Shown in pieces: positions 1 to 25,119 of a DNA stretch of 25,119 nt. The notes beneath the pieces were generated by a model that did not search any database, was not told where the DNA came from, and worked only from the letters and a program-made list of their open reading frames with translations. Positions within the stretch are counted from its first letter, which is position 1; the number at the start of each line of letters is the position of its first letter. Source of the DNA: an uncultured Clostridia bacterium (GTDB lineage Bacteria > Bacillota > Clostridia > Lutisporales > Lutisporaceae); the NCBI GenBank assembly GCA_937976095.1, contig CALJSV010000153.1, positions 1-25,119 of the forward strand. The letters run 5' to 3'. The translations under genes were made by a program, and so were the position numbers.

Positions 1-23
1 TTTCGATTAAAGGAGAAGTTGAG

Positions 24-500
24 ATGAATTACAGGATTGAAAAAAAAGAAGCCTTTCGGATTGTCGGAGCAAAGAGGCATTTTGACTTGAATGTAGAAGA
101 AAATTTTGTACAGGTGCCGCAGTTCTGGGGAGAAACCTTGCAAAACGGTATGATTGTGGAAATTGGGAAGTTATCAAATCGAGAACCTTTTGGGGTCTTA
201 GGTGTAAGCACATGTATGAATGGCAAAGATTTTGACTACTATATTGCTTCAGCTACTGACAAGCCGCTTCCTGAGAACATGCACGAGTACGTGATTCCGG
301 AAACCGCCTGGGCAATATTTGAATGTATTGGGACAATGCCTTATGCTATGCAAGAGCTTCAAAAGAGGATAATAACTGAGTGGCTGCCGACATCAGGCTT
401 CGAATATGTTGATGCACCAGATATTGAGGTTTATCCTGATGGTGATATAAGCTCGCCAAACTATAAGTGTGAAGTTTGGCTGCCAATTATTAAGAAATAG
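24..500 (+). CDS. GyrI-like / AraC-type effector-binding domain protein (small-molecule binding)
   Basis: 158-aa ORF. RBS AAAGGAGAAG sits 6 nt before the ATG. Composition and length are typical of GyrI/SbmC-like effector-binding proteins. The stop is 17 bp before the next gene, so the two are probably co-transcribed. Confidence 0.55.
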   Translation: MNYRIEKKEAFRIVGAKRHFDLNVEENFVQVPQFWGETLQNGMIVEIGKLSNREPFGVLGVSTCMNGKDFDYYIASATDKPLPENMHEYVIPETAWAIFECIGTMPYAMQELQKRIITEWLPTSGFEYVDAPDIEVYPDGDISSPNYKCEVWLPIIKK

Positions 501-517
501 GAAAATGAGGTTTCTCT

Positions 518-1375
518 ATGAGATATACAGAAATAAGTTGTGAATCTGCAATAAATCAGCTTAAAAGGCGTATGCCGTATAGCTGGGATTTAAATATTTA
601 TAGGGGCTGTGAGCATGGCTGCAAGTATTGTTATGCAATGTACTCCCATGATTATCTCGGTTCTGAAAATTATTTCGGCAATATCTTTGTTAAAACCAAT
701 ATTGTAGAGCAGCTTGAAAAGCAGCTTAGTAATCCAAAATGGAAACGGGAGGTCGTAAATATTGGGGGTGTTACTGACAGCTATCAGCCTGCTGAGGAGC
801 AATACAAGTTAATGCCGGACATTCTAAAGCTGCTGATTAAATACAGAACTCCAGCCATTATATCTACAAAATCAGATCTAATATTAAGAGATTATGATTT
901 GATTGATGAGTTATCAAAAATTACTTACATTAATGTTGCAGCAACCATTACAACTATGGATGAAAATGTAAGGAAGCTAATTGAACCTGGTGGAGTGGAA
1001 TCTGCTAAACGCTTCAATATGCTGAAAACATTCAGAAGGTCAAACGCCTCTGTAGGACTGCATGTAATGCCTATCATTCCTTGCCTGACAGATAGCTTTG
1101 AGAATTTTGATATGCTTTTTGGTATGGCTCAAGACAGTAATGTTCATTATGTTTTGCCCGGAACATTGTACCTGAGGGGGAAAACAAGGAATGTATTTTT
1201 TGAGTTTATAAAAAAGGAGCTTCCTCATCTATACAATGATTTAGCAGTACTTTATAAGACTGGTGGAGCAGACAAGGAATATAAGAACTCCTTATATAAG
1301 ATGGTCAACGAGCTACGGGAAAAATACAAGCTTTCAAGCAGTTATACAAAACCAATGAAGGAAAAGCTGGAATGA
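518..1375 (+). CDS. Radical SAM enzyme, spore-photoproduct-lyase (SPL)/DNA photolyase-like family
   Basis: CxxxCxxC motif (CEHGCKYC) lies ~30 aa from the N-terminus. Downstream segments IISTKSDLILRDYDL are shared with the paralogue at 2823-3710. The N-termini also align (MRYTEISCESAINQ vs MHYKEAKSILSANN). Confidence 0.75.
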   Translation: MRYTEISCESAINQLKRRMPYSWDLNIYRGCEHGCKYCYAMYSHDYLGSENYFGNIFVKTNIVEQLEKQLSNPKWKREVVNIGGVTDSYQPAEEQYKLMPDILKLLIKYRTPAIISTKSDLILRDYDLIDELSKITYINVAATITTMDENVRKLIEPGGVESAKRFNMLKTFRRSNASVGLHVMPIIPCLTDSFENFDMLFGMAQDSNVHYVLPGTLYLRGKTRNVFFEFIKKELPHLYNDLAVLYKTGGADKEYKNSLYKMVNELREKYKLSSSYTKPMKEKLE

Positions 1376-1410
1376 AGTAGGCATATGGTTTTACTTTGCC
1401 ATAAATAGCT

Positions 1411-1453
1411 TGAAACAAGCGATTCCCAGCAGCTTTAGGGTTCGCTTGTTTCA
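1411..1453. terminator. Hairpin between convergent genes (putative bidirectional terminator)
   Basis: tgaaacaagcga...tcgcttgtttca form a 12-bp perfect stem with a 19-nt loop. Flanking T-runs are weak. Confidence 0.35.
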
Positions 1454-1492
1454 CTTTGTGAGCATATATTTACTAAAATTGTGGACAAAAGA

Positions 1493-2566
1493 TTAGATAT
1501 CTCGTATCTCATACTCAAAGGGTTCTTCGCATGAGTAAATTTCATGGAAAAATCCTTTGTATGGGATATCGTCTTCAAGGCATTTTATGCAATAGGATAG
1601 CTCCTCATCGCACTCTGGTTTTTCACCATTGTTCTGCATCACCTCAAATGCATCAATAATATTTTCCATGAGAGTTACTTTTATAAACAAAGGCAATTTA
1701 TCCAACATGGAGCTTTCGACACTTGTCTCGGATCTGTATCCCGTCAGAACTGTTGCAAAATAATCATCCATGAACTTTTTACGTTTTGTGGCGTCTTCTT
1801 CAAATTGTATCCAACCTACTCCCTGTGTCCAAAGCGCTGCAAGGTCATACATATACCAACCGAAACATGAATTATCAAAATCATATACAGTTATTTGGCC
1901 GGTATCAAAATCTATGTTATAGTTTCCATCATTGTAGTCAAAGTGGATCATGCCGAAGGACTCGCGGTCGATGTCTAAGCTCTCTAAGGCTTTAAGAAGC
2001 TCTAACAGCTTCTGCTTAAGCAGAGATAACGAGTTGGGTATAACTTTATCGATATATTCGGCATTGTATTTATCAAAAAAACTGTACCGGCGTTGGACAG
2101 GAGTAAATTCTTTCGACAATTGGTGTATTTTGCCCAGGACTTTACCGCAATTATAATAATATTCGGTAATGGGAACTCCTCCTCTATACCTGTAATTATT
2201 TTCTACAAGCTTTTTACCCTTTGCCTTTTCAAAAAGGCAGATAAAAAAGGTGTGATTGTTATGGATTATCTCCTCCAGCAGATTTTCTTTCAGGGAGCTT
2301 ACTACATTGGAGACACTTCCGCCACGCTCGAATAAATACCTGATATACTCAACTTCACCCAGAAAATCTTCCCGGTTTCTGTCTTTTAAAAAGGCAATTC
2401 TGAGTATTTTAGGGTCGGCACTCCCCTTCTCACAGGTATAAACAACATTACGCCCTCCAGTATGTGCCTTAACTAGCTTGAACTCATAGCCTTCCAAGCC
2501 ATACAGCTTTGATACTAATGGAAGTAAATATGTCTCACTGAAATTAACAACCTCGTTATAAGTCAT
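1493..2566 (-). CDS. Phosphotransferase-family kinase (APH/choline-kinase/CotS-like fold)
   Basis: The long ORF contains an HFDYNDGN segment (Brenner-type HxDxxxxN kinase motif) and a downstream DFD. I place the start at internal Met 18 (MTYNEV...), because the strong RBS GAAAGGAGATAAT immediately precedes it. The upstream Met at 2617 has no RBS. Confidence 0.6.
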   Translation of the reverse strand: MTYNEVVNFSETYLLPLVSKLYGLEGYEFKLVKAHTGGRNVVYTCEKGSADPKILRIAFLKDRNREDFLGEVEYIRYLFERGGSVSNVVSSLKENLLEEIIHNNHTFFICLFEKAKGKKLVENNYRYRGGVPITEYYYNCGKVLGKIHQLSKEFTPVQRRYSFFDKYNAEYIDKVIPNSLSLLKQKLLELLKALESLDIDRESFGMIHFDYNDGNYNIDFDTGQITVYDFDNSCFGWYMYDLAALWTQGVGWIQFEEDATKRKKFMDDYFATVLTGYRSETSVESSMLDKLPLFIKVTLMENIIDAFEVMQNNGEKPECDEELSYCIKCLEDDIPYKGFFHEIYSCEEPFEYEIRDI

Positions 2567-2822
2567 ATTATCTCCTTTCGATCCCGCAGAACTATTCATA
2601 CATATGCTAAATTTCATTCAGCAACTTCTGTTTTTAATATTCTTATTATATCATCATCTTTACTAAGACTATTAGAGCAAGAAAAGTTATAATTAATTAT
2701 TCCATATATGGTGTTTTTTTAAGAGGTGAATCAAATATGACTATTAGTTGTCATATTTAGTGCGATATAATTATATTGGTGATGATATTGAAAATCTAAA
2801 AAAAGCAGTGAGGAAGGGTTAT

Positions 2823-3710
2823 ATGCATTACAAAGAGGCAAAGTCAATTTTATCAGCTAATAATGGAATGAATATATATCGCGGCTGCACCCATGGCTGT
2901 ATTTATTGTGACAGCAGAAGCAAATGCTACAATATGGAACATGATTTTGAGGATATTCAGGTTAAGATAAACGCTCCTGAGCTCTTGGAAAATGCCCTGA
3001 GGAGAAAACGTAAAAAGTGTATGATTGGAACAGGCGCCATGTGCGATCCATACATGCATATTGAAGTTGAGCTGGGGCATACGCGGAAGTGTCTTGAAAT
3101 AGTTGACAGGTACGGGTTTGGGCTAAGTATTCAAACAAAATCCGATAGAATATTAAGGGATTTGGACTTGTTAAAAAGTATTAACAGCAAATCCAAGTGC
3201 GTTGTTCAGATGACTTTAACAACCTATGATGAGGATCTTTGTGAAATAATTGAGCCAAAGGTTAGTACTACAAGAGAACGTTATGAAGCACTGAAGATAA
3301 TGAGGGACAACGGGATTCCCACTGTAGTATGGCTAGACCCGATTTTACCCCTTATAAATGATACTGAAGAAAATTTAAAAGGCATACTGGGTTATTGCAT
3401 TGATGCTAAAGTATTGGGGATAATTTGTTTTGGAATGGGGTTAACTTTAAGGGAAGGCAACAGAGAATATTTTTATGAGAAGCTTGATGCTCATTTTCCT
3501 GGGCTAAAGAAAACATATCATAAAAAATATGGCTATAGCTATGAACTGAAAAGTGATAACAACGAAAAACTATGGGAGATTTTTCATGACACATGTGAAA
3601 AGAGAGGCATAGTTCATAATAATGGAGAAATATTTAAATATCTTCACACATACGAAGAAGCTGTAGCAACAGAACAAACTACGATGTTTGAGCTTTTTAA
3701 AATTGAATGA
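2823..3710 (+). CDS. Radical SAM enzyme, SPL/DNA photolyase-like family (paralogue of 518-1375)
   Basis: CTHGCIYC motif plus the shared QTKSDRILRDLDL segment. The start is set at the ATG (MHYKEAKSIL) preceded by RBS GTGAGGAAGGG. The upstream TTG at 2748 used by the ORF track has no RBS. Confidence 0.7.
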   Translation: MHYKEAKSILSANNGMNIYRGCTHGCIYCDSRSKCYNMEHDFEDIQVKINAPELLENALRRKRKKCMIGTGAMCDPYMHIEVELGHTRKCLEIVDRYGFGLSIQTKSDRILRDLDLLKSINSKSKCVVQMTLTTYDEDLCEIIEPKVSTTRERYEALKIMRDNGIPTVVWLDPILPLINDTEENLKGILGYCIDAKVLGIICFGMGLTLREGNREYFYEKLDAHFPGLKKTYHKKYGYSYELKSDNNEKLWEIFHDTCEKRGIVHNNGEIFKYLHTYEEAVATEQTTMFELFKIE

Positions 3711-3767
3711 AAGTAATATCCATGTGAGCTGTGGTCCATGGTCTTGCTTCCATCGCTACCATGAAGA

Positions 3768-4979
3768 ATGTTCACTATAGTAAAGAGTGGGGGAAGAAGA
3801 TTGAAGATATTATCTGGAGTAAATAAAGGTGTAAGGCTACTATCTAGAAAAAATTTTGTAAGATGGTTGGTGAGAGCAATGATAATTATTCTTCTGGGTT
3901 TACTTGTGAGTTTATTAATCATCACAGGGGTATTTCTTGCTTATAGCCCGGGAAAACTTCAACCTTTCCTTGATAAAGACGGAAAGGAGCTGAAGGGCAG
4001 CATATCTGAAAAGGTTTTTGTTAATATTGGCGGTGTAAAGCAAGGGATGTTTATCAGAGGTAAGGATATCAGAAACCCTGTTCTGCTTTTCGTTCATGGA
4101 GGCCCATGTTTCTCTGAGTATTTCCTTGTTGATAAATATCCAACGGGGCTTGAGGATGACTTTACTGTTTGTTACTGGGAGGAGAGGGGCGGAGGCCTTT
4201 CTTACAGCTCTGATGTTCCGCTTGAAAGTATGACTTTGGAACAGCTAGCATATGATACGATTGAAGTGACGAATTATCTGCGCAAACGTTTTGGGCAGGA
4301 TAAGATATATCTGGCGGCACACTCTGGAGGAACAATTTTCGGTATCCAGGTTGCAGCTAAAGCGCCCCAATTGTACCATGCATATATTGGTATTGCTCAG
4401 ATTACAAAGCCGATAGAGTCGGAAAAGATAGCGTATAAGTACTTGAGGGAGCAATATAGTGGAGCGGGAAATAAAAAAATGGTTGAAAAGTTAAACCAAT
4501 ATCCAGTTTTAGAAGACGATGCATATGGTATTATGTTTTTTAAATCGCTAGTTCGTGATCAGGCAATGCATGAGCTTGGTGTAGGTACAATGCGTAACAT
4601 GAAGTCCATTGAGAAGGATGTAGTTTTGTCTGTCATGCTGTGCAAGGCTTATACGCTAAAGGAAAAAATAAACCTATGGAAGTCAAAATTTTCATTTATA
4701 AAAAGGACAGAACTGACAGACCAGGTTTTTGCCTCTGATTTAACAACTCAAGTAAGAAAACTTGAAATACCGGTCTATTTTTTTAGTGGTGCGTATGATT
4801 TAACAGTAAACTATGACTTATCAAAATCTTATTTAAATCAATTAGAAGCACCTGTTAAAGGGTTTTATACCTTTGAAGACTCTGCTCATAGTCCAAATTA
4901 CGAAGAACCTAAAAAAATGATGGATATTATTAGGAAGGATGTTATTGCGGGAGAAAACAAGCTTGCCGATAAAGAGTGA
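3768..4979 (+). CDS. Alpha/beta hydrolase, proline-iminopeptidase (S33)-like, N-terminally membrane anchored
   Basis: Contains FVHGGPCFS and LAAHSGGTIFG (nucleophile elbow GxSxG). A hydrophobic N-terminal helix (MIIILLGLLVSLLIITGVFLAY) follows basic residues. An alternative TTG start at 3801 has the better RBS (GAGTGGGGG). Confidence 0.6.
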   Translation: MFTIVKSGGRRLKILSGVNKGVRLLSRKNFVRWLVRAMIIILLGLLVSLLIITGVFLAYSPGKLQPFLDKDGKELKGSISEKVFVNIGGVKQGMFIRGKDIRNPVLLFVHGGPCFSEYFLVDKYPTGLEDDFTVCYWEERGGGLSYSSDVPLESMTLEQLAYDTIEVTNYLRKRFGQDKIYLAAHSGGTIFGIQVAAKAPQLYHAYIGIAQITKPIESEKIAYKYLREQYSGAGNKKMVEKLNQYPVLEDDAYGIMFFKSLVRDQAMHELGVGTMRNMKSIEKDVVLSVMLCKAYTLKEKINLWKSKFSFIKRTELTDQVFASDLTTQVRKLEIPVYFFSGAYDLTVNYDLSKSYLNQLEAPVKGFYTFEDSAHSPNYEEPKKMMDIIRKDVIAGENKLADKE

Positions 4980-4985
4980 TGAAGC

Positions 4986-5045
4986 TATCCCCTCAATATT
5001 TCACTTATAGAATTCCTAACGGACACTTATACGCTATAGTTTTGT
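4986..5045 (-). pseudogene. Relic of the 3' end of an FAD-oxidoreductase gene (paralogous copy of the C-terminus of the 6614-7819 gene)
   Basis: About 46 of 55 nt are identical to 6615-6669. The reverse complement translates to VSVRNSISEILRG*, compared with the VSVKNSVIEILRG* C-terminus of the intact minus-strand gene at 6614. An in-frame stop lies immediately upstream of the relic. Confidence 0.45.
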
Positions 5046-5046
5046 A

Positions 5047-5076
5047 GTTGACTAAAGGCAAAAACTATCATATAAT
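5047..5076 (+). promoter_or_regulatory. Sigma-A type promoter TTGACT-18-TATAAT for the TetR/hydrolase cassette
   Basis: TTGACT at 5047-5052 and TATAAT at 5071-5076 are separated by an 18-bp spacer. Confidence 0.55.
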
Positions 5077-5084
5077 TAATACAA

Positions 5085-5134
5085 GTGACCATATGGTCAC
5101 TAGTATTTTAAAATTGTAATGACCATATGGTCAC
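5085..5134. promoter_or_regulatory. Two palindromic operator sites (GTGACCATATGGTCAC and aTGACCATATGGTCAC), putative TetR binding sites
   Basis: A perfect 16-bp palindrome lies at 5085-5100. A 15/16 copy lies at 5119-5134. Both sit between the -10 element and the RBS of the TetR gene. Confidence 0.6.
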
Positions 5135-5146
5135 GGAGGTGGTTTT

Positions 5147-5767
5147 CTGCCAAAGAGATTATTTTTTGAACTTGATATAGAAAAAAGAAATAGTATTTTT
5201 GATGCTGGGTTAAAGGAATTTGCAGAGCAAAGCTATAATGAGGCTTCAACTAATAATATTGTTAAAGCTGCGGGTATAAGTAAAGGAAGTTTATTTAAGT
5301 ATTTTAATAATAAAGAGGATTTGTACTTTTATACTCTGGACTCTGTTTTAGCCGACTTAGTGGAGGAAATCAAGGATTATATTTCAAGTCTTAAAGGAGA
5401 TATATTTGAAATAATTATTCGCTATTCTGAGGTTGAGTTTAATTGGCATATAAATAATCCAGATAAGTATAGGCTGATTAAAAGGGCGTTTACTGATAAC
5501 AGCTCATCTATTTATCAAAATACTATATATAGGTATAAAGCATCAGGGGATTCTATGTATTATAACTTACTGAAGGATATTGACACAGAAAGATTGAAAT
5601 GGGGGAAGGACAAGACAATTAATATTATAAAATGGGCTATTGAGGGCTTTAATAATGAGTTTAATAAAAAGACTGACACATATACTGATATAAGCGTTAT
5701 GAAATATGCTTATATAAAGGAGCTTAAGGAGTATATGGAAATTATAAAAGAAGGAATATATGAATAA
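5147..5767 (+). CDS. TetR/AcrR-family transcriptional regulator (apparent CTG start)
   Basis: The in-frame translation upstream of the TTG-annotated ORF reads (M)PKRLFFELDIEKRNSIFDAGLKEFAEQSYNEASTNNIVKAAGISKGSLFKYF. This is a canonical TetR HTH N-terminus. The frame opens after a TGA at 5120. The only start-like codon after the RBS GGAGGTGG is CTG at 5147, at a spacing of 6 nt. Confidence 0.65.
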   Translation: MPKRLFFELDIEKRNSIFDAGLKEFAEQSYNEASTNNIVKAAGISKGSLFKYFNNKEDLYFYTLDSVLADLVEEIKDYISSLKGDIFEIIIRYSEVEFNWHINNPDKYRLIKRAFTDNSSSIYQNTIYRYKASGDSMYYNLLKDIDTERLKWGKDKTINIIKWAIEGFNNEFNKKTDTYTDISVMKYAYIKELKEYMEIIKEGIYE

Positions 5768-5781
5768 TTGGAGGTGCTATT

Positions 5782-6588
5782 ATGTTTTATGGTGCAAAGG
5801 GTGGTAATGTAAAAATCGGGAATACAGATATGGACTACGTTTCCTTTGGAAGAGGAAAAAAAACCTTAGTTATTATCCCAGGTCTCTCAGATGGTTTAAA
5901 AACAGTTAAGGGGCTAGCAATAACTCTTGCTATTATGTATAAAGCTTATGCTAAGGATTATAAGGTTTTTGTTTTTAGTCGGAAAAATCAAATGGAAGAA
6001 GGATATTCAACTAAGGATATGGCTATGGATTTGAAAATGGCAATGGATAAGTTAAATATTGAAAATGCACATGTAATGGGTATATCCCAAGGGGGGATGA
6101 TTTCCCAATGCCTTGCAATTGATTATCCGGAAAAAGTTGATAAGCTTATTATTGGAGTTTCTATTTCAAGGCAGAACAAAACCATACAAGATGCGGTAAG
6201 TAATTGGATAGCTTTGGCCGTTAATAATGATTATAAGGGACTGGTTATAGACAAAATTGAAAAGACATATTCAGAGAATAAAGCTAAAACATATAGACCG
6301 TTTTATACTATACTATCTAAGATAGGCAAGCCAAAATCCTTTACTAGGTTTATAGTTCAAGCAAGGGCATGTCTAAATCATAATGCCTATGAGGAGCTTA
6401 ATAAAATAAAGAGCCCTACACTTATTATAGGAGGGGATAGCGACTTAGTTGTTGGAAAAAATACAAGCGAAGAGATGGCAGAAAAAATAGCTCATAGTAA
6501 GCTAATTACATATAAAGGCCTTGGACATGGAGCCTTTGAGGAGGCGAAGGATTTTAATCAACAGATACTTAATTTTTTAAAGGCTTAG
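5782..6588 (+). CDS. Alpha/beta hydrolase fold protein
   Basis: Contains HVMGISQGG (GxSxG), downstream GGDSD, and GLGHGAF (catalytic His region). RBS is GGAGGTG. The start lies 14 bp after the TetR stop, so the two are operonic. Confidence 0.7.
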   Translation: MFYGAKGGNVKIGNTDMDYVSFGRGKKTLVIIPGLSDGLKTVKGLAITLAIMYKAYAKDYKVFVFSRKNQMEEGYSTKDMAMDLKMAMDKLNIENAHVMGISQGGMISQCLAIDYPEKVDKLIIGVSISRQNKTIQDAVSNWIALAVNNDYKGLVIDKIEKTYSENKAKTYRPFYTILSKIGKPKSFTRFIVQARACLNHNAYEELNKIKSPTLIIGGDSDLVVGKNTSEEMAEKIAHSKLITYKGLGHGAFEEAKDFNQQILNFLKA

Positions 6589-6613
6589 TGTCAAAGGTTT
6601 GGAGAGTGTGAAA

Positions 6614-7819
6614 TTATCCCCTCAATATTTCGATTACAGAATTCTTAACTGACACATATAAGTTAGCTATTGAAGGCTCAGATATTAACGAGCCGATTAG
6701 ACAAATGTTACTTGAACTTTGTCTTTCAATTATGTCCTGATAAAAGCTTTGCGTCAGGTTATGCTCCTTTAAATGAGGGAATATGTACCACTGCTTTGCT
6801 GTTATCAAATGCTCAACATGGATTCCGGATCTTTCTATATCATCAGTTATTCCATTGATCAGATCCTTTTGGACGTTCCCATATGCATAGGCCACAAGAA
6901 TGGTACGGTTATTGTGCTTAAAGGTATGGAAAAACTGTATTTTACCTTTTTGCCATAAATGAGCTTTATAATAGGTTGTTACTAGGTTTTTGCTGCTTAC
7001 TTCATATGCACAAGTGATGAATGGATTGGTATCAATTTTCTTCATTAGTTGATTGCATAAATCGTCTTTGATGACATCTCTCGGCAGCTTGGTTGTAATA
7101 AGCACCTTGTCATAATAGTCGGAACCAAAGGCGGTTTCGACTTTCACTTTGTTACCCATAACTTCAATATTGTGAACCTCAATAGAATATCTTATATCCG
7201 ATATGTTTTGACTAAGCTTATTTATTAACTCTGAGGTGCCTTTGTTAATGAACAAAAGCTTATCTCCTCGTATAAAAGACAATATGGTGTCCACATTAAA
7301 GACCTTAAGTGCGTAGAAGGCCTGAGTACTATATATATCTCCAAAGCCATAGGAGGAAAGGTGAGGTGCAATAACCTGGTTGATGATATTCAGGTCATGC
7401 TTTCTGAGAAAGTCATACAACGGAACCAGTAAGTCTTCATGAATATATCCGTAATTAACAGTATTAATTGATGCAGAATATTTCCCCAAAAGCATCTTAA
7501 GCTTAGCCAGCTCATCCATTAGTAAAACCACATCTTCCCTTGACATATGCTCTACATTATTAAAATTTTCATCAACAAAGTTTCTGTAGGTAAATCTCTC
7601 AGTATAGTCAAGTCGCAGCTCTATCAGCAGCTCTTTAATCTGCTTTGTAAATGCGAAAACTGTGCCAAGCTCAGCAAATAAGTCTTTACTTGCAAATGTT
7701 CTGCAATGACCCCCTATATGCTCCTGCTTTTCATAAACAGTGACGTCTATTCCTTCTTTTTCTAGTAAGTATGCCGCGAGCATACCACTGAAACCCGCTC
7801 CAATAATAGCTATTCTCAT
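6614..7819 (-). CDS. FAD/NAD(P)-binding oxidoreductase (amine-oxidase/protoporphyrinogen-oxidase-like superfamily)
   Basis: N-terminal Rossmann motif IAIIGAGFSGMLAAYLLEKEGIDVTVYEKQEHIGGHC. The start is set at MRIAIIGAG, preceded by RBS AAAGGGGATTTT. Confidence 0.65.
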   Translation of the reverse strand: MRIAIIGAGFSGMLAAYLLEKEGIDVTVYEKQEHIGGHCRTFASKDLFAELGTVFAFTKQIKELLIELRLDYTERFTYRNFVDENFNNVEHMSREDVVLLMDELAKLKMLLGKYSASINTVNYGYIHEDLLVPLYDFLRKHDLNIINQVIAPHLSSYGFGDIYSTQAFYALKVFNVDTILSFIRGDKLLFINKGTSELINKLSQNISDIRYSIEVHNIEVMGNKVKVETAFGSDYYDKVLITTKLPRDVIKDDLCNQLMKKIDTNPFITCAYEVSSKNLVTTYYKAHLWQKGKIQFFHTFKHNNRTILVAYAYGNVQKDLINGITDDIERSGIHVEHLITAKQWYIFPHLKEHNLTQSFYQDIIERQSSSNICLIGSLISEPSIANLYVSVKNSVIEILRG

Positions 7820-7829
7820 AAAATCCCCT

Positions 7830-8816
7830 TTAATACTGCCTGTCAATATATGCCCATAAGGGCAGGATAAGGCGGCTATTTGTTAATTTATTATGATACT
7901 CAATAGGAGAACATACCTCATCCTCAAATGCTGTCTTATGGCTTATGTTGTATGCTCTAATGTACTTCTGAAGCTGAATTCTCAGATCATTGAAGGAAAT
8001 ACCTTCATGGATCAGAGGTATTAGAAATGATAGGCAGCCTTCTGTATATTGCTTTCTTAATTCGTCAATCATCGCCATGCTATCATCTGATTTAAGTATA
8101 TGTATTTTTACATCAAGTCCGTTATCTTGAGCTATTTTGCTAACTCTTGAGTTCAAGCTGCTTCTGGTTTGCTTAATGATTTTTAAATCATGGAAAAAGC
8201 AGAAGTACTTAACGTGCAAGCTTAGTGTTTGAGCCACCGGTATAGCTACAGCAGTTAATAAATCTTCAAAATTCTCAAATGATATATCGTGATACAGCCT
8301 TGTGCATGCTATTCTGCTTCTAAAATCAAATAAGGTATACTCATAAATGTTGCCTTGGGTTTGAAAATCCCCATAATAAGTTATCCAAAATATCCAGCAT
8401 TCTCCGCTGTTTAGTTCACTTATAGGAGGGAGCTGACTTGGGGGATTGTTTTCCTTCTTTTTTATAAATCTGACCCTGCTTTCTTTATTGGTAAGGTGGT
8501 GTCTTTTCATAACATTAAAGACAGCTGACTCACTTATGTTATATCCGATTTCTTCCAAAAGATATTTAATAGCCTTTGGTCCATAGCTGGGATATGCTTT
8601 CAATAGACTTAGCAATGCGTTTTCTATCTCATTGCTTGTTTTATTGACAGGAACAAAATCCTTCTTAACATCATCAAGACCTTCGATCCCCTGAGTTTTA
8701 TATCTTTTTAACCAACGATAATAAAGTGTCCTGGAAATGTTATATTTTCGGCAAGTTGTGCTTATGCCGTTTATTTGTCCTTCACTTATAATATTAAATT
8801 TAAGGTTTTTGTGCAT
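7830..8816 (-). CDS. Transposase-like protein: N-terminal HTH plus degenerate rve/integrase-core domain (IS481/IS3-like), probably domesticated
   Basis: The HTH segment is ISRTLYYRWLKRYKTQGIEGL. The core segment GECWIFWITYYG...LFDFRSRIACTRLY...YHDISFENF matches the integrase-core pattern, but the first catalytic Asp is replaced (W-I-T-Y rather than T-D-I-T). No inverted repeats are visible, and the gene abuts the oxidoreductase start. The start codon is uncertain (8816, 8828 or 8840). Confidence 0.45.
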   Translation of the reverse strand: MHKNLKFNIISEGQINGISTTCRKYNISRTLYYRWLKRYKTQGIEGLDDVKKDFVPVNKTSNEIENALLSLLKAYPSYGPKAIKYLLEEIGYNISESAVFNVMKRHHLTNKESRVRFIKKKENNPPSQLPPISELNSGECWIFWITYYGDFQTQGNIYEYTLFDFRSRIACTRLYHDISFENFEDLLTAVAIPVAQTLSLHVKYFCFFHDLKIIKQTRSSLNSRVSKIAQDNGLDVKIHILKSDDSMAMIDELRKQYTEGCLSFLIPLIHEGISFNDLRIQLQKYIRAYNISHKTAFEDEVCSPIEYHNKLTNSRLILPLWAYIDRQY

Positions 8817-8956
8817 AACAACCACCATTTTTACAATCAATTATTTTTGAGTGAGTAATATACTTTTTATTTTACCATCCCCAATGGTCTCCTTCAACAG
8901 TTAAAACTGTACCAAAGTATTTTAAATACTAATATCGAGCGCTGCTTGTAAAAAAA

Positions 8957-9065
8957 GTTACTTTGGATTTCTGTTTACAATCACTCTAGAGAAAGGTGTC
9001 AAGAATAGTCTGATTATTATGAGGCTACAGTATATTATGATATGTAAACACATAGGTAAAGTAAC
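8957..9065. repeat. Bipartite inverted repeat GTTACTTT-N7-TGTTTACA / TGTAAACA-N7-AAAGTAAC
   Basis: The left arm is at 8957-8979. The right arm at 9043-9065 is its reverse complement. The two 8-mers are separated by 7 nt in both arms. The pair sits upstream of the hypB promoter. Confidence 0.4.
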
Positions 9066-9094
9066 AACTCGAGAAAAACGCGTAAAATTCTTAA

Positions 9095-9123
9095 TTGTTG
9101 CGGCTTTTTTATCTTGCTATAAT
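9095..9123 (+). promoter_or_regulatory. Promoter for the hypB operon (TTGTTG-17-TGcTATAAT, extended -10)
   Basis: TATAAT lies at 9118-9123, preceded by TG. A -35-like TTGTTG lies 17 bp upstream. A second TATAAT is at 9130. Confidence 0.4.
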
Positions 9124-9153
9124 CAAAGTATAATCAGTTGCTGGAGGTCGAGT

Positions 9154-9819
9154 ATGAGTGAGTTAAAAGTTTTCACAATCAAAAAAAATATTCATGAAAA
9201 TAACGCTAAAGTTGCTCAAGCCACAAGAGAAGAATTAAAAAAGCAAGGTACATATCTTATTAACATCATGTCATCACCAGGTAGTGGAAAGACATCGACA
9301 CTTGTTAGTACAATCAAAGCATTAAAGGATGAGATTAAGATCGGTGTTATGGAAGCTGATATTGACTCGGATGTTGATGCAATAGCTGTTCAGACGGCAG
9401 GGGCAAAAGCAGTTCAAATGCACACAGGTGGGATGTGCCATTTAGACGCTACCATGACAAAGCAGGGTATTGATGAGTTAGGTGTAGAAGAATTGGACCT
9501 GGTTTTTCTGGAGAATATCGGAAACCTGATATGCCCGGCAGGCTATGATGTAGGAGCAATGAAAAATATAGCTATTTTAAGTGTTCCGGAAGGCGACGAT
9601 AAGCCTTTAAAATACCCTAAGATATTCGGGAAAGTAGATGTGCTGATCGTCAACAAAATCGATGTAATAGAGCATTTCGATTTTAGAATGGATTTGCTTG
9701 AGGAAAGAGTAAGAAAGCTGAACAAGGATATTACTATCTTTCCCATATCAGCAAAAACCGGTGAAGGTATGGATGAATGGTTAAATTGGATTAGAAAAGA
9801 AATAAAAACAAGGGGGTAG
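9154..9819 (+). CDS. hypB: Ni-metallochaperone GTPase HypB (G3E family)
   Basis: P-loop SSPGSGKTST. CH metal site GGMCHLDA. ENIGNLICPA and NKIDV motifs. RBS GGAGG lies 6 nt before ATG 9154. The longer ORF from 9019 would run through its own promoter. Confidence 0.8.
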   Translation: MSELKVFTIKKNIHENNAKVAQATREELKKQGTYLINIMSSPGSGKTSTLVSTIKALKDEIKIGVMEADIDSDVDAIAVQTAGAKAVQMHTGGMCHLDATMTKQGIDELGVEELDLVFLENIGNLICPAGYDVGAMKNIAILSVPEGDDKPLKYPKIFGKVDVLIVNKIDVIEHFDFRMDLLEERVRKLNKDITIFPISAKTGEGMDEWLNWIRKEIKTRG

Positions 9820-9824
9820 AAACA

Positions 9825-12599
9825 ATGCCCAAGAAACAAGAAAAAACAAACTTTAACAAGTCAAAGAGGTTTAACTTTGCTCTAAACTGGGCGGATGTAG
9901 ATGGTAGAGAGTATAGGCAAGAGATAGTGGACCTTGCAAACAAGATCGGAAGGACAAAAGCAGGCTCAAGCAGGGAGGCAATTCCCTTTGGTCCTGAATA
10001 TTATGCCCTTGCACCGATACTCAACGAATACCAAGCAAAAACAGCGATGCACTTGGAATTCCGTAAAAAGCTCAATGCAGAGGATGTTGCAAAAGCATCA
10101 GGAGAGCCATACGAAAAGGTAAAGGAAGCTCTGGACTATATTGCCTGGGCTGGAGTTGCCTTTGTAAATACAATAGCTGGAGTAGACGTGTATTGGCAGG
10201 ATATCTTTGTACCAGGCCACTTGGAAATGATAAATAACAACAAAGAGCTGGTTGCCAAGCACCCGGAGGTAGCAGAAGCCTTCTACTATTTTGGAAGCAA
10301 AAGAGGACCTATGGCTGCAGGCATAATGCCTATTGGTGCAGGACCAATGCGCGTACTGCCTATTGAAAGATCCATTGATGGAAACTCAAGAAAAGCTTCC
10401 TATGAAGAGCTGTCAAAGCACTTAAACGAAGCAAAAGTGTTCTCCGTATCTGATTGTTCCTGCAGGACTTCTCGTGAAGAAATGGGAGAAGGCTGCGGAC
10501 ACTTAAAGGAAAATATGTGTATTCAATTAGACCATGCTGCTGAATACTACATAAAAACAGGACGTGGAAGGAAGATCACTCGAGAAGAAGCCTTTGAGAT
10601 CATTAAAAGAGCAGAGGACAATGGCTTGATGCACTCTATTCCGAACTTGGATGAGCCGGGGCACACCCATGCTATTTGCAATTGCTGCGGATGTGGCTGT
10701 TATGCCATGAGATTAGCCAATGAATATGTAAATAATGATATTGTCAGGTCTAATTATAAGTCGGTTGTTGATGAATCTAAATGTGTAGCTTGCGGCGAGT
10801 GTGTGGATGTTTGTCCTACAAATGCATTAAGACTTGGACAGAAGCTATGCTCCAAAGCGCCTATTGATGAAAAAATGGTTAAGGCTACACCGAGAAATAA
10901 TGAGTGGAAGGAAGACAAATGGAACAGCGATTATAGAGTTAACAGGAAAAATACACTGGACTCAGGTACTGCTCCTTGTATTACCAACTGTCCCGCACAC
11001 ATTCCGGTACAGGGCTATATTAAGCTGGCTTCACAGGGTAAATATACAGAAGCCTTGGAATTGATTAAGAAGCATAATCCACTTCCAGCAGTATGCGGAC
11101 GTGTTTGCCCAAGACTGTGTGAGGAAGACTGTACACGTGGTGATATTGATGAAGCTGTAGCCGTTGATGATATCAAAAAGTTTATTGCAGAGCAGGATAT
11201 AAATAAGGATATTCGCTACATACCGAAGAAAAGACATGACTACAGTGACAAGAAGGTTGCCATTATCGGCGGAGGTCCTTCAGGGCTGACATGTGCTTAT
11301 GACTTAGCTATAGATGGTTATGATGTAACAGTATTTGAAAAAGAGAAAATGCTAGGGGGCATGCTGACATTTGGAATACCATCCTACAGGCTGGAAAAGG
11401 ATGTTATAGAAGCGGAAATAGCTATACTCAAGGAAATGGGAGTTAAGTTTGAGACCGGTGTGGAAGTCGGAAAGGATGTATCGATCCAAGGACTTAGAGA
11501 TAAAGGCTTTAATGCTTTCTATGTCGCTATCGGTGCGCAATCAGGAAGAAAGCTGGGATTAGAAGGGGAAACCGCTGCTGAAGTAATAAGCGGTGTAGAC
11601 TTCCTTCGAACAGTTAATTTGTCTGAACCAACCAACGTAAAGGGTAAAGTGATTGTCATTGGTGGAGGTAACGTTGCAATTGATGTTGCAAGATCTGCCG
11701 TAAGACTGGAAGGCGTAGTGCAAACAGATATTTTCTGTCTGGAAGCAAGAGAGACTATGCCTGCGCACCCTGAAGAAATAGAAGAGGCCTTGGCGGAAGA
11801 TGTGAATGTCAACACTTCATGGGGTCCGACGAGGATTATAGCAGAAAACGGTAAAGTAACAGGAGTAGAATTCAAGCGTTGCCTTTCTGTTTTTGATGCA
11901 GATGGCAGATTCAATCCAAAGTTTGATGAAGCAGATAAAAGGATTGTTGAATGTGATTATGTCTTGTTATCCGTAGGGCAAACCTACGACTATGGAAAGC
12001 TTCTGGAAGGTGAAGGTGTAAGGTTAACCAATAGGAATACAATTGAAGTGGATCCTGTGACTCTTCAAAGTTCAAAAGCAGACATTTTTGCCGGCGGAGA
12101 TGTTGCAAGTGGTCCAAAATTTGCCATAGATGCCATAGCGGCTGGTAAAGAAGCAGCAATTTCCATACACAGATTTGTACAAAGAGGTCAGTCCTTGGTA
12201 TTCGGTAGAGATACACACTCCTACAAAATGCTTGATAAGGAAAACCTGGGTGAAATACAAGGCTATGATGGTACAGTAAGACAAGGGACAAATCATGTGG
12301 ATGGCAAGGTATCAAAAACAACCTTTAAAGACTTAAGAGGTATCTTAACAGAAGAACAGATTAAGAAGGAAACAGCAAGATGTCTCGGCTGTGGTGCCAC
12401 TAAAACAGATGAGTACCTATGTGTTGGATGCGGAGCATGCACACTCAAGTGTAAATTTGAAGCAATAAAGCTTGAGAGGGTTAATGATGCAAAAGGTTAC
12501 AGAATTGAAGACCTGCCAAAGGTGGTAATTAAAAAAGCATTAGCCAGAAAAGTCAAAATAATGGCAAACAAAATAAATCCTTTTACAAAAGCAAGATAG
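9825..12599 (+). CDS. Multi-cluster Fe-S flavoprotein with three parts: an unknown Cys/His-rich N-terminal domain, a 4Fe-4S ferredoxin motif, and a GltD/NfnB/SudA-like FAD/NAD(P)H oxidoreductase with a C-terminal Cys cluster
   Basis: CVACGECVDVCP (ferredoxin). CITNCPAH...PAVCGRVCPRLCEEDC (GltD-type N-terminal clusters). VAIIGGGPSGLTCAY and VIVIGGGNVAIDVA (two dinucleotide folds). C-terminal CLGCGATKTDEYLCVGCGACTLKC. The N-terminal ~330 aa contain SDCSCRTSREEMGEGCGH and HTHAICNCCGCGC. Translationally coupled to hypB (5-bp gap, RBS GGGGG). Confidence 0.7.
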   Translation: MPKKQEKTNFNKSKRFNFALNWADVDGREYRQEIVDLANKIGRTKAGSSREAIPFGPEYYALAPILNEYQAKTAMHLEFRKKLNAEDVAKASGEPYEKVKEALDYIAWAGVAFVNTIAGVDVYWQDIFVPGHLEMINNNKELVAKHPEVAEAFYYFGSKRGPMAAGIMPIGAGPMRVLPIERSIDGNSRKASYEELSKHLNEAKVFSVSDCSCRTSREEMGEGCGHLKENMCIQLDHAAEYYIKTGRGRKITREEAFEIIKRAEDNGLMHSIPNLDEPGHTHAICNCCGCGCYAMRLANEYVNNDIVRSNYKSVVDESKCVACGECVDVCPTNALRLGQKLCSKAPIDEKMVKATPRNNEWKEDKWNSDYRVNRKNTLDSGTAPCITNCPAHIPVQGYIKLASQGKYTEALELIKKHNPLPAVCGRVCPRLCEEDCTRGDIDEAVAVDDIKKFIAEQDINKDIRYIPKKRHDYSDKKVAIIGGGPSGLTCAYDLAIDGYDVTVFEKEKMLGGMLTFGIPSYRLEKDVIEAEIAILKEMGVKFETGVEVGKDVSIQGLRDKGFNAFYVAIGAQSGRKLGLEGETAAEVISGVDFLRTVNLSEPTNVKGKVIVIGGGNVAIDVARSAVRLEGVVQTDIFCLEARETMPAHPEEIEEALAEDVNVNTSWGPTRIIAENGKVTGVEFKRCLSVFDADGRFNPKFDEADKRIVECDYVLLSVGQTYDYGKLLEGEGVRLTNRNTIEVDPVTLQSSKADIFAGGDVASGPKFAIDAIAAGKEAAISIHRFVQRGQSLVFGRDTHSYKMLDKENLGEIQGYDGTVRQGTNHVDGKVSKTTFKDLRGILTEEQIKKETARCLGCGATKTDEYLCVGCGACTLKCKFEAIKLERVNDAKGYRIEDLPKVVIKKALARKVKIMANKINPFTKAR

Positions 12600-12630
12600 A
12601 TTATATCTGTAGAAATTGAGGTATAGTGTA

Positions 12631-12972
12631 ATGCACGAACTAGGTATCGTTTATGAAGTCATCAAAATAGTCGATGGATTTGCAAAGGAAAATAATCTGA
12701 CAACAGTAGATAAAATTGTATTGGAGGTTGGACAATTATCTCAGGCAATTCCAAGATTTATTGAAGAGTGTTATCCTGCGGCAGTTAGTGAAACCGCATA
12801 TGAAAACACTAAGCTGGAGATCATTGTGCTTCCAGCCAAAGCAAAATGCAAGGCTTGCAATGAAGTATATAATATTATAGAGCACAGGAAAATCTGTCCT
12901 GAATGCCAGGGAGATGAATATAAATTAATATCAGGACAGGAATTCAATATTAAAGAAATTGTAGCATTTTAG
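12631..12972 (+). CDS. hypA: Ni-metallochaperone HypA
   Basis: N-terminal MHE (Ni site) followed by LGIVYEVIKIV. Zinc-ribbon CKACNEV...CPECQG. RBS GAGGT lies 8 nt before ATG 12631. Confidence 0.8.
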   Translation: MHELGIVYEVIKIVDGFAKENNLTTVDKIVLEVGQLSQAIPRFIEECYPAAVSETAYENTKLEIIVLPAKAKCKACNEVYNIIEHRKICPECQGDEYKLISGQEFNIKEIVAF

Positions 12973-13014
12973 AAGCTAACACACAGATTATATTATTATG
13001 ACAGGAGGTTTATC

Positions 13015-13980
13015 ATGGGGGTTTTTGAAGGTTTTTCAATGGGGAGTATTGTTGCATTTGTTTTATTTCTAGCCGTAATGCTTGGAGTGAACGAAGTTAC
13101 AAGAAGATCAAAATCGTTATCTATATTGGTGTACTGTGTCCTGCCTGTGGTATTGGCGGGGTTGGTATTCTCAGGAGTACTGGGGTCACCTACGGGAAAA
13201 ACATGGTTTGCTTGGGTTAAGGTAGTATCTGCATTGGCAGGTGTTTATGGCTTTATGCTGATCAGATTCACTAAGCTGGGTAAAAGTAGATTTGCAGCTA
13301 TATTCCCTGTAACTATCTTAGCATTGAACATTGCTGAAGCGGTTTATAGAGAATTTCAAGTATTTGCAACCTATAAGACATTAGAAGTAGATCCAGGCGG
13401 AGTCCTTGTCCTTGGTGGAACTTGGAATATTTTGAATGCAATAGCAGGAATTCTATGTATAGTAACCCTGACAGGATTTATTGGAATCAAGGTATCGAAA
13501 GACAAGTCAAGGGATATGGTATGGCCTGATATGACATGGATGTATATTATTGGTTATACATTATGGAACTTTGCATATGTTTACAATTGTATTTCAACAA
13601 GATCCATGTATGCCGGATTTGGCATCCTATCAGCAGCGCTTATTGCAGAATTTGTATTTAAAAGAGGGGTATGGCTTCAGCATAGAGCTCAGATTTTATC
13701 CTTTTATGCCATGTTTTCTCTGTCCGTAGATTTTCAGCAGAGCAAGTATTTCCAAGTACTGCCTACTTATAGCGAAGGTGCACTGATGACCATAAGCACT
13801 ATATCATTCTTGTTTAATGTAGGCGTGTTTGCTTATATGATTTACACAATCATAAAATACAAAAAGAATCCATTAAAGGAAGAGATTTATACTCATACTA
13901 ATTACTATAAGAAAAGCTTGATAGCCAATAATCTAGAGACGAAATCACAGGGGAAGCCCCTGAAAAGCTATACAGCATAG
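13015..13980 (+). CDS. Polytopic integral membrane protein of unknown function (last gene of the hypB operon)
   Basis: About 8 hydrophobic segments. RBS CAGGAGG. A strong terminator follows immediately downstream. Confidence 0.5.
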   Translation: MGVFEGFSMGSIVAFVLFLAVMLGVNEVTRRSKSLSILVYCVLPVVLAGLVFSGVLGSPTGKTWFAWVKVVSALAGVYGFMLIRFTKLGKSRFAAIFPVTILALNIAEAVYREFQVFATYKTLEVDPGGVLVLGGTWNILNAIAGILCIVTLTGFIGIKVSKDKSRDMVWPDMTWMYIIGYTLWNFAYVYNCISTRSMYAGFGILSAALIAEFVFKRGVWLQHRAQILSFYAMFSLSVDFQQSKYFQVLPTYSEGALMTISTISFLFNVGVFAYMIYTIIKYKKNPLKEEIYTHTNYYKKSLIANNLETKSQGKPLKSYTA

Positions 13981-14007
13981 CTAAATATATAACATAATGA
14001 ATAATAG

Positions 14008-14068
14008 ACTACCCCTTGCAAGTAGAGTAAGAATTACAGCTGCACTACTTGCAAGGGGTAGTTTTTTT
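14008..14068 (+). terminator. Rho-independent terminator
   Basis: Perfect 17-bp stem CTACCCCTTGCAAGTAG / CTACTTGCAAGGGGTAG with a 19-nt loop, followed by TTTTTTT. Confidence 0.75.
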
Positions 14069-14151
14069 GTCTATAAAGGCATATCGCTAATTACCCTGCC
14101 TATACCTCTTATGCAACAGCTATGGACAAAACAGGTATAGCTTTAAGAACA

Positions 14152-14184
14152 AAACAGGACGGGAGATAAAATCTCGTCCTGTTT
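14152..14184 (+). terminator. Hairpin AAACAGGACG...CGTCCTGTTT (second terminator or 5'-UTR structure upstream of the helicase gene)
   Basis: A 10-bp perfect stem, extended by GAGA/TCTC, followed by a T-rich tract. Confidence 0.3.
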
Positions 14185-14368
14185 GTATTATAGAATCAGA
14201 TTTCGGTCTAAATAACTAAGATGGTAAACATATGCTAAATGAGTTATAATTAGAAGTGACAACACTAAAAGCCAATATTTAATTTGATAAGTGGGAACAC
14301 TAATGATAAAACTAAGCTTTATCAGGGATAACGCGTTATAAAAGTGATGCATTGAAGGAGATTTTAAA

Positions 14369-15643
14369 TTGTTATTTAAAGACTTAGATATAATCATGCC
14401 TATTCAGAAGGCTTTAAAGACCGAAAAATATGATACGCCCACTCCTATACAGGAAAAAGCTATTCCATCCATACTCGCGGGGAGAGATTTGCTTGGATCT
14501 GCACGGACAGGCACTGGAAAGACAGCTGCTTTTGCTATTCCCATATTACAAGTCCTTTCTCATGAAAGGAAAGCTATAAGGCACAATCATATAAGAGCCC
14601 TAATACTGGCACCTACCCGTGAGTTAGCTATACAGATCGGAGAGAGCTTTGAAACCTATGGGCAATATTTAGACCTAAGGACCACGGTGGTTTACGGTGG
14701 AGTATCGCAGATCCATCAAACTGATGCCTTAGGAGCAGGGGTTGATATTTTAGTCGCAACTCCTGGTAGACTGCTTGACTTGATGAGCCAAGGATATATT
14801 AAAATTCATCATGTAGAGATGTTTGTACTTGATGAGGCAGATCGTATGCTGGATATGGGAATGGTGCATGATGTAAAAAAAATAATAGCTCAGCTGCCTG
14901 AGAAAAGGCAAAACATGTTGTTTTCTGCCACAATGCCCCAGGGGGTTGCACAGCTTGTAAATTCTATTTTGGTAAATCCAGTCAAAATAGAGGTTAAGCA
15001 TAGGGCATCCACTACTAAGAGTATTAAGCAGGCAGTATATTATGTTGATGGAAAAGATAAAATTGCACTGTTGATTTATCTGTTGAAAAGTAAGACTATT
15101 ACTTCTGCCTTCGTATTTACACGAACCAAGCAAAGGGCAGATAAGGTTAGCAAAGCCCTAACGCAGGAGGGTATAAAGGCTCAAGCTATTCACGGAGATA
15201 AATCGCAGCAGGCCAGGCAAATGGCTTTAAATGGCTTTAAGGATAGGACGTTTAGGGTTTTGGTAGCGACAGATGTAGCAGCAAGAGGTATTGATGTAGA
15301 AGAAGTTTCCCACGTTATTAATTTTGACTTGCCTAATATACCGGAAACTTATGTACACCGAATCGGACGAACCGGAAGGGCTGGCATGGGCGGAACAGCA
15401 ATATCCTTTTGCGATAATCAAGAGAGAGCATACCTTAAGGACATTGAAAAGCTTATTTCAAAATCAATAGAAGTAATCAGGAGTCATCCATATCCACTCA
15501 TGAATATGGTATTGGAGCAGAATAGGGCTTCTGAAAAAAGCTCATCTAAAGCCCCTGCGAGAAAACCTAATCCAAAAGCTGCTTCAAAGGGAGATAGAGG
15601 CAAAGTAACTGAGAATCAAAGGGAAAAAAAAGGTAGAGCTTAG
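14369..15643 (+). CDS. DEAD-box ATP-dependent RNA helicase (CshA/RhlE-like) with basic C-terminal tail
   Basis: Q-motif context TPTPIQ. Walker A ARTGTGKT. DEAD box. SAT motif. HRIGRTGRAG. TTG start at 14369 with RBS GAAGGAG at a spacing of 8 nt. Confidence 0.85.
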   Translation: MLFKDLDIIMPIQKALKTEKYDTPTPIQEKAIPSILAGRDLLGSARTGTGKTAAFAIPILQVLSHERKAIRHNHIRALILAPTRELAIQIGESFETYGQYLDLRTTVVYGGVSQIHQTDALGAGVDILVATPGRLLDLMSQGYIKIHHVEMFVLDEADRMLDMGMVHDVKKIIAQLPEKRQNMLFSATMPQGVAQLVNSILVNPVKIEVKHRASTTKSIKQAVYYVDGKDKIALLIYLLKSKTITSAFVFTRTKQRADKVSKALTQEGIKAQAIHGDKSQQARQMALNGFKDRTFRVLVATDVAARGIDVEEVSHVINFDLPNIPETYVHRIGRTGRAGMGGTAISFCDNQERAYLKDIEKLISKSIEVIRSHPYPLMNMVLEQNRASEKSSSKAPARKPNPKAASKGDRGKVTENQREKKGRA

Positions 15644-15729
15644 AAGCTACCTTGAATGGAGTAGCCTACGTATTCATTTGATGAATTAATGCTATGTAAA
15701 AAAATACATATTTAGAAGGGAATGAGTTA

Positions 15730-15987
15730 ATGAGGTCTTTAAAAACTAGACCGGTAAATGACCAAAGTAATCAGAAGGGGCATGGTCAGTACGAGAAACA
15801 CCAGAGATGTGAATTCTGTAATGTGCCTATATTTCGAAACCCTTGCTGTGACGTACGCAGCAGTGGTGCTTTTAAGGGTAAAGGAAAAGTGCTTTGCAAT
15901 AAGTGTGCAGCACTACTAGAAAAGATACCTACAGAGCAGGCAATCCAAGCTCTAAATAACGCCTGTGAAACCTATCCAAAGGAGTAA
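15730..15987 (+). CDS. Small Cys-rich hypothetical protein (possible zinc ribbon)
   Basis: 85 aa with CEFC...CC...CNKC. RBS GAAGGGAATGAG. Confidence 0.35.
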   Translation: MRSLKTRPVNDQSNQKGHGQYEKHQRCEFCNVPIFRNPCCDVRSSGAFKGKGKVLCNKCAALLEKIPTEQAIQALNNACETYPKE

Positions 15988-16049
15988 AGAGCGAAAGTAT
16001 TTTTATTAATATATATTGCCATGGTAGAAACATCATATTTTATATTTAA

Positions 16050-16090
16050 ACCAATGGAACAAATTCAATAATTGTTCTGTTGGTTTTATT
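16050..16090 (+). terminator. Rho-independent terminator
   Basis: ACCAATGGAACAA / TTGTTCTGTTGGT stem followed by TTTATT. Confidence 0.45.
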
Positions 16091-16107
16091 AAAGTAAAGG
16101 AGCATAT

Positions 16108-16734
16108 ATGGATAAAGAAGTATTACAAAATAGCGGCCAACTTGAACAATTAACTGCAGCTGAAATTTGGAAGAAGCTATATGGTAAGGAGCTTGACTGC
16201 AAGAAGCATATCATAGAGTACATTGAAATAACCAAGGTGCTAAAAAAGGAAAATGCAAGTCAGGATCAGATAAAGGATACGTATAATTATATTTATGAGC
16301 ATATAGATGGGCTGAAGGATACAATAAAACCAAATACAATGATGTTTTTAAAGAATAGCTTAAAATCACAGCTTGGAAAATATGTTAAAGAAAAGGATCC
16401 AAAGCTTTTAAATCACTTTGTTGAGTTTTTTAAGGAGGCATACCCTGAAAACAGCAGAAGAAAGGATTTTACATGGGTTCTAATGGATGTAAACAGCATA
16501 TCAGAGGAACAGCTCTGGACTACATTGACCCATATTAATAGAGAGTGCCTAAATAACAGCCTTAATCTGAATCCCAGTCAAAAAAAAGACATAATAGAAG
16601 TGATTGAAAAGGCTGTAGGTAAGAACAATATTAAGTTTATTAATAAGGTTAGGAGCCTAAAAAAATTAAACGAGGAATTAGATATTTCAATTGTTAGTAT
16701 TGGTGAAGTACTCAAGGTAAGGCGTAATCGATAA
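16108..16734 (+). CDS. Hypothetical protein
   Basis: 208-aa ORF with RBS AAAGGAG 7 nt before the ATG. No recognisable motif. Confidence 0.45.
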   Translation: MDKEVLQNSGQLEQLTAAEIWKKLYGKELDCKKHIIEYIEITKVLKKENASQDQIKDTYNYIYEHIDGLKDTIKPNTMMFLKNSLKSQLGKYVKEKDPKLLNHFVEFFKEAYPENSRRKDFTWVLMDVNSISEEQLWTTLTHINRECLNNSLNLNPSQKKDIIEVIEKAVGKNNIKFINKVRSLKKLNEELDISIVSIGEVLKVRRNR

Positions 16735-16994
16735 GCAAGACAAATTCATTTATTTAGGTTTTTAAAAGAAAGGGTAAATGAATGTAAAGACTGCTTTTGA
16801 CAATAAAAGCATGATGTGCTAATGAATGTGGAAGTTTTGGGCAACGACCTTATATTTGGGTTTCCAAACGGGGGAGCTTTTATCGGTTCGCCCTCAATGA
16901 AGATTAAGGGCTTAGCCATATCCGGTGCATAAAGCACGAGGCTGTGCTTAGTCTGAGTGATTAGATAAATAAGAGTTCGAATATTGATACATAG

Positions 16995-17022
16995 GAAAGC
17001 CCTTCAAATAGGGGCTTTTCGC
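16995..17022 (+). terminator. Terminator-like hairpin AAAGCCC...GGGGCTTTTC
   Basis: GC-rich stem followed by a T-run. It lies ~260 nt downstream of the preceding stop. Confidence 0.35.
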
Positions 17023-17169
17023 TATTATTTACGATATATTCTGATATCTGTTTTTATTTACATTGTAATAGAATAACGTGATATTGTTTTGGAAAAGTGA
17101 AACTTTCAATGTTGAAAAGCGTTGTAAATATATACTAAGCATAAACCATGGTTACCGTGCCATTGCTAA

Positions 17170-17199
17170 TTGTATGAATTTCCTAATTATGCTATAATT
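17170..17199 (+). promoter_or_regulatory. Promoter TTGTAT-18-TATAAT for the nfeD/flotillin/AAA+ operon
   Basis: TTGTAT at 17170-17175 and TATAAT at 17194-17199. RBS AAGGAGAAG follows, then ATG 17240. Confidence 0.4.
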
Positions 17200-17239
17200 C
17201 ATTAGTAAATATTTTCAAATATATATAAGGAGAAGCAGT

Positions 17240-17878
17240 ATGAACGAGCTTTTTACTACAGCTGTTACGGGAGTAAATATTATTCCTACCACTTTATTGG
17301 GCTTGGTTATTTTGTATTGGGTGTTTGTAATAGTTGGTGCTCTTGATTTGTCTTCCTTGGATATTGATATAGATGGGGATGCGGATTTGGACTCTATATC
17401 AGGTCCGTTGCATAGCATAATGCTGCTATTCAAAATAGGTCAACTTCCTATAGGGTTTGTTATCAGTGTTATCATTTTAGTATTTTGGGTATTATCAATG
17501 GCTATGCACTTACTGCCCTTTAAGACAGGGGGAATCCTTGCCGGCATTATCATGCTTCCCAGCTTCGTTTTAAGTATATTTATTACAAAAATTATCTTAA
17601 GCCCCTTTGAGAAAGCATTTAGGAGTAGGGTCAAGTCTGAGCTTGAGGAAGAAATCATTGAGGGCAGACGGGGAGTACTTCTATGCGACCTTACCTTTGG
17701 TCGTTTGGGGCAGGTTGAGATAAAAAGGAATGGCAGCCCAATAATTATCAATGTAAAGATGATAAAGGAAGAAGAATTACAAAAGGGAAATGAAGTTCTG
17801 ATCCTAAAAAAGGATGAAGAAAAAGACTTTTACTTAATTACTAAACTTGAAGGAGTGATAAACAAATGGCTTTCTTAA
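17240..17878 (+). CDS. NfeD-like membrane protein (YuaF/YqiJ family): TM helices plus C-terminal OB-fold
   Basis: Three or four TM segments. An acidic loop DIDIDGDADLDS. A C-terminal beta-rich segment EGRRGVLLCDLTFGRLGQVEIKRNGSPIIINVKMI typical of the NfeD OB-fold. It sits immediately upstream of a flotillin gene and overlaps it by 13 nt, as in yuaF-floT / yqiJ-yqiK. Confidence 0.7.
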   Translation: MNELFTTAVTGVNIIPTTLLGLVILYWVFVIVGALDLSSLDIDIDGDADLDSISGPLHSIMLLFKIGQLPIGFVISVIILVFWVLSMAMHLLPFKTGGILAGIIMLPSFVLSIFITKIILSPFEKAFRSRVKSELEEEIIEGRRGVLLCDLTFGRLGQVEIKRNGSPIIINVKMIKEEELQKGNEVLILKKDEEKDFYLITKLEGVINKWLS

Positions 17879-20001
17879 CACAAGTACCTTTCTTAACACA
17901 GGTAACATTAGTTACTGCAGTAGCTTTGGTTGTAATCGTTTTTGGACTAATTGCTTTAATATCCAAGTTTTACAAAAAAGTAGAACAGAGTAAGGTAATA
18001 GTACGAAATGGTGTTGGAGGACAGATCGTCTCATTTGGAGGAATGCTGGTTATACCTATTTTACATAGGGCAGAAATAATGGATGTTTCGGTAAAAAGAG
18101 TTGAAATATCAAGAGAGGGTAAGGATGGGCTGATCTGTAAGGATAACATGAGGGCAGACATAAGAGTTGCTTTCTTTGTCAGGGTTAACCAAACTAGGGA
18201 GGATGTGCTGAAGGTTGCTCAATCCCTGGGATGTCAAAAGGCTTCAGATCCAGGAACACTAATGGAATTCTTTGATGCAAAGTTTTCAGAAGCATTAAAA
18301 ACTGTAGGCAAGAAATTTGATTTCGTACAGCTATATACAGAAAGAGAAAAATTCAAAAGTGAAATTCTTCAGATTATAGGTACTGACTTAAATGGATATA
18401 TTCTTGAAGATGCAGCCATTGATTATTTGGAGCAGACTGATATAAATAAGCTAAACAGCAATAATATTCTTGATGCCGAGGGTATCAAAAAAATTACGGA
18501 GCTAACCTCTCATCAGTTGATTCTTGCAAATCAGATTGAGCGAAACAAGGAAAAAACTATTAAGCAGCAGGATGTGGCAGCTAGGGAGGCTATTCTTGAG
18601 CTTGAGAAACAGAATCAAGAAGCAGAAGCCCGTCAGCAAAGAGAAATAGCTATTATTAGAGCCAGAGAAAAAGCAGAGACTGATAAAGTCTCACAGGAAG
18701 AGCGCTTAAAGGCGGAGATGGCTCGCATTAAGACGGATGAGGATATTGCTATTGCAGAAGAAAACAAGCAAAGACAGATTGTTGTAGCAACAAAGTCTAA
18801 AGAAAGTACAGAAGTAGTAGAGACAGAAAGAGTTGATAAGAAGAGACTTTTGGAGAAGGTAGACAAAGAAAAGCTGGTAGCTCTTGCGGAGATCGATAAA
18901 GAGAAAACCCTTGAGGAAGAGAAGAAAAACATTCAGACAGTTATTCGTGAGCGTGTGGCTGTTGAAAAAGATGTAGTAATTGAAGAAGAGAAAATAAAAG
19001 ATACAAAGGTAATTGCTGAAGCTGAACGTCAAAAGCAAGCAGCTTTAAAAAAGGCTCAAGAGCAAGCAGAGTCTAATTTGATCGTAGAGGTTCAAAATGC
19101 CGAAGCGGCAAAGCAAGTAGCCGAAAGAGCTGCACAGCAAAGAGTTATTGAAGCTGAAGCTAAGCTGCAATCTTCAGAAAAGGAAGCTGAGGCTATCAAA
19201 ATACTTGCTGATGCTCAGATAGTGCAGGCAGCCACAAGTGGATTGGCAGAAGCCCGCGTTATAGAGACAAAGGCGTCAGCTATGGAAAAGGAAGGCGGCT
19301 CGAAGGCAAGAGTAATGGAGGCAACAGCGGAGGCAGAAGCTAAAGCAATCGAGATAAAAGCACTGGCAGAAGCAAAGGGCGAAGAGGCAAAGGTTATTGT
19401 AAGAGAAAAATCCGGAACTGTTGAGGTTGATATTATGTCTAAAAAATATCATGCCGAAGCAGAAGGGATTGCGAAAAAAGCTACCAGCATGAAGGCACTG
19501 GATGAAGCAGGCAGAGGTCACGAGGAGTTTAAGCTTAAGCTTGATAAAGAGAAGGAAATTGAGCTTGCTCAAATAAATATTCAAAAGGATATAGCAGAAG
19601 CACAAGCAGCAGTTATAAGTGAAGCCTTGAAGTCAGCATCTATTGATATCGTTGGCGGAGAGACAATGTTCTTTGACAAAATCGTTGGTGCTATTACCCA
19701 AGGTAAGTCCGTTGACCGTGTTGTTAAAAACAGCGAGGTGCTAAGTGATATTAAGAACACTTTTATCACAGGTGATGGAGATTATTTTAGATCTCAGTTA
19801 GAGAGACTGACTTCAAAATTCAATCTGACTTCAGAGGACTTAAAAAATCTATCAATTTCAGCTGCTATTCACAAAGCAATGAAGTTTGCGGATTCATCCG
19901 AGAAGACAGCGCTTATGAAGCTACTGGAAACTGCAGAAAAGGCGGGCTTAGCAAATTTGCCGGCTAACCTTCTTGGAAAACAAATTACTAGCAATGAGTA
20001 A
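17866..20001 (+). CDS. floT: Flotillin-like SPFH/band-7 protein (FloT/YqiK family), unusually long
   Basis: N-terminal TM helix followed by KKVEQSKVIVRNGVGG. SPFH domain. Roughly 300 aa of E/A/K-rich coiled coil. 711 aa in total. Confidence 0.8.
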   Translation: MAFLTQVPFLTQVTLVTAVALVVIVFGLIALISKFYKKVEQSKVIVRNGVGGQIVSFGGMLVIPILHRAEIMDVSVKRVEISREGKDGLICKDNMRADIRVAFFVRVNQTREDVLKVAQSLGCQKASDPGTLMEFFDAKFSEALKTVGKKFDFVQLYTEREKFKSEILQIIGTDLNGYILEDAAIDYLEQTDINKLNSNNILDAEGIKKITELTSHQLILANQIERNKEKTIKQQDVAAREAILELEKQNQEAEARQQREIAIIRAREKAETDKVSQEERLKAEMARIKTDEDIAIAEENKQRQIVVATKSKESTEVVETERVDKKRLLEKVDKEKLVALAEIDKEKTLEEEKKNIQTVIRERVAVEKDVVIEEEKIKDTKVIAEAERQKQAALKKAQEQAESNLIVEVQNAEAAKQVAERAAQQRVIEAEAKLQSSEKEAEAIKILADAQIVQAATSGLAEARVIETKASAMEKEGGSKARVMEATAEAEAKAIEIKALAEAKGEEAKVIVREKSGTVEVDIMSKKYHAEAEGIAKKATSMKALDEAGRGHEEFKLKLDKEKEIELAQINIQKDIAEAQAAVISEALKSASIDIVGGETMFFDKIVGAITQGKSVDRVVKNSEVLSDIKNTFITGDGDYFRSQLERLTSKFNLTSEDLKNLSISAAIHKAMKFADSSEKTALMKLLETAEKAGLANLPANLLGKQITSNE

Positions 20002-20018
20002 ATGAGGTGTAGTGAGCT

Positions 20019-23000
20019 GTGGGTGAACTAAAAACAACTGAACAAGGCGGACAAAATCCAGCCGAAGGTATTGAAAATGGCACATATGAATTAATAAAGA
20101 GCAGACTAGGCAAAATAGGCAGCGACCTGAAGGAAAAACTCGATAAATTAAATATTTCCAGAAGAAGCGTGTTTGGTTCAATTGAGACAACCCTGCTCGG
20201 CAGTGAAAAGATTATTACTGAAAACAATTGCGTCCCACGAGACATGGCTCCCGTGGGAGCTTTGTTTATCTTCGGTTACAACGTATATATTGGACTGAAA
20301 TCCTCTGTTGAGCTTTCTGACGTCTTTTCCATCTATGAATACAAGGGTGGATCATTCCACAAACAATCCTTAGAGCTTATTAACAATGATCAATTTTTAA
20401 ACGACTTCAAAGAATTATATAAGTACTACAAGAATACTTTCTTTGCAAAGTTTACAAATGTAGGACCTTATCTTTATATGGTATTTCAGACCGGGAAGAG
20501 TCCCTTTGATATAAAAGCCTTCAAATGGCTTATGAAGGATGGCAAGCTTTCCTACGTAGACAACAGGAGTGAGCATGAGGTAAGACTGAAGGTTCAAAGT
20601 GAGCTTGATTGGGTTAGAGCTAAGAGAGAGGATCACTGTGAGGGCAGGCATCCGCATATATCAATTAGAGATAAGGTCTTTGTAGAAACCTTAGGTGGAG
20701 ACCTTACTATAAAGGTAGAGAATAACACGGATACCGGTAAAGGCATTTACTCTGAGACTGTGGAAGATATGGATCAGACCCTTGATGATGCTGAAATATA
20801 TTATGCGTCAGTAGGAAATCTAATACTTTTGAAAATTCTTCCTTACAGGGAAAAAGAGTACCGCTACATAATATTTAATGAAAAGCTGCAGATGGTTGTT
20901 CGAGTAGATGCTATAAAGGATTCTTGCGTGCTGTTGCCGGATAACCATGGACTTATATTCCCTAAGGGCTATTATTTGCAAAGCGGTGAACATAAGCTTT
21001 TTGAAGTGCCCAGTGAAGGCTTTGTTTTTGTTCAGCGTATAGAAGCTCCTAATGGAGAGGATTTTCAGTACATTTTCTACAATATGGAAACGGGATTATA
21101 CCTGATATATACATACAATATAATTGAGCAATCATTGGAAATACCGATAATCTGTGGTGGCTACTCACATTTTAACAATGGTGAGATGGTGATTTTTAAG
21201 GGGGAAGACGAGCCTCGTAAGAACCATACCCTGCAAATATGGCAGACTCCATATGTGGGAGAAGGCTACACGGTTGAGAATAAAAGCGACTCAGTTCTGT
21301 ATAAAATAGGCAATAAAGAAGTTGTTCATTGTATGGCAGACTGCAAGGTAGTATATAACCTTATTCAAAAAGGGGAGAGCTATACAAGCATATACCTGGA
21401 CATCGTAAAAGACACTGAAAGAATTATGGACTCTTATTATTGGCTGGACAAAGCTGAGGCCTTTAACCTGAAAGCAGTGCTAAAAAGCGTAAAAGAGGCT
21501 GCTACTTCAGCAGTTGCTGAGTTTGAAAAGGTAACAAGAATAAGGTGTTCTACAGAGAAGCAAATCAAAGAAGTAGATGAAAAGGCTCAAGTGCTGCTGA
21601 AGAATGCTGAGTACGGTACATTTGACAGTATTCAAGGTTATGTGCAGATTCTGGCAGATTTAAGGTCTTTAAGAGGAGAGATAGCTTCTCTCAAGGCCTT
21701 GCGCTACACTAATTTGCCGCTGGTTGAGTCACTGGAAGAGAAGGTCAAAGAAAAAAATGAAAGGCTAACCCAAAGATGTACTGAGTTTCTTCTGGTTCCT
21801 GAAGGACTCAGGCCTTACTCACAGCAGGTTGACAATCAGCAGAGCCAGATTCCTTCTATTACTAAGACCTCTTCGGGAAAAGAGCTGGAGAATGAGATGG
21901 CAAAATCCTCTCAGGACTTAGAGCTGCTAATTGATATTGTAAGCAATTTTAATATAGAAGACCCGACAAAAACAACAGAGATAATTGAAAATATATCTGC
22001 CATATTTTCTCTCCTAAACCAGGCTAAAGCAAAGCTGAAAAACCGTATGGTAGAGCTTTCCGAAAAAGAGGGAATTGCACAGTTTCACTCCCAGATGAAG
22101 CTGCTAGACCAAGCTGCTGTTAATTATCTTGAAGTTGCAGATGGCATGGAAAAATGCGAATTATATCTGAACAAGATAATGGTACAGATTGAGGAGCTGG
22201 AAGGCAGATTTGCAGATTTTGAAGACTTCATTGTAAAGCTTAATGAAAAGCGGGAAGAGCTTTATAATGCTTTTGAAGCAAAAAAACAGATGATTTTAGA
22301 GAAACGGAACAAAAAGCTCACTGCTCTTTTTGGCACATCTGAGAGGATACTAACTGGAATTATCAGCCGACTTCAGGGCTTTAATACTATTAATGAGATT
22401 AACGGCTACCTTGCATCAGATATCATGATCGATAAGGTAAGAGATATCATTGATCAGCTTAAGGCATTGGGAGATAGTGTGAAGGCTGATGAAATTGAAG
22501 GAAGGCTAAAGATAATAAAAGAGGAGGCTATCCGTCAGCTAAAAGACAAACAGGAGTTATTTGTTCATGGGAAAAACGTAATTAAGCTCGGCAGGCATTA
22601 CTTTTCCTATAATACTCAGCAGCTTGAGCTGTCAATGGTGCAAAAGGACGGAGAACTATATTTTCATATTACTGGAACTGATTTCTGGGAAAAAGTATCA
22701 TCAGATAGTATGGCTAAGTTCCACTACCTGTGGGACCAGGAAGTACTGTCAGAATCTAAGTATATTTATCGTGCCGAGTACCTTGCATATAAGATATTTG
22801 AGGCAGCTTTAAGTAAGGAGGTAGTATCCCTTGATACGCTTTATTCATACTCTGAGGAACAGCTATTGGAATACATCCGCAAGTTTATGGAGCCACGTTA
22901 TCAAGAGGGATATACAAAAGGTGTCCATGACGCAGATTGTCACAAACTACTAAAAGCGCTTTTGAATTTGCACATGAATATTGACCTGTTAACCTACAGT

Positions 23001-24968
23001 CCAAAATCCAGAGCCATTGCAAAGCTATACTGGCAGTGCATAGCCGGCTCAGAAATAAAGGATAAGTTTAGCAGACGCTTAAGGGAATTGGCAAAAATAA
23101 GCATGTACTTCAAGACAGAGCCTGGATTGGGGGATTATATCCCTACCATCGAAACAGAAATGAACAGTGCTTTCAATAATTACAAATTCGTTGATAAAGG
23201 CTTTGTTTATGAAGCTTCAGAATATCTATGCAGGGAGCTAATGCGTGGCAGCTCATTTATAGCAAGTCTTGAAGCAGATGAAGCCAAAAGCAAGTTTTTG
23301 CAACATCTTAAAGCCAATAAAGCAGAAAGCCTTTTTGCTGAGTCTCTTAAGGCCTTTAATGAAGACTTGGAAGGAGCATATTATCTTGTACGGGAGTGGC
23401 TTACTGCGTTCTTTAAAGAAACAGGCTTAAATGAGGGCATTGACGTAATGGATGAAGTCATTACTTTGTTAATTGTTGATAGTAGCAAAGTCGACATCAG
23501 CAGACAAAAAGTTATTAACATGAAAACAAGGGTGATGATCACCGAATTAAGTGGAAATCATCCAAGCATAAAAGGAGGAGAGTATACTCTTTCATATACA
23601 GAGTTCATGAAAAAACTAAAGGAATATGATAAAACTGTTGTATGTGATTTCATTGAATTTCAAGCTTTGAAGAAGGAGCTTTCACAGAGATTTAGAGATG
23701 AACTCCGCTTGGAGGAGTTTAAGCCTAATGTGTTATCCTCCTTTGTAAGAAATCGATTAATAGATAAGGTGTATCTGCCGTTGATTGGTGATAACCTTGC
23801 AAAACAAATAGGTACAGCAGGCGAAGATAAACGAACAGACCTGATGGGCATGCTTCTATTGATATCTCCACCAGGCTATGGAAAGACAACCCTTGTAGAG
23901 TATATTGCAAATCGTCTTGGCATTTTTCTTATCAAGATCAACGGACCTGCTATTGGAAACGATGTAACTTCACTGGATCCTGCTATGGCTCCAAATGCAG
24001 GTGCAAGAGAAGAGCTGAGAAAGCTCAACCTAGCCTTTAAAATGGGCAACAATGTTATGATTTATCTGGATGATATACAGCACTGCAGCCCGGAGTTTCT
24101 GCAAAAGTTTATTCCTCTGTGTGACGGACAAAGGAAAATTGAAGGTGTTTATAATGGGATGGGGCAATCCTATGACCTTAGAGGGAAGAAGCTGGCTGTT
24201 GTCATGGCAGGGAATCCATACACAGAGAGCGGTGAAAAGTTCCAGATTCCTGACATGCTTGCAAATAGAGCAGATGTCTATAATCTTGGAGACATGCTCC
24301 ACGAAAACGAAAATGCATTTAAGCTGAGCTATATCGAGAATTCTTTGACCTCTAACCCTATTCTTAATAAGCTTGCATCCAGAAGTCAGAAAGATATTTA
24401 CACTATGATTGACATTGCAGAGAATGGGGAAAGAGAGGGCTTGGATTTTGAAAGCCAATACTCTGTTGAAGAGATAAATGAGTTTGTGGCTGTTATTCAA
24501 AAGCTTATGAAGGTGCGCGATATAGTTCTAAAGATCAATATGGAATATATCTATTCTGCTGCACAAGCTGATGAATACAGAAAAGAGCCACCCTTTAAGC
24601 TTCAAGGCTCCTACAGGAATATGAACAAAATATCAGAAAGAATAGTTCCATTAATGAATGATGAAGAGCTGATGCAAATGGTTGCGAACGCCTATGAAAA
24701 TGACTCGCAAACCTTAACACAGGGAGCAGAAGGCAATATGCTGAAATGGAAGGATATTGCAGGACATATCAATGAACAAGAAGCCTTGAGGTGGAAGGAA
24801 ATAAGAGATATTTTCTTAAAAAACAAGCTGGCGAGGGATGATAGCAAAATAGGTCAGGCAATTATTAAGCTTGGTGATTTAAATGAACAGCTAGGGGTTA
24901 TGACAAGCGTACTGACAAAAGGTGTAGAGAGGATGTGTGGTCACACCCCAGCTCCGCCAAATAAGTAA
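20019..24968 (+). CDS. Giant (1649 aa) protein: unknown N-terminal ~480-aa domain, long coiled-coil/helical middle region, C-terminal single AAA+ ATPase of the MoxR/McrB (helix-2-insert) clade
   Basis: GTG start with RBS GAGGTG, 17 bp after the flotillin stop. Walker A LISPPGYGKTT. Walker-B region MIYLDDIQHCSPEFLQ (compare MoxR hhhhDEINRA). AVVMAGNPYTESGEKFQIPDMLANRADV matches the MoxR ATQNP...LPEAQLDRF segment. Confidence 0.7.
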   Translation: MGELKTTEQGGQNPAEGIENGTYELIKSRLGKIGSDLKEKLDKLNISRRSVFGSIETTLLGSEKIITENNCVPRDMAPVGALFIFGYNVYIGLKSSVELSDVFSIYEYKGGSFHKQSLELINNDQFLNDFKELYKYYKNTFFAKFTNVGPYLYMVFQTGKSPFDIKAFKWLMKDGKLSYVDNRSEHEVRLKVQSELDWVRAKREDHCEGRHPHISIRDKVFVETLGGDLTIKVENNTDTGKGIYSETVEDMDQTLDDAEIYYASVGNLILLKILPYREKEYRYIIFNEKLQMVVRVDAIKDSCVLLPDNHGLIFPKGYYLQSGEHKLFEVPSEGFVFVQRIEAPNGEDFQYIFYNMETGLYLIYTYNIIEQSLEIPIICGGYSHFNNGEMVIFKGEDEPRKNHTLQIWQTPYVGEGYTVENKSDSVLYKIGNKEVVHCMADCKVVYNLIQKGESYTSIYLDIVKDTERIMDSYYWLDKAEAFNLKAVLKSVKEAATSAVAEFEKVTRIRCSTEKQIKEVDEKAQVLLKNAEYGTFDSIQGYVQILADLRSLRGEIASLKALRYTNLPLVESLEEKVKEKNERLTQRCTEFLLVPEGLRPYSQQVDNQQSQIPSITKTSSGKELENEMAKSSQDLELLIDIVSNFNIEDPTKTTEIIENISAIFSLLNQAKAKLKNRMVELSEKEGIAQFHSQMKLLDQAAVNYLEVADGMEKCELYLNKIMVQIEELEGRFADFEDFIVKLNEKREELYNAFEAKKQMILEKRNKKLTALFGTSERILTGIISRLQGFNTINEINGYLASDIMIDKVRDIIDQLKALGDSVKADEIEGRLKIIKEEAIRQLKDKQELFVHGKNVIKLGRHYFSYNTQQLELSMVQKDGELYFHITGTDFWEKVSSDSMAKFHYLWDQEVLSESKYIYRAEYLAYKIFEAALSKEVVSLDTLYSYSEEQLLEYIRKFMEPRYQEGYTKGVHDADCHKLLKALLNLHMNIDLLTYSPKSRAIAKLYWQCIAGSEIKDKFSRRLRELAKISMYFKTEPGLGDYIPTIETEMNSAFNNYKFVDKGFVYEASEYLCRELMRGSSFIASLEADEAKSKFLQHLKANKAESLFAESLKAFNEDLEGAYYLVREWLTAFFKETGLNEGIDVMDEVITLLIVDSSKVDISRQKVINMKTRVMITELSGNHPSIKGGEYTLSYTEFMKKLKEYDKTVVCDFIEFQALKKELSQRFRDELRLEEFKPNVLSSFVRNRLIDKVYLPLIGDNLAKQIGTAGEDKRTDLMGMLLLISPPGYGKTTLVEYIANRLGIFLIKINGPAIGNDVTSLDPAMAPNAGAREELRKLNLAFKMGNNVMIYLDDIQHCSPEFLQKFIPLCDGQRKIEGVYNGMGQSYDLRGKKLAVVMAGNPYTESGEKFQIPDMLANRADVYNLGDMLHENENAFKLSYIENSLTSNPILNKLASRSQKDIYTMIDIAENGEREGLDFESQYSVEEINEFVAVIQKLMKVRDIVLKINMEYIYSAAQADEYRKEPPFKLQGSYRNMNKISERIVPLMNDEELMQMVANAYENDSQTLTQGAEGNMLKWKDIAGHINEQEALRWKEIRDIFLKNKLARDDSKIGQAIIKLGDLNEQLGVMTSVLTKGVERMCGHTPAPPNK

Positions 24969-24986
24969 CCAAATTTTGATACATAG

Positions 24987-25023
24987 CCAAAGACCGTTGA
25001 AATCAGCGGTTTTTGGTATTTTT
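24987..25023 (+). terminator. Rho-independent terminator of the giant-gene operon
   Basis: CCAAAGACCGTT gaaatc AGCGGTTTTTGG forms a ~12-bp stem with G-U pairs and is followed by TATTTTT. Confidence 0.5.
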
Positions 25024-25024
25024 A

Positions 25025-25119
25025 GTGCGCCCGGCATGGGCGCAATCTAACGGGTGAGAGTCCCGAACACGCCCTAGTAGTGGGAAGTGTATAGCTTAAG
25101 GCAAGGGTGTCCTTGGCGA
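25025..25119 (+). mobile_element. Putative 5' end of a group II intron (domain I; class C-like insertion after a terminator), truncated by the window end
   Basis: Begins GTGCGCCCGGCATGGGCG, matching the group II 5' consensus GUGYG followed by a GC hairpin. It sits immediately 3' of a terminator stem-loop plus T-tract, the classic class IIC target. Further local hairpins (CGGGTGAGAGTCCCG) are present. Confidence 0.4.

Follow-up and report, generated by a model that had tools for sequence, protein, structure and literature searches.

Organization of the Locus

The window analysed here is the whole stretch of 25,119 nucleotides, in which a TetR-family regulator gene and an alpha/beta hydrolase gene (hyd2) form a short operon between another alpha/beta hydrolase gene (hyd1) and a convergent gene for a FAD-dependent oxidoreductase (Table 1). 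Two direct repeats, designated DR-A on the left and DR-B on the right, directly adjoin the operon; the stop codon of hyd1 (TGA, 4977-4979) abuts DR-A, and DR-B is the end of the oxidoreductase gene. The open reading frame of hyd1 begins at 3768, and the database call, starting at 3801, exactly matches P0121. Its nearest relative is a protein of Anaerosolibacter sp. (P0122, 81% protein identity), and a 79% homologue in locus L037, the only relative with a readable context, lies in a different context without an oxidoreductase. No significant similarity could be detected between hyd1 and hyd2.

A conserved synteny block ends with the oxidoreductase, which was found at the block edge in all 36 related loci, in each of which a HTH_28/HTH_32 neighbour protein is syntenic with it. 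Beyond the oxidoreductase, the DNA varies among the loci whose downstream genes were read, and the site can therefore be regarded as a rearrangement-prone boundary. Neither hyd1, TetR nor hyd2 was observed beyond the oxidoreductase in these loci (0/36), and a second oxidoreductase copy was likewise absent (0/36). A search for a second oxidoreductase 3' end within about 8 kb, in the 31 loci with enough downstream sequence, also gave no case (best scores 20-35, versus 71 for the repeat pair of the window). Moreover, no tRNA was detected, and Pfam scans of 18 window proteins from this 25-kb contig revealed no integrase, recombinase or transposase domain.

Table 1. Positions of genes and sequence features around the TetR-hydrolase operon
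Feature	Position	Strand	Description
hyd1, alpha/beta hydrolase	3801-4979	+	392 aa; Pfam Abhydrolase_1/Hydrolase_4; left flank of the insertion site
AGAGTGA, last bases of hyd1	4973-4979		Matches AGAGTG at 6603-6608; candidate 6-nt microhomology for the right junction
DR-A	4980-5036	-	Dead duplicate of the oxidoreductase 3' end: 17 codons, internal TAA, stop TAG, 5 nt of 3' flank
Putative inserted module	5037-6608	+	Self-contained TetR-hydrolase operon, 1.57 kb; nucleotide homology to L041, L099 and L098 confined here
Predicted module promoter	5048-5076	+	TTGACT, 17 nt, TATAAT; best promoter-like site in the region (11/12 positions)
Two perfect 16-nt palindromes	5085-5100, 5119-5134		GTGACCATATGGTCAC; probable TetR operators
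TetR-family regulator	5147-5767	+	206 aa; Pfam TetR_N (PF00440), E = 5.7e-14
hyd2, alpha/beta hydrolase	5782-6588	+	268 aa; Pfam Abhydrolase_1, E = 7e-21; second gene of the module
DR-B	6609-6665	-	Functional oxidoreductase 3' end: 17 codons and stop TAA (6614-6616), 5 nt of 3' flank
FAD-dependent (amine-oxidase-like) oxidoreductase	6614-7819	-	401 aa; Pfam Amino_oxidase/NAD_binding_8; P0001 is the exact protein

The Repeat Pair

A repeat search of the window identified DR-A and DR-B as its sole long repeat, with 47 of 57 positions identical (82%) and a spacing of 1629 nt; identity rises to 87% in the core (4986-5031 versus 6615-6660). The gapped local alignment of the two copies scored 71, whereas approximately 2000 random pairs of 320-nt window pieces gave a mean of 19.8 (sd 2.7) and a maximum of 36. 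The repeat is real and far above chance. A repeat of ~85% identity had been placed at 4986-5045 and 6615-6669 by an earlier note on this DNA, and it is borne out as lying in this 57-nt repeat. An independent Logan assembly (L042, equivalent to window 2940-5270) reproduces the left junction with 100% identity, so that this junction is not an artefact of the present assembly; L042 covers the left junction only, and an assembly artefact is ruled out there.

Within the repeat, a 17-nt core (TATCCCCTCAATATTTC) is perfectly identical in both copies and occurs exactly twice in the window, even when 3 mismatches are allowed. This core is absent from 97 related loci (~1.0 Mb), the only exception being the second assembly of the window itself. 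Across 544 kb of related loci, matches to the repeat were confined to oxidoreductase 3' ends, and no match to the repeat pattern was obtained among 2.9 million viral contigs. A terminator or structured RNA was considered and rejected: the repeat contains no palindrome, hairpin or stable structure (fold z-scores of 0.0 to +1.3, that is, 0 or above) and has no Rfam match.

Both copies can be read as coding sequence on the minus strand. As the earlier note had proposed, DR-B is the true C-terminus of the oxidoreductase, which ends in …LYVSVKNSVIEILRG and a stop, and the upstream copy is a non-functional relic preceded by a stop: DR-A reads VSVRNSISEILRG with a stop codon on either side. At the protein level, the likeness between the oxidoreductase and the DR-A side of the window is restricted to the last 13-17 codons.

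Ancestry of the Two Copies

DR-A and DR-B have in common the codons GTG, TTG and AGG, a stop at a Tyr codon, and the first bases after the stop, and orthologues read codon by codon differ from both copies at these positions. The early stop (after …ILRG) is unique to DR-A and DR-B, and 119 of 119 homologues continue past its position. Since these derived states are common to both copies, DR-A comes from the gene end of this lineage itself and not from a distant paralogue, and the two are sister sequences. In the authors' reading of the alignments, the ten differences between DR-A and DR-B, when polarised by the orthologues, comprise six changes on DR-A, two on DR-B and two ambiguous positions; a nonsense change (TAT to TAA) is among the six derived changes on the DR-A branch. 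Such a 6:2 excess is as expected where a neutrally evolving relic lies next to a gene end under constraint. The divergence of 18% between the copies fits an old in-situ duplication, and it fits copies from two related genomes equally well. As a measure of relic age, approximately 0.1 substitutions per site on DR-A would place the event, reconstructed rather than observed, in the ancient past.

The TetR-Hydrolase Module

Close relatives of the operon were found in three other loci, with nucleotide identities of 86.6% (L041, window 5037-6586), 83.9% (L099, 5037-6587) and 82.1% (L098). In all three, homology stops at the inner edges of the repeats (window 5037 and 6586-6608), and the flanks differ in all four loci. 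The bounds of the module are reproducible, with each copy in a different genomic context, and the 1.6-kb unit can be retained, as first described, as a discrete cassette between two oxidoreductase 3' ends. No direct repeats surround the module in L041, L098 or L099 (scores of 18-24, versus 71 in the window), nor was a DR-like sequence found at either of its ends there. Homologues of hyd2 at 80-84% identity are also located in other contexts. In L038-L040, the last ~95 nt of TetR is all that remains.

The module has a GC content of 32%, compared with 37-39% in the flanks, and a GC3 of 28%; both values are the lowest in the window. Conservation of its predicted promoter extends to L041 and L098 and, in part, to L099. 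The two palindromes lie between this promoter and the TetR start codon and are conserved as rTGACCnnnnGGTCry in all three loci; they probably serve as TetR operators. The regulator, 82% identical to the protein of L041, probably starts at a CTG codon behind the Shine-Dalgarno sequence GGAGGTGG, and the same position is occupied by ATG in L098 and TTG in L099. The arrangement resembles autoregulated operons of TetR and an effector enzyme, in that a regulator with a TetR_N helix-turn-helix immediately precedes an alpha/beta hydrolase and two palindromes resembling operators overlap the promoter and 5' UTR, although here the regulator appears to start at CTG. A plasmid or phage origin of the module was rejected, as distant blastn gave no plasmid match to the region and no viral contig carried the repeat pattern.

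Origin of the Repeat

The upstream copy is probably a leftover of the resident gene's own 3' end, produced by an illegitimate insertion of the TetR-hydrolase operon. Before the insertion, hyd1 and the oxidoreductase gene would have been convergent and nearly abutting, with a predicted junction of …GATAAAGAGTGATGAAGCTATCCCCTCAATATTTC… leading into the oxidoreductase body. The 1.57-kb operon may then have been wedged between them, at a point 17 codons inside the oxidoreductase, by a one-off illegitimate recombination of the microhomology type, either through a template switch or through microhomology-mediated joining, and presumably with no involvement of an element-encoded recombinase. The incoming right end (…GAGAGTG) would have been linked back to the chromosome at AGAGTG(A), where hyd1 ends; as this lies 57 nt behind the join of the left end, the intervening 57 nt would have been copied twice. 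With 57 bp of the target duplicated, the oxidoreductase would have been left intact on the right (DR-B), and the left copy, cut off from its gene, would have decayed by one nonsense change and five other derived substitutions.

Several features of the locus are consistent with this order of events. DR-A and DR-B are target-derived and flank 5037-6608 without a gap on both sides, as an insertion scar requires, and the same module with the same ends exists without repeats in L041, L099 and L098. One insertion event, in which 57 bp of the resident gene end were duplicated, accounts for these features together with the derived states common to both copies and the absence of a second oxidoreductase copy or 3' end from the related loci. 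At the right junction, a gapped alignment matches AGAGTG at 4973-4978 with AGAGTG at 6603-6608, a 6-nt match with a rough chance probability of about 0.005. The bases after the hyd2 stop are GAGAGTG and GAAAGTG in L041 and L098, and the AGAGTG at 6603-6608 therefore probably belongs to the incoming module. The putative microhomology at this junction is suggestive only; illegitimate joins typically involve 3-10 bp (PMC3240628).

The closest experimental parallel is provided by insertions in Escherichia coli that arose by illegitimate or single-crossover recombination and in which duplications of the lacZ end of 109-950 bp flank inserted DNA (PMC3240628). In both cases, approximately 1-2 kb of foreign DNA lies between direct duplications of the terminal segment of a gene, with short or no homology at the novel joint and no transposase or integrase, whereas the duplication here is shorter (57 bp). 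Elsewhere the module occurs without a homologous segment, and a simple Campbell-type crossover would therefore not be sufficient here. An empty site, in which hyd1 and the oxidoreductase face each other without the module, was not found in the collections because these hold no close relative (the nearest protein identities are 85% for the oxidoreductase, 81% for hyd1 and 84% for hyd2). Two further points speak against the proposed insertion: the hyd1 homologue of L037 does not adjoin an oxidoreductase, and target duplications made by transposases are far shorter than 57 bp.

Alternative Explanations

A less likely but credible origin is recombination between two genomes, by homology-facilitated illegitimate recombination (HFIR) or a similar process, of which one carried hyd1 convergent with the oxidoreductase and the other carried the module convergent with it. 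The recombinant would have arisen from a homologous crossover in conserved DNA together with an illegitimate join 17 codons into the oxidoreductase end, and DR-A and DR-B would be orthologous ends from two close relatives that were never identical. The 57-bp duplication would then need no explaining, the 18% divergence would not call for long decay in situ, and exchanges of this kind are to be expected at a site like this one, on the variable margin of a conserved block. In naturally transformable bacteria, HFIR places ~1 kb of foreign DNA beside conserved DNA through one microhomology-assisted illegitimate junction and gives rise to variable segments where conserved blocks end; however, it normally couples insertion with a deletion in the recipient, not with a duplication (PMC3240628). 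Moreover, two unobserved parental arrangements would be required, and neither hyd1 nor the module adjoins the oxidoreductase in any related locus. The early stop and following bases common to both copies would make donor and recipient very close relatives, the AGAGTG match would be a mere coincidence, and the 6:2 excess on DR-A, in the authors' reading, fits relic decay.

It is improbable that a whole second oxidoreductase gene, paralogous or duplicated, once lay convergent to hyd1 and was later deleted except for its last 17 codons, with the deletion reaching to just before the TetR promoter. In favour of this, the relic keeps the reading frame, stops at the position where the resident gene stops and lies 5 nt from the hyd1 stop like a convergent gene, and gene-end relics formed by deletion do occur in these loci, as the remnant of TetR in L038-L040 illustrates. 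Nevertheless, a second oxidoreductase or a second 3' end is found in none of the 36 and 31 loci, respectively, and the route would take two or more events, a duplication and a deletion, with the right breakpoint of the deletion having to coincide exactly with the module bound set by L041, L098 and L099. As the relic is sister to the resident gene, any such paralogue would have been a recent local duplicate. The earlier note had taken the relic for the remainder of a separate paralogous oxidoreductase, and this part of its account is not supported: beside the absence of second copies (0/36) and second 3' ends (0/31), the relic has the lineage-specific derived states of the resident gene, among them the early stop seen in no homologue, and on its inner side it ends exactly where three other loci independently place the left bound of the cassette. 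The TetR-hydrolase pair and the oxidoreductase, for which an association as a unit elsewhere had been raised, were never found together in the related loci examined. A tandem duplication of a unit of hydrolase and oxidoreductase end was also rejected, given the lack of significant similarity between hyd1 and hyd2.

Site-specific elements carry their att sequence, use a recurrent target site and depend on a tyrosine or serine recombinase, which may be lost in a CIME. The repeats could accordingly be attL and attR of an integrase-less, CIME-like island that targets the oxidoreductase 3' end and whose recombinase is encoded elsewhere. The layout is similar to that of CIMEs, which by definition sit in a gene's 3' end, with direct repeats around the cargo, of which the one beside the gene restores its terminus and the other, distal one is a truncated gene end (PMC5704250), and the 17-nt identical core would suit an att site. 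On the other hand, the module copies of L041, L098 and L099 are free of an att or DR-like sequence at either end, the site shows neither recurrent use nor a duplicated end among 31 relatives, identity between the repeats reaches only 82%, no integrase or recombinase is encoded on the 25-kb contig, and the pattern is unmatched in 2.9 million viral contigs and the region in plasmids. This scenario is very hard to credit and already largely refuted. Integration at a tRNA or through an integrase was likewise set aside, as neither a tRNA nor a recombinase was found, and so was a recurrent hotspot with duplicated oxidoreductase ends (0/31 related loci).

IS elements, transposons and MITEs have terminal inverted repeats and a short target-site duplication of 2-14 bp, and encode a transposase if autonomous. 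Such an element was rejected for this locus on account of the 57-bp duplication, the lack of a transposase and the absence of inverted repeats at the module ends (score 12 versus a shuffle mean of 13.8).

REP-like repeats are present in many copies per genome, are intergenic and are usually palindromic. A chance likeness, or a dispersed repeat of this type unrelated to coding sequence, which the earlier note had named as the finding that would refute its reading, can practically be dismissed in view of the alignment score (71 versus at most 36 in random pairs), a copy number of two, one copy being coding, in the 25-kb contig of this genome that was searched, the restriction of matches in 544 kb of related loci to oxidoreductase 3' ends, a 17-mer core absent from 97 loci, and no palindromic or stable structure (z 0.0 to +1.3) or Rfam match.

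Implications

The scar is a real but ordinary mark of genome rearrangement; it leaves the knowledge of recombination unchanged and gives the repeat no new function. A far-reaching and very unlikely extension would be that the TetR-hydrolase operon is a discrete, recombinase-less mobile cassette with sharp, identical ends in at least four unrelated contexts, repeatedly captured by a template-switching or microhomology pathway of the host, landing at gene 3' ends and duplicating tens of target bases. If true, it would represent a class of gene mobility in which the element itself encodes no machinery.

With the insertion of the operon as the preferred reading, the locus would provide a clean and datable case of an accessory operon wedged at the edge of a conserved block without mobile-element machinery. 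Such events leave short pseudogene fragments, which are ignored by annotation pipelines and can be mistaken for regulatory repeats or att sites. Here, the DR-A relic would mark the pre-insertion junction, give a rough relative age for the insertion, and delimit a self-contained TetR-hydrolase module that recurs in several Clostridia.

Gene content of the contig

The window is a complete metagenome-assembled contig of 25,119 nt with a GC content of 38%, and its nearest relatives point to a Clostridia-like source organism. Its features are listed below. No PADLOC matches were obtained for the four genes of the cluster at 16108-24968, and the DEAD-box helicase that precedes it shows only a generic likeness to BrxH/DpdF-type helicases.

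Features of contig CALJSV010000153.1 (forward-strand positions)
Feature	Position	Strand	Remarks
Cass2/GyrI-like effector-binding protein	24-500		
Radical-SAM protein	518-1375		Distant paralogue (31% identity) of the gene at 2748-3710
APH-like kinase	1493-2617	minus	
Radical-SAM protein	2748-3710		
hyd1	3801-4979	plus	Alpha/beta hydrolase
DR-A	4980-5036		Left repeat copy
Module	5037-6608		TetR-hyd2 operon
Promoter	TTGACT (5048), 17 nt, TATAAT (5076)		Near-consensus
Palindromes	5085-5100 and 5119-5134		Two, perfect, 16 nt, GTGACCATATGGTCAC
TetR-family regulator	5147-5767	plus	
hyd2	5782-6588	plus	Alpha/beta hydrolase
DR-B	6609-6665		Right repeat copy
ox	6614-7819	minus	FAD amine-oxidase-like oxidoreductase
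HTH_28/HTH_32 protein	7830-8840	minus	336 aa, N-terminal HTH transposase-like
HypB/CobW, 924-aa Fer4/Pyr_redox_2 protein, HypA, DUF5692			Divergent from HTH_28/HTH_32 protein
DEAD-box helicase	14369-15643		
Four-gene cluster	16108-24968	plus	Two proteins (208 and 212 aa) without any Pfam match; SPFH/Band_7 protein (711 aa); 1649-aa DUF3686 + AAA ATPase

A duplicated gene end on both sides of a TetR-hydrolase module

A repeat search of the window confirmed the direct repeat that the earlier note had described around the TetR/hydrolase cassette, and showed it to be 57 nt long, with 47/57 positions identical between DR-A and DR-B. It is the sole substantial repeat in the window: local alignment of the two copies scores 71, whereas approximately 2000 random pairs of window segments averaged 19.8 and never exceeded 36, and the identical 17-nt core occurs at only two places, even when three mismatches are permitted. 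DR-B comprises the last 17 codons of ox, the stop codon and 5 nt of 3' flank, and is thus the true ox C-terminus, as had been proposed; on the minus strand DR-A reads as VSVRNSISEILRG between two stop codons. Window positions 2940-5270 recur with 100% identity in L042, an independent assembly from Logan, and therefore the junction of hyd1, DR-A and the TetR promoter is no artefact of this particular assembly. The repeat and its relic are real.

Across 544 kb of related loci, every match to the repeat lies at an ox 3' end. Its 17-mer core is absent from 97 loci (approximately 1.0 Mb), except for the window's own duplicate assembly, and from viral contigs, and no plasmid match was found for the repeat/module region. 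With two copies in the window and only ox 3' ends matched elsewhere, chance similarity is excluded as far as the window and the related loci go, and so is a widespread REP-like repeat, the competing reading named in the earlier note. There is no evidence of a function for the repeat.

By sequence comparison, the interval between DR-A and DR-B can be defined as a discrete module. Its ends were set by homology to other loci, independently of the repeat, and coincide with the borders at which DR-A ends (5036) and DR-B begins (6609), which upholds the idea of a cassette insertion that left a gene-end relic. Nucleotide homology reaches 86.6% in L041 (JGI metagenome 3300077666; window 5037-6586), 83.9% in L099 (window 5037-6587) and 82.1% in L098 (Alkaliphilus peptidifermentans), where clear similarity begins at the same AGTTTT(G/T)TAGTTGACT. 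The flanking genes differ in all four loci: hyd1 and ox in the window, a DUF3592 protein and an aldo-keto reductase in L041, a CBAH protein and FUR in L098, and an unknown protein and an acetyltransferase in L099. Both GC (32%) and GC3 (28%) of the module are the lowest in the window, the GC3 being the lowest among all 18 genes on the contig, and the flanks on both sides have 37-39% GC. No terminal inverted repeats were found at the module ends, and no direct repeats surround the other three copies (scores of 18-24 versus 71).

The TetR-hyd2 pair is retained in the closest hyd2 relatives (L041, L098, L099, L043 and L058), and this TetR is wholly absent from more distant ones. In L038-L040, where hyd2 is 84% identical, no more than the final ~95 nt of TetR precede it (e.g., L038 9901-10000); loss of the regulator has left another gene-end relic in the module family there, independent of DR-A.

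The cargo is a predicted ordinary autoregulated TetR-enzyme operon. One palindrome lies just after the -10 box and the other overlaps the ribosome-binding region; both are kept as rTGACCnnnnGGTCry in L041, L098 and L099, and these candidate elements are probably TetR operators. Neither ATG, GTG nor TTG is available as a start for the TetR gene (window 5135-5152); among in-frame candidates, only CTG at 5147 follows a strong Shine-Dalgarno sequence, GGAGGTGG. The start position holds ATG in L098, TTG in L099 and CTG in L041, and the CTG looks like a genuine initiation codon. ORF callers miss it, the automatic ORF listing beginning at 5321.

The ox neighbourhood in related genomes

Comparison was based on 36 loci with ox orthologues at 53-85% identity. 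A strongly conserved block of DUF5692, HypA, the 924-aa Fer4/Pyr_redox protein and HypB runs divergently from the HTH protein and ox, and ox is the last conserved gene in 36/36 loci. Taken together with the HTH protein and ox, the DUF5692-HypA-Fer4/Fer4_20/Pyr_redox_2-HypB(CobW) block (window 6614-13980; L002-L036) is syntenic in approximately 30 Clostridia and Mycoplasmatota genomes, with gene identities of 55-90%, and has nickel-chaperone genes with no hydrogenase or urease in view. The C-terminal ~230 aa of the HTH_28/HTH_32 protein gave no catalytic-domain match; the position of this protein, directly upstream of ox in all 36 loci, suggests a dedicated regulator or partner and not a mobile-element gene.

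Beyond ox, the genes vary among loci whose downstream genes were read (e.g., an M20 peptidase in L001 and an Abhydrolase_2 protein in L003). None of the 36 loci contains a second ox, or hyd1, TetR or hyd2 within 8 kb, and a second copy of the own ox 3' end is absent from all 31 loci with enough downstream sequence. The suggestion that TetR-hydrolase and ox might occur as a unit elsewhere found no support, since they were never together outside the window among the loci compared.

Origin and age of the relic

All 119 ox homologues extend several residues past the stop of the window protein (6614-6619, minus strand), which is one to sixteen residues shorter; it ends in …EILRG where typical relatives end in …EILEGYxTK. 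The stop position, a TAT (Tyr) codon in the closest orthologues, is common to both copies (TAG in DR-A, TAA in DR-B). Read codon by codon against the nearest orthologues, DR-A and DR-B also share GTG at the residue that follows Tyr, TTG instead of TTA and AGG instead of GAG or AAG, and the bases directly after the stop are similar. These shared derived states indicate that the two copies are each other's closest relatives, and rule out a distant paralogue as the source of DR-A. The alignments place that source in this lineage's own gene end, or in that of a very close relative.

By our own reading of the alignments, polarised with the orthologues, six of the ten differences between the copies arose in DR-A, the change of TAT to TAA among them, and two in DR-B, where AGT became ATC (Ser to Ile) at a variable position; the other two are ambiguous. 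Six versus two is what would be expected if a relic evolves neutrally next to a gene end under constraint. The DR-A branch amounts to about 0.1 substitutions per site, against a synonymous distance of 0.95 between ox of the window and that of L001, the nearest orthologue; very roughly, the duplication may be one fifth as old as that split, with a large error as only six changes are involved.

Proposed mechanism and alternatives

The simplest history that we infer begins with hyd1 and ox convergent, their stop codons 5 nt apart. Illegitimate recombination would then have brought in a 1.57-kb operon, its left end joining the chromosome at 5036/5037, 17 codons inside ox, and its right end (…GAGAGTG) joining the matching AGAGTG(A) at the hyd1 end. 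A GAGAGTG-type motif also follows hyd2 in L041 and L098. With the right joint placed 57 nt "behind" the left one, those 57 nt would be copied twice by template switching during replication or by repair of a staggered break; ox would stay intact and DR-A would be left as a geneless fragment. Microhomologies of 3-10 bp are typical at illegitimate joints, and experiments have yielded insertions bordered by a duplicated stretch of a gene end (PMC3240628); the 6-nt microhomology at the right joint weakly supports the mechanism. No empty site was found among relatives.

HFIR-like recombination between two genomes, with DR-A and DR-B as orthologous ends from two close relatives, would need no 57-bp duplication; however, it requires two arrangements, neither of which was observed, and reduces the AGAGTG match to coincidence. 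The lost paralogous ox of the earlier note, deleted down to its end, demands two events and a deletion breakpoint exactly on the module boundary; unsupported in the 36 relatives, and with DR-A closest to DR-B, it is unnecessary. Site-specific integration of a CIME-like island (as defined in PMC5704250) is contradicted by three negatives: no att-like sequence at the other module copies, no recurrent site use and no recombinase on the contig. The feature fails the defining tests of a transposon, an integrative element and a REP repeat.

The duplicated ox end works like a target duplication from illegitimate insertion, whose two testable structural hallmarks were both found here, and adds one more example to a known type of genomic scar.

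Follow-up and report, generated by a model that had tools for sequence, protein, structure and literature searches.

Nickel chaperone genes follow a Cys-rich N-terminal domain of IsrA-like flavoproteins: a putative HypAB-matured nickel reductase in an uncultured member of the Lutisporaceae

In the 25,119-nt contig of an uncultured Lutisporaceae bacterium analysed here (hereafter the window, which is the entire 25-kb contig), a gene for a 924-aa Fe-S flavoprotein lies between those for the nickel chaperones HypB and HypA, and this hypB-reductase-hypA arrangement is far more than chance. Sequence comparisons place the protein in the IsrA-like 'clade 9' family, and the hypAB link follows the Cys-rich N-terminal domain of these proteins, even where that domain is encoded as a stand-alone protein. 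The link thus appears to be functional, and the 924-aa protein is probably a new kind of nickel enzyme rather than the neighbour of a stray pair of hydrogenase accessory genes. As an overall explanation, we consider it fairly probable that the locus represents, in its complete form, a cluster of six genes that has spread horizontally and encodes a putative nickel reductase matured by HypAB. The idea of a nickel enzyme in the IsrA-like family is already published and has been in print since 2023. New in this analysis are the dependence of the chaperone link on the N-terminal domain and the observation that the conserved subclade to which the 924-aa protein belongs travels with a transposase-derived helix-turn-helix (HTH) protein and with a flavoprotein that resembles a fatty-acid double-bond isomerase (PAI-like).

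The operon lies on the forward strand and consists of hypB (9154..9819), the reductase gene (9825..12599), hypA (12631..12972) and a gene for a polytopic membrane protein of the DUF5692 family (13015..13980). The coordinates and profile matches agree with the placement of all four genes in an earlier note on this DNA and with the spacings of 5 bp (9820-9824) and 31 bp (12600-12630) that it had given for the two sides of the reductase gene; hypA and the DUF5692 gene are separated by 42 bp. The strong terminator that the same note had placed after the membrane protein gene can be seen in the sequence (14009..14068, + strand) as a hairpin in which 14009-14025 pair perfectly with 14045-14061 (17 bp) around 19 loop nucleotides, with a T7 run following at 14062-14068; because its loop exceeds 8 nt, the consensus scan did not list it. 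Upstream of hypB, the divergent intergenic region 8841..9153 (no strand) separates the operon from the gene pair for the HTH and PAI-like proteins and is presumed to contain promoters and an operator. It contains a single weak inverted repeat (8943-8952 with 8974-8983), and the promoter-like matches within it show no excess over the shuffle expectation. An Rfam search of the whole window matched no family, Ni/Co (NiCo) riboswitches included. Large ATPase genes downstream were considered as a possible defence system, a reading that was rejected as PADLOC returned no match.

The hypB product is a short-type GTPase nickel chaperone with a TIGR00073 score of 246 bits (cutoff 121) and a match to PF02492. 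Its translation contains the P-loop SSPGSGKT, the NKID motif and, in GGMCH and NLICP, the Ni ligands of the G-domain (CH...C, a Ni/Zn site), so that the profile, the GTPase motifs and the Cys-His...Cys metal site all point to HypB; an N-terminal extension of the His-rich or CxxCGC type is absent. The hypB ATG is preceded by a GGAGG ribosome-binding site. The hypA product scores 105 bits against PF01155 (cutoff 28.9), starts with the Ni-binding MHE and carries two CxxC motifs in its Zn site (CKAC...CPEC), all as expected of this nickel metallochaperone; with the TIGR00100 equivalog model it reaches 80.2 bits, slightly under the cutoff of 88.1. HypA and HypB are the canonical maturation factors of hydrogenase and urease. 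HypA serves urease in Helicobacter too and is therefore not strictly hydrogenase-specific or target-specific.

The 924-aa protein comprises an N-terminal domain, a ferredoxin motif (Fer4, residues 314-336), an NfnB/GltD-like core (Fer4_20, 380-461; Pyr_redox_2, 476-774) and a C-terminal Fer4 cysteine set (853-876). Binding motifs in the core indicate two [4Fe-4S] clusters and sites for FAD and NAD(P)H, and the cysteine sets of the entire protein are suited to four [4Fe-4S] clusters in all. A PDB sequence search with the 924-aa protein returned 9bov, 9n5u (NfnA), 8oh5, 4ylf and 5jca, with coverage of residues 322-860 only. Flavoproteins of the NfnB/GltD/DPD type, which include these entries (9bov and 8oh5 being fused forms) as well as 6s6s and 1gt8, are homologous to residues ~322-860 with E-values from 1e-103 to 1e-44 and have in common with them the two [4Fe-4S] clusters of Fer4_20 and the Rossmann folds for FAD and NAD(P)H, but they lack the N-terminal Cys-rich domain. 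That domain had no solved relatives in the PDB sequence search, where matches begin at residue 322, and residues 1-310 matched no family in Pfam or NCBIfam. The label 'GltD/NfnB-like' that had initially been given to the protein overlooked the distinguishing N-terminal domain of ~310 residues, which is the part that the chaperones follow.

Over residues 1-924, the protein is 79% identical to its homologue in Acetobacterium malicum DSM 4132. From its gene neighbourhood, in which the HTH protein and the flavoprotein agree with cluster III as described by Kronen et al. (2023, mSystems; PMC10134865), we identified this homologue as the one assigned by these authors to cluster III of IsrA clade 9. 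IsrA is the putative isoprene reductase of Acetobacterium wieringae ISORED-2 (PMC10134865). The placement of the 924-aa protein in clade 9 is by way of this A. malicum bridge, not by direct alignment with IsrA or VUZ27132.1, and the traits of the clade are all present: a length of ~900 aa, an unannotated N-terminal domain (~270-310 residues), the Cys6 site, a FAD/NAD(P)H core with four [4Fe-4S] clusters, a close clade member and adjacent hypA and hypB. IsrA itself is only ~47-49% identical to cluster III (figure from PMC10134865), and the isr operon has the order isrA-hypA-hypB-ferredoxin-hypA, whereas the order here is hypB-reductase-hypA-DUF5692. As the present locus has a different gene order, a single hypA and no stand-alone ferredoxin, and additionally has the divergent HTH and PAI-like pair, the possibility that it represents the isr operon proper was rejected.

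The N-terminal domain (residues 1-310; 9825..10754, + strand) is the proposed catalytic and Ni-binding module. It is composed of a winged-helix-like subdomain (~56-125) and a Cys-rich alpha/beta subdomain (~170-310), is the best conserved part of the protein (81-93% identity vs 75-90% for the whole protein) and occurs in ~1,700 clusters at 50% identity, in both fused and stand-alone forms. Its cysteines are gathered in two motifs on the + strand, C211-x-C213-R214 ... C224-G-H226 ... C232 (10455..10520) and H270 ... I-C285-N-C287-C288-G-C290-G-C292 (10632..10700). Residues C211, C213, C232, C285 and C287 are invariant both in 61 full-length homologues and in a 72-sequence set with stand-alone proteins (22-95% identity), whereas R214, H270, N286 and C292 are invariant in the 61 full-length homologues and at least 90% conserved in the larger set. 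Thus, the domain has six (near-)invariant cysteines (C211, C213, C232, C285, C287 and C292) plus H270; C288 and C290 are conserved in 93% of the full-length homologues. In its pattern of cysteines, the second motif corresponds to the Cys6 site of IsrA ('cluster V'), which has two CxC motifs, has been proposed as a possible Ni site and has been compared with the P-cluster and double-cubane sites (PMC10134865). Fold searches returned only generic winged-helix regulators for the whole domain, uninformative on its chemistry, and nothing significant for its Cys-rich part. Because of these results, kinship to the ACS A-cluster, the CODH C-cluster, the nitrogenase P-cluster, double-cubane sites or hydrogenase was rejected at the fold level. 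In the ACS A-cluster (Ni-Ni-[4Fe-4S]), the ligand set of the distal Ni is Cys-Gly-Cys, and C288-G-C290-G-C292 has similar Cys-Gly-Cys units. A resemblance to ACS was also seen in the model of PMC10134865.

Analysis of the gene neighbourhoods of related proteins showed that, of the 63 judgeable copies with the N-terminal domain, 57 have hypA immediately after the reductase gene and that hypB is adjacent in 42 of 62, whereas neither was linked to the sampled NfnB/GltD-like relatives that consist of the core only (hypA 0/13, hypB 0/12). The nominal Fisher p is 2e-10, the loci not being phylogenetically independent. The linkage is nearly complete among proteins at least 75% identical to the query (HypA 36/37, HypB 33/34) and is also found at 55-65% identity (10/12 and 8/13); at 40-52% identity, HypA is retained in 11 of 14 loci and nearby hypB is missing. 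The gene order of the operon is repeated in dozens of genomes of several phyla, and the linkage spans Bacillota, Spirochaetota, Mycoplasmatota and a gammaproteobacterium; some genomes carry two reductase-hypA pairs in tandem. Across Clostridia, spirochaetes and Haloplasma, members of the subclade of the 924-aa protein are still 75-90% identical, and in a spirochaete and in Haloplasma the whole cluster is found among unrelated flanking genes. In a metagenome scan whose query alignment was a six-sequence subgroup, hypA was directly adjacent to genes for stand-alone proteins (N-terminal domain plus ferredoxin) in 16 of 80 loci, seven of which had hypB too; one more stand-alone domain protein adjoining hypA was found outside this set. 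The remaining ~80% of the stand-alone proteins have no adjoining hypA, an observation that, like the missing hypB of the 40-52% tier, counts against the overall explanation given above.

The locus resembles a [NiFe]-hydrogenase system in having the same two chaperones with intact Ni-binding motifs and a presumed target site that is Cys-rich too, but it lacks a large-subunit fold or motif, a small subunit, hypCDEF and a maturation protease, and the target domain is structurally unlike hydrogenase. The large-subunit motifs RxCGxCxxxH and DPCxxCxx[HR] and the HypD motif GPGCPVC are absent from every ORF of the window, as are large-subunit and HypD motifs from 1.14 Mb of neighbourhoods around 63 related loci, and there is no Pfam match to the NiFeSe_Hases domain at the locus. 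The 924-aa protein could therefore be rejected as a [NiFe]-hydrogenase large subunit, in agreement with the earlier note, which had seen none of the large-subunit signatures in it. [quoted passage not shown] It thus appears very improbable that the target of hypAB is a [NiFe]-hydrogenase (or urease) with genes elsewhere and that the position of hypAB around the flavoprotein gene is meaningless. Such an arrangement would suit the canonical role of the two chaperones, the gene content seen here is that of a 25-kb contig only, and Pelotomaculum schinkii has [NiFe]-hydrogenases as well as an isrA-like gene. It does not, however, account for conservation of the linkage across phyla in 57 of 63 loci against none of 13 relatives without the N-terminal domain, for the tandem reductase-hypA pairs, for neighbourhoods devoid of hydrogenase motifs or for a linkage that ISORED-2 keeps without a hydrogenase. 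The same evidence strongly supports the preference of the earlier note for a functional hypAB-flavoprotein link over coincidental synteny.

Co-occurrence of HypA, HypB and DUF5692 with the IsrA-like family has already been reported, with a value of 0.40 for DUF5692, and the Hyp proteins of ISORED-2 are induced by isoprene together with IsrA (PMC10134865). Counting against the nickel reading, homologues of the stand-alone ferredoxin of the IsrA operon show no association with HypA or HypB (PMC10134865). In Pelotomaculum under isoprene, hypA was up 373-fold and hypB 585-fold. Nickel in the IsrA-family enzyme was still a hypothesis in a 2026 preprint.

We infer nickel in the 924-aa enzyme from its chaperones and the conservation of its cysteines; the Cys6 site could instead be a purely Fe-S centre. 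In that case the link would be functional and the enzyme would have an unusual all-iron centre (for example non-cubane or double-cubane), with these divergent HypA and HypB proteins delivering Zn, Fe or Co, assisting in assembly or folding, or supplying Ni to another partner such as DUF5692 or a regulator. CxC and CC-rich motifs are known as Fe-S ligands, and the comparison with P-cluster and double-cubane sites was made in PMC10134865 itself. The score of HypA below the TIGR00100 cutoff, the lack of hypA beside most stand-alone domain proteins and the lack of nearby hypB in the 40-52% tier would all fit a non-nickel enzyme. Nevertheless, HypA retains its Ni-binding MHE terminus and HypB its CH...C Ni/Zn site, and in one relative, a spirochaete, the gene cluster is followed by a CbiM/Q/O-type Ni/Co (ECF) transporter that is fused to the operon. 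We also know of no in vivo precedent for the handling of a metal other than Ni by HypAB. On balance, an enzyme without nickel appears unlikely, if by no means negligible, and a nickel centre in the N-terminal domain remains the preferred reading.

Members of the conserved subclade share two further genes, which form the opposite arm of the cluster. The first of these encodes the transposase-derived HTH protein (7830..8840, - strand), is located 10 bp upstream of the PAI-like gene in the same orientation and likely starts at MHKNLKF (~nt 8816). Annotation of 7830-8840 as an IS481-family transposase was rejected, as the NCBIfam model is matched with 86 bits (cutoff 224) and over no more than positions 16-181 of its 284; Pfam detects only the N-terminal HTH_28/HTH_32 domains, and the position of the gene is fixed, being syntenic in 28 of the 29 loci of the tier of at least 75% identity, including those of a spirochaete and Haloplasma. 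The protein is probably the regulator of the cluster. The second gene (6614..7846, - strand), with a likely true start at M10 (MRIAIIGAG, ~nt 7819), encodes an FAD flavoprotein of the amine-oxidase fold (Pfam Amino_oxidase and NAD_binding_8), a homologue of which is present at 28 of 29 judgeable loci of the same tier. Its best solved relative is 2b9w (E=6.8e-24; residues 10-389 vs 7-404 of the chain), to which the partner flavoprotein of the Acetobacterium type is more similar (E=3.5e-40). The likeness of the neighbouring 401-410-aa flavoprotein to the PAI-type fatty-acid double-bond isomerase of P. acnes extends over its full length, but identity is low and the fold also holds amine oxidases and desaturases. 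One Arg of the PAI-like protein aligns with Arg88 of the 2b9w chain, which we take to be a carboxylate ligand in the P. acnes enzyme.

The DUF5692 protein (13015..13980, + strand; PF18948, 356 bits) may serve as a permease, with either the substrate or nickel as its cargo. Homologues occur at 24 of 34 loci of the tier of at least 75% identity and at five of nine loci of the 55-65% tier, including that of a gammaproteobacterium. The protein has no solved relative, and its conserved residues, which are rich in W, Y and N and include one His and one Cys, show no clear His/Asp/Cys transport motif. In the Acetobacterium variant of the cluster an arylamine N-acetyltransferase takes the place of DUF5692, which sits less than easily with a lipid substrate. 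At 55-65% and 40-52% identity the neighbours vary (GntR regulators, a sulfatase, deacetylases and proteases) and are uninformative on the substrate.

Taken together, these data suggest a cluster with the HTH and PAI-like genes in one arm and hypB, the IsrA-like reductase gene, hypA and the DUF5692 gene in the other. HypA and the GTP-dependent HypB would supply the Cys-rich site of the N-terminal domain with Ni(II), giving rise to a Ni-containing or Ni-Fe-S centre. Electrons from NAD(P)H would enter at FAD and travel along the [4Fe-4S] clusters to this centre, which would hydrogenate a bond that is hard to reduce. By analogy with the isoprene-induced IsrA, the bond attacked would most probably be C=C, unactivated or conjugated, in a hydrophobic compound. 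An NAD(P)H flavoprotein with an Fe-S wire, a Cys-rich site and Ni chaperones also follows the logic of a soluble NAD-reducing hydrogenase, so that the protein might be a new NAD(P)-linked hydrogenase or an enzyme for another small molecule (H2, CO) with a Ni-thiolate site rather than a C=C reductase. This we consider highly unlikely: the hypCDEF genes for Fe(CN)2CO are absent nearby, the fold is unlike those of hydrogenase, CODH and ACS, the only physiological data on the family tie it to hydrogenation of isoprene and butadiene, and its partners, a PAI-like protein and a membrane protein, speak for an organic substrate.

For a C=C reductase, the identity of that substrate can be inferred only weakly. 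A. malicum and A. dehalogenans, which have close homologues from the same subclade, do not reduce isoprene (PMC10134865), and hence the substrate would differ from that of IsrA. This lack of isoprene reduction, the N-acetyltransferase of the Acetobacterium variant and the variable neighbours in other relatives all count against the substrate inference. More speculatively, the PAI-like protein might bring double bonds of a polyene or polyunsaturated lipid into conjugation for the reductase to saturate, in a route of biohydrogenation or detoxification, with the HTH protein regulating the cluster and DUF5692 importing the substrate or nickel. In the literature we found no connection of HypAB or nickel with biohydrogenation or with CLA reductase. 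The full proposal, in which the N-terminal domain carries a new Ni cofactor installed by HypAB without HypCDEF and defines a class of C=C-hydrogenating enzymes, acting here downstream of a PAI-like isomerase in a pathway for biohydrogenation or detoxification of polyenes or polyunsaturated lipids, is accordingly put forward as tentative, being possible rather than probable in all of its parts.

No other branch of the IsrA-like family is as conserved or as widespread as the subclade described here. Several carriers of this subclade are cultivable (Clostridium grantii, Proteiniclasticum ruminis, Alkaliphilus hydrothermalis, Haloplasma contractile and Thiospirochaeta perfilievii), which makes it a good entry point for biochemistry, and the domain-following chaperone link and the near-constant PAI-like partner narrow down which site and which substrates to examine first. 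Few classes of nickel enzymes are known, and a non-hydrogenase Ni centre that is matured by HypAB and reduces unactivated C=C bonds would, if true, be a new one. It would then be of interest to biocatalytic hydrogenation and would account for the 'orphan' hypAB genes of anaerobes that have no [NiFe]-hydrogenase.

The hypB gene (9154–9819, + strand; TIGR00073, 246 bits against a cutoff of 121) encodes the P-loop, the CH...C metal ligands and the NKID motif and has a GGAGG ribosome-binding site before its start. The ORF of the 924-aa protein (9825–12599, +) begins 5 bases past hypB and is followed after 31 bp by hypA (12631–12972, +; PF01155, 105 bits), with an MHE start and two CxxC motifs, and after another 42 bp by the gene for a DUF5692 membrane protein (13015–13980, +; PF18948, 356 bits). 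The ORF map and the profile searches agree with the gene order and the 5- and 31-bp gaps described in the earlier note. The strong terminator it placed after the membrane protein can be read directly in the sequence as a perfect 17-bp hairpin followed by T7 (14009–14068, +), which a consensus scan overlooked because of its 19-nt loop. The note's claim that the [NiFe]-hydrogenase large-subunit signatures are absent was borne out by a motif scan, which found them in no ORF of the window, that is, of the entire contig. The G+C content rises to 0.43 at the reductase (10–12 kb) from ∼ 0.37 around it.

Elsewhere in the window, two radical-SAM genes (518–1375 and 2748–3710, +), flanked by genes for a GyrI-like/Cass2 effector-binding protein, a phosphotransferase of the APH family and alpha/beta hydrolases, have no apparent connection with the hyp cluster. 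Three co-oriented genes (17240–24968, +) encode a 212-aa protein without a family assignment, an SPFH/Band-7 protein of 711 aa and a protein of 1649 aa that carries DUF3686 ('ATPase involved in DNA repair'), DUF7902 and an AAA domain; none of the three matched the PADLOC defence models.

The description of the 924-aa protein as a GltD/NfnB-like multi-cluster flavoprotein holds for residues 322–860, which are homologous to Fe-S flavoproteins of the NfnB/NfnA/GltD/DPD type in a PDB sequence search (9bov, 9n5u, 8oh5, 4ylf and 5jca; E-values from 1e-103 to 1e-61) and contain, by profile search, the two-cluster Fer4_20 domain and both dinucleotide-binding folds. Further cluster ligands are provided by a ferredoxin CxxCxxCxxxC motif at 320–330 and a cysteine set at 853–876. 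Residues 1–310 matched no Pfam or NCBIfam family. This N-terminal domain carries two cysteine motifs, C211-x-C213-R ... C224-G-H ... C232 and H270 ... C285-N-C287-C-G-C-G-C292, in which C211, C213, C232, C285, C287, C292, H270, R214 and N286 are invariant among 61 full-length homologues. In a wider alignment of 72 sequences, which extends to 22% identity and takes in stand-alone versions of the domain, all six cysteines but C292 stay invariant, and conservation is 90% or higher for C292, H270, R214 and N286. AF2, run on a diverse alignment, modelled the whole domain with a pLDDT of 81 and a pTM of 0.83, and the cysteine-rich part alone (residues 170–345) with a pLDDT of 80. The lack of a solved structural analogue for the domain is a new point of the present analysis; judging from the published IsrA model (PMC10134865), its six cysteines would cluster in space.

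The window protein is a further, typical representative of a known family, for which the HypAB linkage and the nickel hypothesis were published in 2023 in mSystems (Kronen et al., 2023; PMC10134865). In Acetobacterium wieringae ISORED-2, isoprene induces IsrA, a 'FAD-dependent oxidoreductase' of 901 aa that has no annotated domain over its first ∼ 270 residues; its operon also contains a single hypB, two copies of hypA and a ferredoxin gene. In the ColabFold model of IsrA, six cysteines, including two CxC motifs, come together in 'cluster V', a fifth cluster that terminates a row of four [4Fe-4S] clusters. The ISORED-2 genome is devoid of [NiFe]-hydrogenase structural genes and hypCDEF, dedicated maturases exist for its other Ni enzymes, and nickel insertion by HypAB at cluster V was explicitly proposed. 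Co-occurrence among 988 IsrA homologues was 0.73 for HypA, 0.56 for HypB, 0.40 for DUF5692 and 0.21 for TetR (all PMC10134865). A Pelotomaculum preprint of February 2026, in which isoprene raised hypA 373-fold and hypB 585-fold, suggested a 'Ni-dependent isoprene reductase' and called for biochemical characterization. The Acetobacterium malicum DSM 4132 homologue (locus L015) is 79% identical to the window protein over its full length and its neighbours, an HTH protein and a flavoprotein, fit the published description of clade 9, cluster III (PMC10134865); the hypothesis of the earlier note had therefore already been published.

Analysis of related loci (76 from one-genome-per-species contigs and two by exact look-up) was based on neighbours scored with tblastn and with HMMs derived from the matches, with denominators counting copies with enough flanking sequence. 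Where the reductase is at least 75% identical to the window protein, HypA lies directly downstream in 36/37 and HypB is adjacent in 33/34, accompanied by DUF5692 (24/34) and by the PAI-like flavoprotein and the HTH protein (28/29 each). The respective figures are 10/12, 8/13, 5/9, 2/11 and 2/11 at 55–65% identity (Treponema, Izemoplasma, Clostridium amylolyticum and Ferrimonas pelagia) and 11/14, 1/15, 0/14, 0/13 and 0/13 at 40–52% (mostly Oscillospiraceae). Relatives that consist of the core without the N-terminal domain (30–36% identity) have none of these neighbours (HypA 0/13, HypB and DUF5692 0/12, PAI-like and HTH 0/11); the nominal Fisher p of 2e-10 for HypA merely illustrates this contrast, since the loci are not independent. 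In the 40–52% tier, tandem duplication of the reductase–hypA pair is common. Oscillospiraceae genomes often have two such pairs, in tandem or near each other, and no hypB within 10 kb (L046, L047, L051, L052, L053 and L057); HypA may act there without HypB, or the hypB gene may lie at another site.

A scan of 1.14 Mb of neighbourhoods for [NiFe] large-subunit and HypD motifs found none, and the six-gene set recurs amid unrelated flanking genes in Thiospirochaeta perfilievii and Haloplasma contractile. Given this conserved synteny, it is very unlikely that hypAB came to lie beside the flavoprotein gene by coincidence, and the functional link preferred in the earlier note is well supported; the 924-aa protein, a putative Ni enzyme, likely contains nickel. 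T. perfilievii (L001 14110–16475), alone among the sampled loci, has a CbiM/CbiQ/ABC-ATPase Ni/Co ECF-type transporter directly after DUF5692. The reductase is 75–90% identical among Clostridia, Tissierellales, Spirochaetota, Haloplasma and other Mycoplasmatota (window versus L001–L045), the N-terminal domain, at 81–93%, exceeds the rest, and the flanking genes are unrelated from genome to genome, which suggests that the cluster spread horizontally as a whole and under strong constraint.

A search with residues 1–322 against 1.84 billion representative proteins gave 1668 clusters at E ≤ 1e-3 with two architectures, the fused form of ∼ 900 aa and a stand-alone form of ∼ 360 aa that joins the N-terminal domain to a 2x[4Fe-4S] ferredoxin and resembles the isr operon ferredoxin of A. 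wieringae. One stand-alone protein picked at random is followed by hypA. In a metagenome scan with a subgroup of the stand-alone proteins (80 loci, L083–L162; median stop-to-stop ORF 376 aa), hypA was directly adjacent in 16/80, seven of them also with hypB, and in 10 of the 55 loci that have 500 bp or more of sequence on each side. Compared with 0/13 for the core-only relatives, roughly a fifth of proteins devoid of the flavoprotein module thus still recruit hypA/hypB, and the HypAB link tracks the N-terminal domain rather than the flavoprotein core, a new point, with the caveat that the majority of stand-alone members lack a chaperone gene next to them. This refines the report of no HypA/HypB association for homologues of the isr-operon ferredoxin (PMC10134865). 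An 883-aa relative (P0131), whose N-terminal domain is 40% identical, belongs to a 90%-identity cluster of 1353 members, one of which was seen on 255 contigs, so that certain branches of this family are highly abundant among sequenced samples.

The HTH gene (7830–8840, −) at first resembles one for an IS481/IS3-type transposase, but it scores 86 bits against the IS481 cutoff of 224, with Pfam matching HTH domains only, and it is not a mobile element, its position being constant in 28 of 29 loci from different phyla in the tier of at least 75% identity. Of a transposase, just the N-terminal HTH portion is left, and this conserved partner has probably been domesticated as the regulator of the cluster. 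The FAD protein at 6614–7846 (−) has as its sole strong solved relative 2b9w (E=7e-24, full length; E=3.5e-40 for its Acetobacterium-type counterpart), which we take to be the P. acnes polyunsaturated fatty-acid isomerase (PAI) that forms conjugated linoleic acid (CLA). That the conserved six-gene cluster includes this PAI-like partner is new here. Isoprene and 1,3-butadiene are conjugated dienes. As these are substrates linked to IsrA (PMC10134865), a pairing is attractive in which the isomerase (PAI itself is described in PMC13365329) would make conjugated dienes and the reductase would then saturate them. We consider this pairing rather unlikely, because the other tiers have unrelated neighbours, a literature search found nothing tying biohydrogenation or a CLA reductase to HypAB or nickel, and the Acetobacterium-type variant has an arylamine N-acetyltransferase (PF00797, E=1e-64) in the place of DUF5692 (L015 13184–14044; L020 13332–14099), a poor fit with a lipid substrate and a hint that aromatic amines may be involved. 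Across tiers, DUF5692 is found with the reductase irrespective of the PAI-like gene, which is compatible with a general accessory function (nickel uptake, for example) as well as with uptake of the substrate; the residues conserved in DUF5692 do not clearly favour either. In the gammaproteobacterium F. pelagia (L033 7762–8985), DUF5692 lies upstream of hypB and has an extra N-terminal extension of ∼ 140 residues.

The question of HypAB-dependent, alkene-hydrogenating Ni enzymes has already been posed in the literature, and the finding is not categorically new, since the HypAB linkage and the nickel hypothesis date from 2023. If true, the family would constitute a new class of HypAB-dependent nickel enzymes that hydrogenate unactivated alkenes, which would be important and is directly testable.

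Follow-up and report, generated by a model that had tools for sequence, protein, structure and literature searches.

Gene cluster and domain architecture

The window, by which we mean the whole 25,119-nucleotide stretch of DNA analyzed, carries a gene cluster in which a large Fe-S flavoprotein is encoded between the nickel-chaperone genes hypB and hypA, with a membrane-protein gene downstream and two minus-strand genes upstream:

6614 to 7846, minus strand: FAD protein, isomerase homologue (phmmer against PDB 2B9W, E 6.8e-24, aa 10–389 versus 7–404)
7830 to 8840, minus strand: HTH protein with an IS481-transposase-like N-terminal region (Pfam HTH_28/HTH_32)
9154 to 9819, plus strand: hypB, Ni-metallochaperone GTPase (Pfam cobW; TIGR00073 hypB, 245 bits versus a cut-off of 121)
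9825 to 12599, plus strand: Fe-S flavoprotein of 924 aa, assigned to the IsrA family (‘clade 9’), starting 5 nt past the hypB stop
12631 to 12972, plus strand: hypA, Ni metallochaperone (Pfam HypA, E 3e-30, aligned from residue 6)
13015 to 13980, plus strand: DUF5692 membrane protein (Pfam PF18948, E 3e-106), often the fourth gene of the cluster

The likely start of hypB is the ATG at 9154, located 7 nt past a GGAGG, as opposed to the listed ORF start at 9019. For hypA, translation probably begins at the ATG that yields an MHE N-terminus, 31 nt downstream of the reductase ORF, whereas the listed ORF starts at the TTG at 12616; its NCBIfam score (80 bits) is slightly below the 88-bit cut-off. 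Promoter and terminator scans gave nothing better than shuffles, and PADLOC returned no match for the large downstream ORFs.

The flavoprotein is built from the following parts, all on the plus strand:

9825 to 9917: N-terminal extension, aa 1–31, present in the closest relatives only and modeled with low confidence
9918 to 10319: helical subdomain, aa 32–165, with a winged-helix-like core at ~aa 57–125
10320 to 10763: Cys-rich α/β subdomain, aa 166–313, proposed metallocluster/active-site module
10764 to 10832: Fer4, aa 314–336 (Pfam), the CxxCxxCxxxCP first half of a ferredoxin-type motif (C320/C323/C326/C330)
10962 to 11207: Fer4_20, aa 380–461 (Pfam PF14691, E 1e-22), a GltD/DPD-type Fe-S domain
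11250 to 12146: Pyr_redox_2, aa 476–774 (Pfam PF07992, E 1e-27), FAD/NAD(P)-binding
12381 to 12500: C-terminal CxxC plus CxxCxxCxxxC, aa 853–892 (Pfam Fer4_9/Fer4_7 at 866–892)

In the extension, pLDDT is below 50 for aa 1–11, and distant loci align only from about aa 31. The Fer4_20 domain is expected to carry two [4Fe-4S] clusters, and we infer that aa 853–892 combine the second ferredoxin half with the permuted first Cys pair of the Fer4_20 module. The pairing of the ferredoxin halves at aa 314–336 and 866–892 is supported by the contiguous dicluster ferredoxin of the short forms, and the flavoprotein module appears to be inserted within a ferredoxin domain in this IsrA-type ORF. Four canonical [4Fe-4S] clusters account for 16 Cys, to which the 9 Cys and 2 His of the Cys-rich part are surplus.

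Judged by architecture, printed Cys positions and neighbors, and not by direct identity to IsrA, ORF 9825–12599 belongs to the IsrA family (‘clade 9’ of Kronen 2023). IsrA itself (VUZ27132.1) comes from Acetobacterium wieringae ISORED-2 and is a putative isoprene reductase (Kronen et al. 2023, PMC10134865). The two proteins share a length of ~900 aa, an unannotated N-terminal region of ~270–310 aa, a pair of identically spaced CxC motifs, the domain order Fer4, Fer4_20, Pyr_redox_2 and C-terminal Fer4, and hypA/hypB/DUF5692 neighbors. The positions printed for IsrA (C180/182, C254/256 and Fer4 from 289; PMC10134865) correspond here to C211/213, C285/287 and Fer4 Cys from 320; the offset is +31 throughout, which equals the length of the clade-specific N-terminal extension. 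The Acetobacterium carbinolicum homologue is 85% identical over the N-domain and 76% over the rest. As in the window, ‘cluster III’ of Acetobacterium in the IsrA paper is accompanied by an HTH gene and a gene for an FAD oxidoreductase, whereas the isr operon has a second hypA and a 350-aa ferredoxin-like gene, both missing here. Several NCBIfam assignments were rejected on score: the PRK12771 equivalog (458 versus a cut-off of 516), the gltD equivalogs, with which domains are shared (TIGR01317, 213 versus 448; TIGR01318, 275 versus 483), and YgfK (TIGR03315, putative selenate reductase subunit; 298 bits versus 835), of which only model positions 414–888 match, over aa 353–858, leaving the N-terminal ~410 aa of YgfK unmatched.

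The N-terminal domain and its ligand motifs

The first ~313 residues are a family-specific module composed of a winged-helix-like part and a Cys-rich α/β part. There is no Pfam match at E<=1 in aa 1–313 apart from a chance-level TrmB wHTH, and no NCBIfam or PDB sequence match in aa 1–320; single-sequence and profile searches of aa 1–320 against Pfam, NCBIfam and PDB returned a marginal winged-helix signal and nothing else. Because no domain is matched in aa 1–313, the unassigned region that the first-pass annotation had drawn at 9825–10780 is real and is delimited here to nt 9825–10763. Structurally, aa ~57–125 superpose on MarR/ArsR-like wHTH domains, and no PDB structure matched the fold of the Cys-rich α/β part (aa ~166–313). 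The N-terminal ~165 aa, formerly included in a Cys/His-rich domain, are a winged-helix-like/helical module and not a ligand cluster. The candidate ligands lie further along the plus strand:

10449 to 10520: motif 1, SDCSCRTSREEMGEGCGHLKENMC, aa 209–232; core C211, C213 (with R214) and C232; accessory C224 and H226
10632 to 10634: H270, His in 104/105 homologues
10662 to 10709: motif 2, HTHAICNCCGCGCYAM, aa 280–295; core C285, N286, C287 and C292; accessory C288 and C290

Both Cys clusters reported in the first pass are thus present, with coordinates that had each been 2 nt off in opposite directions: SDCSCRTSREEMGEGCGH (aa 209–226) occupies 10449–10502 and not 10447–10500, and the second cluster 10662–10709 and not 10664–10711. 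Their spacings, CxC-x10-CxH-x5-C and CxCCxCxC, differ from the CxxCxxCxxxCP or CCG spacing, and aa 209–232 and 280–295 give no Fer4 or CCG match at E<=1, which bears out the original reading of a non-ferredoxin, non-CCG arrangement.

Over 120 homologues, C211, C213, R214, C224, H226, C232, H270, C285, C287, C288, C290 and C292 are invariant or near-invariant, and the Cys/His pattern of the N-domain is accordingly not a product of chance. H270 is also invariant in further homologue alignments (A2–A4) and nearly so in the short forms. The eight Cys and three His singled out at first fare unequally: all eight Cys are conserved within the variant, as is H226, but H280 and H282 do not count as conserved: position 280 is His in a minority of homologues, Lys being commonest, and H282 is His in 70/101. 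That set was also incomplete, lacking C232, H270, R214 and N286, four residues that do not vary anywhere in the family.

When grouped by covariation across homologues, and not by distances, the ligands separate into a pan-family core (C211, C213, C232, C285, C287, C292 and H270, with R214 and N286) and an accessory four-ligand set that co-varies (C224, C288, C290 and H226 or C291). C224 is present in 50 of the 51 representatives having both C288 and C290, and His226 or Cys291 in 46/50; the C-x-H pattern occurs in none of the 28 representatives without C288 and C290.

Conservation of the gene neighborhood

The N-domain profile matches 2,739 clusters at 50% identity, and the closest loci (86–93%) belong to a Mycoplasmatota isolate genome and to Clostridia/Alkaliphilus MAGs; a search by exact sequence gave no record of the window protein. 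Across 80 related loci, HypB is encoded directly upstream in 76, HypA directly downstream in 71 and DUF5692 in 46; the co-occurrence given for DUF5692 in Kronen 2023 is 0.40 (PMC10134865). Genome loci with the accessory site (variant A) have HypA in 62/65 and HypB in 61/65, so the hypAB context pointed out in the first pass is strongly conserved. In the long form without the accessory site (variant B), which is common in human gut metagenomes, HypA or HypB is found in 22/23 loci, the metagenome loci being partly redundant. The hypB-X-hypA order is retained in more than 90% of long-form loci, in Firmicutes, Spirochaetes, Chloroflexi and Proteobacteria. The ‘short’ matches of the first homology search were rejected as stand-alone forms, being truncated or frameshifted long forms, and genuine ones were taken from the representative search. 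Three of these seven stand-alone N-domain plus ferredoxin genes lie inside hypB-X-hypA, beside an FrdA/SdhA-type flavoprotein; the other four have identical ligand motifs and no HypAB nearby, hence the motif by itself does not predict a Ni chaperone. Since the sandwich surrounds variant B and some stand-alone forms, it tracks the N-domain and not the flavoprotein module. The remaining genes of the window (alpha/beta hydrolases, radical SAM proteins, a DEAD-box helicase and others) are syntenic in 0/80 loci and were left out of the cluster.

The divergently transcribed FAD protein gene at 6614–7846 is kept in 36/80 loci, among them 24 of the 28 closest, and is almost absent from variant B loci, 80 of which gave three distant AmOx-like matches. 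Its full-length PDB match, 2B9W, was deposited under the title ‘putative aminooxidase’ and is, we take it, the P. acnes polyunsaturated fatty-acid isomerase (PAI). The adjoining HTH gene is present in 34/80 loci (NCBIfam IS481, 86 bits versus a 224-bit cut-off), and its 17-nt overlap with the isomerase-like gene, together with the conserved synteny, makes its product a likely regulator. Synteny with the fatty-acid isomerase homologue, a single gene covering those 36 loci, suggests conjugated fatty-acid dienes as the substrate in this subclade. Other Acetobacterium homologues are ~47–49% identical to IsrA and come from strains that do not reduce isoprene (PMC10134865), so that the substrate here is probably not isoprene.

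Proposed electron path and its alternatives

As a rule, GltD-like modules (GltD, NfnB, DPD) pass electrons on to a catalytic partner separate from themselves. We lean, with moderate confidence, toward the view that the ORF is an IsrA-family reductase in which the Cys6-His core is a HypAB-matured Ni-Fe-S site reducing conjugated C=C bonds; that nickel is bound, and catalysis takes place, in the N-domain is what we infer from synteny and conservation. FAD would be reduced by NAD(P)H, and electrons would travel through the two GltD-type clusters to the ferredoxin dicluster formed by the halves at aa 314–336 and 866–892, then to the accessory site, which is most probably one more [4Fe-4S] relay, and from there to the Cys6-His core. 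As a client of the flanking HypB and HypA, the core would carry a Ni-containing Fe-S center, for instance an A-cluster-like Ni bridged to a cubane, at which a non-activated conjugated C=C would be reduced. In this subclade, the neighboring isomerase homologue would probably supply the substrate by converting a polyunsaturated fatty acid into a conjugated diene.

Parts of this scheme have counterparts in known systems. The acetyl-CoA synthase (ACS) A-cluster (Ni-Ni-[4Fe-4S]) resembles the core in its Cys-rich Cys-x-Cys site, here CGCGC, in a possible Ni-bridged cubane and in its reliance on a dedicated NTPase Ni chaperone; however, there is no sequence or fold similarity, ACS is matured by AcsF/CooC-type proteins and not by HypA/HypB, and it forms C-C/C-S bonds where the proposed core would reduce an alkene. 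Double-cubane proteins ([8Fe-9S]) and the nitrogenase P-cluster likewise have six conserved Cys and reduce small unsaturated molecules such as acetylene, but they have another fold, depend on an ATP-driven reductase partner and do without Ni chaperones, whereas here an NAD(P)H/FAD module is fused. Residues ~355–890, with Fer4_20 and FAD/NAD(P) domains, are akin to GltD, NfnB, dihydropyrimidine dehydrogenase and PRK12771, although all NCBIfam scores are below cut-offs and the partner is here fused in cis. The large subunit of [NiFe]-hydrogenase, the canonical HypA/HypB client, shares the hypB/hypA flanks and an expected Cys-thiolate metal ligation, but no homology; no [NiFe]-hydrogenase subunit, the small one included, nor hypCDEF was found among the window ORFs of at least 100 aa, and the window, which is only part of the genome, also has no maturation protease. 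Ferredoxin:thioredoxin reductase (FTR) and the HdrB CCG domain also have non-ferredoxin Cys spacing including CxC (CPCR-like, ‘CSCR’ here), and such spacings build [4Fe-4S] clusters with substrate-facing chemistry; against this likeness, the ORF has no Pfam CCG or FTR match, and its spacing and fold are different.

It is possible, though clearly less probable than the nickel reading, that the N-domain holds Fe-S clusters only, either as an extra cubane and a Cys6 double-cubane/P-cluster-like center or as two to three ordinary clusters, serving as a catalytic or terminal electron-transfer site, with HypA/HypB attending to another Ni enzyme or delivering a different metal. Six-Cys ligation is used by double-cubane [8Fe-9S] and P-clusters (general knowledge; also raised in PMC10134865), CxC serves as a [4Fe-4S] motif in ferredoxin:thioredoxin reductase, and stand-alone forms with identical motifs are often without HypAB. 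What weighs against a nickel-free domain is the persistence of hypB-X-hypA across both ligand variants and around some short forms with another flavoprotein, the gap of just 5 nt between hypB and the ORF, and the genome content of the isr-carrying Acetobacterium, since ISORED-2 is devoid of [NiFe]-hydrogenase genes and its remaining Ni enzymes are served by maturases of their own (PMC10134865). In cells grown on isoprene, hypB and one of the two hypA genes are induced together with isrA, and the second HypA is not significantly more abundant (PMC10134865).

A reversed direction of electron flow, in which the N-domain is the input (a Ni-Fe-S site oxidizing H2, formate or another small donor, or simply an acceptor of ferredoxin electrons) and chemistry takes place at the flavin or a partner, is improbable. 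It would fit the short-form operons, whose fumarate-reductase-like flavoprotein could reduce C=C on its own, and the H2- or formate-driven reduction of isoprene in cultures. However, in every characterized relative known to us it is through the GltD-like module that NAD(P)H electrons enter. A hydrogenase-type Fe(CN)2CO site would require hypCDEF, which neither the window nor ISORED-2 carries, and Pfam and PDB fold comparison found no similarity of the N-domain ORF to hydrogenase, formate dehydrogenase or CODH. The winged helix raises the further idea of a non-catalytic, DNA-binding or regulatory module with a redox-sensing Fe-S cluster, which we regard as the least likely of all: the wHTH makes up only about 70–100 of 313 residues, the N-domain is always covalently joined to a ferredoxin, to which the long form adds a complete electron-input module, 9 Cys and 2 His are more than a sensor cluster needs, and the cluster already has a separate HTH gene.

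The first-pass annotation had presented the region as a possibly new catalytic domain with a candidate Ni or unusual-cluster site; the family and the Ni-site proposal were already in the literature, Kronen et al. 2023 having noted the unannotated ~270 aa, the Cys6 ‘cluster V’, the HypA/HypB/DUF5692 linkage and a possible Ni site (PMC10134865). The value of this window is modest for that reason. New in this analysis are the map of core versus accessory ligands, the division of the N-domain into winged-helix-like and Cys-rich α/β parts, the finding that HypAB follow the N-domain, and the substrate hypothesis for the subclade. The literature searched holds no metal analysis, spectroscopy or activity for any IsrA-family member, and no characterized homologue, CLA reductase gene or nickel-biohydrogenation link beyond Kronen 2023 and two 2026 preprints, in which IsrA is still termed putative.

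Should the Cys6-His site hold nickel, a new class would be added to the short list of nickel enzymes, and the proposed chemistry would account for the anaerobic hydrogenation of unactivated dienes (isoprene, butadiene) and possibly of conjugated fatty acids. The boldest version, in which the core is a new Ni enzyme class matured by HypA/HypB alone and is the sought conjugated-linoleic-acid reductase acting downstream of the isomerase homologue, is speculative and rather unlikely; if true, this subclade would supply the long-sought CLA reductase of bacterial biohydrogenation. Organisms of sediments, the rumen and the human gut carry IsrA-type family members.

Ligands and architecture of the N-terminal domain

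The motifs and Pfam domains of the window protein, an Fe-S flavoprotein, are arranged as follows:

9825..12599, + strand: window protein, 924 aa
10449-10502, + strand: motif 1, SDCSCRTSREEMGEGCGH, aa 209-226
10662-10709, + strand: motif 2, HTHAICNCCGCGCYAM, aa 280-295
aa 314-336: Fer4 (Pfam)
aa 380-461: Fer4_20 (Pfam)
aa 476-774: Pyr_redox_2 (Pfam)
aa 866-892: C-terminal Fer4 (Pfam)

Both motifs described in the first-pass annotation are present, although its coordinates were shifted by 2 nt in each case. Its view that the N-terminal region carries no recognised domain is borne out: residues 1-313 have no Pfam match, and residues 1-320 gave only chance-level matches to PDB sequences. NCBIfam matches are confined to the GltD-like part, all under curated cut-offs, with the PRK12771 equivalog (458 vs 516) and YgfK (298 vs 835) both missed.

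The Cys/His-rich N-domain is a real feature, far beyond chance. Across 120 homologues there is little or no variation at C211, C213, R214, C224, H226, C232, H270, C285, C287, C288, C290 and C292. Among the eight Cys and three His originally proposed, the Cys and H226 are conserved, but H280 and H282 are not; that list had also overlooked C232, H270, R214 and N286. Long forms occur as variant A, the window type (CxCR...GCGH...C and H...CNCCxCxC), and variant B (CxCR...G[C/T]G[D/E]...C and H...CNCxxxxC), which lacks C288, C290, H226 and, in some members, C224. Both variants keep C211, C213, R214, C232, H270, C285, N286, C287 and C292, the same residues that are invariant or nearly invariant in short forms (N-domain plus ferredoxin). 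C224 is found in 50 of 51 representatives having both C288 and C290, C-x-H in none of the 28 without them, and C291 is usually present where H226 is missing. Because the residues outside the shared core co-vary, we read the N-domain as a probable Cys6-His core site accompanied by an accessory four-ligand site, which would most simply be an extra [4Fe-4S] relay. The N-domain is a genuine, conserved, predicted metal-binding domain without structural assignment.

An N-domain profile matched 2,739 clusters at 50% identity (E<=1e-3), of which 1,552 reach E<=1e-10, in two architectures: a fusion of ~900 aa, and an N-domain with a complete dicluster ferredoxin of ~330-390 aa. In the long form, ferredoxin half-motifs at aa 314-336 and 866-892 enclose the GltD-like module, and we infer from this layout that the long form is a short form whose ferredoxin is interrupted by an inserted NAD(P)H/FAD/2x[4Fe-4S] module. 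Outside the N-domain lie 16 Cys (320, 323, 326, 330, 385, 389, 424, 428, 432, 436, 853, 856, 866, 869, 872 and 876), enough for four cubanes, so that the nine Cys and two His of the N-domain would exceed what those clusters need.

Linkage to hypA and hypB

The hypAB context first reported for the window protein was confirmed, with hypB on its 5' and hypA on its 3' side:

9154 (likely start, ATG), + strand: hypB, GGAGG 7 nt upstream, stop 5 nt before the 9825 ORF
12631 (likely start, ATG), + strand: hypA, giving an MHE N-terminus
13015-13980, + strand: DUF5692 polytopic membrane protein, directly after hypA

MHE is the Ni-binding N-terminus of HypA. Mechanical ORF calls start too early, since 9019-9153 (hypB) and 12616-12630 (hypA) precede the likely true ATGs. 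Neither hydrogenase structural genes nor hypCDEF occur within the window. The DUF5692 protein could be a substrate channel, anchor or transporter; His, Cys and Asp residues are scarce in it.

A synteny scan using one genome per species found at least 547 loci encoding relatives. The best 80 of these come from Clostridia, Erysipelotrichaceae, Spirochaetes, Chloroflexi, Bacteroidales, Vibrio and Shewanella; 76 of them have an adjacent HypB and 71 an adjacent HypA, and DUF5692 is present in 46, sometimes upstream of hypB. Of the 65 loci where the gene is complete and neither flank is shorter than 2.5 kb, 62 have HypA and 61 HypB. Four loci (L029, L034, L054 and L060) carry the ~900-aa reductase as two tandem paralogues with one common hypB/hypA set.

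Variant B loci were drawn from metagenomes, chiefly of human gut; of 23 complete ones, on partly redundant contigs, 22 have hypB upstream, hypA downstream or both. In the metagenome set (L081-L160), variant B with the motif CNCxVxVC is abundant in human-gut assemblies, with hypB and/or hypA alongside, and several of its contigs are high-GC and Coriobacteriia-like in appearance. Three of the seven stand-alone forms examined, from a Hydrogenedentota genome, an ENA metagenome contig and a Candidatus Abyssobacteria MAG, lie in a cobW/hypB - X - hypA order, with an FrdA/SdhA-like flavoprotein and then an SdhB-like Fe-S protein encoded next; the other four have identical ligand motifs and no HypAB at the locus:

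L161 6001-9930: stand-alone form in a cobW/hypB - X - hypA operon
L165 4289-8924: the same
L168 4275-8909: the same
L164 6001-8297: HypAB-less stand-alone form, then an NMO/FabK-like FMN protein (PF03060)
L167 5001-7315: the same

The HypAB-flanked arrangement appears to be a second version of the system, split and paired with another flavoprotein. In L165 and L168, an acyl-CoA dehydrogenase and an AAA/VWA(CoxE) pair precede the operon. Because variant B and three of the seven stand-alone forms retain HypA/HypB, the hypB-X-hypA sandwich tracks the N-domain and ferredoxin unit and neither the accessory site nor the GltD-like module. This builds on a published statement that the ferredoxin orthologous group showed no HypAB association (PMC10134865).

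Relation to IsrA and the nature of the core site

IsrA (901 aa) is the putative isoprene reductase of Acetobacterium wieringae ISORED-2, which lacks [NiFe]-hydrogenase genes (Kronen et al. 2023, PMC10134865). No domain is predicted in its first ~270 aa, and it was assigned four canonical [4Fe-4S] sites and a six-Cys 'cluster V' containing two CxC motifs, C180/182 and C254/256; neighbours of 988 homologues include HypA (0.73), HypB (0.56) and DUF5692 (0.40), and cluster V was proposed as a possible nickel site (PMC10134865). The window protein has C211/213, C285/287 and a Fer4 from 320, all offset by +31 from IsrA, which is the length of its clade-specific 31-aa N-terminal extension. By these landmarks we file it as a probable IsrA-family member. 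The first-pass interpretation of the N-domain was reasonable, and its nickel-site reading rediscovers that published hypothesis. Two 2026 preprints still call IsrA putative, and the literature searched held no biochemical characterisation of any family member; the window protein joins a family still uncharacterised.

To the domain content, conservation, covariation and synteny observed directly here, a working mechanism would add cluster types, nickel, the direction of electron flow and a substrate. NAD(P)H would reduce the FAD, and electrons would move from two GltD-type clusters to the split ferredoxin dicluster, on to the accessory site and into the core, where a Ni-containing Fe-S centre would reduce an unactivated conjugated C=C bond. 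The main rival, that the core is an Fe-only noncanonical cluster, seems to us less likely; its support is that a double cubane likewise accommodates six Cys. That the sandwich tracks the N-domain and ferredoxin unit is the strongest argument here, short of proof of nickel, that the Cys6-His core is a HypAB client.

Neighbouring genes and a substrate lead

Other genes in the window include:

6614-7846, - strand: FAD protein, 410 aa, divergently transcribed
7830-8840, - strand: HTH protein, 336 aa, HTH_28/HTH_32 domains, overlapping the 6614-7846 gene
17866-24968, + strand: SPFH/Band-7 protein, 711 aa, then a 1649-aa protein with DUF3686 (ATPase), DUF7902 and AAA domains

The two genes at 17866-24968 show no synteny with the reductase cluster, and PADLOC matched neither product. 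The FAD protein is a full-length homologue of PDB 2B9W (E 6.8e-24), which we take to be the P. acnes polyunsaturated fatty-acid (linoleate) isomerase. Its gene is syntenic in 36 of the best 80 loci, and this isomerase-like/HTH synteny includes 24 of the 28 closest relatives; the isomerase-like gene is nearly always missing from variant B loci (three distant AmOx-like matches among 80). An FAD oxidoreductase and an HTH gene also lie beside Acetobacterium homologues, with oleate hydratase in other strains (PMC10134865). The pairing of a diene-making isomerase homologue with a relative of a conjugated-diene reductase points to a hypothetical two-step biohydrogenation module, and this one syntenic gene suggests conjugated fatty-acid dienes as the substrate of the window's reductase. 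The HTH protein has sub-threshold similarity to IS481/IS3 transposases. Because its position, adjoining the isomerase-like gene, is kept in 34 of the best 80 loci (28-73% identity), it looks like a domesticated, transposase-derived regulator, not a mobile element.

Follow-up and report, generated by a model that had tools for sequence, protein, structure and literature searches.

The window analysed here, a stretch of 25,119 nucleotides from an uncultured Clostridia bacterium, carries a genuine, compact three-gene operon in which a YqiJ/YuaF-type membrane protein, a long flotillin and a very large AAA+ ATPase (hereafter the giant) are encoded in that order on one strand, and the three genes stay together as a unit in at least ten phyla. 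Our best reading, for which we rate the chances as about even, is that the giant uses ATP to remodel flotillin/PspA assemblies at the membrane.

The three co-directional ORFs lie at 17240-17878, 17866-20001 and 20019-24968, exactly as the sequence-only reading had placed them, and a strong hairpin was found where that reading had put a terminator (24987). Genes 1 and 2 share 13 nt, and genes 2 and 3 are separated by a gap of 17 nt; together with the terminator hairpins on either side, this arrangement bears out the proposal that the three genes form one tight unit. An AAGGAG site lies 5' of gene 1, and a ribosome-binding site, GAGGTG, lies 8 nt 5' of the GTG with which the giant gene starts. 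The features, in window coordinates, are as follows:

16994-17020, + strand: terminator-like hairpin (11-bp stem with 5 GC pairs, T tract; -15.1 kcal/mol)
17170-17198, + strand: putative sigma-A promoter (-35 TTGTAT, 17-nt spacer, extended -10 TGcTATAAT; consensus match only)
17240-17878, + strand: gene 1, YqiJ/YuaF-type (NfeD-related) membrane protein of 212 aa (family profile, hydrophobic segments, alignment)
17866-20001, + strand: gene 2, YqiK-like long flotillin of 711 aa (Band_7 match, BLASTP to YqiK, hydrophobic segment)
20019-24968, + strand: gene 3, giant soluble ATPase of 1649 aa (database names "DNA repair ATPase" and "AAA family ATPase")
20124-21440, + strand: DUF3686 domain of the giant, aa 36-474 (Pfam PF12458, E 2.3e-178)
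21441-22568, + strand: long alpha-helical stalk, aa ~475-850 (AF2 helices and DUF7902)
22569-23750, + strand: conserved alpha/beta middle region, aa ~851-1244 (AF2 pLDDT 83-95, invariant columns)
23751-24563, + strand: single AAA+ module, aa ~1245-1515 (structurally of MoxR, CbbQ/NorQ, type)
24564-24965, + strand: C-terminal helical extension, aa ~1516-1649 (conserved to ~aa 1600, with a variable tail)
24986-25017, + strand: strong intrinsic-terminator-like hairpin at the operon 3' end (14-bp stem, T tract; -21.1 kcal/mol)

The terminator-like hairpin at 16994-17020 closes the upstream unit and sets the 5' boundary of the operon. Two upstream ORFs (16108-16734 and 15730-15987) were considered as members of the module and rejected, as they have no homologues beside the triad elsewhere. 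Nothing above noise came out of Rfam scans, which covered the leader, the 3' end and the window in full.

The gene 1 protein has three hydrophobic segments, the first of which (TM1) is followed by an acidic DxDxD loop, and a beta-rich C-terminal domain, a block that the alignment shows to be conserved in the family. The family profile aligned with E. coli YqiJ over 176 columns (hhalign probability 97.3%, E 2.3e-11), and Pfam YqiJ_N matched 22 of the 39 family members, the window protein by itself being sub-threshold (E 0.064); the NfeD OB-fold (PF01957) gave weak matches in 3 of the 39, with a best E of 0.005. The flotillin runs from an N-terminal membrane anchor (a single hydrophobic segment, aa 4-39) through an SPFH/Band_7 domain (aa 39-181, nt 17980-18408; Pfam Band_7 E 6.9e-10) and an E/A/K-rich coiled-coil region to a conserved C-terminal region. 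It matches E. coli YqiK with 29% identity over 478 aa (BLASTP 2e-43) and shares 43-44% identity with the flotillins that accompany the giant in Marinobacter and Deinococcus; being closer to one another than to YqiK, the giant-linked proteins of Clostridia, Gammaproteobacteria and Deinococcus form a dedicated subfamily. Orthology to B. subtilis FloT was rejected (18.6 bits with the NCBIfam FloT equivalog, whose cut-off is 700), and the protein belongs to a flotillin-like paralogue group distinct from FloT. The first two genes resemble the yqiJ-yqiK operon of E. coli and yuaF-floT(yuaG) of B. subtilis, in which the gene for a YqiJ-type protein with three TM segments precedes that for an SPFH/flotillin protein anchored at its N terminus, but the window flotillin is ~160 aa longer and of a separate subfamily, and in E. 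coli no giant ATPase lies downstream, with sibD/ibsD coming after yqiK.

The giant has more than 4985 homologues, and a query with its aa 1-1200 returned 925 clusters at 50% identity (E<=1e-10); the family is present in at least 583 species-level genomes in more than ten phyla. The sequence-only reading had drawn the protein as 480 aa of unknown N-terminal sequence, a coiled-coil middle and a C-terminal MoxR-type domain, and profile searches and structure prediction upheld the last of these and corrected the other two. The N-terminal part is DUF3686, which in the AF2 model consists of an N-terminal helix and then a roughly six-bladed beta-propeller (aa ~58-410, pLDDT mostly 85-92), for which Foldseek returned generic 6- and 7-bladed matches only (CyRPA, pseudaminidase, prolyl oligopeptidase; E 1e-5 to 1e-3). 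The middle is divided between a stalk, whose modelled helices span aa 426-845 (pLDDT 55-83) and include DUF7902 (aa 596-677, nt 21804-22049; Pfam PF25472, E 3.3e-25), and the alpha/beta region, which had no match in the Pfam search and is made up of a small beta unit, a helical domain and a pre-AAA beta/alpha segment, with the invariant motifs HxTGTDF and PRYxEGYxKGVHDxD. No hydrophobic or TM segment was found in the giant, and both of its partner proteins are membrane-anchored.

The AAA+ module carries a Walker A motif, SPPGYGKTT (nt 23865-23891), a Walker B motif, YLDDIQH (nt 24063-24083), a sensor-1 residue (N1399) and an arginine (R1417). All 80 of 80 homologues keep GYGKT, DD, N1399 and R1417 unchanged, and identity of the core across phyla stands at 77%; from these residues the module is predicted to be catalytically intact, and the giant looks like an active ATPase under strong constraint. 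Its nearest structures are CbbQ and NorQ, in support of the MoxR-clade call made from sequence, while Pfam gave 22.6 bits for AAA_5 (cut-off 22), 30.7 bits for the generic AAA family PF00004 and no match for AAA_3. Identity as a McrB-type GTPase was rejected, since neither a McrB-like fold as best match nor a McrC nuclease partner was found. MoxR-family ATPases normally pair with a VWA/MIDAS partner. CbbQ, NorQ and GvpN are stand-alone proteins of ~260-350 aa with such a partner (CbbO, NorD), whereas the module of the giant is the C-terminal sixth of 1649 aa, has only 14-18% sequence identity to them and comes with no VWA partner, the domain being absent from all three operon proteins by Pfam.

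The database name of the giant, which follows the Pfam description of DUF3686 and NCBI product names, implies a DNA repair ATPase whose linkage to flotillin is either incidental or a membrane tether for DNA transactions. Apart from the name, this reading can draw on weak RuvB matches in NCBIfam, Pfam and the PDB and on a LexA-like HTH and S24 regulator beside the triad in Bacteroidota. However, the RuvB similarity covers only ~45 residues around the P-loop and scores 21-22 bits against cut-offs of 282-299, a PDB sequence search with the giant gave matches at the level of the P-loop only, RuvB is structurally more remote than CbbQ and NorQ, and Pfam and Foldseek detected no DNA-binding domain. 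Furthermore, the invariable partners are membrane proteins, the recurrent neighbours are of the PspA envelope-stress type and not repair genes, and the name finds no support in the literature searched. A role in DNA repair thus has little support and appears very improbable.

Synteny was assessed in 61 loci/genomes with at least 3.5 kb of sequence upstream of the giant, drawn from at least eight phyla. Flotillin lies directly upstream of the giant on the same strand in 58 of these and a YqiJ-like gene is present in 55, so that the proposed link between the giant and the flotillin/NfeD pair holds across genomes; the remaining 3 loci have no flotillin near the giant. For 29 of these 58 the distance between flotillin and giant lies between -11 and +130 nt, with overlapping ORFs in some (-11 and -8 nt), and the triad also occurs in Clostridium intestinale, Marinobacter, Pseudoxanthomonas, Deinococcus and the plasmid pQBR103. 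In many Bacteroidota and Verrucomicrobiota loci the gap is 0.5-1.7 kb, and the idea of a conserved fourth gene in it was rejected because the ORFs found there are heterogeneous (DUF3784, DMP19-like, or no assignment). Pairwise-identity correlations among the three genes, in the style of a mirror tree, gave r of 0.56-0.69, which is consistent with co-inheritance but has no control and was given no weight.

These data bear directly on the alternative that the giant is functionally independent of the NfeD-flotillin pair, with its own transcription, and stands beside it by chance. On its side are a weak terminator-like hairpin within the giant ORF (20246-20261) and promoter-like hexamers inside the region, which occur at chance frequency. 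The hairpin has a 6-bp stem and a poor T tract and lies in conserved coding sequence; the region holds 12 sites of this kind, compared with 6.0 +/- 2.8 in shuffles, and the hairpin is accordingly at about chance level. Against this stand the conserved linkage in many phyla, the overlap of flotillin and giant ORFs in some genomes and, in the window, the short gap with its ribosome-binding site. We consider chance adjacency scarcely credible.

The coupling of flotillin to the giant, which the sequence-only reading had implied to be novel, has been described before. Ravi et al. (2024; mSystems 9:e00847-23, PMC11237479) reported an operon of YqiJ/YuaF, Band-7/flotillin and a "beta-propeller + coiled-coil + AAA-ATPase" protein, with and without PspA, its full form being CesT/Tir-PspA-YqiJ/YuaF-Band-7/flotillin-giant (example ANH61663.1 from Dokdonia donghaensis), and in that computational study the linkage was placed in the PspA membrane-stress network and read in terms of membrane dynamics, an independent result that agrees with the reading preferred here. 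The window has the same three core genes, in the same order, on one strand and with the same domain architectures, but no adjoining CesT/Tir or PspA; because no ORF for either is found in the 25-kb window, it corresponds to the published "abbreviated" three-gene form. The Bacteroidota loci in our sample have exactly the published layout, including the divergent HTH and protease regulator. Since the linkage was already published, the window adds no new principle; what is added here are the DUF3686 and DUF7902 names, the MoxR (CbbQ/NorQ) placement, quantitative synteny and a structure model. Beyond that paper, our literature searches found no mention of DUF3686 or PF12458 and nothing else on the giant family, including searches on YqiK with YqiJ and ATPase and on MoxR with SPFH.

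In Bacteroidota and Gammaproteobacteria, a CesT/YjfI-like gene and PspA often stand in front of the triad. CesT_Tir_1 and PspA_IM30 lie directly upstream in 15-17 Bacteroidota loci, DUF2170/YjfI and PspA adjoin the triad in Marinobacter and Pseudoxanthomonas, and PspA is present in pQBR103. Additionally, TelA lies downstream of the triad in Pseudoxanthomonas, and C. intestinale has LytTR and LiaF-like genes upstream of it. Across 80 neighbourhoods, PspA, CesT and HTH-S24 were the only recurrent extra families, and no VWA partner recurred. Some versions in proteobacteria are reported to include a phospholipase D gene; in Marinobacter, the gene that comes after the triad (539 aa) had no Pfam match.

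Two functions had been proposed from the sequence, membrane remodelling and a membrane-anchored conflict or defence system. The first fits because PspA, CesT/YjfI, LiaF-like and TelA genes are the neighbours. The second, in which flotillin and YqiJ would be the membrane effector or sensor and the giant a McrB/MoxR-like NTPase switch against phage, found little support: in PADLOC-DB v2 the giant gave only P-loop noise, with IetA (E 0.0013, 29 P-loop residues) and mad8 (E 0.0073), and genes 1 and 2 matched nothing, homologues were absent from 50,697 phage records and, of 72,556 plasmid records, no more than 13 had one, most of these being megaplasmids or chromids, and uniform identities of 44-67% between phyla over 1600 aa, together with an unchanged gene order, would be unusual for fast-evolving defence genes. 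In addition, the other genes around the operon in the window are metabolic or housekeeping, with no nuclease, toxin or McrC-like effector among them. We regard a defence role as improbable.

In the remodelling reading, the YqiJ-like protein would anchor and organise flotillin, which would oligomerise into a cage or patch on the cytoplasmic side of the membrane. The giant would assemble through its AAA+ ring, like the CbbQ and NorQ hexamers, its stalks and propeller heads would reach the membrane lattice, and ATP would be spent to assemble, reshape or dismantle a lattice of flotillin and/or ESCRT-III-like PspA in membrane stress or repair, in analogy to Vps4 acting on ESCRT-III. Flotillin is near-obligatory beside the giant, whereas YqiJK pairs occur in E. 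coli without it, which suggests that the ATPase is a flotillin-dependent accessory. We infer contact of the giant with flotillin, YqiJ or PspA from gene linkage alone. Against the remodelling reading are the 3 loci without a nearby flotillin, the lack of a PspA gene in the window and the lack of a VWA/MIDAS partner in the operon or recurring beside it, and the substrate of the giant could be something other than a flotillin or PspA lattice.

One such alternative is that the flotillin/YqiJ cage serves as a platform only, and that the giant is a chaperone or assembly factor acting on other membrane complexes held there by unfolding, extraction, cofactor insertion or activation, comparable to NorQ and CbbQ with their clients or to HflK/C-FtsH in membrane protein quality control. 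The nearest structures, CbbQ and NorQ, do remodel specific client enzymes, AAA+ machines enclosed in SPFH cages are an established theme, and the beta-propeller could serve as a client-binding head. However, no candidate client gene or VWA adaptor recurs, the only recurrent extras relevant here being PspA and CesT-like genes, and by sequence reading no aromatic pore-loop motif is obvious in the AAA+ module. We consider a client-directed role rather unlikely.

Functional coupling of an SPFH membrane scaffold to an AAA+ ATPase is known from HflK/C-FtsH, the standard example, and from prohibitin and the m-AAA protease, so the supposition that this combination is unprecedented finds no support. 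The likeness to HflK/C-FtsH is an analogy only, since the giant has neither a protease domain nor a TM anchor and its AAA+ module is MoxR-like and not of the classical FtsH type. As in Vps4-ESCRT-III and PspF/PspA, an AAA+ ATPase is here linked genomically, in many genomes, to a protein of the PspA/ESCRT-III family, but compared with Vps4 the giant lacks an MIT domain, belongs to another AAA+ clade and has flotillin, not PspA, as its invariable partner.

A more specific form of the remodelling reading, which we advance tentatively, is that the triad is a dedicated ATP-powered builder or dismantler of flotillin (and PspA/ESCRT-III-like) lattices, with a hexameric MoxR-type ring setting six propeller-tipped helical arms on a specialised flotillin cage. 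If true, bacteria would possess in the triad a counterpart of Vps4-ESCRT-III or HflK/C-FtsH, and bacterial flotillins would gain a defined biochemical cycle that depends on energy. The giant family is widespread, and databases currently mislabel it as "DNA repair ATPase". What bacterial flotillins do is still under debate, and in a subfamily tied almost invariably to a large conserved ATPase, and frequently to PspA, the triad may offer a concrete route to an energy-dependent role of flotillin scaffolds in membrane stress and repair.

In agreement with the sequence-only reading, which had described a three-gene operon, the coordinates of the ORFs and of the bracketing hairpins delimit an operon-like unit with the following features.

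17240-17878, plus strand: gene 1, ORF of 212 aa
17866-20001, plus strand: gene 2, ORF of 711 aa
20019-24968, plus strand: gene 3 (the giant), ORF of 1649 aa with a GTG start
16994-17020: terminator-like hairpin on the 5' side of the unit, -15.1 kcal/mol
24986-25017: terminator-like hairpin on the 3' side of the unit, -21.1 kcal/mol
17170-17198, 5' of the unit: putative sigma-A-type promoter, a good match (TTGTAT-17 nt-TGcTATAAT)

There is a 13-nt overlap between genes 1 and 2 and a gap of 17 nt between genes 2 and 3, within which a GAGGTG ribosome-binding site is placed 8 nt 5' of the GTG. A hairpin scan of the region returned 12 sites, compared with 6.0 +/- 2.8 in shuffles, and the two hairpins that enclose the three-gene unit were the top two terminator-like candidates; a weak hairpin within the giant ORF (20246-20261) has a poor T tract and a quality no better than chance.

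Searched alone, gene 1 gave no Pfam match above threshold. Alignment of 39 syntenic gene 1 homologues against E. coli YqiJ gave a whole-length match (hhalign probability 97.3%, E 2.3e-11), with Pfam YqiJ_N matched in 22 of the 39 family members and weak evidence, in 3 of the 39, for an NfeD OB-fold domain. Three hydrophobic segments were identified in the protein, along with an acidic DxDxD loop and, at the C-terminal end, a conserved block rich in beta structure. The loop, a strongly acidic DxDxDxD repeat between hydrophobic segments 1 and 2 (window 17350-17400, gene 1 aa ~37-53; columns ~60-110 of A4, the alignment of YqiJ-like proteins), varies from about 10 to >40 residues across homologues and looks like a cation-binding element or a low-complexity spacer. 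Gene 2 encodes an SPFH/Band_7 protein (E 6.9e-10) with a single N-terminal hydrophobic anchor and 29% identity to E. coli YqiK (E 2e-43). Flotillins of a distant triad clade (Marinobacter, Deinococcus) share 43-44% identity with the window flotillin and are thus much nearer to it than E. coli YqiK; the giant-linked flotillins therefore constitute a dedicated subfamily. FloT orthology was ruled out for gene 2, which scored 18.6 bits where the cut-off is 700.

The giant ORF, described in the sequence-only reading as of unknown function, is no orphan: aa 36-474 correspond to Pfam DUF3686 (E 2e-178), aa 596-677 match Pfam DUF7902, and >4985 homologues exist, most of them named 'DNA repair ATPase', with 925 clusters (50% identity) recovered at E<=1e-10 when aa 1-1200 served as query. 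AlphaFold2 models built from a 60-sequence alignment (Clostridia, Gammaproteobacteria and Deinococcus) had a mean pLDDT of 81.9 over aa 1-1200 and of 82.7 over aa 1151-1649, and predict the following elements.

First element: N-terminal helix
aa ~58-410: beta-propeller of about six four-stranded blades, counted from the DSSP string
aa ~426-845: long helical stalk
aa ~851-1160: small beta unit and well-ordered helical domain
C-terminal end: single AAA+ module, then a helical C-terminal extension

The propeller matched generic 6- and 7-bladed propellers only. For the AAA+ module, Foldseek TM-scores were 0.55-0.64 against CbbQ and NorQ versus 0.32-0.36 against RuvB, and the model contains a beta-hairpin preceding the sensor-1 strand and an insertion past strand 2; because of these scores and elements the modelled module is placed nearest to the MoxR-family ATPases (CbbQ/NorQ), so that the MoxR-clade part of the earlier MoxR/McrB-type assignment stands and the McrB-type part finds no specific support. 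That the giant is a DNA repair ATPase is highly improbable, the database names and a RuvB similarity at the level of the P-loop being the sole basis for that reading. Walker A (SPPGYGKTT), Walker B (DDIQH), sensor-1 N1399 and R1417 are invariant in 80/80 homologues, the AAA+ core has a mean identity of 77% across phyla, and no hydrophobic segment was found in the giant. It is a soluble protein whose MoxR-type ring module is catalytically intact, and its partners are membrane-anchored. MoxR ATPases normally have a VWA partner; the lack of one here is the feature that fits least with any MoxR-style mechanism.

A locus scan in which each species was represented by one genome recovered at least 583 loci encoding a relative. 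The best 80 of these (44-67% identity over ~1600 aa), from Clostridia, Halanaerobiales, Bacteroidota, Planctomycetota, Verrucomicrobiota, Desulfobacterota, Omnitrophota, Kiritimatiellota and Chitinispirillaceae, formed the synteny set, in which ORFs were called and searched with iterated profiles of window genes 1 and 2. Where at least 3.5 kb of upstream sequence was available (61 loci), flotillin was found in 58 and the YqiJ-like gene in 55, always upstream of the giant and on the same strand; the linkage, which the sequence-only reading would have given up had synteny been lost elsewhere, therefore holds. In 29 of these 58 loci the gap from flotillin to giant falls between -11 and +130 nt; wider gaps, found chiefly in Bacteroidota and Verrucomicrobiota, contain heterogeneous small ORFs. 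Additionally, the triad is kept in the distant clade of Marinobacter, Pseudoxanthomonas, Deinococcus and the P. fluorescens plasmid pQBR103. Conserved strongly and as a block, the triad is a genuine operon with clear limits. E. coli yqiJK has no such giant ATPase, so the dependence looks one-sided, with the giant needing flotillin and not the reverse.

Clustering of all neighbouring ORFs across the 80 loci yielded just three further families that recur, each of them in Bacteroidota: CesT_Tir_1 (PF22550; 15 loci), PspA_IM30 (PF04012; 17 loci, directly upstream of the YqiJ-like gene in 16) and a divergent regulator (15 loci), as follows.

At about 0.8-3.8 kb within each locus, minus strand: HTH_3 + Peptidase_S24 regulator (LexA or phage-repressor-like) at homologous loci L009, L015, L022, L028, L033, L034, L044, L046, L047, L051, L055, L059, L061, L072 and L075

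This regulator suggests induction of the extended operon by autocleavage, and could explain why the annotation has a 'DNA repair' flavour. PspA linkage extends over several phyla, with, among Gammaproteobacteria, a DUF2170(YjfI)-PspA pair adjoining the triad in Marinobacter and Pseudoxanthomonas and PspA beside it in pQBR103. Marinobacter and pQBR103 also have DUF1190 and a glutathionylspermidine-synthase gene, and pQBR103 has DUF350 as well. On the same strand 3' of the giant lie TelA (PF05816) and a 234-aa protein in Pseudoxanthomonas (L084 14322-16123) and, in Marinobacter (L082 14301-15920), a 539-aa protein without a Pfam match, possibly the phospholipase-D-like gene to which Ravi et al. 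refer. In Clostridium intestinale (L001 3990-5157), LytTR-domain and LiaF-TM/LiaF-like genes lie directly upstream of the triad, an envelope-stress-type pairing seen at this one Firmicute locus only. The environmental megaplasmid pQBR103 (L086, NC_009444.1 85-98 kb) carries the whole extended module in the order PspA, rhomboid, DUF2491, DUF350, DUF1190, glutathionylspermidine synthase and then the triad, which indicates that the module can travel on very large plasmids.

The triad's neighbours in the window are unrelated housekeeping and metabolic genes (DEAD-box helicase, HypA, CobW-like GTPase, large Fe-S flavoprotein, radical SAM enzymes and hydrolases), and the ORFs directly upstream were not conserved beside the triad elsewhere. 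The sequence-only reading had also entertained a defence system. This is improbable because a PADLOC scan was negative, the giant family is absent from phage records and almost absent from plasmids (13/72,556 plasmid records, rare overall), its conservation is very strong and uniform, and its neighbours in the window are housekeeping genes.

Elsewhere in the window, a CobW/HypB-like GTPase, a 924-aa Fe-S/flavin oxidoreductase (Fer4 + Fer4_20 + Pyr_redox_2) and HypA follow in succession (9019-12972), a nickel-metallochaperone context with no hydrogenase or urease visible within the window. A minus-strand ORF (7830-8840) with HTH_28, HTH_32, HTH_23 and HTH_29, typical of IS630/Tc1-type transposase N-termini, lies beside the gene of an amine-oxidase-like flavoprotein and could be what is left of a mobile element. 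Beyond the terminator of the operon, the contig's final 100 bases (25020-25119) are strikingly GC-rich and self-complementary (gcgcccggcatgggcgc...) against a background of ~38% GC; Rfam gave no significant match to these bases, and the contig end may truncate the element.

The membrane-related nature proposed for the operon is broadly upheld. In the model that we consider about evenly balanced, the giant is an ATP-driven remodeller on a flotillin/YqiJ-like membrane assembly: the YqiJ-like protein and flotillin would build a cage or patch on the cytoplasmic membrane face, and the giant, oligomerised via its AAA+ ring, would reach the flotillin lattice by its stalks and propellers and spend ATP on building, reshaping or taking apart assemblies of flotillin and/or PspA in membrane stress. 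A reading in which flotillin is a platform only and the ATPase acts on other client complexes is rather unlikely.

The system has already been described as a CesT/Tir-PspA dyad combined with a 3-TM YqiJ/YuaF protein, a Band-7/flotillin and a protein of beta-propeller, coiled-coil and AAA-ATPase parts, for which 'related abbreviated operons' without PspA 'are more widely distributed' (Ravi et al., 2024; mSystems 9:e00847-23, PMC11237479). The gene string tabulated there for Dokdonia donghaensis (ANH61663.1) is identical to that recovered here in Bacteroidota, and the window triad is an instance of the abbreviated form. Literature searches found no experimental work on the giant family; the triad is not new, being a further member of a module already described by computation. 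To this description our analysis adds the identification of the giant protein with Pfam DUF3686/DUF7902, the placement of its ATPase as MoxR (CbbQ/NorQ)-type, quantitative synteny, the recognition of a dedicated flotillin subfamily, and evidence of a lack of support for 'DNA repair ATPase' as a database name. The module makes the function of flotillin and PspA accessible to testing.

Follow-up and report, generated by a model that had tools for sequence, protein, structure and literature searches.

Class C (IIC) group II introns of bacteria insert at terminator motifs and encode proteins that lack an endonuclease domain (PMC4424553). The excised intron RNA, in association with its own reverse transcriptase (RT)/maturase, recognises a DNA stem-loop by its shape. 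An EBS1 loop of 3–4 nt then pairs with IBS1, a short sequence that follows closely on the stem, while EBS3 pairs with the base immediately 3′ of the insertion point. This is followed by reverse splicing into that DNA strand and by copying into DNA (PMC1702495, PMC4424553, PMC10190682). As no endonuclease domain is present in the IIC protein, the primer comes from a replication fork. Among the hallmarks of the class are a short domain V with a CGC triad and, in the epsilon′ bulge, an AGGAA motif (PMC1702495). The IIC intron that was used to define terminator-linked recognition of the 5′ exon is B.h.I1 of Bacillus halodurans (PMC1702495).

The window analysed here is a whole stretch of 25,119 nucleotides, which represents one entire contig. 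Its last 95 nucleotides (25025–25119, + strand) are almost certainly the beginning (nt 1–95) of a bacterial IIC group II intron retroelement, i.e., the 5′ part of domain I, located behind the terminator of the upstream gene. The evidence consists of identity to two full-length relatives (L131 and L119), a covariance model and plasmid homologues. The intron has the same orientation as the upstream gene and begins 7 nt after the stem of its rho-independent terminator. It is cut off by the end of the contig, with position 25119 being intron nt 95. This is a new copy within a large, well-understood family, and nothing about it challenges what is known on IIC introns.

The upstream gene (20019–24968) encodes a 1649-aa DUF3686/AAA ATPase, and the ORF list, Pfam and the sequence place its TAA stop codon at 24966–24968 (+ strand). 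The hairpin of an intrinsic terminator begins 18 bases after the end of this stop, at 24986–25017 (+ strand), and has the sequence GCCAAAGACCGTTG-AAAT-CAGCGGTTTTTGGT. The terminator scan called this hairpin with 14 pairs and the 4-nt loop AAAT. RNA folding gave −21.1 kcal/mol (z = −7.6) in comparison to −5.8 ± 2.0 for shuffled sequences, with none of 200 shuffles folding as well. The hairpin is the structured target motif and resides at the place of IBS2 in IIA/IIB introns. It is separated from the intron by the T-rich spacer ATTTTTA (25018–25024, + strand). The reported distance from stem to intron in IIC introns is 3–11 nt (PMC1702495), and thus the 7-nt spacer lies inside this range as well as inside the 0–10 nt distribution of the family. 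The last three exon bases, 5′-TTA-3′ (25022–25024, + strand), are the predicted IBS1, a prediction for this copy that is based on covariation within the family. They would pair with the EBS1 of this intron, which is expected to read 5′-TAA-3′ at approximately intron nt 180, past the end of the window. As it sits behind an intact terminator, the element interrupts no gene and would be transcribed by read-through only.

The intron itself opens with GUGCG (25025–25029, + strand), which corresponds to the consensus GUGYG for the 5′ splice site. In the alignment it coincides with position 1 of 129 copies of the family. The initial annotation had proposed an intron that starts directly after a terminator and its T-tract, has a GUGYG-type start and runs for ~95 nt until the window ends. 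The observation is confirmed: the hairpin, ATTTTTA and GTGCG at 25025 follow one another, homology to many other group II introns at their 5′ ends sets in with the first base, and the distance from 25025 to 25119 is exactly 95 nt.

A blastn search of 24987–25119 against plasmids returned 36 records with E-values down to 1e-19. All of these matches begin at the T-run or at GTGCG, and none reaches into the hairpin. Three plasmid loci were inspected (Clostridium estertheticum, Roseburia and Staphylococcus aureus); in all three, an annotated ltrA gene lies ~400–1700 nt downstream and the Rfam model RF02001 scores 133–149 bits right after the matching stretch. The homologues from the phage collection, like the plasmid ones, are followed downstream by annotated ltrA genes.

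Genome and metagenome contigs contained no exact match to the intron sequence of the window, and degenerate patterns were needed to find the relatives there. A degenerate 36-mer of the intron start matched 103 stretches in species-representative genomes, including those of Acetobacterium, Clostridium and Vallitaleaceae, with ten or more copies in the complete chromosome of Sporomusa rhizae. The same pattern matched two viral contigs, and a second degenerate pattern gave 26 metagenome stretches. In these 103 genome and 26 metagenome stretches, the same 5′ end is preceded by unrelated flanks. The first bases of the family are GTGCG at 121 of 129 sites and GTGTG at 4 of 129.

The closest relatives are L115, which matches at 93 of 95 positions and is represented by 480 nt of sequence, and the full-length elements L119 and L131, both from public metagenomes and matching at 92 of 95 positions each. 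The alignment of the window to nt 1–95 of L131 and L119 has 96.8% identity over 95 nt with an E-value of 1e-40. A covariance model (CM R1) was derived from 39 relatives, the window itself being excluded. It matches the window at 25025–25119 only (92.4 bits, E 1.3e-23), with model position 1 falling on 25025, while the runner-up match reaches 12.2 bits. The rest of the window contains no further intron or RT fragments, and tblastn revealed no RT-like coding sequence anywhere in it.

The RNA family models of Rfam give no match at gathering thresholds across the whole window. The initial annotation had named assignment to a different RNA family by cmsearch as a finding that would speak against an intron; there was no significant match of any kind. 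When 24900–25119 was searched with E-values up to 10, psRNA14, RNAI, TEG147, a CRISPR repeat, potC and IS128 appeared as chance noise overlapping the terminator, the best of these unrelated matches having E-values of 0.9–6. The absence of a group II match is explained by the coverage of the models. In homologous loci RF02001 (group-II-D1D4-3) begins 84–88 nt after the first base of the intron, and the remaining Rfam group II models describe domains V–VI and more 3′ portions of domain I. As the models start at approximately intron nt 86 or cover domains V–VI, and the window holds nt 1–95, no group II match arises in it.

The structure of the 95 nt was predicted with an RNAalifold consensus on 52 sequences, which contains 23 pairs, 13 of them with compensatory double changes. 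The window fulfils every predicted pair that it contains. Thus, the GC-rich hairpins first described as domain-I-like are real conserved helices. The best supported is a two-part helix at 25067–25090 (+ strand), identified through strong covariation, in which nt 43–46 pair with nt 63–66 and nt 48–50 with nt 58–60. Six of its seven pairs are changed on both sides, five of them in 14–25 of the 52 sequences. The second-best supported is the next helix, at alignment columns 89–93/98–102, where all five pairs are changed on both sides and two of them in 25–27 sequences. The window retains its 5′ strand CCTTG and the loop GCGA (25111–25119, + strand). The 3′ strand lies past the contig end and is expected to be CAAGG, as in L115 (TCCTTGGCGACAAGGA).

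Two further hairpins are nearly invariant and are weakly supported as predicted structures. The 5′-proximal hairpin of the RNAalifold consensus joins nt 2–9 with nt 13–20 (25026–25044, + strand) and is mostly invariant, with weak covariation at pair 4:18, which changes from C-G to U-A in two sequences. In the alignments (A2/A3), a conserved GGG-UGAGAGU-CCC hairpin is present at nt 28–40 (25052–25064, + strand); its GGG/CCC pairs are invariant and speak neither for nor against structure. The loop of this hairpin (GGGUGA-G-AGUCCC) contains a G at intron nt 34 (25058), where 50 of the 52 aligned sequences differ, 49 of them having A. The G is shared by the window and the metagenome intron L131 only.

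The EBS1, domain V, domain VI and RT of the present copy, on which catalysis and mobility of a group II intron depend, lie outside the window and are inferred from its relatives. The element of L131 runs from 5837 to 7738 (1902 nt) and that of L119 from 411 to 2313 (1903 nt). Both match RF02001, then RF01998 and then RF00029, the last covering domains V–VI at the 3′ end and ending at nt ~1902. The RF02001 match to the bases just after the matched 95 nt scores 138–145 bits. A 472-aa ORF is present in each element and ends just before domain V. It contains the Pfam domains RVT_1 and GIIM, and no HNH/endonuclease domain was found.

Among solved structures, the best match of the L131 RT is the maturase of the Eubacterium rectale IIC intron (7UIM; E 2.6e-123, residues 52–467), followed by the GsI-IIC RT (6AR1, also IIC; E 6.5e-118). 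The E-value is 2.7e-45 for LtrA (5G2X, IIA) and 4.1e-37 for 6ME0, which we take to be a class IIB maturase. In this comparison of the L131 RT with the PDB, the IIC maturases are ~75 orders of magnitude better in E-value than the IIA/IIB maturases. Domain V of L131 and L119 reads GCGCCGUAU-ACC-GAUC-GGU-UC-GUACGGUGC, with a CGC triad and a 3-bp upper stem. The motif GAATCYRAAGGAA (AGGAA) occurs at nt 100–113 in 42 of 51 distinct relatives. On the basis of their solved RT relatives, the CGC triad in a short domain V and a 3-bp IBS1–EBS1 pairing, the nearest full-length relatives are classed by sequence as class C.

The first-ATG ORFs of L131 (6237–7655) and L119 (812–2230) have ~50 residues before the part that aligns with MarathonRT, the alignment pairing L131 query residues 52–467 with chain residues 3–420. 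These ~50 extra N-terminal residues may be a real extension or may reflect a mis-set start. There are also twintron-like relatives, L118 (− strand from 3753), L087 and L001, in which a second group II intron is nested in the IIC intron. The nested intron is of another type (group-II-D1D4-2, RF01999) with its own domain V, giving a total of ~3.1–3.7 kb.

The targeting of the family was assessed on 129 unique upstream flanks, taken as the 50 nt before the intron, with random 50-mers from the same loci as controls. The median minimum free energy (MFE) over 50 nt is −20.1 kcal/mol for the flanks versus −7.4 kcal/mol for the controls. An MFE of −12 kcal/mol or lower is reached by 91% of flanks and 18% of controls (Mann–Whitney p 3.5e-56). 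The T content of the last 10 nt before the intron is 0.64 in comparison to 0.28 in the controls, and in nearly all family sites a hairpin ends 0–10 nt before the intron. A strong hairpin with a T-run thus lies directly before the intron at 91% of the 129 different sites. The class IIC-like terminator targeting proposed at the outset holds family-wide at this frequency, and the interpretation of the initial annotation is supported.

The top three mutual-information (MI) signals link the upstream bases −1, −2 and −3 to three intron columns at nt ~179–184 that are consecutive and antiparallel to them, having values of 0.76, 0.57 and 0.73 against 0.47 for the next best. By its pattern, this covariation is identified as the IBS1–EBS1 pairing. 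Examples within the family include TAT/ATA, ATT/AAT, TTA/TAA, GTC/GAT and CAG/CTG, and L119 has the same IBS1 as the window (TTA) with the EBS1 TAA. A cryo-EM structure places the EBS1 of the E. rectale intron at A184–G187 (PMC10190682), and the covarying loop at nt ~179–184 thus matches its place. A scan of positions −4 to −6 found no intron column that covaries with them; in the family flanks the would-be IBS2 place is occupied by the hairpin.

A few family sites lie close to other RNA elements. At L124 the IIC intron begins 30 nt after a T-box leader match (RF00230, 364–586; region 364–616), which puts it behind the attenuator terminator, between the leader and its regulated target. At L126 (158–276) and L123 (10462–10584) the intron is found ~45–50 nt after a tRNA gene.

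A protein identical to the 1649-aa product (20019–24965) is recorded on one contig, which has a length of exactly 25119 nt, and the intron is thus cut by the assembly. Of 133 family sites in public assemblies, 72 are likewise interrupted 44–141 nt into the intron, a pattern that multi-copy repeats usually leave when short reads are assembled. The contig is therefore inferred to break at the intron because the element is multi-copy. The copy is most likely both full length and multi-copy, as judged from its relatives. A further ~1.8 kb would probably follow in the source genome, comprising the rest of domain I, domains II–VI and an RT/maturase ORF of ~420–470 aa. The sequence past 25119 would be expected to continue in domain I with GAATCTGAAGGAA within ~6 nt, reading ...CAAGGAATCTGAAGGAA.

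An unlikely but not negligible alternative is that the 95 nt are the dead 5′ remnant of a IIC intron that has been internally or 3′ deleted or truncated. For this copy nothing past nt 95 is visible, and among the 40 family copies with at least 1950 nt downstream, ~9 are either shortened or show no domain V on inspection (e.g., L077, L021, L093, L128 and L028). However, 28 of the same 40 copies have domains V–VI ending at ~1.85–1.92 kb, and another three are complete and owe their larger size to a second intron nested in them. In addition, every conserved helix is retained in the 95 nt, whose identity to intact introns is 97%, while a contig end inside the element suggests several near-identical copies and, with them, recent activity. 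An intact intron is consequently preferred to a remnant. There is a slim chance that the remainder has a less ordinary form, being either a twintron, as in L118, L087 and L001, or a single copy from an unusually large burst that this intron would have undergone recently in the genome of an uncultured member of the Clostridiales, with read-through of the terminator coupling its expression to the DUF3686/SPFH operon.

The two other explanations would deny the intron itself or its junction. That the 95 nt belong to another structured RNA with a chance GTGCG start (for instance a riboswitch, an sRNA or a leader belonging to the next gene) is exceedingly improbable. The lack of an Rfam group II match in the window would fit such an RNA, but no other Rfam family matches either, and the stretch corresponds base by base to nt 1–95 of elements in which Rfam group II domains and an RT gene follow. 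It is very improbable, though slightly less so, that an assembly artefact has produced a chimeric contig end joining the terminator to an intron from elsewhere. The match does lie at the very end of a short-read contig and in a repeat; however, the junction obeys the target rule of the family exactly, with its strong hairpin, T-run and 7-nt spacing and with a TTA that fits the EBS1 TAA of the near-identical relative L119. A random misjoin would not reproduce this combination. A genuine IIC intron at its own target site thus remains the favoured reading. As regards the locus it would have entered, the nearest ortholog of the upstream gene is that of Clostridiales bacterium GWB2_37_7 (L136; 88% aa identity). 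No intron sequence is present at L136, where the intergenic region is non-alignable, contains an N gap and has no Rfam match, and no clean empty orthologous site was found at this nearest ortholog.

The upstream ATPase gene is part of a conserved four-gene cluster at 16108–24968. This consists of two small ORFs (208 and 212 aa) without Pfam matches, a 711-aa SPFH/Band_7 protein and the 1649-aa protein (20019–24968), which combines DUF3686, DUF7902 and an AAA ATPase. Clostridiales bacterium GWB2_37_7 has the last three of these genes in the same order, and ATPases of the 1649-aa type are widespread in Clostridia. None of the four cluster genes matches a PADLOC defence model. Elsewhere in the window, on the − strand at 7830–8840, a 336-aa ORF contains HTH_28/HTH_32/HTH_23 domains, which are typical of transposase N-termini. 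Judging by these domains, it may be an IS-related gene.

The value of the finding is mainly for annotation, as a multi-copy retroelement would explain where the contig ends, and annotation of the 95 nt as a leader or an sRNA should be avoided. The first ~85 nt of IIC introns are not covered by the Rfam group II models, and as a result fragments of this type at contig ends go unannotated. MarathonRT and the GsI-IIC RT are enzymes used in biotechnology. The RT of the present family is close to both, and full-length copies could therefore supply variants.

In comparison with described systems, the Rfam group II models RF02001, RF01998 (group-II-D1D4-1) and RF00029 (Intron_gpII) are matched in the expected order by all full-length relatives, whereas the 95 nt of the window are essentially unmodelled and score nothing. 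The intron B.h.I1 shares with the relatives of the present copy an inverted repeat followed by Ts, an IBS1–EBS1 pairing of 3–4 bp, the domain V CGC and the AGGAA bulge (PMC1702495). In an ungapped count, 18 of its first 25 nt (GTGTGCCAGGCATGCGCATATTCTC, from primers in PMC1702495) match 25025–25049. It differs in being a distant sequence relative only.

The GsI-IIC RT of Geobacillus stearothermophilus (6AR1) is, like the RT of L131, an RT/maturase without an endonuclease domain. This likeness is at the protein level and comes by way of the relative L131, as the window encodes no part of the protein. The E. rectale IIC intron with MarathonRT (7UIM/7UIN; PMC10190682) has its EBS1 in the same place (A184–G187 versus nt ~179–184 here) and uses the same kind of target, consisting of a DNA stem-loop, a short spacer and an IBS1 of 3–4 nt. 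It belongs to another sequence lineage, and the ORF of the relative is 472 aa long when counted from the first ATG, in contrast to 427 aa for MarathonRT. The present family has been described here from sequence, and this copy of it from nt 1–95.
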